Shown here: piece by piece, positions 1 to 21,903 of the stretch | Layout: each line of letters begins with the position of its first letter | Position numbering within the stretch: the stretch's first letter is position 1 | Source of the DNA: a virus | UHGV virus genome: UHGV-0149790 | Reading direction: 5' to 3' (one strand) | DNA: 21,903 nt | Made by a program: the position numbers and the translations under genes | The notes under the pieces: generated by a model | What the model was told of the DNA's origin: nothing | The model's input: only the letters and a program-made list of their open reading frames with translations | Database searches by the model: none

Positions 1-272
1 TCGCTAAGGCGAACGCTTTTTTCACCTCTGGAATAAATCACGGTGCCGATGTGGGTTTTACGCCTGCGGCCGGAAACCGTAGGGGCGATAATTTCTCGCT
101 TAATCGGTTTTTGCGGGGTGATGCCTGGTACAGGGGCCGGACGTGGCGCCGCTACGAACACGGAACGGCTACGGGCGCGCGCACCGGCATTCATGCGCCA
201 GAGAATAACGGGGAGCCAGTTGCAGCCATCATCCGGTTTTACTGGTTTTGGGTAATTTAAATTCGTGGTCAT
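1..272 (-). CDS. hypothetical protein, 3'-truncated by the window edge (next gene after the helicase in the early-right operon)
   Basis: ATG at 272-270 on the minus strand directly preceded by the recurring GAGGAAAGACC motif; frame stays open to position 1 (MTTNLNYPKPVKPDDG...). Absent from the supplied track because it has no stop inside the window. Confidence 0.4.
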   Translation of the reverse strand, partial: MTTNLNYPKPVKPDDGCNWLPVILWRMNAGARARSRSVFVAAPRPAPVPGITPQKPIKREIIAPTVSGRRRKTHIGTVIYSRGEKSVRLS

Positions 273-310
273 TGGTCTTTCCTCAGTTAAATCGCGCTGG
301 TCAGGCGCGG

Positions 311-1699
311 TTAAAATGCATCGGTATTGAATTTCTCTGAGTATTTACGGGGTTGTTTCCGGGGTTTCGCGGCCTCCAGTTGGATACGTGTTTTCTCTTT
401 GCCAACATGCTGATCCATTGACAGAAAGTGTCCGTTTTTAAATTCCTGATAAATAATTGCGCCTGCGGCGCTGAAGCGGCTTTTACCCAGGATAATTTCA
501 GCGACGCCAGCCGCCGGGCTTTCCGGGTTGTAAACCTCATCGCGGTACAGAAACATGATGCTGTCGGCGTCCTGCTCAATGGAACCGGAATCGCGCAGGT
601 CTGACATGACCGGGCGGCGCTGGGCCGCCGGGCGGGAATCCACGGCGCGGGAAAGCTGGCTAAGCGCGAACGTCGGCGTATGCAGGCGCATAGCCATAGT
701 TTTTAGGTTTCGGGATATGTGGGCGATCGCGAGGTCGTTACGCTCTGCCTTCGGTTTTTTTATCAGGCCAAGGTAATCGACAACGATCATCGCCAGATGC
801 GGATACCGGCGCTTATGCGTTTCGGCAACGGCGCGGATTTGCTCAATCGTCAGATCGGTAGCATCAACGATCCAGATATCTCGCCCGTTCATGGTCTCCA
901 TGGCCGCGGTAAAGCGCGCCCAGTCCTCGTCCTGCATATCGAGGGGATTACGCAGGCGTGACACTGACATGTTGCCAGAACCCGCCAGAGAGCGTTCTAC
1001 GATTTGCGCAGCGGCCATTTCCATGCTGAATATCAACGCGCCACCGCCAGCAGCGGTAACACCATCGACAATCTTCAGCGCAAATTCTGTTTTTCCCATG
1101 CCCGGACGCCCGGCGACGACAATCAAATCCTGCAGGTTGATTCCGCCGGTCGCATCGTCCAGTTCCTCGATCCCGGTTTTCAGGTTGCGAGTACCCTCTT
1201 CGCCGTCCATGCGCTTCTGCATGGTTTCCATGTACACCGGCAATAATTCGCTCATGTGTACCGGCTGCACGTCGCCAGTGTCGCCGGTCATGTCCAGCAG
1301 CTGCGCCACGGCAGTTTCGACAATCTGATCGCGCTGCTCCTGATTATTCGCCTGGCGGATACCATCAGCACCATGTTGCAGTAATTCAGCCATACGGCGG
1401 CTGCGCCACGCCTTCACCATTTTCCCGGCGTAACCTTTCAGGTTTGGTACCGTTGCGGGCATACGCGAAATCTCTGATAAATCAGCCAGGCTACTCCCTC
1501 CCAGAGCCTCACTGACAAACAGCATATCGATCAGACCGTTCGTCAACGCCTGTTTTTTGATTTCCGAGAAGGCGCGACGATGAAAAACAATGCTGAATGA
1601 TTCTTCAGGCGTCGATGCGATCACGTCGAAAGCGTCCGGACTTGCTCCACCGTTAAGCAGTCCAGCCAGTACACAAGATTCCAGTTCCTGCGGAGTCAT
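311..1699 (-). CDS. DnaB-family replicative DNA helicase (lambda P / P22 gene 12 position)
   Basis: 462-aa ORF with Walker A GRPGMGKT and DnaB-like RecA-fold motifs (FSMEMAAAQIVERSLAG, IVVDYLGLI, SQLSRAVDSR); its start overlaps the stop of the upstream replication gene at 1696-1699. Confidence 0.9.
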   Translation of the reverse strand: MTPQELESCVLAGLLNGGASPDAFDVIASTPEESFSIVFHRRAFSEIKKQALTNGLIDMLFVSEALGGSSLADLSEISRMPATVPNLKGYAGKMVKAWRSRRMAELLQHGADGIRQANNQEQRDQIVETAVAQLLDMTGDTGDVQPVHMSELLPVYMETMQKRMDGEEGTRNLKTGIEELDDATGGINLQDLIVVAGRPGMGKTEFALKIVDGVTAAGGGALIFSMEMAAAQIVERSLAGSGNMSVSRLRNPLDMQDEDWARFTAAMETMNGRDIWIVDATDLTIEQIRAVAETHKRRYPHLAMIVVDYLGLIKKPKAERNDLAIAHISRNLKTMAMRLHTPTFALSQLSRAVDSRPAAQRRPVMSDLRDSGSIEQDADSIMFLYRDEVYNPESPAAGVAEIILGKSRFSAAGAIIYQEFKNGHFLSMDQHVGKEKTRIQLEAAKPRKQPRKYSEKFNTDAF

Positions 1700-2688
1700 A
1701 GCGATCCCTCACGAGTTTTACGCAATGTTTCAGGCTTCATCAGGTAGTCAAAGCTGGCGCGCCATCCGCCATTTTCACCAAAGTAAAAATCGGAGGCGTC
1801 AGCGCGGAATTTTTCGAAATAGCCCAGAAATGCGCCCGTGGTTTTGTTTTTCATATGGGCGGCCAGACGGGTGATCATCCGGCGGCGGTCGGTGTCGAGT
1901 TCAGCAGCAGGCAGAGCGTCAGCAAAAATTTCGTTGTAGCCGTTCATAACGGCTTCGGGGTCAATATCGGCTTCGGTCACCGCCCATGCTTCAGCGTCAG
2001 CGAGATAACCATCAAAGCGGTTTACCCGGCAGATGTTCGCTGGCTTCGGCAGGCTATCGCCACGGCGGCGCCATGTGGCCAGCACCCAGCGGATAACTAA
2101 CTGCAATTCGTCCAGGGTGTAACCTTCCCGGGTGGTGGTCGGCGTCAGCATCATCACAAACGGTTTCAGGTCACGGCAGCGGGTACCGGTTTGCTCGTTG
2201 TAAAATTCCAGCGCTTTTTGTGCATCAGAAAGAATTAACTCAACGCCTTCCCCCTCTAAGGGGTTAGGGGTATATATATTCTCTGTAGTATTCTCTGTAA
2301 GAAAGTTTGCTGGTTTTCCACTTACTTGTTTGCTGGTTTTCCGCATTCCAGTATGTGGTTTTTCCGCATTCTTGTTTGCGGCTACAAGTGATTGAAATAA
2401 AACATCATTATCAATCTTGTAGAAAAGACGAGCAGGTACACCTTTCTTTTTTTCCAGCAGTACACCAATTGAGCGAAGTTTCTTACGCGCCCCCTCCTGT
2501 TCGTAACGGGAAAGGCCTGTTTCTTCCTCCCATTCTTCCTGGGTTTTATATACCCATCCATCATCGTCGGATCGGTTAGTCCAGTAAGTCATTTGAGACA
2601 GGAACAGTGCAGCCGTCACACCGATATTCAGGCGAATGAAACTACGCTGGAAGGCGATCGGCCTGTCGAGTAATGGCAAAATATTCAT
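1696..2688 (-). CDS. phage replication initiation protein (O-like replisome organiser) with origin iterons inside the coding sequence
   Basis: 330-aa ORF; two-domain layout with a Lys/Thr/Asn-rich linker coinciding with a direct-repeat array at 2305-2383; sits immediately upstream of, and coupled to, the helicase gene. Confidence 0.75.
   Translation of the reverse strand: MNILPLLDRPIAFQRSFIRLNIGVTAALFLSQMTYWTNRSDDDGWVYKTQEEWEEETGLSRYEQEGARKKLRSIGVLLEKKKGVPARLFYKIDNDVLFQSLVAANKNAEKPHTGMRKTSKQVSGKPANFLTENTTENIYTPNPLEGEGVELILSDAQKALEFYNEQTGTRCRDLKPFVMMLTPTTTREGYTLDELQLVIRWVLATWRRRGDSLPKPANICRVNRFDGYLADAEAWAVTEADIDPEAVMNGYNEIFADALPAAELDTDRRRMITRLAAHMKNKTTGAFLGYFEKFRADASDFYFGENGGWRASFDYLMKPETLRKTREGSL
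2266..2430. repeat. ori-like element: four iterons at 23-bp spacing flanked by AT-rich DNA
   Basis: GTTTGCTGGTTTTCC-like repeats starting at 2305, 2328, 2351 and 2374; CTCTGTA x2 at 2281-2299; AT-rich stretch 2391-2430; all inside the O-like gene, as with lambda ori. Confidence 0.55.
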
Positions 2689-2690
2689 AC

Positions 2691-2912
2691 TCAGATCCCC
2701 AGCGAGTCAGCCAGCTGGCGGCAGGCGATTTCATATTCTTTCTGGGTGAGTCCCGCTTCCTGCAGGTCTGCTTTGCGCAGCTCGTAGCGTTCCCAGATTG
2801 TCAGCGCAGCAGCGCGACGTTCCTCGAAAATCAATTCGATATCTTCTATCGGGACTTGTACCCCGTTCCGGCGAAACCCGTTCCGCCAGGTGATGCGGTC
2901 TTGTGTTCTCAT
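2691..2912 (-). CDS. small hypothetical protein (73 aa) between the CII-like gene and the replication initiator
   Basis: ATG at 2912-2910 preceded by an exact GAGGAAAGACCA motif; stop overlaps the RBS of the O-like gene. The 162-aa track ORF 2691..3179 is an upstream extension that clashes with the CII-like gene. Confidence 0.5.
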   Translation of the reverse strand: MRTQDRITWRNGFRRNGVQVPIEDIELIFEERRAAALTIWERYELRKADLQEAGLTQKEYEIACRQLADSLGI

Positions 2913-2932
2913 TGGTCTTTCCTCGGTACAGG

Positions 2933-3379
2933 TTAAACGCTGGTCAGGCGCTGTGTTTCTCGCATAGCTTGCAATGCTCTGGCGACTTGCTGCGGCCCGT
3001 CTCTGGCGTCGAGTAACAACGCGATAATCGCCGCGGCAAACTCGCGAATGGCCACACAAATTAAATACTGAGTGGACATACCCAAGCGCGCGTAACGTTC
3101 TGCCGGCAGCGCCGCTTCCATCGCTTTGACCAGCGCCAGAGTTTTGGCTCTCGCGGCTTTGGTCTCGCCTCGCAACCAACGAAAAATTTGTTGGCGGTTG
3201 TTGTTGATTGCCCGCCAGTCGGCGTTTCCATCTGCATCTTCGATCTGGTGCAGCTTCAGCGAACCGGTATTACCACCAAGACGAAACCACATGCGGCTTA
3301 TCTCGATAGCAACCAGCTCCTGCCCGCTTTCCGCTGCCCAGTTAAAGATCTCTCGTTTAAGTTCTTCGAGGTATTCCAC
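2933..3379 (-). CDS. CII-position regulatory protein, possibly YdaT-family
   Basis: 148-aa helical ORF directly downstream of the Cro-like gene; GTG start at 3379 with AGGAGA 9 nt upstream. Family assignment is from recalled similarity only. Confidence 0.5.
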   Translation of the reverse strand: MEYLEELKREIFNWAAESGQELVAIEISRMWFRLGGNTGSLKLHQIEDADGNADWRAINNNRQQIFRWLRGETKAARAKTLALVKAMEAALPAERYARLGMSTQYLICVAIREFAAAIIALLLDARDGPQQVARALQAMRETQRLTSV

Positions 3380-3441
3380 TTCGAGCGTCTCCTGTCGCTG
3401 AAAATTGATTAAGCGTAATCAGATTTCGATGCCGCTAATTG

Positions 3442-3636
3442 TTAAGCTGATTTGGCTGGCAGTTGGTAAGCCTTTGGGTCATAAACAAGTTCGCCATCAG
3501 TCATCAGAGACAAACGAGCCGCTTTACCTTCAGGAACCAAACGCCCCCACGCATAGACAGTAGGAGCCTTAACGCCAGCGGCCTCAGCCAGTTTTCTCTT
3601 ACTACCAAAATATTTGATCGCATCAGTTGTTAACAT
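3442..3636 (-). CDS. Cro-like HTH regulator (DicC/YdaS type)
   Basis: 64-aa ORF (YFGSKRKLAEAAGV...LVPEGKAARL...GELVYDPKAY) divergent from the repressor gene; AGGAGG RBS; promoter and operators immediately upstream. Confidence 0.75.
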   Translation of the reverse strand: MLTTDAIKYFGSKRKLAEAAGVKAPTVYAWGRLVPEGKAARLSLMTDGELVYDPKAYQLPAKSA

Positions 3637-3650
3637 GAAACACCCTCCTG

Positions 3651-3714
3651 TTAGATTTTTCTAACAAATTAGGTGTTCGAGATAACGAAGTCAAGGAAAT
3701 TTAGAATTATCTAA
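3651..3714. promoter_or_regulatory. OR-like region: two 14-bp palindromic operators and a pR-like promoter for the Cro-like gene
   Basis: TTAGATTTTTCTAA (3651-3664) and TTAGAATTATCTAA (3701-3714). Minus-strand promoter: -35 TTGACT (3694-3689), 17-bp spacer, -10 TAATTT (3671-3666). The first operator overlaps the -10/start site; the second abuts the repressor start codon. Confidence 0.6.
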
Positions 3715-3716
3715 CT

Positions 3717-4103
3717 ATGACAATGCCAGGTGAGCGCATCAGAGCGCGTAGAAAAGATCTCAAACTTACTCAGCGCGCTTTAGCGAAGCTGGTTAACGTC
3801 GCGCACGTCACTATCTCCCAGTGGGAGACCGGTGATAGTGAGCCTGGCGGAAAAAACCTTTTCGCTTTAAGTAACGCACTTCAATGCAGCCCTACCTGGA
3901 TACTTTACGGCGATGAAGCCGCCACTCCGGGAACCCCGGTAGACACCCCGCCGCCATTAGATGAACGAGAAACAGAGCTTTTAAAACTCTTTTCGTCACT
4001 CCCAGAATCTGAAAAAGAGCGGCATTTAACGGAACTTCGCGAAAAAGTAGACGGTTTCAATCGTTTATTTGAGGAGTTACTGCAAGCCCGCAAACAAAAA
4101 TAA
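3717..4103 (+). CDS. short HTH-XRE prophage repressor (DicA-like; no peptidase S24 domain)
   Basis: 128 aa; N-terminal HTH (GERIRARRKDLKLTQRALAKL...ISQWETGDSEPGGKNLFALSNALQCSPTWILYGDE) closely resembles recalled DicA; no Ala-Gly/Ser-Lys autocleavage module; divergent from the Cro-like gene. Confidence 0.85.
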   Translation: MTMPGERIRARRKDLKLTQRALAKLVNVAHVTISQWETGDSEPGGKNLFALSNALQCSPTWILYGDEAATPGTPVDTPPPLDERETELLKLFSSLPESEKERHLTELREKVDGFNRLFEELLQARKQK

Positions 4104-4168
4104 TCCCTTTCTAATCAGTTAGATGCATTTTTTTACGCCCATTGTGTTCGTTTTCTCTAATTTAATCA

Positions 4169-4197
4169 TTGACCAAATTGTTAGATTTATCTAAATT
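4169..4197 (+). promoter_or_regulatory. pL-like promoter with an embedded operator
   Basis: -35 TTGACC (4169-4174), 17-bp spacer, -10 TAAATT (4192-4197); third operator copy TTAGATTTATCTAA at 4181-4194 lies in the spacer/-10. Confidence 0.5.
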
Positions 4198-4348
4198 ACA
4201 TCACATCAACGACGCACTAACCACGCGGCAGTTGTTCAGAAACAGTTCTGACAGTCCGGAAAGACGGGCGCGAATTCTTCGGGTCGCCGACAGTACGATG
4301 ACATGCGGGAAAGACCGCAACGAATGCGAATTGCTGTGTGTAGTCTTG

Positions 4349-4373
4349 GCCCGGGCGCCCCGGGCATTTTTTT
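4349..4373 (+). terminator. intrinsic terminator about 150 nt downstream of the pL-like promoter
   Basis: Perfect 7-bp GC stem GCCCGGG-cgc-CCCGGGC (4349-4365) followed by a run of seven T (4367-4373). Confidence 0.7.
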
Positions 4374-4454
4374 AAAGCATTCACGCAGTAACGAGGAAAG
4401 ACCAATGGGGCTGACCACCCTGACAGCCGGGAAAGACCGGCAACCTTCAGGCGT

Positions 4455-4476
4455 AAAAAAGCCCACCGAAGTGGGC
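4455..4476 (-). terminator. intrinsic terminator on the minus strand, convergent with the plus-strand terminator
   Basis: GCCCAC-cgaa-GTGGGC hairpin (4461-4476) flanked by AAAAAA at 4455-4460, i.e. a T-run after the stem when read on the minus strand. Confidence 0.5.
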
Positions 4477-4597
4477 TAATTTACCCGGGACAGTGACCAA
4501 ACCGCCCAGAATGCTACAGGGGACCAACCCTGTAGCGAGGAAAGACCAACGACAGAGCCGCTGATCGGCTCTGAGTATATATCATCAAGGAGTCGCT

Positions 4598-4921
4598 ATG
4601 GAAGCGCTTACCATCCCCGTAACTATTTACGTTATGGCCACAACCAACCCATATCTACCAACGTCTTATCACTCATTCACCTGTGACATGTCACAGCAAT
4701 ACCCTGATCTGTATGTCCTCGTTACTACCAAAACGGTAGAGGTTGCCATTCCAGCTTTAGAGCCAATCGACATTATTGGTATGCAGGTTAATGCCCTTCG
4801 TGCGAAGAAAGAGAAAATCTCTGCCGAAGCAAAGAAGGAGCTGGGTGTTATTGAAGACCAGATTCAGCAGCTGCTGTGCATCGATCACTCTCCAATTGAA
4901 GAAAGCGACGTACCGTTTTAA
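4598..4921 (+). CDS. hypothetical protein, first gene of the left operon
   Basis: 107-aa ORF with AAGGAG RBS 6 nt upstream; acidic and not arginine-rich, so not N-like. Confidence 0.6.
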   Translation: MEALTIPVTIYVMATTNPYLPTSYHSFTCDMSQQYPDLYVLVTTKTVEVAIPALEPIDIIGMQVNALRAKKEKISAEAKKELGVIEDQIQQLLCIDHSPIEESDVPF

Positions 4922-4965
4922 TTAACCGGCGCGTGACCTGCGCCAGTAACCAAGAGGAAAGACCA

Positions 4966-7164
4966 ATGACCATCTACAACGGCTCATTTGAGCCAAAGAA
5001 ATCGGCGATTAAAGACTGCGGCGCCGTGCAGCTGGCGATCGCCATCGATGCGCCAAACAAAAAAGTGGCCGAAAGCATTATGACCGGCAAACTCTGGGAA
5101 TCATACCCGGCCAATGGTGACAACTATTTCAAACCGAAACTGTGGGAACACGTTGAAGGCCAGCCGCTGCCGACCGTTGGCCAGTTCGATGAGTCATTCG
5201 CCCAGCAGCATACTTTTGACGGTGAAAAATGGGTTTCTACTGCGCAGGATAGCGCTTCCGGAAGTGGTGCAGGTTTACCTGCCGACGATGAAGTGATCGA
5301 CCTGATGACCGTTTCCCCTGATGAACGCTTTGCTGCCGTCCTGCTTTTTAGTACCGCGGCGATTGATGGCCATCTTTATTCTCAGGTTGTGGATTATCTG
5401 GATAATCTGAAAAACCACGATGGGGAATTTGAAGAGGAAGATCGCTTTAACTTTAATGTTCTGTGTGCCCTGCAAAATAACTTCCCGGTTCAAAGCATGC
5501 ATGTGGAAGGTCTGAACAATCTTATTCAGGGTATTTTCTCCCACTTTGAAAACCAGACGCCGGGCAAAGCGGCTATCTCTCAGTTCGTTAAACGCTGGCT
5601 TGAGAATCCGGGCAAGCGCGACGAACTGGCCCCCGGCGTATATAAAAATACCGCTCTCAGCACCAGCACCAGCACCAGCACCAGCACCAGCACCAGCACC
5701 AGCACCAGCACCAGCACCGATGATAAAACACCCGTGGTAATTTCTAAGCGCGGATATAAACACACTTATGCAACGCTGGATCAGGAGATCGCTACCGCCC
5801 TTCTCCCGCTGGCGCCTGATGCGCCGGTACTATCCGGAAACCTTCTGGACGCTAAGAAGATGATTTCCGATGACCGGGAAGATTTTAAACGCTGGTCAGC
5901 ATCGCTGCACACCACGCCGCAGATACTCAAATACGACCGCGCCAGCATCTTCGGCGTGGTACAAAACGTACCGGCGAAAGATACCTACCATTTCCCTGAC
6001 AGCCTGCGCCGCCATATCGATTCATGGCTGGCGGCCAACGGCCGCTTTGAGGAAACCGAGACAGGATCCGTTAAACAACCAGAGGCGACGCAAAATACCG
6101 CCTCAAACGTGGGCGAAAAAGTGGAAGCGCAGCAGCCGGTTGTAACCGACACCCAGGCCAAACAGGCGCGTGAGACGCTCAATGATATGGGTTATGGCGT
6201 ATATGCCTCTGGTGAAGGTGCAGAGCCGGAAGAGAAGTTAAGCGTTAAGGCTGAAAAACTGGCTGATGATTCCGAGCGTTTAGCAAAACAAATCGCTCAC
6301 GCTGAAAGCCTGCCTAACGCTGAGGATGTTGTGCAGGCTGTCGGAAAACCAATCATCGGGGAAGACAATTTAGACCTCTGGAAACGCGTATTTAAAACCG
6401 ACGAAAGGTTTACTAAGGCTTTCACACAGAACGGCGGTGGCACCTCGATCAACGGTACCTACATGACCATGCTTGCCACACGTGAGTTTGGCCCTAAGGG
6501 CATCGGCTGGGGCGTGGATATTGTTGAAGAGCGTTTCGATATTGGCGCGCCGATCACTCGGCAAGTAAAAGGCAAAGACAACAACGCATCGTGGGAGCTG
6601 GTTCTTGATGGGAATGGTAATACCGTCAACGAACAGCACCATGTTGTGACTGTCCGGCTCTGGTACATCCTGAACGGAGTACGAGGTGAGGAAACAGCAT
6701 ACGGCTGTACACCCTACATTTACGGTAGTAAATACGGGATCACCTGCGACGGCGAAGCAGCCAAAAAATCACTGACAGATGCGACCAAAAAAGCGTTATC
6801 CGGCCTCGGATTCAGTGGCGATATCTTTATGGGGCTTTACGACAATCTGGAGTACCGCCAGAAGAACAAGGCCGAGTTTGACCTGAAGAACGCCAGCGAA
6901 TCAGCCGAAGATGCAGCACGGCTCCGCCAGGAGTTTGACGATAAATTAAGCCGCGTTGCTAATACCCTGGCGCATGGCGTGACGGTGAACGAAATCAACG
7001 GTGTGTTTTCCCCTATCGCACGTGAGATCGATGTTCACATTAAAGCCGCCCAGGCCAACGGCGACACGCAGCATGAACGTTATCTGTCTGGCCGGCTCCG
7101 CCGACTCATCTCCATCAAAGATGGGCGCATTAAAGAACTGAATAAAGCCGAGGAGAAAGCATAA
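4966..7164 (+). CDS. large recombination protein: N-terminal region of unknown function, (Ser-Thr)10 linker, C-terminal Rad52-like single-strand annealing domain
   Basis: ATG at 4966 preceded by GAGGAAAGACCA; C-terminal motif GCTPYIYGSKYGITCDGEAAKKSLTDATKKALSGLGFSGDIFMGLYD matches the Rad52/Sak signature (K-x-A-V-T-D-x-x-K-R-A-L-x-x-F-G); 733 aa from this start. Confidence 0.7.
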   Translation: MTIYNGSFEPKKSAIKDCGAVQLAIAIDAPNKKVAESIMTGKLWESYPANGDNYFKPKLWEHVEGQPLPTVGQFDESFAQQHTFDGEKWVSTAQDSASGSGAGLPADDEVIDLMTVSPDERFAAVLLFSTAAIDGHLYSQVVDYLDNLKNHDGEFEEEDRFNFNVLCALQNNFPVQSMHVEGLNNLIQGIFSHFENQTPGKAAISQFVKRWLENPGKRDELAPGVYKNTALSTSTSTSTSTSTSTSTSTSTDDKTPVVISKRGYKHTYATLDQEIATALLPLAPDAPVLSGNLLDAKKMISDDREDFKRWSASLHTTPQILKYDRASIFGVVQNVPAKDTYHFPDSLRRHIDSWLAANGRFEETETGSVKQPEATQNTASNVGEKVEAQQPVVTDTQAKQARETLNDMGYGVYASGEGAEPEEKLSVKAEKLADDSERLAKQIAHAESLPNAEDVVQAVGKPIIGEDNLDLWKRVFKTDERFTKAFTQNGGGTSINGTYMTMLATREFGPKGIGWGVDIVEERFDIGAPITRQVKGKDNNASWELVLDGNGNTVNEQHHVVTVRLWYILNGVRGEETAYGCTPYIYGSKYGITCDGEAAKKSLTDATKKALSGLGFSGDIFMGLYDNLEYRQKNKAEFDLKNASESAEDAARLRQEFDDKLSRVANTLAHGVTVNEINGVFSPIAREIDVHIKAAQANGDTQHERYLSGRLRRLISIKDGRIKELNKAEEKA
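5659..5718. repeat. perfect hexanucleotide tandem repeat (AGCACC)x10 encoding (Ser-Thr)10
   Basis: Ten uninterrupted AGCACC units read directly in the sequence, in frame within the 4966..7164 CDS. Confidence 0.95.
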
Positions 7165-7730
7165 TGACTTCCACCACTGCAATTGCTATCGCAGCCGATA
7201 TGTCAAAACTCCAGGCACTACTGGAAAACGAAGACGGTGCTGGTCTGTCTCCTGAAATGATCGCCGACACAATGGAAGGTCTTGAGTTACAACTCGGCGA
7301 TAAACTGGATGCCGTTTTCGTCCACGTTCGCAATCTGGAAGGCCTGGCAAAAACCTGCGATGAAGAGGCCAAACGCCTTGCCGCCCGCAAAAAATCATTC
7401 GAAGGTAAGATCACGAACCTGAAGAAATATGTTCTCCAGTGTCTACTGGCCGCCGGTCAGGATACGGTTAAAACCGCCAAAAATACCTTTACCGCACGTA
7501 AGGGAGCTATAAACGTCGTGATCGATAATGATGAATTACTGCCGGATGAATTAGTGACAGTTCAGACGTTAGTCACTCCGGACAAGAAAGCCATCAAGGA
7601 AGCGATTGAATCAGCACAGGCAGCGGCGGCCCAGATTACCGCTGACGGCGGAGAGATACCGGAAGAACTGTTAAACCCAGTGCCGGGCGCTCACCTTGAG
7701 ATTGGCGAACGTTCGCTGCAGGTGCGCTGA
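7164..7730 (+). CDS. Gam-like / Gp157-family protein (candidate DNA-end-binding accessory)
   Basis: 188 aa; start overlaps the upstream stop (TAATG); N-terminal coiled-coil plus a C-terminal pattern resembling Mu Gam; family call from recall, moderate confidence. Confidence 0.5.
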   Translation: MTSTTAIAIAADMSKLQALLENEDGAGLSPEMIADTMEGLELQLGDKLDAVFVHVRNLEGLAKTCDEEAKRLAARKKSFEGKITNLKKYVLQCLLAAGQDTVKTAKNTFTARKGAINVVIDNDELLPDELVTVQTLVTPDKKAIKEAIESAQAAAAQITADGGEIPEELLNPVPGAHLEIGERSLQVR

Positions 7731-7731
7731 T

Positions 7732-7917
7732 ATGCTGAAACTCACACTGAAACGAGGCGACGCGCTTCACGTCGTTTTTCCGGACGGTACTAACGGGATA
7801 ATCGAAGCCTGCGCGCGTTGTGAACTGGCTATGCATTTTCCGCGCAGTGCCAAAATCACCCGCGAAAATGGCGCGTTCCGGAATAAACCAAACCTGATTA
7901 AGCCTAATCAGAAATAA
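7732..7917 (+). CDS. small beta-rich protein (61 aa), CsrA-like or AbrB/MazE-like N-terminus
   Basis: ATG at 7732, 1 nt after the upstream stop; MLKLTLKRGDALHVV...FPRSAKITREN matches CsrA (MLILTRRVGETL...APKEVSVHREE) in length and pattern, but also resembles swapped-hairpin proteins. Confidence 0.5.
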   Translation: MLKLTLKRGDALHVVFPDGTNGIIEACARCELAMHFPRSAKITRENGAFRNKPNLIKPNQK

Positions 7918-7966
7918 CTCGCAACTGTCGTTAGCATTGTGATCTACCTATGAACCGGAGATCACA

Positions 7967-8191
7967 ATGCTACGTTGGCAACCAGGCACACTTTTACTTT
8001 CAGATTTCGATATCAAAATTGGCAGGCTATCAGCCAGCGTTAGAAAGAGGACTCTGACCCAGTCCGATATCCAACGCGCTTGCGATACGGCAGACAACGC
8101 GATAGCCGGCATGCTGAGGAAAGACCATGAGACACGATCACGACATCATCACCAGAGAGGAAATGATCGAACTGACGGGGACCCCACTTAA
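7967..8191 (+). CDS. hypothetical small basic protein
   Basis: 74-aa ORF whose ATG sits in the 3' arm of an 11-bp perfect inverted repeat; overlaps the excisionase-like ORF in another frame; weak support. Confidence 0.3.
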   Translation: MLRWQPGTLLLSDFDIKIGRLSASVRKRTLTQSDIQRACDTADNAIAGMLRKDHETRSRHHHQRGNDRTDGDPT

Positions 8192-8372
8192 ATCGAGGCA
8201 GTGTGAAGCGCTACGTCGGGCCGGTGTCTTTTTCATGGAAAGGGCAGACGGCCATCCTAAAACGACGTGGGGCCATTTCCTGAACCCGATTAAATACCGC
8301 AACCAGCAGGAAGAGACGGTGCGGGAGGAAGAACCAGACTTCGGAGCTATCTTTAATGGCCGGAAAACGTAA
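8127..8372 (+). CDS. excisionase-like DNA-binding protein
   Basis: 81-aa ORF immediately upstream of and overlapping the integrase start; the ITREEMIELTG...ALRRAGVFF segment fits small winged-helix excisionases; positional support. Confidence 0.5.
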   Translation: MRHDHDIITREEMIELTGTPLKSRQCEALRRAGVFFMERADGHPKTTWGHFLNPIKYRNQQEETVREEEPDFGAIFNGRKT

Positions 8373-9372
8373 GAACCCCGCTGATAACTGGATGCCGCCC
8401 CGCGTGTATCGCGGTAAGGCGGCGTATGAATTCAGGAATAAAGATAACAAGGCTATCAGGCTATGTGCGCTCTCCGAGCCTCAATCAGCTGTATGGCTGG
8501 CATATGAAAAAGCCATGGGAGAAGAAGTCGAGCGCAAGACGTTTCAGGCTCTGGCCGATCAATTCATGTCTTCCCCTGACTGGCAGGATTTAGCGGCAGA
8601 AACCCGAAAAGACTACACGAAATACGCAGGCAAAGTGTTGCCGGTGTTCGGGAAGGTTAACCCCGATAAAATTAAACCGGAACACATCCGGCGCTATATG
8701 GATCAGCGTGGCATGGCCAGTAAAACGCAGGCCAACCGGGAAAAGAGTTTTCTTTCTCGGGTATTCCGCTGGGGTTATGAGCGGGGTTACGTCCAGCATA
8801 ATCCCTGTCAGGGCGTTAAGAAGTTCAAAGAGGCAGCCCGGGAGCGTTACATCACCGACGAAGAATACAAAGCGGTTTACGATGTTGCTCCAGACGTAGT
8901 TCGCGCCACCATGGAAATCGCTTATTTGTGTCTGGCCAGACAAAGCGATGTGCTGGCTTTGACTGAAGACCAGATACGCGAAACCGGGATCTTTATCCGC
9001 CAGGGGAAAACAGGCGTGAAGCAAATCAAAGCATGGTCGCCACGCCTGCGCGCCGCTGTCGCCCTCGCCCGTTCCCTGCCGTTAAAGCCGGGTATCCGTA
9101 GCCTGTTTGTCATTCACCAGACCAGCGGCAGCAAATACACCCGTGACGGTTTTAATTCACGCTGGCGCGACGCGAAAATCGCAGCGCAGGAAAAGAACCC
9201 ACACCTGCAGATAGATTTCACTTTCCACGATCTGAAAGCGAAAGGTGTCTCTGATCTGGAAGGAAGCCTCGAGGAGAAACAGGCGATTTCAGGCCATAAG
9301 AATTCGAGACAAACGGCGATTTACGACAGGAAAACTAAAATTGTGCCGGTTGTTGGTGGTCAGAAAAAATGA
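8356..9372 (+). CDS. int: tyrosine site-specific integrase (lambda Int family)
   Basis: 338 aa; C-terminal catalytic region with HDLKAKGVSD, GHKNSRQTAIY and the terminal Tyr; 3' end faces the att core 120 bp away. Confidence 0.9.
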   Translation: MAGKRKNPADNWMPPRVYRGKAAYEFRNKDNKAIRLCALSEPQSAVWLAYEKAMGEEVERKTFQALADQFMSSPDWQDLAAETRKDYTKYAGKVLPVFGKVNPDKIKPEHIRRYMDQRGMASKTQANREKSFLSRVFRWGYERGYVQHNPCQGVKKFKEAARERYITDEEYKAVYDVAPDVVRATMEIAYLCLARQSDVLALTEDQIRETGIFIRQGKTGVKQIKAWSPRLRAAVALARSLPLKPGIRSLFVIHQTSGSKYTRDGFNSRWRDAKIAAQEKNPHLQIDFTFHDLKAKGVSDLEGSLEEKQAISGHKNSRQTAIYDRKTKIVPVVGGQKK

Positions 9373-9433
9373 ATCGCTATGCGTTCGTTGAAAAATCATC
9401 TTCGGACGCATCTTCGGAAAGGAGAGTTTCAGA

Positions 9434-9458
9434 TACAAAAAAACCACCCGTAGGTGGT
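9434..9458 (-). terminator. intrinsic terminator between int and the att core, strongest on the minus strand
   Basis: AACCACC-cgta-GGTGGTT stem (9441-9458) preceded by AAAAAAA (9434-9440), a T7 run after the hairpin on the minus strand. Confidence 0.55.
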
Positions 9459-9492
9459 TTCACGACACTGCTTATTGCTTTGATTATTCTGC

Positions 9493-9548
9493 TTTATCCC
9501 AATGGTACCCGGAGCGGGACTTGAACCCGCACAGCGCGAACGCCGAGG
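9493..9548 (-). other. att core: 56-nt 3'-terminal fragment of tRNA-Leu (anticodon UAA), not an intact tRNA gene
   Basis: Minus strand reads ATTTAAAATCCCTCGGCGTTCGCGCTGTGCGGGTTCAAGTCCCGCTCCGGGTACCA: anticodon loop, long variable arm, T-arm GGTTCAAGTCC, acceptor 3' strand and CCA. The 5' half of the tRNA is absent (sequence diverges at 9549). Confidence 0.75.
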
Positions 9549-9696
9549 GATTTTAAATTGGTGGTGATTATTCTAAATATCAAATAGATATGAAAAAAAT
9601 CCGAACATACGCTAATAAACTAGCATCATGAAAACAATAAGTTACAGCAATGTTTTAGACTATCTTCTGACGCTTATCATACCTCAAATTCAATAT

Positions 9697-9936
9697 TTAT
9701 TCAGTCGCGCGGTACCACGATTGCCAGCGGTAGATATTCGTACGTAACTCCCGCACACACTCTGCTGACTGTGTATCCGCCAGCAGATCAGCGTCGCTAT
9801 CTGCGCCAGCGTTACTTATCTTGCACGGTCGGTTCATCAAATCCGGGGATGGCGTTGGCCGCGTCGATTGCTCGTTGGCGCAGCTGCACAGCAGCAGGAT
9901 CAAACTGGCACACAGTACGATTCGGGTCATTGACAT
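9697..9936 (-). CDS. Rz1-like o-spanin (outer-membrane lipoprotein), overlapping the Rz gene
   Basis: Signal-like N-terminus MSMTRIVLCASLILLLCSCANE with Cys near the cleavage region, Pro-rich mature part; out-of-frame overlap with Rz and extends past it. Confidence 0.5.
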   Translation of the reverse strand: MSMTRIVLCASLILLLCSCANEQSTRPTPSPDLMNRPCKISNAGADSDADLLADTQSAECVRELRTNIYRWQSWYRATE

Positions 9937-10171
9937 ATTTCACCACATCACGATAAACGGTACGGTAAATCACTTTGGCTTCGGCGTTCGCCGTCGCTGC
10001 TTTCTGCTCACCAGCGGCAACTGCCTTTTCCTGCTTCGGTAGCCTTTGTTTAGCCTGGCTGTTTACTTGCTCTGAATGTGCGTACCAGCCTTTCAGATAC
10101 CCCGCCCAGTAAATCCCGGCGCATACCGCCAGCACGCCACCAACAATCACCAGTTTGGTTTTTCCGTTCAT
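9812..10171 (-). CDS. Rz-like i-spanin
   Basis: N-terminal TM segment (KLVIVGGVLAVCAGIYWAGYL) then a charged, Ala/Gln-rich periplasmic domain; ATG at 10171 overlaps the endolysin stop (ATGA). Confidence 0.7.
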   Translation of the reverse strand: MNGKTKLVIVGGVLAVCAGIYWAGYLKGWYAHSEQVNSQAKQRLPKQEKAVAAGEQKAATANAEAKVIYRTVYRDVVKYVNDPNRTVCQFDPAAVQLRQRAIDAANAIPGFDEPTVQDK

Positions 10172-10704
10172 TCGTACAGCCCCCAGCACGTCAAAGCGCT
10201 TTCCTGATCGCGGCGGTCAACCTGCCCGTAGCAGCCATTCTTCTGGCCTTTGGTCAGTCGGCAATCCCGGCCTCCGTCGAACACCCATCGCCGGATCTCC
10301 GCGCATGCACCTTTACGGTCGCCTGCGTTCAGCTTGCGATAGAACGTTGAGGGGAAGCATTTACCCGGCCCGATGTTGTACGGGCAGAATGAGGCTATGC
10401 CGACCTTCTGCGGCGGCGTCAAAGAAACGAGCACATTCTTTTCTACCCAGGCAAGCGCCTTATCACGCTCAATGGCGTTTACCTTCCTGCACTGTTCCTC
10501 AGTTGCTCTTTGGCCCTTAATGACACGCTTGCCATCTATAACGGTTACTCCGTGGCACAATGACCACACACCGCCGGGGTCAACAACGGCCACCAGCGCG
10601 TTACCTTCTTTTTCGCTGATAAACTGATCGAACAGTATCGGTGCAGATGCACCGGCGGCCAGAAGCGCCAGCATAGCGGCGCTGAACTTAGCTTTGTTGC
10701 TCAT
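10168..10704 (-). CDS. SAR endolysin (T4-type lysozyme fold, phage 21 R-like)
   Basis: Start at 10704 ([25 protein letters not shown] = signal-anchor-release segment); catalytic-region pattern E...D...T and C-terminal [14 protein letters not shown]...ALTCWG resemble recalled R21; overlaps the holin 3' end. Confidence 0.85.
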
Positions 10705-10918
10705 AGTCCTGTGCCTTCCGCCGGTCGTCTTTGATTTTGAAGTACAAATTAGTGAGGTAGGTAAGCAGCCCAAAAACAATACTGGCCAGTACGCCAATAG
10801 CCGCCCACTGGCTGGGGCTTACCTTATCGAGAAGTTGCAGCAGCCAGTAGCTCCCGCTGACAGTGGATGTGATGTACGACGTGCCAGCCGCCACATCCGG
10901 TAAATTCTTCATTCGCAT
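10688..10918 (-). CDS. pinholin (class II holin, phage 21 S-like) with dual-start motif
   Basis: 76 aa; ...[43 protein letters not shown] matches recalled S21; starts Met-Arg-Met, the classic antiholin/holin dual start. Confidence 0.85.
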
Positions 10919-10975
10919 GCCTTACCCCCATGGGGATCACTATGTGGAGTGATGCGAGGGTAAGGCGAAGCTAAG

Positions 10976-10989
10976 GTCAGAATCCTGAC
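10976..10989. repeat. 14-bp palindrome GTCAGAATCCTGAC (copy 1 of 2)
   Basis: Perfect inverted repeat 57 nt upstream of the holin start on the minus strand, at the edge of an AT-rich island. Confidence 0.6.
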
Positions 10990-11000
10990 TAAATGAAATT

Positions 11001-11270
11001 CTATATTTGGAGTTTTCTTTTAAGTGATTCCTCTGCCTCTTCAAGAGGGCTTCCTGACCCAGAATACACAAAAGAATGGGTAAGCTCCCCACAGGAAAGA
11101 CAACCATCAATGCTAACTTTAAATGAAACAGTCGCTGTTCCATTATTTAGCGATATTAACGATACAGCCTGGTATTCAACTTCAATCGATGTATCTTCTG
11201 ATGGCATCCATACACCTAGCGTTGGATATGCTATAGATTTTCCTATGGTCTGCGTCACTCTGAAAGTCAT
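11001..11270 (-). CDS. hypothetical protein in an AT-rich island between tailspike and holin
   Basis: ATG at 11270 with GAGG 5 nt upstream, overlapping the tailspike stop; 89 aa, beta-rich; a plus-strand ORF (10993..11283) covers the same DNA, so strand is uncertain. Confidence 0.35.
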   Translation of the reverse strand: MTFRVTQTIGKSIAYPTLGVWMPSEDTSIEVEYQAVSLISLNNGTATVSFKVSIDGCLSCGELTHSFVYSGSGSPLEEAEESLKRKLQI

Positions 11271-11277
11271 ATTAGCC

Positions 11278-13797
11278 TCATGAATTAAAAGGAACAACAT
11301 AATCAAAAGTACACTGGAGAGTAAAATCAAAAGTACCAGCTGCTTGAGAATATATTTCTTGGGCTGACGATTTTATAATCGTCATTTGATTTGTCCCTGC
11401 AGGAACAAGCGGCATAACAAAAACTCCTGTAGCCGTGCTTAGAATTATGCTTCCTTTAGACCCACCCTCCTGTATTGAGGCGGCTGTAAAAGGAAGACCA
11501 CTAATGACTATGGCTCCCGCAGTACTAACCAGTAAAGAGGTTGATCTGACTCTTATATCGCAACGAACAACATCACCAAACCTACGGTAAATTCCAGTAA
11601 TGGATGATGGCGTTACGCTTGCCCCGCCAATTGTAATAGTTGGTGTGAATGAGCCATAAAGATACTTAAACTGAGCAGCATTACCACCGGGAAAAGCTAT
11701 TGGCGGCATATAGGCATCATTTCGATTAAAAACATACTTATCGGATAAATTTGTTCCGTTTAACTCCTGAAGACCGAAAAGACGATAGTTTGAATTATCT
11801 CCAAGCTTTCTTTGAGCAACTATATTCTCACCGGCACCGATTCTTGTGCCGTTAAATTCATTAACTGGGGCAGCCTGAACCGCGCCACCTTTTACAATAT
11901 CAAGGGCGAAAATATTTCCTCTTGTTGCCATCGCTGGAAATGTTGAAAGAGATGGTTCGTAGGGATCAACATTATTAACATTAAATCTATTTCCAGCAAC
12001 ATCACCAAGGCCATACTTGATGATTCCTACCCTTTCCAGTATAAGAGTCCTTATTTTACTGTTACCAACATATGATTTAAATCCGTCAACGAATTGAGCA
12101 GAGTGGTAGAATGGCGTTCTTGGAGACCACAGCACTTTAGCCTCACCAATATTGCAATGCAATATCTCCCTTCCCGGAAGTGAAATAATAGTTCTTGCGC
12201 GCCCAGCTATACCTCTATAGGTATCAACTGGGTAAACCCCATTCTGCTGATTATTTGACAACCGACCACCGCTGGCCGTAGGCAAGCAGTTTGCAGACTT
12301 GAAAACATACGTATCAAACCAAGTGTCAAGAGCGGCATATGCTGGATGTGTCCAGTCCATGCCGGTATCACCATAATAATGAAACTTGTCTACATGGTAC
12401 GAATCATTCCATCCCGCCCGATGAATATCTGATGCCGGGTACGGCGGAAGGTACTGAGACGCGTATGCATGATTTCTCGTTAGCCAGCGCCCGCCAAAAA
12501 CAGGGCCTGTAATATTATACCAATATAATGTCAGCCCAGTTTGCGCCAGAGAATCAGATCCTTGATAACAAGCAGGAATGGCACACCCTGAGTACATCAT
12601 ATTATTTTCTACACAGCGGTTTACAGTCCCGTCTACCCATTGCCCAATAAAGAATCCGCTAATCCTGAAATCAGAAAGGTGATACTTTATGTATTGATCT
12701 GGTCCGCTGTCACCTGCGATGTATAGACCCATGGAAGATGTATGATCCCATGGTCCCGCAGTTTTTGAAAAATTACCAATAATCCCACAATTGTGTTGGT
12801 TTTCACCAACAATCATTGAATCATCATAAACACGCAGTGCTGCTTTTGCCTTAACTGGTATTTCAGGAGCAATATTTGAATCACCGTTCCCTATCCACCC
12901 TGGGTATACAGTCCCATCGTCGAATGGCAAATTAAACTCTATCGGTGAAGATATGCACGGATACATTTTAGTTAAATATACCGGAAGGTTATTAGCTTTT
13001 CCGTAATCTATAGCTGCCTGTAGAAATTTAGTTGCATCAGCAGTGATGCCGTGAATATATCTTTCACCATTAATCCTTATCATTTCAGGGGTTACGTATT
13101 TTATTGCATCTTCAACGGTGCCTCCAGTAAGAACCCCTATATGCCCGCTACCTGTCGGTTTGGCATACTCAATCATTACATCTGCTGCACTTCCACTCGA
13201 AGGCAATACCATCAATGGATTGCCATTATTATCCATTGCAACGATTTTATTTTTTCGTTCTGCAATGGAAGGTAACGGTGTGATGCTAGACTCCGGAACG
13301 CGTAGAGTACGAGCTAGATTAATTTTTCCATTTTCAATTACAAATTTTTTAGTAGCTGCATCCTGATCGTTAACTGGATCGGCCAGATTTGCTATCCGGT
13401 AGCCGTTAGCGTTGAAAGGTCCACCGCCGAACAGCGGGCGACTTAGGGCCACTCCGAGATAAATAAACGCGCGCTGAGTAGCCATCCAGAGACGGTCAAA
13501 ATCTTTGTTAACTGTATCGGCCAGCAGGTCGCCGTTGTCCTGGTAATCAGTGAGCCTGTAAGTCGGCGTTACACGTTCAAAAATGACTGTAGCGCCATTG
13601 GCCGGCGCGGTCAGAAAAGTAACTTCGCCACCGCCAGTATTACCCACACCAGACACTGTATAGCCGGACGTTACTTCGTTGCCGTTGATTGTGACCTGAA
13701 TATCGCTGGCGCTGATCAGGTAAAACTCATAGGCAAAGACAGTCGTCAGCCCGTTGGCGGTATAGATGTTATAGGGTGTCTGGTTCGGTACCGACAT
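11278..13797 (-). CDS. tailspike / tail fibre with T7 gp17-like N-terminal adaptor domain and probable beta-helix depolymerase body
   Basis: 839 aa; N-terminal approx. 150 aa (...NANGYRIANLADPVNDQDAATKKFV) parallel recalled T7 gp17 (...RGRRIVNLANAVDDRDAVPFGQL); Gly/Asn/Ser/Thr-rich repetitive body typical of polysaccharide depolymerases. Confidence 0.8.
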   Translation of the reverse strand: MSVPNQTPYNIYTANGLTTVFAYEFYLISASDIQVTINGNEVTSGYTVSGVGNTGGGEVTFLTAPANGATVIFERVTPTYRLTDYQDNGDLLADTVNKDFDRLWMATQRAFIYLGVALSRPLFGGGPFNANGYRIANLADPVNDQDAATKKFVIENGKINLARTLRVPESSITPLPSIAERKNKIVAMDNNGNPLMVLPSSGSAADVMIEYAKPTGSGHIGVLTGGTVEDAIKYVTPEMIRINGERYIHGITADATKFLQAAIDYGKANNLPVYLTKMYPCISSPIEFNLPFDDGTVYPGWIGNGDSNIAPEIPVKAKAALRVYDDSMIVGENQHNCGIIGNFSKTAGPWDHTSSMGLYIAGDSGPDQYIKYHLSDFRISGFFIGQWVDGTVNRCVENNMMYSGCAIPACYQGSDSLAQTGLTLYWYNITGPVFGGRWLTRNHAYASQYLPPYPASDIHRAGWNDSYHVDKFHYYGDTGMDWTHPAYAALDTWFDTYVFKSANCLPTASGGRLSNNQQNGVYPVDTYRGIAGRARTIISLPGREILHCNIGEAKVLWSPRTPFYHSAQFVDGFKSYVGNSKIRTLILERVGIIKYGLGDVAGNRFNVNNVDPYEPSLSTFPAMATRGNIFALDIVKGGAVQAAPVNEFNGTRIGAGENIVAQRKLGDNSNYRLFGLQELNGTNLSDKYVFNRNDAYMPPIAFPGGNAAQFKYLYGSFTPTITIGGASVTPSSITGIYRRFGDVVRCDIRVRSTSLLVSTAGAIVISGLPFTAASIQEGGSKGSIILSTATGVFVMPLVPAGTNQMTIIKSSAQEIYSQAAGTFDFTLQCTFDYVVPFNS

Positions 13798-13814
13798 ACG
13801 AGGAACTCCGGCGG

Positions 13815-15425
13815 CTAGTAATCTACGGCGACCATGTGATCGCCATCATTTGGTTGCCAATGTTCCCGCGCCTGTGCGGTCGGAATCCCGACCAATTTAC
13901 CAATGCGCACTGGTGTTGAGCTGATTGCGCCAGAGCCAGAGTCGATAAAGTCATCTGGCTGATTAGTCAGCGCCGGGTTAAAGTCGCGCATCTGGTCATA
14001 CATTGGGCCGTCGAGCACGTCGGTATGCGCCCAGAGGAAGCGCGACGACAGCGGCGCTTCGAATGCATCGAGGATGCGCTTTTGTTTATTGGTCACGCTG
14101 AATTCTTCCCGTACGCCGCAGCCGGTACCCTTTAGTGCCTGAATCAGCAATTTCCCGGCAAAGCTGCCCGGGCCGTTCACCTCGACGCAGACCAGCGGGA
14201 TCTGGTATTTAAGCACCAGCTCTTTAATCTGCATCACCTGACCGCCGGTGATTTTGTCGTTGTCGTCGAATTCCGCCAGTTCGCCCGTAAGCCCCTGGCA
14301 AACATGCCAGTACAGATGCCCGCGTGCGTCGGTGAAAATCAGAGAGAACGCCGAGGCGTCGGCCTTAACTTTGCCGGTGGCCACATCCCACCAGGCAACA
14401 GCACCAACAATTTGCGTCTGGCCAAGCCACATCGAGCAGGAGCGGTTCGCGTACCGGATTTCAGGCTGTACGTTGTATTCGCGTATGCGGTCGGGATCGA
14501 GACGAACCTCGCCAACCGGTTTACTGTGCAGCTGGTACTGGCTGTCCCATTCGTTAATTGTGCGAGTCTCGCGACGGCGCTTTGTCATTTCCTCCGGAGT
14601 GAACCTTTCTGGCCATTCACAATCGGCGTAACAGTCAACCGTGGTGCCGGGAGCCTCGGCAAACTCGATACCGTCATCGTTAAGACGATAATCAACACCT
14701 TCAACGAGCAGTCGCGCGCCAATGTGAATACCGACGAAAACATATTCCGGCCGGAACGGTAACGAGTAACGGCTCGCGGTGGCCTGTTTTTCCTCGATTC
14801 TAAATTCTTTACCGAATAGTTTGATGGTCAGACAGTCGGCGCCCATAGATTCAACCTCATCGTAAAGGCTATCGTGGGTATGCGGCGTGCCGATAAACAG
14901 CTTTCGCCCGCCGGGGACAAGAATGTGTGTCTGTTCACCGAGACGATAACGCAGCTTTTCCCGCGCCTCTGGCGTCTGGATATTGCGGGGTACTTCTACG
15001 TCATCGTTCTGGCATTCATCAGCGCGGGCCGAGGTAACGTTAGAGAGGATCCCCTTTGCGTACATGCTGCCGTTACGCATATCCAGAGAGCCGTTAACCC
15101 ACCACTGTTCAACGGTTCCCTGTCCGTCCGGTAGCATGCCTTTGGTCAGTGGGTGATTGCGTAAAACGTTCTGCGTATCGCGGCTGGTTTTGTACGCGGT
15201 GCCGTCAGCTTCAGACTGGTGAAGAATGCGGTACTGGCGGTTCTGGTAATATCGCCATGCGTTATACACCGCCAGAATGGTAGATTTACCAAAGCCACGA
15301 AAACAGCGAAGCACCGCGAGATCCCCGCGGTGTTCCAACCAGTGGCAGGCTCGATAATGGCAGTCGGGAACCTCCCACCCCATCCGCTCCGCCCATATGA
15401 TGAAAAAGGCGACGAATGAAATCAT
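13815..15425 (-). CDS. terminase large subunit, T7 gp19 type
   Basis: 536 aa; CFRGFGKSTI (cf. T7 AFRGIGKSFI) and TSARADECQNDDVEVPRNIQTPEAREKL (cf. T7 [27 protein letters not shown]); start overlaps the upstream stop (ATGA). Confidence 0.9.
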   Translation of the reverse strand: MISFVAFFIIWAERMGWEVPDCHYRACHWLEHRGDLAVLRCFRGFGKSTILAVYNAWRYYQNRQYRILHQSEADGTAYKTSRDTQNVLRNHPLTKGMLPDGQGTVEQWWVNGSLDMRNGSMYAKGILSNVTSARADECQNDDVEVPRNIQTPEAREKLRYRLGEQTHILVPGGRKLFIGTPHTHDSLYDEVESMGADCLTIKLFGKEFRIEEKQATASRYSLPFRPEYVFVGIHIGARLLVEGVDYRLNDDGIEFAEAPGTTVDCYADCEWPERFTPEEMTKRRRETRTINEWDSQYQLHSKPVGEVRLDPDRIREYNVQPEIRYANRSCSMWLGQTQIVGAVAWWDVATGKVKADASAFSLIFTDARGHLYWHVCQGLTGELAEFDDNDKITGGQVMQIKELVLKYQIPLVCVEVNGPGSFAGKLLIQALKGTGCGVREEFSVTNKQKRILDAFEAPLSSRFLWAHTDVLDGPMYDQMRDFNPALTNQPDDFIDSGSGAISSTPVRIGKLVGIPTAQAREHWQPNDGDHMVAVDY

Positions 15426-15763
15426 TTTTTCCGCTGTTGTATGCGTTCGATAACTTCCTGTGCTGCCCGTTCAGCCGCAGATACCTGTTGCCCCAGGCGG
15501 AATGCTTCATCGTCCGGATCCTCGCCGGGTTTAGGCGTCCCCCCGCGCGTATGCATGCCAATCAGCGAATGGACTTTTACCAGCAGCGTCAGCGATGCGG
15601 CCGCGTTCTTCTTATGCCAGTACCGATCACCGCGTTCCTGTTTAGTGTGCTTTGTGATTTCCTTCCCTGCCCCCGGCCAGTTGTCCGGATCGGCTTCTTC
15701 CAGAACTACATCGGTGAGCTTATCGCTAAGAGCAGTAAGGCGAGTTTTGTAATCTGAATGCAT
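15422..15763 (-). CDS. putative terminase small subunit (positional inference)
   Basis: 113-aa ORF translationally coupled to the large terminase gene; no sequence signature recognised. Confidence 0.4.
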   Translation of the reverse strand: MHSDYKTRLTALSDKLTDVVLEEADPDNWPGAGKEITKHTKQERGDRYWHKKNAAASLTLLVKVHSLIGMHTRGGTPKPGEDPDDEAFRLGQQVSAAERAAQEVIERIQQRKK

Positions 15764-15811
15764 AAAAAAGCCCCGTGGTTATCCATAGAGCTATGATGTA
15801 TTCTTTTTGAG

Positions 15812-15825
15812 GTCGGAATCCTGAC
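15812..15825. repeat. 14-bp near-palindrome GTCGGAATCCTGAC (copy 2 of 2)
   Basis: One mismatch to the 10976-10989 copy, with shared flanks GGTC.GAATCCTGACTA; 48 nt upstream of the small-terminase start on the minus strand and 20 nt upstream of the plus-strand moron ORF. Confidence 0.6.
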
Positions 15826-15845
15826 TATCACAAGGAGTAAATAGA

Positions 15846-16364
15846 ATGAAGATATTAATTCCATTGTTGCTAATCTTTCACTTTGCAGCATTCGCATCAA
15901 CCGATTTAGTTGATGACTCTAAATATATCGTTCCTATATCCGGACCAGGAATACAGATTACCAATCCATATACCGACTATACGGTCATTAACGGTATCGA
16001 CACTGGTAAAAAAATTGAGATCCATGTATCGGTATTACACTTGCGAACCTATAAAGAAAACGCAGATTTTAGTGAAACTAATACTCACTATGTGGAAGGA
16101 AGTAAAACCATATCTAGTTACAATGCCAATGTTTACACAGACGATTTTATAAAATTTACATCAGAAGACGCTAAAAATTCAACATTGAAAAATTTAAGGG
16201 ATTTGTATTGTGCACCAGATGGATTTTACCCAGTGTCATCTCAAGAGCGGCTATTCTACGAAACCCGAAAAGAAAATAAAAAAATAATGATCAATTACTA
16301 CAGTGATTCAGGGAAAACCCTCATGTTTGGGTTTGGGGTTTCCCCCGAATCATGTAAGTCGTAA
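15846..16364 (+). CDS. secreted or periplasmic protein of unknown function encoded by an AT-rich moron, opposite in orientation to the late operon
   Basis: 172 aa; AAGGAG RBS 9 nt upstream; signal peptide MKILIPLLLIFHFAAFAS; markedly AT-rich, wedged between two minus-strand late genes. Confidence 0.7.
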   Translation: MKILIPLLLIFHFAAFASTDLVDDSKYIVPISGPGIQITNPYTDYTVINGIDTGKKIEIHVSVLHLRTYKENADFSETNTHYVEGSKTISSYNANVYTDDFIKFTSEDAKNSTLKNLRDLYCAPDGFYPVSSQERLFYETRKENKKIMINYYSDSGKTLMFGFGVSPESCKS

Positions 16365-16367
16365 TAG

Positions 16368-19262
16368 CTATCGCATTCCCGGATCAACCTGATTAAGCAG
16401 TGGGGCAATCCAGAACAGGTTATTACCCGGCAGTAACGTACGCACACTATGCAAAACACGATCGCCGGCATCGCCGTTAAGCACGCCGGCGGTCACATCA
16501 GTAACGGTATCCAGCAGGCCGAAGGTTGGCCCTAGCGCAGAACCGATAAAGCCACGGCTGGCGTAACGGGACTGCGTACCGGTACCGAGCAATGGCCCGA
16601 GCCCTATCATCCCACCGGATGCCTTTTCCGCCATGTTGTTGTATTCCATCAGCGGGCCGAGAATACCAGAGCGGTCGATGCCCTCGATTACCATTTTCTG
16701 CGGAGTCAAATCAACCTCCCGGCCGTTGGCCGCCTGCTTAAGCGCATAGGTCAGTGAACCAAGGCCAATCTGGAAGGCGGTACCGTAATAGAACTGCGCG
16801 GTACCTTCCTGCAGGCCGCCGAGCGTCGCGCGGTTATAGGATGCCGTAGCAAAAGACTTAAACTGGAATACGGTTTTTCCCAACGGGGTGCTGGCCCACA
16901 ACGGCGTGTCACCGATACCCGGCGTGATAACGGTATTGTTTACATCCTTGAGCACAGCAGATTGCAGAAGTCCAGCGGCGTACTGGTCATCCCATTTTTC
17001 GAAATTGCCGATATGCCAGCCCTGAATAACTTCACCGTGCCTCTGAAATTCTCGCTGGATGCGTTCGGCCATATTCTCGTTGATGCCGAGTTTTGCCAGG
17101 CGCTTCGCAGGGAACGCGCCGGACAGAATACCGTCGGACGTGATCATGCCATTCACCGATTTGTTCATATCGTCAAAGTGGCCCATCATGGTCAACTTGC
17201 CGAACACATCAGTAATACGTTCCATGCCAGCTTCTGCAGCTGTCGTACGAGAAGAGCTATCGACCAGATCCCCCATAGTACGCGCGCGGGTATGCAGTAT
17301 GGTTTCCAGCCCAACGGCCATTTTCTTCTGCTCCGCCCGGCTGGCGAGATAAGCCGGAGAGCGGGTGATCAGTGCGCCATATCCACGCATGGTATTGCTG
17401 AAGCCGTTAACCATCATGCCGCGCGCCAGATCCGGGATAGCGGATACCGTCATGCCGCCGAGTTTCGTTACAAAGTTGGCGCTACGCAGGAAAGCACCAG
17501 CGCGAACGAAAAATGATGATGGGTCATCCGGCATACCGTAGGTACCGACGAGGCGATCGCGAAGCGCCAGAATATCGCGCAGGTCGGCTTCGCGCGCCTT
17601 CGCCAGCTTTTCCTGTTCTGCTGGGCGTAAACGCATCAGCGCGTCGTATTCGTCCTGGATGGCGGCGAGCTGCGAATCCAGCGACTTGTTGCCGAACGTA
17701 CGGGTTAATTCGATCTCCGCTGAGGCTTCGCGGATATGACGCTGCAGGACGTAATTTGCATCACTCTCCAGATAATCTTTCATCAGGCGATCGGGGACGC
17801 TCAACGTTCGCGATTTGGTGCTACCTGGTGCTTTCACCATGAAGACGTTGGCGAACTCCTGCGGAATTTTGGCCCCGACGATACGGTTAATCGTGGTATC
17901 GGCGGCGATTTCGGCATCTTCGCGGGACATGGTTTTTTCACCACGTGACCACCAGTCAACCAGCATATTGCGGAATTTATCGCGCTCGCTAACAATTTTC
18001 CCTACCTTGTACACGCGAGGGAAATAGCTGGTCTGCCCCATCGCTTTCAGTTCGGCATCCGGCGGAAGCAAACCCAGCTCCTGCTGTGCCGTCTTCACGC
18101 GGTTAATGACTGTGCGCATTGCCTGCGCTGCTTCCTGCACTTTCGCATTAACGTGCACGTCGCCGTTACGCAGCGCCTCGCCGACCTGTTCACGGAAAGC
18201 CGTATGACCCAGATCGCCGCCTTCAGCTTTATACTGAGTGTATGCCTGCTTATTCGCAGTAACGACGGCCGCCTCTTCGCGGCGCCAACCACGTACGCGC
18301 GTCTCGGCAGCTACCGGAGTTTCGATACCGCGCAGGTTTCCTTCCAGCGTGAAGTTATTCTCCGCTAGCTCCAGCGCTGTCCGGCGCGCTTCTTTTGACG
18401 GGGATTCCATCAGTCGGGTGATCGGCGTGAGATAGCTACCGGCTTTTTTAGCCAGCTTGCCAAGCGGGCCGCCAGACACCGGCGTGAGGTCTTCCAGTGT
18501 AGCTTCGCGAATACGCATGGCGCCGACGCTGCCACCGTTCGGTAAAGTATCCGCCAGGGCGTCTGCTGCGTTGTTAATCGTTGGCGAGACGTTCATATTA
18601 TCGAGCGCCTCTGCCACTTCACGCGTGGCCGCGTTTCTTACCGCTGGAGTGATCATCGCGCCAGCAGTGGCGAATACACCGCTTAGAAGTGCGCCGGCTG
18701 TGATGTGTGCTGCGCTCTCCCTGGCGGTTCTGGTGTACTGCTCGTTATTGAGCGCTACCTCGCTAAGTGCGGTACCGGCGGCGCCAATAGCAACCTGAGA
18801 ACCAATACGCGCAGCCAGGCTTCCCTGCGCACCGGGAATAAACATTGATGCTACTGTGATAGGGTCAAGCATGCCAGACGCAATATTCGCTAAAGTTCCG
18901 CCCCATCCTGCCTCAGCAGTAACGCGCCTATCTTCATTTTCTTCATCAATCTGGTTTTTAATCCAGGCGGTTTCCTCTGGGGATTTTGAATCAGCGAAGG
19001 CAGATCCCCATTGTTCGTACCCCTTTAGTTCGTTTTTATCAGAATAAGGGTTATACCCCTCCGCTGTCTCGAACTGTTTAGCCGGGCGGAACACTCCGGC
19101 CAGCAGGTTATTCTGACGAAAAGCGGCATCCCATACAGACGGTTGCTGTTGCAGCGGCTCCGGGTTAGTTCCTTCAGGCAGAGAGACATCAAAACCAGTT
19201 GGCGCCTGAAGAGCATTATCCATTACGCTCGGTGGAACATCAGATTGCGGATAGATCGGCAT
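16368..19262 (-). CDS. large virion structural protein (internal core / ejection-protein-like)
   Basis: 964 aa, Gly/Ala-rich, coupled to the upstream virion protein gene (1-nt overlap); located where T7/SP6-like phages encode internal virion proteins; no specific motif recognised. Confidence 0.55.
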   Translation of the reverse strand: MPIYPQSDVPPSVMDNALQAPTGFDVSLPEGTNPEPLQQQPSVWDAAFRQNNLLAGVFRPAKQFETAEGYNPYSDKNELKGYEQWGSAFADSKSPEETAWIKNQIDEENEDRRVTAEAGWGGTLANIASGMLDPITVASMFIPGAQGSLAARIGSQVAIGAAGTALSEVALNNEQYTRTARESAAHITAGALLSGVFATAGAMITPAVRNAATREVAEALDNMNVSPTINNAADALADTLPNGGSVGAMRIREATLEDLTPVSGGPLGKLAKKAGSYLTPITRLMESPSKEARRTALELAENNFTLEGNLRGIETPVAAETRVRGWRREEAAVVTANKQAYTQYKAEGGDLGHTAFREQVGEALRNGDVHVNAKVQEAAQAMRTVINRVKTAQQELGLLPPDAELKAMGQTSYFPRVYKVGKIVSERDKFRNMLVDWWSRGEKTMSREDAEIAADTTINRIVGAKIPQEFANVFMVKAPGSTKSRTLSVPDRLMKDYLESDANYVLQRHIREASAEIELTRTFGNKSLDSQLAAIQDEYDALMRLRPAEQEKLAKAREADLRDILALRDRLVGTYGMPDDPSSFFVRAGAFLRSANFVTKLGGMTVSAIPDLARGMMVNGFSNTMRGYGALITRSPAYLASRAEQKKMAVGLETILHTRARTMGDLVDSSSRTTAAEAGMERITDVFGKLTMMGHFDDMNKSVNGMITSDGILSGAFPAKRLAKLGINENMAERIQREFQRHGEVIQGWHIGNFEKWDDQYAAGLLQSAVLKDVNNTVITPGIGDTPLWASTPLGKTVFQFKSFATASYNRATLGGLQEGTAQFYYGTAFQIGLGSLTYALKQAANGREVDLTPQKMVIEGIDRSGILGPLMEYNNMAEKASGGMIGLGPLLGTGTQSRYASRGFIGSALGPTFGLLDTVTDVTAGVLNGDAGDRVLHSVRTLLPGNNLFWIAPLLNQVDPGMR

Positions 19263-21859
19263 TATTCATTGCTCCATGAAAAGTAGTTTTTAACCCGGTT
19301 CATACGGTCATCGTGCAAACGCTGATATTGCTCATCGAGCGCTCGGTGTTTTTCCTTAAAGCCTCGAATATCTTTCCCGCGTGATAATTCCTCTTCGCCT
19401 TGCTGTTCCCGCTCCTGCTGCATTTTTTTATACGGTTCCCAGTCTTCCAGCGACGGTTTCCAGCGCATCGGACGCCTGAATTTATCGTAATATGGCTGTA
19501 CGCTCTCGTTACCATCTTTATCTTTCATGCGAACCATAATGGCGTAGTCACCGTTACGCGTGGTTAAAACGTCAGGGGTAATTTCCAGTTCACCACCGAT
19601 TTGGGATTCAGGTGTATTTGATGTAATAACGGGCGCTGAACCTGATGTAATACCCAGTTGGGTCGGGCTGGTTTCAAATTTTTCTCCACGTTCGCCATAG
19701 GTCAGACGCTCTTTCTCTTCTTTCCACTGCGCAGCCTGCCAACCAGAAGGCCCGTAGTTATAAAGTGCTTCAGGCGCGTATTTCATAAACTGGGCGCTGC
19801 CGTTCACATCGCTAAGACTCCAGGTACGCGCGATCTGGGTATTGGTCATCTTTTTGGCAACATCGGCATTACCACCCGAGTTGCGATAATTGATGTCATA
19901 AAGCGACTGGTAGTCGTTACGGAAATTGACGGCGTTAAGATTCTGGTCATCTGCTGCAGGACCGCCAAAGCTGTACCACGGTTTCATGCTACTGACTGCG
20001 GAATCCATCGCGCTGGCACGCTCTTTTTTGTATTCCTTCGTGCTCTGCGTAGAAGACAATTGTGATTTAAGGGCATCAGTCTGGTTATAGGTAACGTTCT
20101 GCGCCTGCTTCACTGCTTCGTCTGACGCCATGCCGGAATCGGTAAGTTGTTTAACGGTCAGGTAAAAGCTTTGCATGTCCTTTGGCATATCGCCCACAGA
20201 GGCAGGATCTGTTTCGTACAGCGCGTTAAATAATGTCGAGCCCTGCTTAACCACGCCGGGGCTGCTGGAACGGGCGATCGCATTCAGTTGCGATGTAACT
20301 TGCGATGGGATAATGCCGGTCTGGTTAACCTGCTGCACGATGGCGTCGTGAGTGGTGGCGTCGTTAATGCGGAAGTTAAGCGCCGATGGCGTATTGTCCG
20401 CCGCCCTCTGCATAGATTTATTGCTCGGGTCGAGTTTCTCGCCGGAGAGCAGCGCATCGTTAAAGCGGGCGGAGTCGCGCTGCGCCTGAATATTGGCGTT
20501 GCTCTTCTGCACCAGCGCGCTAAGTTTGCCGTGTGCATCAAGTTTTAGCGCAAAATCGGGATCGTTTGCCTGCGGCTTCACCTTCGCCAGTTCGGCCTGC
20601 TGTTCTGCCGGGGTGGCGTACTGAATAGCCTGGAAGGTTCTGGCGTTATCAATCGCGATATCCAGCTGCTTGACCGCTGTTTGCCCCTGCTCACCATACG
20701 CAAACAAAATGGTGGAGGCGTTCGGCATAGCATCCGGCACCTCGCCGTTATACAGCTGCGCCATTGTATTATTGAGAATCGGGTCAATCTGCTGGCGCAG
20801 CGCCGTACGCTGCTGCCGGATCTGCGCTTCGGCGATATTGTCGATTTTGTTTACTGCTACCGGGTCGAGACCGGTTTTATTTTTGTTGTAACGGGACAAC
20901 CAACCGCGCGTTTCTGCGGGCAGCTGCTTAACGAAATCCGCCATCGAGATTTCGCCTTTGCGCGGGTCGCCCACTTTGGCGATCAGTTTATCGACGTTAC
21001 CCATCCCCCAGTTATACGCGGCCCCGGCCAGTGGTTCTGACTGGTATTTTTTACTGAGCTGCCCGGCATAATCACGCGCCAGCTGCGCATGCTGCACAGG
21101 ATCGTCCGGGTTGTATTCCACGCCACGTTTAGCCGCCAGTTCTTTCCCTGTGTCCGGCATCAACTGAAATTCACCCTGCGCGCCAGCGGGCGATGTAACA
21201 AGACTACCATCCGCATTGCGGTGCTTACCACCGGACTCCACCAGGCCAACGGCGCGCATATCGAGTTCGCCGGTGCTGCTGTTAATCAACGTAAAATCGC
21301 CATTCAGCCAGCCAGTGGGATTGGTTACCGCGTAGTTCTGCGCGCGCTGCTCCAGCGCTTTTTGGTTCGCTTCTGATACCGCCGCGTCGATGCGCTCCTG
21401 CGGCCAGCCACGCGCCTGGCCATACATCTCGATCGAGTGTTTACGGGCGCTACGTATCAGCCCTGCCTGCATCGGATTATCGTATGCGCTGGCCTCTTGT
21501 TCGACGGAAGTGGTCACCGTCGCATTAAGCTGCTGCCGCTGGGCCTCATCCGTCTGTGCACGCTCGAAACCGCTGTAGGTACTTGTCCGGCGTACCTGCC
21601 CTGCTTTCCACTGCGCATCAAAATAGTTTAACTGGTTGGGCGGTACGCGCTTCCGCGCTTCCTCGTAATCGCCAGCGTCGGCCTTATCCATATCGGTTAC
21701 CACACCGGACGATTTAAAGCCCTGACGAGTGACCGTGGCGCCCGTCTCCGGGTTTTCCCAGCGGTCATTAGATTTAGCTTCCAGATCAGTCAGAATCGCC
21801 TGCGTGGCTGCCACATCGGCTTTATCCTGCTCATGCTGTACTTGTTCTGGATCATGCAC
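19262..21859 (-). CDS. internal virion protein with lytic transglycosylase (SLT) domain
   Basis: 865 aa; SLT signature ESGGKHRNADG...GAQGEFQLMPDTG...AYNWGMGNV about 200-300 aa from the N-terminus; probable GTG start at 21859, two codons after an in-frame TGA. Confidence 0.75.
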   Translation of the reverse strand: MHDPEQVQHEQDKADVAATQAILTDLEAKSNDRWENPETGATVTRQGFKSSGVVTDMDKADAGDYEEARKRVPPNQLNYFDAQWKAGQVRRTSTYSGFERAQTDEAQRQQLNATVTTSVEQEASAYDNPMQAGLIRSARKHSIEMYGQARGWPQERIDAAVSEANQKALEQRAQNYAVTNPTGWLNGDFTLINSSTGELDMRAVGLVESGGKHRNADGSLVTSPAGAQGEFQLMPDTGKELAAKRGVEYNPDDPVQHAQLARDYAGQLSKKYQSEPLAGAAYNWGMGNVDKLIAKVGDPRKGEISMADFVKQLPAETRGWLSRYNKNKTGLDPVAVNKIDNIAEAQIRQQRTALRQQIDPILNNTMAQLYNGEVPDAMPNASTILFAYGEQGQTAVKQLDIAIDNARTFQAIQYATPAEQQAELAKVKPQANDPDFALKLDAHGKLSALVQKSNANIQAQRDSARFNDALLSGEKLDPSNKSMQRAADNTPSALNFRINDATTHDAIVQQVNQTGIIPSQVTSQLNAIARSSSPGVVKQGSTLFNALYETDPASVGDMPKDMQSFYLTVKQLTDSGMASDEAVKQAQNVTYNQTDALKSQLSSTQSTKEYKKERASAMDSAVSSMKPWYSFGGPAADDQNLNAVNFRNDYQSLYDINYRNSGGNADVAKKMTNTQIARTWSLSDVNGSAQFMKYAPEALYNYGPSGWQAAQWKEEKERLTYGERGEKFETSPTQLGITSGSAPVITSNTPESQIGGELEITPDVLTTRNGDYAIMVRMKDKDGNESVQPYYDKFRRPMRWKPSLEDWEPYKKMQQEREQQGEEELSRGKDIRGFKEKHRALDEQYQRLHDDRMNRVKNYFSWSNE

Positions 21860-21903
21860 TCTTCAATTAGCTTGTGCGCGTCGTTACGCTGAGTCTGCTC
21901 AAT

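What the first reader, a model, noticed from the sequence alone, without database searches (positions are those of the whole stretch)
10976..15825. A shared 14-17-bp palindromic element upstream of two late transcription units
GGTCAGAATCCTGACTA (10975-10991) and GGTCGGAATCCTGACTA (15811-15827) lie 57 and 48 nt upstream of the holin and small-terminase starts on the minus strand. The DNA between each element and its start also aligns loosely (CATCA...CATAG...GAT...CC.GGGG). Each element borders an AT-rich insertion. This may be a late-promoter or regulator-binding element, or the scar at which morons are inserted.
Basis: seen in the sequence. Interest (0 to 1): 0.55.

Follow-up and report, generated by a model that had tools for sequence, protein, structure and literature searches.

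The report
Shared box of phage late promoters
The repeated 17-bp palindrome is very probably the activator-binding half of a family-specific late promoter, sitting where a normal promoter has its -35 element, and it occurs three times in this window and five times in the whole temperate phage.

Summary
Both 17-mers lie at the stated coordinates, and a third copy (13878-13894) sits inside the 3' end of the terminase large subunit (TerL) gene, upstream of the tail-spike gene. In late-gene sense the box reads T-R-G-T-C-R-G-G-A-W-W-C-Y-G-A-C-C. Across 134 non-identical copies from related prophages it is always in the same orientation. After 12 bp (rarely 11) comes a weak -10-type hexamer nAnnAT: A and T at those two positions in 130/134 copies, against at most 20/134 at any other offset. 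There is no -35 hexamer, and the dyad axis falls exactly where one would be centred. Complete relatives carry five copies: before the first late gene, capsid, small terminase, tail spike and holin. The in-gene copy shows no synonymous change and is identical in a Massilia prophage whose TerL is only 52% identical. The most likely reading is an activator-dependent sigma-70 late promoter. The likely activator is a 91-98-aa helix-turn-helix protein encoded just upstream of the first late gene (same strand, 36/36 loci), in the slot lambda Q occupies. It lies outside the window. Promoter activity and protein binding are inferred, not shown. The "moron scar" reading is not needed, although variable cargo does abut the boxes exactly.

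The parts
10975..10991 (-). Late-promoter box upstream of holin (sense TAGTCAGGATTCTGACC)
   Evidence: same position in 30/30 holin upstream regions of relatives
10957..10962 (-). -10-like hexamer TACCCT, 12 bp after the box; predicted transcription start near 10950 (inferred)
10916..10966 (-). Holin leader structure. The 5' arm CCUUACCCUC overlaps the hexamer and pairs with the ribosome-binding sequence GGGGGUAAGG.
   Evidence: -25.2 kcal/mol, z -5.1; 9 pairs kept in 22-24 of 24 sequences, wobble changes only
10688..10918 (-). Holin gene, first gene of the lysis block (endolysin 10168-10797, Rz-like spanin 9812-10189)
13878..13894 (-). Late-promoter box inside the 3' end of TerL (sense TGGTCGGGATTCCGACC), upstream of the tail spike
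   Evidence: 40 unique homologous copies with no synonymous change in GTC GGG ATT CCG ACC; identical in Massilia L142, TerL 52% identical
13860..13865 (-). -10-like hexamer GAACAT, 12 bp after the box; predicted start near 13853 (inferred)
11278..13797 (-). Tail-spike gene. The N-terminal part (13344-13797) is conserved; the remainder is not shared with relatives.
15811..15827 (-). Late-promoter box upstream of the 113-aa small-terminase-position gene (sense TAGTCAGGATTCCGACC)
   Evidence: 43 of 44 upstream regions of this gene carry the box
15793..15798 (-). -10-like hexamer CATCAT, 12 bp after the box; predicted start near 15786 (inferred)
15764..15792 (-). Terminator-like hairpin plus U6 that ends on the start codon. 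Its 5' arm begins directly after the hexamer.
   Evidence: -10.2 kcal/mol, z -3.3; outer 6 pairs kept in 23-24 of 24 sequences
13815..15763 (-). 113-aa gene (15422-15763, small-terminase position, PHROG of unknown function) and TerL (13815-15425)
   Evidence: the Piluca homologue is annotated as small terminase
15828..16368 (.). Variable cargo slot directly upstream of the box. It holds a + strand gene, 15846-16364 (172 aa, signal-peptide-like N terminus, phrog_8033).
10992..13343 (.). Variable AT-rich segment directly upstream of the holin box: orf109 (11001-11330, -) plus the distal part of the tail spike

Best explanation
Each box is the upstream half of an activator-dependent late promoter used by host sigma-70 RNA polymerase. 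The box has two inverted RGTCRG half-sites, 10 bp centre to centre, around a variable GA(W)(W/C) centre. Twelve bp downstream lies a weak -10 hexamer (nAnnAT). There is no -35 hexamer: the dyad axis of the box coincides with the centre of the position a -35 hexamer would occupy at 17-bp spacing (about -32.5; the box spans about -41 to -25). A dimeric phage protein binds the box and recruits or stabilises polymerase, so that five late units fire together: first late genes/portal/scaffold, capsid to internal virion proteins, terminase, tail spike, and lysis. Three of these units are in the window. The best candidate for the protein is the 91-98-aa XRE-fold helix-turn-helix protein encoded just upstream of the first late gene, in the slot lambda Q occupies. 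It lies outside the window but is present in the same phage (L131 16446-16742). SHOWN: sequence, orientation, spacing, distribution, constraint beyond coding, synteny. INFERRED: promoter activity, start sites, identity and sign of the regulator. Secondary inference (weaker): at the terminase and holin units the 5' arm of a terminator or ribosome-site-masking hairpin lies upstream of the predicted start. Read-through RNA from upstream cargo would then be terminated or untranslatable, while RNA made from the box promoter is not.
For: (1) Three copies in the window against 0.03 expected. Complete prophages L004 and L005 have five each, all in late sense and none in early regions. L131, 100% identical to window 1-9558, supplies the two copies outside the window. 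(2) Among 134 non-identical copies in phage context, A at +14 together with T at +18 occurs in 130. The best other offset gives 20, and the mirror side of the palindrome at most 28/133. Of 25 distinct hexamers, 22 are nAnnnT and the other 3 are the same hexamers shifted by 1 bp. (3) No canonical sigma-70 promoter is called at these sites. The bases at -35 spacing are GGATTC or GATTCC. (4) Gene-anchored extraction that does not presuppose the box finds it upstream of the small-terminase-position gene in all but one case (a 40%-identical relative), and upstream of all holin, capsid and first-late genes in the fetched loci. (5) In TerL the box has a major-allele frequency of 0.993 against 0.83-0.86 in the flanks, with no synonymous variation. 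A Massilia prophage with 52% TerL identity has the identical 17-mer followed by 12 nt and GAAGAT. (6) Terminator-like hairpins with T-runs lie directly upstream of most capsid boxes, so a new start is needed there. A hairpin plus U6 abuts the start codon at 15763, so that mRNA must start inside or after the hairpin. (7) The HTH gene lies upstream of the first late gene, on the same strand, in 36/36 loci, in both lambdoid-type and DNA-polymerase-type early modules. (8) Its AlphaFold model (pLDDT 75) matches XRE/Cro-type DNA-binding domains, including R-M controller proteins that activate from palindromes near -35. (9) Yersinia phage YeP5, with a 46%-identical HTH, has a genome-wide variant box ..GGAAACCGAAC at three sites with the same 12-bp spacing to nAnnnT.
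Against: No transcript, footprint or reporter data were available, so promoter activity is inferred from sequence alone. A dimer centred on the -35 position is also the classic geometry of a repressor. The Foldseek matches are weak (E 0.02-0.1) and include many repressors. The holin hexamer TACCCT could be conserved for its pairing with the ribosome-binding site rather than as a -10. The HTH-to-box link rests on synteny and co-occurrence among related phages. HTH proteins only 28-41% identical keep the same box, so no specificity co-variation was demonstrated. Piluca and TPWB-05 have a distant HTH homologue but a non-palindromic box. The masking idea fails for the first-late unit: ribosome-site accessibility is 0.46 against 0.48.
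Confidence: 0.7

Rival explanations
1. The box is an operator: a phage repressor (possibly the same HTH protein) sits on the -35 region and keeps late promoters off, rather than activating them.
For: The dyad is centred on the -35 position. XRE-fold matches include P22 c2, CapH, HipB and SinR. PHROG 16553 is labelled 'transcriptional repressor'.
Against: Without the box there is no -35 and only a weak -10 (nAnnAT, position 1 unconserved), so there is little to repress. The HTH gene lies at the end of the early operon, next to the first late gene, so it would not be expressed in the lysogen. The box is shared by phages with unrelated immunity repressors.
Confidence: 0.1
2. The box marks the sites where cargo genes (morons) are inserted or exchanged: a recombination site, or a scar of such events.
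For: Homology blocks between the window and six relatives end exactly at the boxes. Variable AT-rich DNA abuts them. Relatives carry acyltransferase, Acb2/Tad1-like, Tad2-like and other genes in the same slots.
Against: The box is present without any insertion (L005 small-terminase copy follows the stop codon of the upstream gene; L004 holin copy overlaps the tail-spike stop) and inside TerL. Cargo is flanked by a box on one side only. No dedicated recombinase was seen. This reading does not explain the fixed downstream hexamer. Block ends at promoters are expected if only DNA upstream of a promoter tolerates insertion.
Confidence: 0.07
3. The box is a loading site for a Q-like antiterminator. 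The protein bound at the box engages polymerase paused at the -10-like hexamer and lets it read through the hairpin-U-run that follows.
For: A box, a -10-like element and a terminator-like hairpin occur in that order before the small-terminase-position gene. The HTH gene occupies the position of Q.
Against: No constitutive promoter lies upstream of any box. Most capsid boxes lie immediately downstream of a terminator-like hairpin, where polymerase would already be released. The capsid, tail-spike and first-late units have no terminator after the hexamer. There is no Pfam match to Q families.
Confidence: 0.06
4. The box acts as an RNA or single-stranded DNA hairpin (processing site, stabiliser or terminator) rather than as duplex DNA.
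For: Perfect copies fold as 6-bp hairpins (-9.5 to -11.2 kcal/mol). Window copies differ by A-T, G-C and G.U at one pair on the + strand.
Against: All four combinations at that pair occur (G-C, A/C, A-T, G/T), so neither strand keeps pairing. The small-terminase copy folds at -2.1 kcal/mol in sense. YeP5 has the same G.A-mismatched arm at three sites. There is no U-tract and no Rfam match. This reading does not explain the one-sided hexamer at fixed distance.
Confidence: 0.05

Closest known systems
Phage Mu late promoters (Plys, PI, PP, Pmom) and activator C
   Same: Several late promoters per genome have a recognisable -10 but no typical -35. Each carries a 16-bp dyad-symmetric element overlapping the -35 region, bound by a small phage helix-turn-helix dimer working with host sigma-70 polymerase (PMC2582627).
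   Different: The Mu dyad is centred at -43.5; here it is about -32.5, one helical turn closer. The box sequence is unrelated. The candidate protein has an XRE-like fold and no Mor/C family match. Nothing here has been tested experimentally.
Restriction-modification controller (C) proteins and C-boxes (C.PvuII, C.AhdI, C.Esp1396I)
   Same: These are 80-100-aa XRE-fold proteins and are among the Foldseek hits. Their palindromic half-sites of GACT/AGTC type lie at and around the -35 hexamer of a promoter they activate (PMC2175313).
   Different: C-boxes are two palindromes, GACT-N3-AGTC-N4-GACT-N3-AGTC, giving activation then repression of the protein's own operon. Here there is one palindrome, RGTCRG-N4-CYGACC, in five copies before late genes. 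No box precedes the HTH gene.
Lambda CII at pRE/pI/paQ
   Same: An activator whose two half-sites are 10 bp apart and straddle the -35 position of a promoter with a poor -35 (half-site pattern TTGC-N6-TTGC: PMC2629481; the straddling geometry is from my own background knowledge).
   Different: CII uses direct repeats bound by a tetramer and controls lysogeny promoters, not late genes. Profile similarity to CII is not significant (E 0.6-0.75).
Lambda Q and the single late promoter PR'
   Same: The regulator gene sits at the end of the early operon, next to the first late promoter. In APSE, a phage with the same early module as L005/YeP4, that slot holds Q (PMC8579659).
   Different: Q is an antiterminator acting at one promoter for the whole late operon. 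Here five boxes head separate units, some separated by terminator-like hairpins.
T4 middle promoters (MotA box at -30 with AsiA)
   Same: A sigma-70 -10 element combined with a phage-specific box that replaces the -35 element (my own background knowledge; also discussed in PMC2175313).
   Different: The MotA box is asymmetric and requires the co-activator AsiA. No homologues were seen here.

Membership tests
Activator-dependent sigma-70 promoter (class overlapping -35) | -10-type hexamer with A at position 2 and T at position 6, at fixed distance from the activator site | tested here: met
   130/134 copies have A(+14) and T(+18); the next best offset gives 20/134.
Activator-dependent sigma-70 promoter (class overlapping -35) | Poor or absent -35 hexamer | tested here: met
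   The bases at 16-18 bp spacing are GATTCC, GGATTC or GGGATT (0-2 of 6 matches). No consensus promoter is called at these sites.
Activator-dependent sigma-70 promoter (class overlapping -35) | Primary transcript 5' ends downstream of the -10, dependent on the activator | not testable with these tools
   No transcript data are available; this needs 5' mapping and reporter assays.
Mor/C family late activation (phage Mu) | Mor/C-family protein, and a dyad centred at -43.5 | tested here: not met
   No Mor/C Pfam match in the candidate or neighbouring genes. The fold is XRE-like. The dyad is about 11 bp closer to the -10.
R-M controller protein / C-box | Double palindrome GACT-N3-AGTC-N4-GACT-N3-AGTC upstream of the regulator's own gene | tested here: not met
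   There is a single palindrome with an N4 centre and inverted half-site order. No box lies upstream of the HTH gene.
R-M controller protein / C-box | Small XRE-fold DNA-binding protein | tested here: inconclusive
   Model pLDDT is 75. C.BclI, C.EcoT38IS, C.Kpn2I and C.Esp1396I are among the hits, but E is only 0.05-0.25.
Lambda-type Q antitermination | Q-family protein and one constitutive promoter with a Q-binding element followed by a terminator | tested here: not met
   No Q Pfam match. There are five boxes, none with an upstream -35/-10 pair.
Structured RNA / intrinsic terminator | Stem kept by compensatory changes on one strand, and a U-tract for a terminator | tested here: not met
   Both kinds of half-compensated pair occur. 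The YeP5 arms are mismatched at three sites. There is no U-tract and no Rfam hit.
Moron / cargo junction | The element is present only where foreign DNA is inserted | tested here: not met
   Boxes occur without insertions and inside TerL, although insertions do abut the boxes.

The most novel reading that the evidence does not exclude
This would be a previously undescribed late-gene control system of a widespread group of temperate podovirus prophages (Enterobacterales, and at least one Burkholderiales genome). A roughly 95-aa XRE-fold activator takes the place of Q and drives five promoters through a palindromic box whose dyad sits exactly on the -35 position. Several of these promoters are built inside a terminator or a hairpin that masks the ribosome-binding site, with the 5' arm of the hairpin lying upstream of the transcription start. 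Each late unit, including holin, would then be insulated from read-through coming from the lysogen-expressed cargo genes that accumulate immediately upstream of every box.
Probability: 0.35. Interest if true: 0.65.

Novelty: new variant of a known kind. Interest (0 to 1): 0.5.

Why it matters
If correct, this gives a simple sequence rule (box + 12 bp + nAnnAT) that annotates all late transcription units of a common family of prophages found in Escherichia, Klebsiella, Raoultella, Serratia, Enterobacter, Citrobacter and Yersinia. It names a candidate master late activator that could be deleted or supplied to control induction. It explains why morons and anti-defence genes pile up at a few fixed slots. 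It also offers a compact, probably orthogonal activator/promoter pair with a geometry (dyad on the -35 position) that is uncommon among characterised phage late systems.

Tried and rejected
- **Near-identity search of 10000-17000 against phage records:** only an endolysin fragment matched, so there is no close sequenced phage.
- **Literature search for the box as an exact string:** nothing relevant was found.
- **Rfam and tRNA scans of the window:** both were negative.
- **Consensus sigma-70 scan:** no site at the boxes, consistent with the missing -35.
- **Hairpin reading:** rejected after gene-anchored collection of variants and the YeP5 variant.
- **Antisense function:** a promoter for the + strand cargo gene, or an ECF-type GGAAT motif. 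Only 18 nt separate the box from that gene's ATG, and the mirror side has no hexamer signal.
- **Sigma-54, FadR/GntR-type, CRP, FNR and LexA consensus comparisons by eye:** spacing or key bases do not fit. These comparisons rest on my own knowledge, not on a tool.
- **The window's CII-like/YdaT gene as the regulator:** rejected because L005 and YeP5 lack it yet have the boxes.
- **Specificity co-variation between the HTH recognition helix and the box:** not demonstrable, because highly diverged HTH proteins keep the same box.
- **Sequence-profile search of solved structures:** no significant hit.
- **Defence-system models on the cargo proteins:** no hit.
- **Masking of the ribosome-binding site at the first-late unit:** no effect.
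not positional once anchored on the box.
Full report
**What is in the window.**
The window belongs to a temperate podovirus.
- Late genes run on the - strand: internal virion proteins (21859..16368), a 113-aa gene in the small-terminase position (15763..15422), TerL (15425..13815), tail spike (13797..11278), a small ORF (11330..11001), holin (10918..10688), endolysin and an Rz-like spanin.
- An integrase and lambdoid early genes occupy 311-9372.
- Window 1-9558 is 100% identical to a prophage on an ENA metagenome contig (L131). That locus supplies the part of the phage missing from the window.

**The observation.**
- Allowing three mismatches gives three matches against 0.03 expected.
- The third copy is GGTCGGAATCCCGACCA at 13878-13894. 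It lies inside the 3' end of TerL, 81 nt before the tail-spike start.
- Both reported copies abut AT-rich DNA.

**Anatomy, from comparison.**
I used two complete E. coli prophages (L004 and L005, which have different early modules), a remnant (L002), about 120 viral-contig stretches carrying the 16-mer, species-representative genomes, and Yersinia phage YeP5.
- Read in late-gene sense, the box is T-R-G-T-C-R-G-G-A-W-W-C-Y-G-A-C-C. It has two inverted RGTCRG half-sites 10 bp apart around a variable centre (GATT, GAAT, GATC or GAAA).
- It is always in the same orientation relative to the late genes.
- It occupies five conserved positions: before the first late gene, before the capsid gene, before the 113-aa/TerL pair, inside TerL before the tail spike, and before holin.
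- Extraction anchored on gene starts, which does not presuppose the box, finds it upstream of essentially every such gene in the fetched loci.
- No copies occur in early regions.

**The decisive feature.**
Twelve bp (rarely 11) after the box there is a hexamer with A at position 2 and T at position 6.
- Examples are CATCAT (small-terminase position), TACCCT (holin), GAACAT/GAAGAT (tail spike), AACAAT (capsid) and CACACT/CACAAT (first late).
- In 134 non-identical phage-context copies, A(+14) and T(+18) co-occur 130 times. The next best offset gives 20, and the mirror side of the palindrome at most 28/133.
- Of 25 distinct hexamers, 22 fit. The three exceptions are the same hexamers displaced by one base.
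- This is the signature of a sigma-70 -10 element, a weak one because position 1 is unconserved.
- Nothing resembling TTGACA lies at 16-18 bp spacing, and the consensus scan calls no promoter there.
- With the hexamer taken as -12..-7, the box spans about -41 to -25. Its dyad axis coincides with the centre of the position a -35 hexamer would occupy.

**Constraint beyond coding.**
- Among 40 unique TerL 3' ends, the five codons inside the box (GTC GGG ATT CCG ACC) show no synonymous change, while flanking codons vary freely. Major-allele frequency is 0.993 in the box against 0.83-0.86 in the flanks.
- A Massilia prophage whose TerL is only 52% identical has the identical 17-mer followed by 12 nt and GAAGAT.

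**Duplex DNA site, not a hairpin.**
- At the variable arm pair, all four combinations occur (G-C, A/C, A-T, G/T), so pairing is not maintained on either strand.
- The window's small-terminase copy folds at only -2.1 kcal/mol in sense.
- YeP5 carries ..GGAAACCGAAC at three sites. This introduces the same arm mismatch genome-wide while keeping the 12-bp spacing to CACACT, TAGCCT and GACCAT.
- This is the pattern of a protein-recognised sequence evolving in concert. There is no U-tract and no Rfam match.

**Context supports separate transcription units.**
- Most capsid boxes are immediately preceded by a hairpin followed by a T-run, as expected for an intrinsic terminator.
- Before the 113-aa gene, a conserved hairpin plus U6 ends on the start codon, and its 5' arm starts right after the hexamer.
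- In the holin leader, a strong structure (-25.2 kcal/mol, z -5.1) pairs CCUUACCCUC, which overlaps the hexamer, with the ribosome-binding sequence.
- A transcript starting about 7 nt after the hexamer lacks these 5' arms. The predicted unpaired probability of the ribosome site rises from 0.10 to 0.42 for the terminase unit and from 0.20 to 0.43 for holin. It does not change for the first-late unit.
- I therefore propose, tentatively, that these units are insulated against read-through and depend on their own box promoter.

**Candidate regulator (outside the window).**
- A 91-98-aa protein is encoded upstream of the first late gene, on the same strand, in 36/36 loci.
- It sits in the slot lambda Q occupies, in both lambdoid-type and DNA-polymerase-type early modules. 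The two versions are 60% identical.
- In APSE, which shares the latter early module, that slot holds Q.
- All database homologues are unnamed.
- Pfam gives only sub-threshold helix-turn-helix hits, and PHROG 16553 carries an automatic 'repressor' label.
- An AlphaFold model (pLDDT 75) resembles XRE/Cro-type domains. Matches include P22 c2, CapH, HipB, SinR and several restriction-modification controller proteins, at E 0.02-0.25.
- The link between this protein and the box is inferred from synteny and co-occurrence only.

**Cargo.**
- Homology between the window and six relatives stops exactly at the boxes (9700-10990/1, 13344-15825/31, then from 16369). This leaves 10992-13343 and 15828-16368 as variable segments.
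- Relatives carry acyltransferases, Acb2/Tad1-like, Tad2-like and other genes in the equivalent slots.
- The box also exists where there is no insertion, so it is not a scar. Cargo appears to be tolerated, or exchanged, just upstream of each promoter.

**Comparison with known systems.**
- The logic matches Mu C-dependent late promoters: a -10, no -35, and a 16-bp dyad overlapping -35 (PMC2582627). The dyad here is one helical turn closer to the -10, and the candidate protein is not of the Mor/C family.
- The geometry recalls lambda CII half-sites and, loosely, C-protein/C-box systems (PMC2175313). The defining C-box layout and autoregulation are not met.
- No paper in the searchable library prints the box sequence.

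**Verdict.**
The promoter/regulator-site reading is well supported computationally (about 0.7), the identity of the activator less so (about 0.5), and the scar reading is not supported. I file this as a new variant of a known kind: activator-dependent phage late promoters.

Noticed in passing
window 15764-15792 (- strand): A terminator-like hairpin plus U6 ends directly on the start codon of the 113-aa gene before TerL, with the ribosome-binding G-run in its 3' arm. The outer stem is conserved and the inner stem differs between lineages. Its 5' arm starts right after the putative -10 hexamer.
   Followed up: partly
window 10916-10966 (- strand): The holin leader forms a strong structure (-25.2 kcal/mol, z -5.1) that pairs CCUUACCCUC with the ribosome-binding sequence. 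This may gate holin translation on read-through RNA. Only wobble-type variation is seen across 24 relatives.
   Followed up: partly
window 15846-16364 (+ strand): An AT-rich (GC 0.31-0.39) opposite-strand gene encodes a 172-aa protein with a signal-peptide-like N terminus (phrog_8033, unknown function). Its ATG is only 18 nt from the box, and its own promoter was not identified.
   Followed up: no
window 11001-13343: orf109 (phrog_7836) and the distal three-quarters of the tail-spike gene have no homology to relatives, whereas the first ~150 codons do. This is the pattern of receptor-binding cassette exchange, bounded by 13344 and the holin box.
   Followed up: partly
L130 19859-20119; L132 19943-20835; L133 19699-20702; L131 20169-20468: The slot between the scaffold gene and the capsid box holds different small genes in near-identical prophages. 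These include Acb2/Tad1-hairpin, Tad2-like and gp49_66 family proteins (anti-defence candidates).
   Followed up: no
L127 (Alcaligenes phage Piluca) 1-66, 4830-4915, 19470-19524, 24199-24260; L128 (Acinetobacter phage TPWB-05), equivalent sites: More distant relatives lack the palindrome. They have a different, non-palindromic box CACCCAACAAACC, followed about 16 nt later by a hexamer and a hairpin-U-run abutting the ATG. They also encode a distant homologue of the HTH protein with a different recognition helix.
   Followed up: partly
window 9425-9558: This stretch matches both ends of the related prophage in L004, and identity to L131 ends at 9558. It is therefore the attachment-site core, and the window represents the circular or excised arrangement, with lysis genes next to the integrase. 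No complete tRNA lies in the window.
   Followed up: partly
L005 about 23080-23125 (and other L005-type loci): A second palindrome, TGTTAAA-N9-TTTAACA, lies just upstream of the first-late box in prophages of the L005 type. Its function is unknown.
   Followed up: no
L102, upstream of its small-terminase-position gene (40% identical): This is the one such gene without the canonical box upstream. Its upstream region contains CTGGTGGAAACCAGG, possibly a diverged box.
   Followed up: no

What the first reader, a model, noticed from the sequence alone, without database searches (positions are those of the whole stretch)
11278..13797. Tailspike with conserved T7-type adaptor and a probable polysaccharide depolymerase body
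The N-terminal approx. 150 aa look like the virion-attachment domain of T7 gp17, while the remaining approx. 690 aa are Gly/Asn/Ser/Thr-rich with repetitive short beta-strand segments typical of right-handed beta-helix capsule or O-antigen depolymerases. This predicts host range set by a surface polysaccharide and a potentially useful enzyme.
Basis: partly seen in the sequence, partly recalled or inferred. Interest (0 to 1): 0.45.

Follow-up and report, generated by a model that had tools for sequence, protein, structure and literature searches.

The report
Klebsiella prophage tailspike, capsule depolymerase
This gene encodes the tailspike of a Klebsiella pneumoniae temperate phage: a T7-type tail-attachment domain fused to a horizontally acquired capsule-degrading enzyme of a rare but already described structural class, so it is a useful but ordinary new member of a known kind.

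Summary
The ORF is real: minus strand, 11278-13797, 839 aa. Residues 9-153 match Pfam Phage_T7_tail (E=2e-11). Residues ~226-839 are homologous to proven Klebsiella capsule depolymerases: K64-1 S1-2 (KN4/KL124, 54% identity) and KN1dep/Dp42 (KL101/120/170, 31%, solved as PDB 9m4c/9m4d, E~1e-93). Published work puts these enzymes in "Class 4A": a short beta-helix interrupted by alpha-helices, plus a double C-terminal domain. My AlphaFold models show the same layout. Foldseek ranks beta-helix tailspikes first (Det7 gp208, E=8e-11), but TM-scores are low and no Pfam beta-helix model matches.

The exact protein is already in RefSeq (WP_204746338.1, K. pneumoniae) and untested. Neck, body and a translationally coupled 89-aa ORF form a low-GC cassette (GC3 0.30-0.32 versus 0.54-0.64 in the backbone). 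The same prophage backbone carries other bodies in this slot. The target K-type is unknown.

Side observation: the 89-aa ORF belongs to an uncharacterised Klebsiella-phage family always encoded directly after tailspike genes.

Verdict: new member of a known kind, modest interest.

The parts
11278..13797 (-). Tailspike gene, 839 aa (stop codon 11278-11280). Identical to K. pneumoniae WP_204746338.1 / QRU19296.1.
13806..13809 (-). GGAG ribosome-binding site 8 nt upstream of the ATG. The gene follows the TerL stop (13815) by 17 nt, so it lies in the late operon.
   Evidence: read directly
13333..13797 (-). aa 1-155: T7 gp17-type N-terminal tail-attachment (adaptor) domain. Backbone-like GC (0.51, GC3 0.54). 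77-90% identical to tail-fibre N-termini of Klebsiella and other Enterobacterales prophages that carry unrelated bodies.
13123..13332 (-). aa 156-225: neck/linker (RTLRVPES...SGSAADV motif region) and start of the low-GC cassette (GC3 0.30). 77% identical to the neck of P0001/L002, whose adaptor is only 36% identical.
11938..13122 (-). aa 226-~620: central catalytic domain. A short parallel beta-helix with an alpha-helical insertion (~aa 456-504). Contains conserved acids D254 D264 D293 D294 D306 E312 E397 D415 D465 E588 D611 (D415 is Glu in KN1dep).
   Evidence: PMC13385381
11665..11937 (-). aa ~621-711: first C-terminal sub-domain, modelled at low confidence. Corresponds to the 'short tail-fibre-like fragment' of Class 4A.
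11281..11664 (-). aa 712-839: C-terminal beta-sandwich 'knob' domain (pLDDT ~90). Best structural matches are Noumeavirus NMV_189 (TMt 0.59), reovirus sigma-C, adenovirus fibre knob and TP901-1 RBP head. A related domain also occurs alone in many short proteins.
11001..11270 (-). 89-aa ORF (phrog_7836, function unknown), translationally coupled: its GAGG site overlaps the tailspike stop. Same low GC (0.40, GC3 0.30). Travels with this body type in the prophage and phage loci examined. Possibly part of the cassette; its role is unknown.

Best explanation
The gene encodes the single tailspike (receptor-binding protein) of a temperate podophage of Klebsiella pneumoniae with a T7-like tail and an integrase. 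By analogy with T7 gp17, the spike is a homotrimer, and residues 1-155 dock it to the tail. A short neck (156-225) connects to a central domain (226-~620). That domain is a short right-handed beta-helix with alpha-helical insertions and cleaves the host's capsular polysaccharide. Two C-terminal domains follow and probably help trimerisation and/or glycan binding. On contact, the spike binds and digests capsule, letting the virion tunnel to the outer membrane, so the capsule (K) type sets host range. Neck, body and the downstream 89-aa ORF form a cassette imported from a lower-GC phage lineage and grafted onto the conserved adaptor. This is how this prophage family switches capsule type. Shown here: ORF, domain matches, homology, mosaic structure and GC discontinuity. 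Inferred: trimer, catalysis, capsule as substrate, and K-type. KL124-like is the best guess but weak.
For: Adaptor: Pfam Phage_T7_tail, E=2e-11. PDB matches to tailspike and fibre N-termini, including T7 gp17.

Genome context is T7-like. SLT-containing and 964-aa internal virion proteins, TerS-like and T7-type TerL lie upstream, and holin, endolysin and Rz downstream. Integrated copies have a nozzle-like gene upstream.

Body: phrog_22560 'tail protein', E=4e-230. PDB 9m4c 'Depolymerase, capsule KN1-specific' and 9m4d, E~1e-93 over aa 79-834. 54-57% identity to K64-1 S1-2 and JY917.

Experimental activity of relatives: PMC6465236, PMC11652154, PMC13385381.

Structure: AF2 central and C-terminal domains at pLDDT ~90. 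Foldseek top PDB hits are all beta-helix tailspikes (Det7 gp208 E=8e-11; AS12, P1, phi92, Kp7, K2-2, KP32gp38, Sf6). BFVD gives TMq 0.56-0.73 to JY917, UPM2146 and IME321 Dp42.

Conserved family residues, including eleven acidic positions, are all present.

Modularity: the identical TerL protein is followed by 672-, 728-, 729-, 809- or 839-aa spikes in different Klebsiella genomes. The E. coli relative has an SGNH 'sialate O-acetylesterase' in the slot. The same body (91%) sits on a 36%-identical adaptor in another prophage. GC3 is 0.30-0.32 for the cassette against 0.54-0.64 for the backbone.

Host: exact protein annotated in K. pneumoniae, on 43 contigs.
Against: No enzymatic test exists for this protein. 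The nearest characterised enzyme is only 54% identical. No Pfam or NCBIfam catalytic family matches the body, and the catalytic residues and mechanism (hydrolase or lyase) of this class are not known to me. Foldseek global TM-scores to classical beta-helix tailspikes are low (0.2-0.28), and hhalign to PF13229-type bodies gave 16% probability. The beta-helix assignment therefore rests on local 3Di similarity, secondary-structure pattern and published AF3 classification of relatives. Models were monomeric, and the N-terminal 230 aa had pLDDT below 50. A published screen warns that prophage depolymerase activity and specificity are poorly predicted from homology (PMC13123978).
Confidence: 0.83

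Rival explanations
1. It is a binding-only or catalytically dead spike. The protein attaches to the tail and recognises capsule or another receptor but no longer cleaves polysaccharide, as for some prophage RBPs that fail activity tests.
For: Most candidate prophage depolymerases gave no detectable recombinant expression in a published screen (34 of 50, PMC13123978). No catalytic Pfam domain matches.
Against: Every conserved family residue, including eleven acidic positions shared with active KN1dep and S1-2, is retained. The ORF is intact and 99-100% conserved across dozens of contigs. The contig spans attP, which suggests an excising, live phage.
Confidence: 0.08
2. It degrades a surface glycan other than the K-antigen capsule, such as O-antigen or another exopolysaccharide, so host range is set by that glycan.
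For: Beta-helix tailspikes with the same adaptor in related prophages of E. coli and Salmonella target O-antigen (epsilon15-type hits to the N-terminus). Substrate cannot be read from sequence.
Against: All characterised homologues of the body are capsule-specific Klebsiella enzymes. Body homologues occur almost only in Klebsiella phages and prophages.
Confidence: 0.05
3. It modifies capsule (for example by deacetylation) rather than depolymerising it, as described for SGNH-domain RBPs of Klebsiella prophages.
For: Capsule esterases are common in prophage RBPs (PMC13123978). The E. coli relative carries an SGNH 'sialate O-acetylesterase' in the same slot.
Against: There is no SGNH or esterase signature or fold. 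The body is homologous to enzymes that reduce CPS polymer size on gels.
Confidence: 0.03

Closest known systems
Klebsiella phage K64-1 S1-2 (BAW85692), KN4 = KL124 capsule depolymerase; DepoCatalog Class 4A
   Same: Central and C-terminal domains are collinear and 54% identical over aa 217-839. Same predicted architecture: short beta-helix with alpha-helical insertions plus a double C-domain.
   Different: S1-2 sits on a jumbo-myovirus N-terminus, not a T7-type adaptor. It has no downstream 89-aa ORF. Its gene GC is 0.32, like its host phage. Its specificity is proven; here it is unknown.
KN1dep (phage KN1-1) / Dp42 (phage IME321), KL101/KL120/KL170 depolymerase; PDB 9m4c, 9m4d/9m4e
   Same: It also pairs a T7-type adaptor with the Class 4A body on a T7-like podovirus. 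Homology is E~1e-93 over aa 79-834. Ten of the eleven conserved acidic positions are unchanged and D415 is Glu. BFVD model TMq is 0.56.
   Different: Only 31% identity. It comes from a virulent Przondovirus with gene order 16-17-17.5; here the spike follows TerL in a temperate phage. Its gene GC equals its backbone. No small downstream ORF.
Tail fibre of Klebsiella phage JY917 (Webervirus) and tailspike of Taipeivirus UPM 2146
   Same: Body 57% and 51% identical, with TMq 0.71-0.73. UPM 2146 also has the small-ORF homologue directly downstream and the same low GC (0.41, GC3 0.31).
   Different: Different N-terminal anchors (siphovirus; Ackermannviridae branched TSP complex). Both proteins are only annotated as tail fibre or tail proteins or hypothetical proteins in the records seen.
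T7 gp17 tail fibre
   Same: The N-terminal ~150 aa domain belongs to the same Pfam family and is collinear with gp17 residues 61-149. Presumed same docking site on a T7-like tail.
   Different: There is no long coiled-coil shaft or gp17 tip domain, and an enzymatic spike replaces the fibre. Sequence similarity to gp17 itself is weak (E=0.011).

Membership tests
Phage_T7_tail (PF03906) N-terminal adaptor domain | Matches the family HMM above Pfam's gathering score | tested here: met
   44.3 bits against a 25.2 cut-off, E=2e-11, aa 9-153 covering profile positions 8-148 of 157
Phage_T7_tail (PF03906) N-terminal adaptor domain | Located at the extreme N-terminus and collinear with T7 gp17 residues seen in solved tail complexes | tested here: met
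   7boz, 8dsp and 8e4g gp17 match aa 60-148 to 61-149, though weakly (E=0.011-0.014). Stronger matches to Dpo31/Dpo36 (8ck1) at E=7e-12 and to 'tail fiber gp9' (23sh).
Phage_T7_tail (PF03906) N-terminal adaptor domain | Encoded in a phage with a T7-like tail (adaptor and nozzle proteins) to dock on | tested here: inconclusive
   The tail tube genes lie outside the window. Integrated copies (L021, L016-L020) have a 663-aa product with only a faint Phage_nozzle hit upstream of the internal virion proteins. T7-type TerL and SLT internal protein are present.
Phage_T7_tail (PF03906) N-terminal adaptor domain | Physically binds the tail as a trimer | not testable with these tools
   Needs virion proteomics or cryo-EM.
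Class 4A Klebsiella capsule depolymerases (KN1dep/Dp42, S1-2, CDS_0178; DepoCatalog) | Full-length sequence homology of central and C-terminal domains to class members | tested here: met
   E=7e-94 to 9m4d and 4e-92 to 9m4c over aa 78/79-834. 54% identity to S1-2.
Class 4A Klebsiella capsule depolymerases (KN1dep/Dp42, S1-2, CDS_0178; DepoCatalog) | Short beta-helix central domain with inserted alpha-helices and loops, followed by a double C-domain | tested here: met
   AF2 shows strand ladder aa ~272-590 with helices at ~456-504, then a low-confidence segment (621-711) and a beta-sandwich (712-839). The class definition is in PMC13385381. Rungs were not counted because no coordinates were available.
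Class 4A Klebsiella capsule depolymerases (KN1dep/Dp42, S1-2, CDS_0178; DepoCatalog) | Retention of family-conserved (candidate catalytic) residues | tested here: met
   D254 D264 D293 D294 D306 E312 E397 D415 D465 E588 D611 are conserved in at least 97% of 31 members; in KN1dep all are identical except D415, which is Glu. Which of them are catalytic is unknown.
Class 4A Klebsiella capsule depolymerases (KN1dep/Dp42, S1-2, CDS_0178; DepoCatalog) | Demonstrated capsule-degrading activity with a defined K-type | not testable with these tools
   Needs recombinant protein and a KL-type panel.
Classical pectate-lyase-like right-handed beta-helix families (Pfam Beta_helix PF13229, Pect-lyase_RHGA_epim PF12708) | Matches a Pfam beta-helix HMM | tested here: not met
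   No hit for the body at E<=1. Only 2 of 29 family members touch PF12708, at E=0.024.
Classical pectate-lyase-like right-handed beta-helix families (Pfam Beta_helix PF13229, Pect-lyase_RHGA_epim PF12708) | Profile-profile homology to PF13229-type tailspike bodies | tested here: not met
   hhalign probability 16%, and only the cap region aligned. The test is weak because Neff was about 2.9.
Classical pectate-lyase-like right-handed beta-helix families (Pfam Beta_helix PF13229, Pect-lyase_RHGA_epim PF12708) | Three-dimensional parallel beta-helix fold | tested here: inconclusive

The most novel reading that the evidence does not exclude
The 89-aa ORF translationally coupled to the tailspike (11001-11270) may belong to an unrecognised class of tailspike-dedicated accessory proteins, for example an assembly or folding factor or a small virion partner. 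The family has at least 164 sequence clusters, is almost confined to Klebsiella/Raoultella phages and prophages, and has no annotation or structure. In every locus examined it lies a short gap (about 5-15 nt) after a 680-840-aa tailspike gene: T7-like, P2-like and Mu-like prophages and a virulent Taipeivirus. Its N-terminal two-thirds diverge along with the spike body, while a C-terminal F-x-Y-S/K-G-x-G-x-P-(L/F)-x-E-A-E motif is kept. If it is needed for folding, it could help explain why many prophage depolymerases give no detectable recombinant expression. Separately, the enzyme itself may target a K-type for which no depolymerase is yet known.
Probability: 0.2. Interest if true: 0.55.

Novelty: new member of a known kind. 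Interest (0 to 1): 0.27.

Why it matters
Capsule depolymerases set the host range of Klebsiella phages and are being developed as typing reagents and anti-virulence agents. Class 4A enzymes are rare: few have been characterised (S1-2, CDS_0178, KN1dep/Dp42), and only about 28-59 sequence clusters at 50% identity exist among 1.8 billion proteins. This prophage allele is a ready candidate to extend K-type coverage. It also gives a clean natural example of cassette exchange between low-GC virulent phages and temperate phages onto a conserved T7-type adaptor. None of this changes current understanding.

Tried and rejected
- The Foldseek PDB copy did not return 9m4c/9m4d, so I could not superpose on the solved homologue.
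- Literature searches found no paper describing 9m4c/9m4d or catalytic residues of KN1dep. The 'Dp42' search mostly returned dystrophin papers.
- Neither the accession nor diagnostic peptides of this protein occur in the supplements of DepoCatalog or of the prophage-RBP GWAS paper. It is therefore not among their tested enzymes, as far as the held text shows.
- hhalign of the central domain against PF13229-type bodies found no homology.
- Pfam at E<=1 on 29 family members gave no beta-helix family. NCBIfam gave nothing.
- The genome-contig scan (GTDB representatives) found only N-terminal adaptor matches in other Enterobacterales, not the body.
- The first homologue search missed the 99-100% identical sequences because N-terminal word matches saturated the candidate list. 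The exact look-up recovered them.
- The promoter and terminator scan showed nothing above shuffles near the gene, consistent with operon expression.
- I could not determine the K-locus of the lysogens, so the target K-type stays unassigned.
- A lysogenic-conversion role for the 89-aa ORF was considered and down-weighted. The ORF is translationally coupled to a late structural gene and also occurs in a virulent Taipeivirus.
- A profile search of the small ORF against the PDB found nothing.
Full report
**1. Observation**

The coordinates 11278-13797 delimit a single 839-codon ORF on the minus strand. It starts 17 nt after the stop of the large terminase gene, with a GGAG site 8 nt upstream of the ATG.

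Pfam places a Phage_T7_tail domain at aa 9-153 (E=2e-11, above the gathering score). PHROGs splits the protein the same way. Many 'tail fiber/tail spike' families match only aa 1-~250, whereas phrog_22560 'tail protein' matches aa 202-839 at E=4e-230.

G+N+S+T make up 31% of aa 151-839, against 18-27% in other proteins of the window, so the enrichment is real but modest.

**2. Genomic setting**

The window is the metagenome contig ENA ERZ1743278 NODE_75. It carries a temperate phage with:
- a lambdoid-style early region: DnaB, replication protein, cI/Cro, a RecE-like protein, and integrase at 8356-9372;
- a T7-like late region on the minus strand: SLT-containing internal virion protein, 964-aa internal protein, TerS-like ORF, T7-type TerL, the tailspike, an 89-aa ORF, holin, endolysin and Rz.

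TerL is 80% identical to that of Yersinia phages YeP4-6. The identical TerL protein occurs in hundreds of Klebsiella assemblies, in prophages integrated beside a DHDPS-family gene, yecA, tyrP and ftnA.

In the window the lysis genes join the integrase through a 138-nt stretch (9425-9562). That stretch matches the region annotated tRNA-Leu beside yecA in E. coli chromosomes, which suggests an attP junction of excised phage DNA.

The exact tailspike protein is RefSeq WP_204746338.1 / QRU19296.1, 'phage tail fiber domain-containing protein [Klebsiella pneumoniae]', seen on 43 contigs. The host is therefore K. pneumoniae. The sequence is already public but carries no functional annotation.

**3. 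What the body is**

The strongest evidence is direct homology.
- By sequence, aa 79-834 align with PDB 9m4d ('Probable tail spike protein') and aa 78-834 with 9m4c ('Depolymerase, capsule KN1-specific') at E~1e-93.
- By tblastn, the body is 54-57% identical to the tail proteins of Klebsiella phages JY917, phi1_175008 and K64-1 S1-2. It is ~51% identical to Taipeivirus UPM 2146 and 31% to KN1-1/IME321.
- UniRef names S1-2 'Depolymerase, capsule KN4-specific'.
- KN1dep was shown to form halos and to reduce KN1 CPS size on Alcian-blue gels (PMC6465236).
- S1-2 is listed as KN4-specific (PMC11652154).
- DepoCatalog equates KN4 with KL124 and KN1 with KL101/KL120/KL170. [quoted passage not shown]

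**4. Structure prediction**

I ran two AF2 predictions on a 29-sequence alignment. Both give high confidence (pLDDT ~90) for aa ~231-600 and 712-838. Confidence is low for the N-terminal 230 aa, which is expected for a monomer model of a trimeric anchor. The secondary structure is a ladder of short strands interrupted by helices at ~aa 456-504, then a poorly defined segment, then a beta-sandwich.

Foldseek against the PDB ranks right-handed beta-helix tailspikes first: Det7 gp208 (E=8e-11, prob 1.0), then AS12 gp42, P1 TSP, phi92 colanidase, Kp7 gp52, K2-2 TSP, KP32gp38 and Sf6 TSP. TM-scores are only 0.2-0.28. Against BFVD the family members come first (TMq 0.56-0.73), followed by 'pectate lyase superfamily' phage proteins at E~1e-10, again with low TM.

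No Pfam beta-helix model matches the body or its relatives. hhalign to PF13229-type bodies is negative.

My reading is that the beta-helix call is right at the level of architecture, but this is the atypical helix-interrupted class, invisible to standard sequence models. The last domain (aa 712-839) resembles trimeric viral knob and RBP-head domains: NMV_189 (TMt 0.59), reovirus sigma-C, adenovirus knob and TP901-1 RBP. Related sequences occur as short stand-alone proteins.

**5. Likely function and mechanism**

Eleven acidic positions are conserved across 31 family members. In active KN1dep ten are identical and D415 is Glu. All eleven are present here: D254, D264, D293, D294, D306, E312, E397, D415, D465, E588 and D611. 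This argues for a functional enzyme. Which residues are catalytic, and whether the enzyme is a hydrolase or a lyase, is unknown to me.

The inferred mechanism follows established tailspike biology. Trimeric spikes are anchored by the gp17-type domain on a T7-like tail. They bind and cleave capsule and so determine K-type host range.

The target K-type cannot be assigned. 54% identity to a KL124 enzyme is compatible with the same specificity, since DepoCatalog reports same-specificity groups at 28-55% identity. It is not evidence for it, and the prophage RBP study warns that homology does not consistently explain specificity (PMC13123978).

**6. Mosaic origin**

Three modules have separate histories.
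- The adaptor (aa 1-155) is 77-90% identical to prophage fibres of Klebsiella, E. coli, Pluralibacter, Trabulsiella and Serratia that carry unrelated bodies.
- The neck and body are 77% and 91% identical to P0001/P0132, a spike from a different K. pneumoniae prophage next to a sulfatase and radical-SAM gene pair. Its adaptor is only 36% identical.
- Prophages with the identical TerL carry 672-, 728-, 729-, 809- or 839-aa spikes. The E. coli relative carries an SGNH esterase.

GC3 drops from 0.54-0.64 in the backbone to 0.30-0.32 across the neck, body and the downstream 89-aa ORF. Homologous bodies in JY917, KN1-1 and L018 match their own backbones. Taipeivirus UPM 2146 has the same low GC and the same gene pair. 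This points to a fairly recent import of a ~2.3-kb cassette from a lower-GC, possibly Ackermannviridae-like, phage.

That is what one would expect if both prophages are adapted to that strain's capsule.

**7. Side finding: the 89-aa ORF**

The ORF at 11001-11270 (phrog_7836, no Pfam, NCBIfam or PDB match) starts 8 nt after the tailspike stop, and its GAGG site overlaps that stop.

Homologues follow the related bodies in L002/L004/L026, L027 and UPM 2146. More diverged ones (35%) follow other bodies in L018 and L019. A profile search finds at least 164 clusters, nearly all from Klebsiella or Raoultella and all annotated 'hypothetical'.

Two distant members that I checked sit directly after 741-aa and 684-aa tailspike-like genes, in P2-like and Mu-like prophages respectively. 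The family is absent after S1-2, KN1dep, JY917 and Koku, so it is not universally required. Its function is unknown. A tailspike-specific accessory role is a testable guess.

**8. Verdict**

The gene is an uncharacterised allele of a known, rare class of Klebsiella capsule depolymerase on a T7-type adaptor, and its sequence is already in public databases. It is a new member of a known kind. Interest is modest and lies mainly in application. The small-ORF family is the only genuinely open question.

Noticed in passing
window 11001-11270 (-); also L002 10604-10876, L027 12174-12437, L018 14067-14324, L019 15239-15508, L029 3401-3667, L031 5001-5276, L033 5001-5264: An 85-91-aa protein family (phrog_7836, all 'hypothetical'). 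It is always encoded a few nucleotides downstream of a tailspike gene in Klebsiella phages and prophages of at least four architectures. It keeps a conserved C-terminal F-x-Y-S/K-G-x-G-x-P-(L/F)-x-E-A-E motif, while its N-terminal part co-varies with the spike body. At least 164 clusters were found, and there is no structural or functional information.
   Followed up: partly
window 11001-13332: The neck, body and small ORF have GC 0.40-0.43 and GC3 0.30-0.32, against GC3 0.54-0.64 in flanking late genes. Homologous bodies in other phages match their own backbones. Taipeivirus UPM 2146 has the same gene pair at the same low GC, which suggests a recently imported cassette.
   Followed up: yes
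window 9425-9562 with int 8356-9372 (+) and Rz 9812-10189 (-): The contig joins the lysis cassette to the integrase across a stretch that matches the region annotated tRNA-Leu beside yecA in E. coli chromosomes. Integrated copies (L017, L021) have host genes (DHDPS-family gene, yecA, tyrP, ftnA) at this point instead. The window therefore probably represents excised or circular phage DNA in the metagenome.
   Followed up: partly
L026 (CP070088.1 5000834-5015428): One K. pneumoniae chromosome (5,345,150 bp) appears to carry the same depolymerase body (~91% identical) on two unrelated prophages with different N-terminal adaptors (839-aa and 864-aa versions).
   Followed up: partly
L001 4566-6755 (E. 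coli 23GD11002 prophage); L016-L020 slot after TerL: The same prophage backbone (identical TerL protein in Klebsiella; about 85% nucleotide identity over the aligned late region in E. coli) carries at least five different spike bodies. They include an SGNH 'sialate O-acetylesterase' in E. coli and an IS element inserted after the spike in L019.
   Followed up: partly
window 15846-16364 (+): A 172-aa ORF with an N-terminal signal-peptide-like segment lies on the opposite strand between the internal virion protein and TerS-like genes. Its GC is very low (0.35) and it matches phrog_8033 (function unknown). The slot holds different 130-172-aa ORFs in relatives, so it looks like a moron.
   Followed up: no
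window 5658-5718: A perfect (CAGCAC)x10 hexanucleotide repeat encodes an (ST)n run inside the 743-aa RecE/exonuclease VIII-like protein. It is a possible slippage-prone linker.
   Followed up: no
window 10688-10918 (-) and 10168-10797 (-): The class II holin has a dual-start motif (M-R-M-K). The endolysin (Phage_lysozyme) has an N-terminal hydrophobic, SAR-like segment. The listed 209-aa TTG start is probably an over-extension, since other assemblies aa.
   Followed up: no
window 1-8130: The early region is 85.6% identical to 'Stenotrophomonas phage vB_SmeS_BUCT708/709'. That host label is odd for a sequence otherwise found in Klebsiella, and may be a mis-assigned host or a shared module.
   Followed up: no

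What the first reader, a model, noticed from the sequence alone, without database searches (positions are those of the whole stretch)
15764..16367. AT-rich moron encoding a secreted protein, inserted in reverse orientation inside the packaging/virion operon
The 172-aa product has a classic signal peptide and no similarity I recognise. It is strongly AT-rich relative to its flanks, has its own strong RBS and a palindromic element 20 nt upstream, and is wedged between two minus-strand late genes with only 3 nt separating the convergent stop codons. These features suggest a lysogenic-conversion gene such as a periplasmic effector, exclusion protein or virulence factor.
Basis: partly seen in the sequence, partly recalled or inferred. 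Interest (0 to 1): 0.6.

Follow-up and report, generated by a model that had tools for sequence, protein, structure and literature searches.

The report
Phage cargo gene for periplasmic protein
A temperate T7-like phage of Klebsiella-type bacteria carries, in a swap-in slot next to its DNA-injection genes, a conserved gene for an uncharacterised periplasmic protein that is predicted to fold like a secretion-system pilotin and may block infection by rival phages, although that function is untested.

Summary
A 172-aa ORF (15846-16364, +) with a Sec signal peptide has 35% GC against 54-56% in its flanks. It has an AAGGAG ribosome-binding site, and its stop lies 3 nt from the convergent stop of a gp16-like ejection-protein gene.

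It is a real gene: dN/dS is 0.10-0.22 and homologues occur in Salmonella, Klebsiella, Citrobacter, E. coli, Proteus and Providencia prophages.

It is also a real insertion. A related Enterobacter prophage has an empty 68-nt site, and others carry unrelated cargo there (two other small secreted proteins and an Acyl_transf_3 acyltransferase).

It is not a cargo-specific operator.

The family has no Pfam, NCBIfam or PADLOC match. An AlphaFold2 model (pLDDT 78.7) matches PA3611 and the AspS/EpsS type II secretion pilotins. Two invariant cysteines lie where AspS has its disulfide.

In every context read, the gene sits convergent to the last ejection-protein gene. That is the position of sieA in P22.

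Best guess (about 0.35): a prophage-expressed periplasmic superinfection-exclusion protein. Expression and function are untested, and no promoter was found.

The parts
15846..16364 (+). Cargo CDS, 172 aa including the stop codon. It is the precursor of a periplasmic protein of an uncharacterised family (phrog_8033).
   Evidence: ORF listing. GC 0.355. dN/dS 0.10-0.22 against homologues. 24-33 homologous clusters in Enterobacterales. AlphaFold2 model with pLDDT 78.7. Fold matches to PA3611, AspS and EpsS.
15846..15896 (+). Predicted Sec signal peptide (residues 1-17, MKILIPLLLIFHFAAFA, cleavage A-F-A|S).
   Evidence: Read from the sequence and a hydropathy calculation. It is conserved in the closest homologues. 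More distant members have a longer N-terminal hydrophobic anchor instead. No SignalP run was possible.
16209..16355 (+). Stretch bounded by the two family-invariant cysteine codons, Cys122 (16209-16211) and Cys170 (16353-16355). Together they are a putative disulfide linking the end of helix alpha2 to the C-terminal helix.
   Evidence: Invariant in alignments A1-A4. Also conserved in the remote Raoultella relative. The topology matches the AspS Cys74-Cys111 disulfide described in PMC3542185. Proximity in the model could not be measured.
15832..15837 (+). Shine-Dalgarno sequence AAGGAG, 8 nt upstream of the ATG. It also marks the left edge of the cargo-specific DNA.
   Evidence: Boundary taken from the comparison of slot variants.
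15832..16367 (.). Cargo cassette (about 536 bp). This DNA is absent from the empty-slot relative and is replaced by other cargo in other relatives.
   Evidence: Junction comparison of the window with L001, L003, L013, L015 (empty), L017 and L018.
15811..15826 (.). Backbone boundary hairpin GGTCGGAATCCTGACT.
   Evidence: Perfect 6-bp stem in the empty-slot relative L015. Present at the cargo boundary in all slot variants. In the cargo-sense RNA it is predicted to form a stem-loop whose extension pairs with part of the SD (z -2.84). Nearly invariant among six relatives, so covariation cannot be judged.
15764..15791 (-). Backbone hairpin followed by a U6 run, immediately before the ATG of the 113-aa gene on the late strand. 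It looks like a terminator and is not part of the cargo.
   Evidence: Compensatory stem variants occur in relatives: GCCCC/GGGGC in L003 and GCCCTGTA/TACAGGGC in L027.
16368..19262 (-). Neighbour: gp16-like internal virion (ejection) protein gene, 964 aa, convergent with the cargo.
   Evidence: phrog_342 and phrog_16310. Constant partner of the family in all contexts read.
15422..15763 (-). Neighbour: 113-aa gene that overlaps the terL start. It is a probable small terminase subunit, inferred from position only.
   Evidence: phrog_9277, function unknown. ATGA overlap with terL.

Best explanation
Shown. The ORF is a real, horizontally exchanged cargo gene, a moron in the broad sense. It sits in a defined cargo slot of a temperate podovirus that has a T7-type ejection module and terminase. 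The slot lies between the stop codon of the last ejection-protein gene (gp16-like) and a conserved backbone hairpin ahead of the terminase genes. The product carries a Sec signal peptide. In distant relatives it carries an N-terminal membrane anchor instead. It has two invariant cysteines.

Predicted. The mature protein is a small alpha/beta domain in the periplasm. It has the fold of PA3611 and of the AspS/EpsS type II secretion pilotins, including a disulfide at the equivalent place. That fold is known as a module that binds a peptide segment of an envelope protein, not as an enzyme.

Inferred (about 0.35). The gene is expressed from the prophage, against the direction of the silent late operon. 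Its product would act as a superinfection-exclusion factor. It would capture or mis-assemble a component of an incoming phage's ejection machinery in the periplasm. Candidate targets are the gp14-like, SLT-gp15-like and gp16-like proteins that must cross the periplasm. The outcome would be blocked DNA entry, as with P22 SieA, which occupies the same genomic position, or T4 Spackle.

Confidence by part: about 0.9 that it is a real exported cargo protein; about 0.6 for the pilotin-like fold; about 0.35 for the exclusion mechanism.
For: Real gene:
- dN/dS is 0.10-0.22.
- 24 and 33 homologous clusters were found in two searches. Only 17 clusters at 50% identity appear among 1.84e9 proteins.

Insertion and slot:
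- L015 has an empty 68-nt site.
- L001 and L017 carry unrelated secreted proteins. L018 carries an Acyl_transf_3 gene. L013 and L016 carry a remote relative (hhalign E 2.5e-5, both cysteines kept).
- All variants share the same junctions.

Export: signal peptide or membrane anchor plus invariant Cys122 and Cys170.

Fold:
- Foldseek independently ranks 3npd, 4ftf and 6i2v first, with probabilities 1.00, 0.94 and 0.92.
- The order of secondary-structure elements and the cysteine positions match the published AspS description.

Link to the ejection module:
- In every context read, the gene is convergent with the last ejection-protein gene and 0-35 nt downstream of it, while the other neighbour varies.
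- This is the arrangement of gene 16 and sieA in P22.
- SieA blocks the ejection-protein conduit (PMC10883804).

Expression hint: in the Klebsiella loci (L005-L007) the gene directly follows, and overlaps, a ribbon-helix-helix repressor gene that is divergent from arc and ant homologues. TL-2011b (L002) has a similar layout, with a 90-nt gap, only a weak Arc match (E 0.1) and unverified arc/ant identities. This resembles the mnt side of P22 immI.

Divergence: the family diverges much faster than the adjacent gp16-like gene (30% against 73% identity between the window and L011).
Against: - There are no expression or phenotype data.
- No sigma-70-like promoter or terminator lies near the ORF. 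The cassette begins at its ribosome-binding site, so transcription must start in backbone DNA.
- Cargo type does not co-vary with the ejection protein. Phages with 94-95% identical gp16-like proteins carry a remote relative (L013) or unrelated cargo (L001), and the phage with an empty slot (L015) has a gp16-like protein as similar to the window's (81%) as that of the same-family Salmonella phage (82%). The function is therefore dispensable and not tied to one ejectosome allele.
- The slot also holds an acyltransferase, so position alone indicates 'envelope-directed accessory gene', not specifically a block on ejection.
- The fold model rests on 26 sequences, and the Foldseek E-value is only 0.017.
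- There is no sequence-level relation to AspS, to SieA or to any PADLOC model.
Confidence: 0.35

Rival explanations
1. A host-directed lysogenic-conversion factor. A soluble or inner-membrane-tethered pilotin-like protein binds a host envelope protein, for example the C-terminal S-domain of a secretin or another outer-membrane protein precursor. This would alter secretion, surface structures or virulence. It might indirectly remove a receptor or route used by other phages.
For: The closest folds are secretin-binding pilotins and the periplasmic non-lipoprotein PA3611. The protein is exported. Other cargos in the same slot are also directed to the envelope, including an Acyl_transf_3 protein of the kind used for surface-polysaccharide modification. 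Cargo identity is independent of the ejection-protein allele.
Against: The family occurs in hosts with different secretin sets (Salmonella, Klebsiella, Proteus, Providencia, E. coli). Its only constant partner is the phage ejection module. No family member was seen outside a prophage. There is no lipobox, no T2SS gene neighbourhood and no PF16549 match.
Confidence: 0.25
2. A periplasmic immunity-type protein against peptidoglycan-degrading enzymes that are not part of a superinfecting phage. An example would be orphan immunity to type VI secretion effectors from competing bacteria.
For: It is small, periplasmic and probably disulfide-bonded, as many such immunity proteins are. The unrelated cargo in the same slot of an E. 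coli prophage gives a weak match to Rap1a immunity proteins (E 0.036, below the Pfam cut-off). One family member gives a weak Imm42 match (E 0.0044).
Confidence: 0.08
3. A lytic-cycle accessory protein that acts in the periplasm, for example in lysis timing or envelope remodelling before release. It would be expressed during infection rather than in lysogens.
For: It is embedded in the late region. No lysogeny-type promoter could be identified. The predicted leader stem-loop would partly mask the ribosome-binding site, which suggests regulated translation.
Against: It is antisense to the late operon, so late transcripts cannot encode it. It is absent or replaced in close relatives with 94-95% identical structural genes, so it is not needed for growth. 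In other phages it lies in the immI-like accessory block next to repressor and antirepressor genes.
Confidence: 0.1
4. A spurious ORF or decaying remnant with no function.
For: No annotated function anywhere, no promoter found, and AT-rich DNA.
Against: The chance of an open frame of this length at this composition is about 3e-6. dN/dS is 0.10-0.22. Ten residues are invariant down to 24-30% identity. The AlphaFold2 core is confident. The gene is present in hundreds of assemblies.
Confidence: 0.01

Closest known systems
P22 SieA (superinfection exclusion A)
   Same: Same genomic position and orientation. SieA lies immediately downstream of, and convergent with, the last ejection-protein gene, and in P22 it is next to the mnt-arc-ant immI region and the tailspike gene. 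The Klebsiella members of this family, and apparently TL-2011b, have the same layout. SieA is prophage-expressed, envelope-located and blocks the ejection-protein conduit (PMC10883804).
   Different: No sequence similarity. SieA is annotated and described as an inner-membrane protein with several hydrophobic segments. This protein is a soluble or singly anchored periplasmic alpha/beta domain. The ejection proteins involved are T7 gp14/15/16-like, not P22 gp7/20/16. Exclusion activity has not been tested here.
AspS/EpsS (GspS-beta, Pfam PF16549 T2SSS_2) type II secretion pilotins and P. aeruginosa PA3611
   Same: Best structural matches by two methods. The order of beta-hairpin, helices, beta4-beta5 and C-terminal helix is the same. 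A cysteine pair lies where AspS has the disulfide that ties alpha4 to alpha2. Like PA3611, this protein is periplasmic and not a lipoprotein. A variable insert sits after the first strands, where PA3611 has an extra helix.
   Different: No detectable sequence relation. No PF16549 hit for any of 26 members. hhalign against E. coli YghG is not significant. There is no lipobox and no link to T2SS genes. The gene is phage-borne. The window subfamily has a 29-residue insert that is modelled with low confidence.
T4 Spackle (gp61.3)
   Same: A small phage-encoded periplasmic protein made with a signal peptide. It blocks superinfection by binding a virion-borne cell-wall hydrolase of the incoming phage (PMC7677548). 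The phages here deliver an SLT-domain ejection protein.
Classical morons of lambdoid phages (for example HK97 and lambda accessory genes)
   Same: An extra gene between conserved backbone genes. It has deviant base composition and opposite orientation. It is absent from, or replaced in, close relatives.
   Different: No promoter or terminator of its own could be detected. The cassette starts at its ribosome-binding site and ends 3 nt before the neighbour's stop codon.

Membership tests
Moron (autonomous accessory gene in a phage backbone) | Gene absent from the same site in closely related genomes | tested here: met
   Empty 68-nt site in L015. Unrelated cargos in L001, L017 and L018 between the same junctions.
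Moron (autonomous accessory gene in a phage backbone) | Base composition different from the backbone | tested here: met
   GC 0.355 against 0.54-0.56 in the five backbone genes measured. GC3 0.34 against 0.54-0.63.
Moron (autonomous accessory gene in a phage backbone) | Own promoter and terminator flanking the gene | tested here: not met
   No sigma-70 consensus promoter or intrinsic terminator in 15300-16800. Counts over 11000-17500 are no higher than in shuffles. Cargo-specific DNA starts at the SD. The scans are simple consensus scans, so weak or factor-dependent promoters are not excluded.
Moron (autonomous accessory gene in a phage backbone) | Expressed from the repressed prophage | not testable with these tools
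   Needs strand-specific RNA-seq or reporter fusions in a lysogen.
AspS/EpsS pilotins (Pfam PF16549 T2SSS_2) and PA3611 | Match to the family profile | tested here: not met
   None of 26 members hits PF16549 even at E up to 10. E. coli YghG hits it at 1.3e-16. hhalign of A4 against YghG gives probability 0.06.
AspS/EpsS pilotins (Pfam PF16549 T2SSS_2) and PA3611 | Alpha/beta fold: beta-strands, then alpha2 and alpha3 across beta4-beta5, then a C-terminal helix | tested here: met
AspS/EpsS pilotins (Pfam PF16549 T2SSS_2) and PA3611 | Conserved disulfide linking helix alpha2 to the C-terminal helix | tested here: inconclusive
   Invariant Cys122 lies directly after the long helix 107-121. Invariant Cys170 lies in the terminal helix 167-170. 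This matches the description of Cys74-Cys111 in AspS.
AspS/EpsS pilotins (Pfam PF16549 T2SSS_2) and PA3611 | Lipoprotein signal (AspS/EpsS) and T2SS gene neighbourhood | tested here: not met
   The cleavage site is A-F-A|S with no lipobox cysteine. All contexts read are prophages with no T2SS genes. PA3611 also lacks a lipobox.
P22 SieA-type superinfection exclusion | Sequence similarity to SieA | tested here: not met
   hhalign probability is 1%.
P22 SieA-type superinfection exclusion | Gene immediately downstream of, and convergent with, the last ejection-protein gene | tested here: met
   P22 layout. The window and all family contexts read share it.
P22 SieA-type superinfection exclusion | Blocks DNA entry by related phages; escape mutations map to ejection proteins | not testable with these tools
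   Needs plating, potassium-efflux or DNA-entry assays and selection of escape mutants.
T4 Spackle-type periplasmic inhibitor | Fold or sequence similarity to Spackle | tested here: not met
T4 Spackle-type periplasmic inhibitor | Binds and inhibits the virion-borne cell-wall hydrolase | not testable with these tools
Needs binding and activity assays with the SLT domain.
Known anti-phage defence proteins (PADLOC-DB) | Match to any PADLOC model | tested here: not met
   No hit at E up to 0.1.

The most novel reading that the evidence does not exclude
This is the founding member of a new class of prophage superinfection-exclusion proteins. A secretin-pilotin-like periplasmic domain would have been recruited by temperate podoviruses to trap the T7-type ejection proteins (gp14/15/16-like) of incoming phages as they cross the periplasm. 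It would be carried in a dedicated exchangeable slot next to the ejection genes, making it a periplasmic counterpart of the inner-membrane protein SieA.
Probability: 0.3. Interest if true: 0.65.

Novelty: new member of a known kind. Interest (0 to 1): 0.42.

Why it matters
How short-tailed phages build their DNA conduit across the periplasm is poorly understood, and so is how resident prophages sabotage it. P22 SieA is the only short-tailed-phage exclusion protein of this kind with a described mechanism.

A small soluble periplasmic protein that is always encoded beside T7-type ejection genes would be a tractable tool for studying that conduit. It would also be relevant to phage therapy against Klebsiella, Salmonella and E. 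coli, because such prophages are common there. One close variant was indexed in 456 blocks of the assembly collection, all named Salmonella enterica where a name was given. Another variant is present in 36 of 5426 complete E. coli genomes.

Independently of function, the analysis defines a precise cargo-exchange slot, with empty and alternative states. That slot can be mined for other envelope-directed accessory genes.

If the protein has no exclusion activity, it is simply one more conserved hypothetical moron.

Tried and rejected
- Megablast of the locus against 50,697 phage records gave no match.
- E. coli genomes matched only the flanks.
- Pfam, NCBIfam and PADLOC gave nothing for the ORF. 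A scan of all 26 family members against Pfam at E up to 10 gave only scattered single chance hits.
- A profile search of PDB sequences gave only a chance OprF hit at E 0.15.
- The first AlphaFold2 run used 21 close homologues and was unusable (pLDDT 50.1). It became usable only after adding 24-33% identical members found by the exhaustive profile search.
- The AFDB50 Foldseek library was not available.
- BFVD gave no informative viral match (best E 0.074, uncharacterised proteins).
- Direct homology to SieA was rejected. Homology to E. coli AspS/YghG was also rejected.
- The idea that cargo type tracks the C-terminus of the gp16-like protein was rejected. That C-terminus is 88-95% identical whatever the cargo.
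- The idea that the upstream palindrome is a cargo-specific operator was rejected. It is present at the empty site.
- Covariation in the leader stem could not be assessed, because the region is 87% identical across six relatives.
- Rfam found no RNA family in the window.
- The Rap1a-like hint for the alternative E. coli cargo is below threshold and is treated only as a lead.
Full report
**1. The observation**

The window holds an ATG-initiated ORF at 15846-16364 (+) of 172 codons, ending in TAA.
- Its GC content is 0.355 and its GC3 is 0.341. The five backbone genes measured lie at GC 0.54-0.56 and GC3 0.54-0.63.
- At this composition, an open frame of 172 codons has a probability of about 3e-6.
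- AAGGAG lies at 15832-15837, 8 nt before the ATG.
- The N-terminus, MKILIPLLLIFHFAAFA|STD, has a basic start, a 15-residue hydrophobic core and an A-x-A site. It is the only strongly hydrophobic segment of the protein.
- The TAA is 3 nt from the stop (16368-16370) of a 964-aa minus-strand gene.
- On the other side, 82 nt away, a 113-aa minus-strand gene starts and overlaps terL.

The one qualification is the "palindrome" GGTCGGAATCCTGAC(T) at 15811-15826. It is imperfect, and the repeat finder missed it at seed 6.

**2. The surrounding element**

The neighbours belong to a T7-type virion and packaging module.
- An SLT-containing gp15-like protein is encoded at 19262-21859.
- A gp16-like internal virion protein is encoded at 16368-19262 (phrog_342).
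- A T7-type large terminase is encoded at 13815-15425 (PF22530).
- A tailspike is encoded at 11278-13797.
- A holin-lysozyme-spanin cassette follows.

The left part of the window encodes an integrase, a cI-like repressor and replication proteins. The phage is therefore a temperate podovirus.

The window is identical to an ENA metagenome contig of 21,903 bp, in which the integrase gene abuts the lysis genes. Other assemblies hold the same phage integrated beside yecA. The exact protein and its 90% cluster come from Klebsiella oxytoca, K. grimontii and K. quasipneumoniae.

**3. It is a real, conserved gene**

- A word-indexed search of 5.8e9 proteins found 24 clusters.
- An exhaustive HMMER profile search of 1.84e9 representatives found only 17 clusters at 50% identity.
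- A second profile search found 33 clusters at 90% identity.
- All clusters that carry an organism name are from Enterobacterales: Salmonella, Klebsiella, Citrobacter, E. coli phage TL-2011b, Superficieibacter, Providencia and Proteus. All named ones are called "hypothetical protein".
- Pairwise dN/dS is 0.10-0.22.
- Ten residues are invariant down to 24-30% identity, including Cys122 and Cys170.
- Close relatives keep the cleavable signal peptide. More distant ones have a longer N-terminal hydrophobic anchor followed by a linker, and they lack a 29-residue insert. Both forms place the conserved domain in the periplasm.
- There is no match in Pfam, NCBIfam or PADLOC. The ORF belongs to phrog_8033, which has no known function.

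**4. It is an insertion in a defined cargo slot**

I fetched genomes that encode relatives of the gp16-like protein and compared the DNA between its stop codon and the 113-aa gene.
- Enterobacter sichuanensis (L015) has nothing there. Sixty-eight nucleotides hold a perfect hairpin (GGTCGG-GATT-CCGACC) and then a second hairpin with a U6 run directly before the ATG of the 113-aa gene.
- Every other variant keeps both elements. Its cargo sits exactly between the gp16-like stop and the first hairpin.
- The window and Salmonella carry this family.
- Raoultella (L013, L016) carries a 145-aa secreted protein. It is a remote relative (hhalign E 2.5e-5, both cysteines aligned).
- An E. coli prophage (L001) carries an unrelated 130-aa secreted protein.
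- Trabulsiella (L017) carries an unrelated 106-aa secreted protein on the late strand.
- L018 carries a 372-aa Acyl_transf_3 protein.

It is not something the cargo brought along.

Cargo-specific DNA begins at the ribosome-binding site (about 15832) and ends at 16367. The cassette therefore carries no promoter of its own.

Consensus scans found no sigma-70-like promoter or intrinsic terminator near it, and no excess over shuffles in 11000-17500.

In the cargo-sense RNA, the hairpin is predicted to survive through G-U pairs. Its extension is predicted to pair with part of the Shine-Dalgarno sequence (z -2.84). The region is too invariant among relatives to test by covariation.

**5. Predicted structure**

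An AlphaFold2 run with 21 close homologues failed (pLDDT 50). Adding the divergent members gave pLDDT 78.7 and pTM 0.72, with the core above 90.
- Foldseek independently ranked 3npd, 4ftf and the V. vulnificus pilotin EpsS (6i2v) first. Their probabilities were 1.00, 0.94 and 0.92, with modest E-values of 0.017-0.085.
- The published AspS description is: alpha1, then beta1-3, then alpha2 and alpha3 lying across beta4-beta5, then alpha4. A conserved Cys74-Cys111 disulfide ties alpha4 to alpha2, and it is also present in PA3611 (PMC3542185).
- This corresponds to the model's hairpin 45-63, helices 107-121 and 133-142, strands 146-152 and 159-165, and helix 167-170. The invariant Cys122 follows alpha2 and the invariant Cys170 lies in the last helix.
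- Like PA3611, this protein is not a lipoprotein.
- There is no sequence-level relation to the AspS family.

I therefore describe it as having a pilotin-like fold, not as a member of that family.

**6. Constant genomic partner**

In every context read, the gene lies 0-35 nt downstream of, and convergent with, the last large ejection-protein gene (937-1133 aa).
- These contexts are Salmonella, the window phage, Klebsiella, TL-2011b, Superficieibacter, Providencia, Proteus and two metagenomic phages.
- The neighbour on the other side changes. It may be terminase genes, a ribbon-helix-helix repressor with divergent arc and ant homologues, or Bro-N, pRha or ORF6N genes.
- This is the arrangement in P22: gene 16, then convergent sieA, then mnt | arc ant, then the tailspike gene.
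- SieA is a prophage-expressed inner-membrane protein that blocks the ejection-protein conduit. Its escape mutations map to the C-terminal regions of gp16 and gp20 (PMC10883804).
- In the Klebsiella loci the family gene overlaps the 3' end of the Mnt-like repressor gene. In TL-2011b it follows a putative repressor gene after a 90-nt gap. Both suggest co-expression in lysogens.
- The family shows no sequence similarity to SieA.

**7. Most likely function**

The best-supported reading is that the protein is exported to the periplasm of the lysogen and acts there as a binding module.

Three observations point to a superinfection-exclusion factor aimed at the incoming T7-type ejection machinery. 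The gene is tightly and anciently linked to the ejection module. It sits in the sieA-like position. It diverges faster than the adjacent structural gene (30% against 73% identity for the same pair of genomes). Exclusion could work by trapping a segment of gp14/15/16-like proteins. It could also work, as T4 Spackle does (PMC7677548), by neutralising the virion-borne SLT hydrolase.

I give this about 0.35.

The main counter-evidence is as follows.
- Cargo identity does not track the gp16-like sequence. Backbones that are 94-95% identical carry a remote relative or unrelated cargo, and a slot can be empty.
- No promoter was found.
- Nothing about expression or phenotype is known.

The rivals are:
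- a host-directed pilotin-like factor that binds a host envelope protein (0.25);
- a lytic-cycle periplasmic accessory protein (0.1);
- immunity against foreign cell-wall hydrolases such as T6SS effectors (0.08);
- a spurious ORF (0.01, effectively excluded).

**8. Novelty and verdict**

What is demonstrated is an ordinary kind of object: a phage moron that encodes an exported protein of unknown function. The gene family is uncharacterised and narrow.

Three points are new here. The cargo slot is precisely defined, with its empty and alternative states. The palindrome is reinterpreted as a backbone element. A pilotin/PA3611-like fold is predicted for a gene at the sieA-equivalent position.

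These make a concrete, testable exclusion hypothesis but do not establish it. Interest is moderate.

Noticed in passing
window 15764-15791 (minus strand): On the late strand, a hairpin followed by U6 directly abuts the ATG of the 113-aa terminase-side gene. It is conserved in relatives with compensatory stem changes (GCCCC/GGGGC in L003; GCCCTGTA/TACAGGGC in L027; also at the empty slot in L015). This is a terminator-like element inside the late operon. It suggests antitermination or RNA processing between the ejection genes and the terminase genes.
   Followed up: partly
window 11001-11330 (-): A second AT-rich small ORF (GC 0.385) lies directly after the tailspike gene. It is 109 aa from TTG, and it is called as 89 aa in L019 5156-5425. 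It has no Pfam match. It may be another cargo gene or a tailspike accessory gene. The tailspike gene as a whole is also AT-rich (GC 0.44; the 13000-13450 stretch reads 0.42-0.45).
   Followed up: no
window 8356-9372 (+) and 9697-10918 (-); L019 and L022: In the window, the integrase gene is adjacent to the lysis cassette. That is the attP or circular-form junction. Other metagenome contigs show the same phage integrated next to yecA. The phage therefore appears in both excised and integrated states in public data.
   Followed up: partly
window 4933-7164 (+), around 5640-5700: The 743-aa early-region ORF contains a run of nine Ser-Thr (ST) pairs, encoded by a short tandem DNA repeat. This is a possible slippage-prone tract.
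   Followed up: no
L001 6519-6911 (E. coli 23GD11002 prophage): The same slot holds an unrelated 130-aa secreted protein with two cysteines. It gives a sub-threshold match to Rap1a T6SS immunity proteins (E 0.036). It is worth a structure prediction of its own.
   Followed up: partly
L018 4410-5528 (record titled Pseudomonas lundensis): The slot holds a 372-aa Acyl_transf_3 gene (GC 0.37), the kind of enzyme used for surface-polysaccharide acetylation. The flanking phage genes are 85% identical to the enterobacterial ones. That is odd for a Pseudomonas record and may mean contamination or recent transfer. terL there appears broken into fragments.
   Followed up: no
L003 1-319 (Salmonella prophage): A PipA/GogA/GtgA-family (PF07108) type III effector-like gene lies just beyond the lysis cassette of the related Salmonella prophage.
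   Followed up: no
L019 16628-17080: A GNAT acetyltransferase gene sits inside the virion module of this phage, between the nozzle gene and a 162-aa gene at the position of the gp14-like gene. The region lies outside the window.
   Followed up: no
P0027, P0030, P0033 (database proteins): Some predicted family members continue past the usual C-terminal cysteine into a translation of the antisense strand of the gp16-like 3' end (for example ...YPEQVITG). These are stop-codon losses or gene-calling artefacts at the 0-3 nt convergent junction.
   Followed up: no
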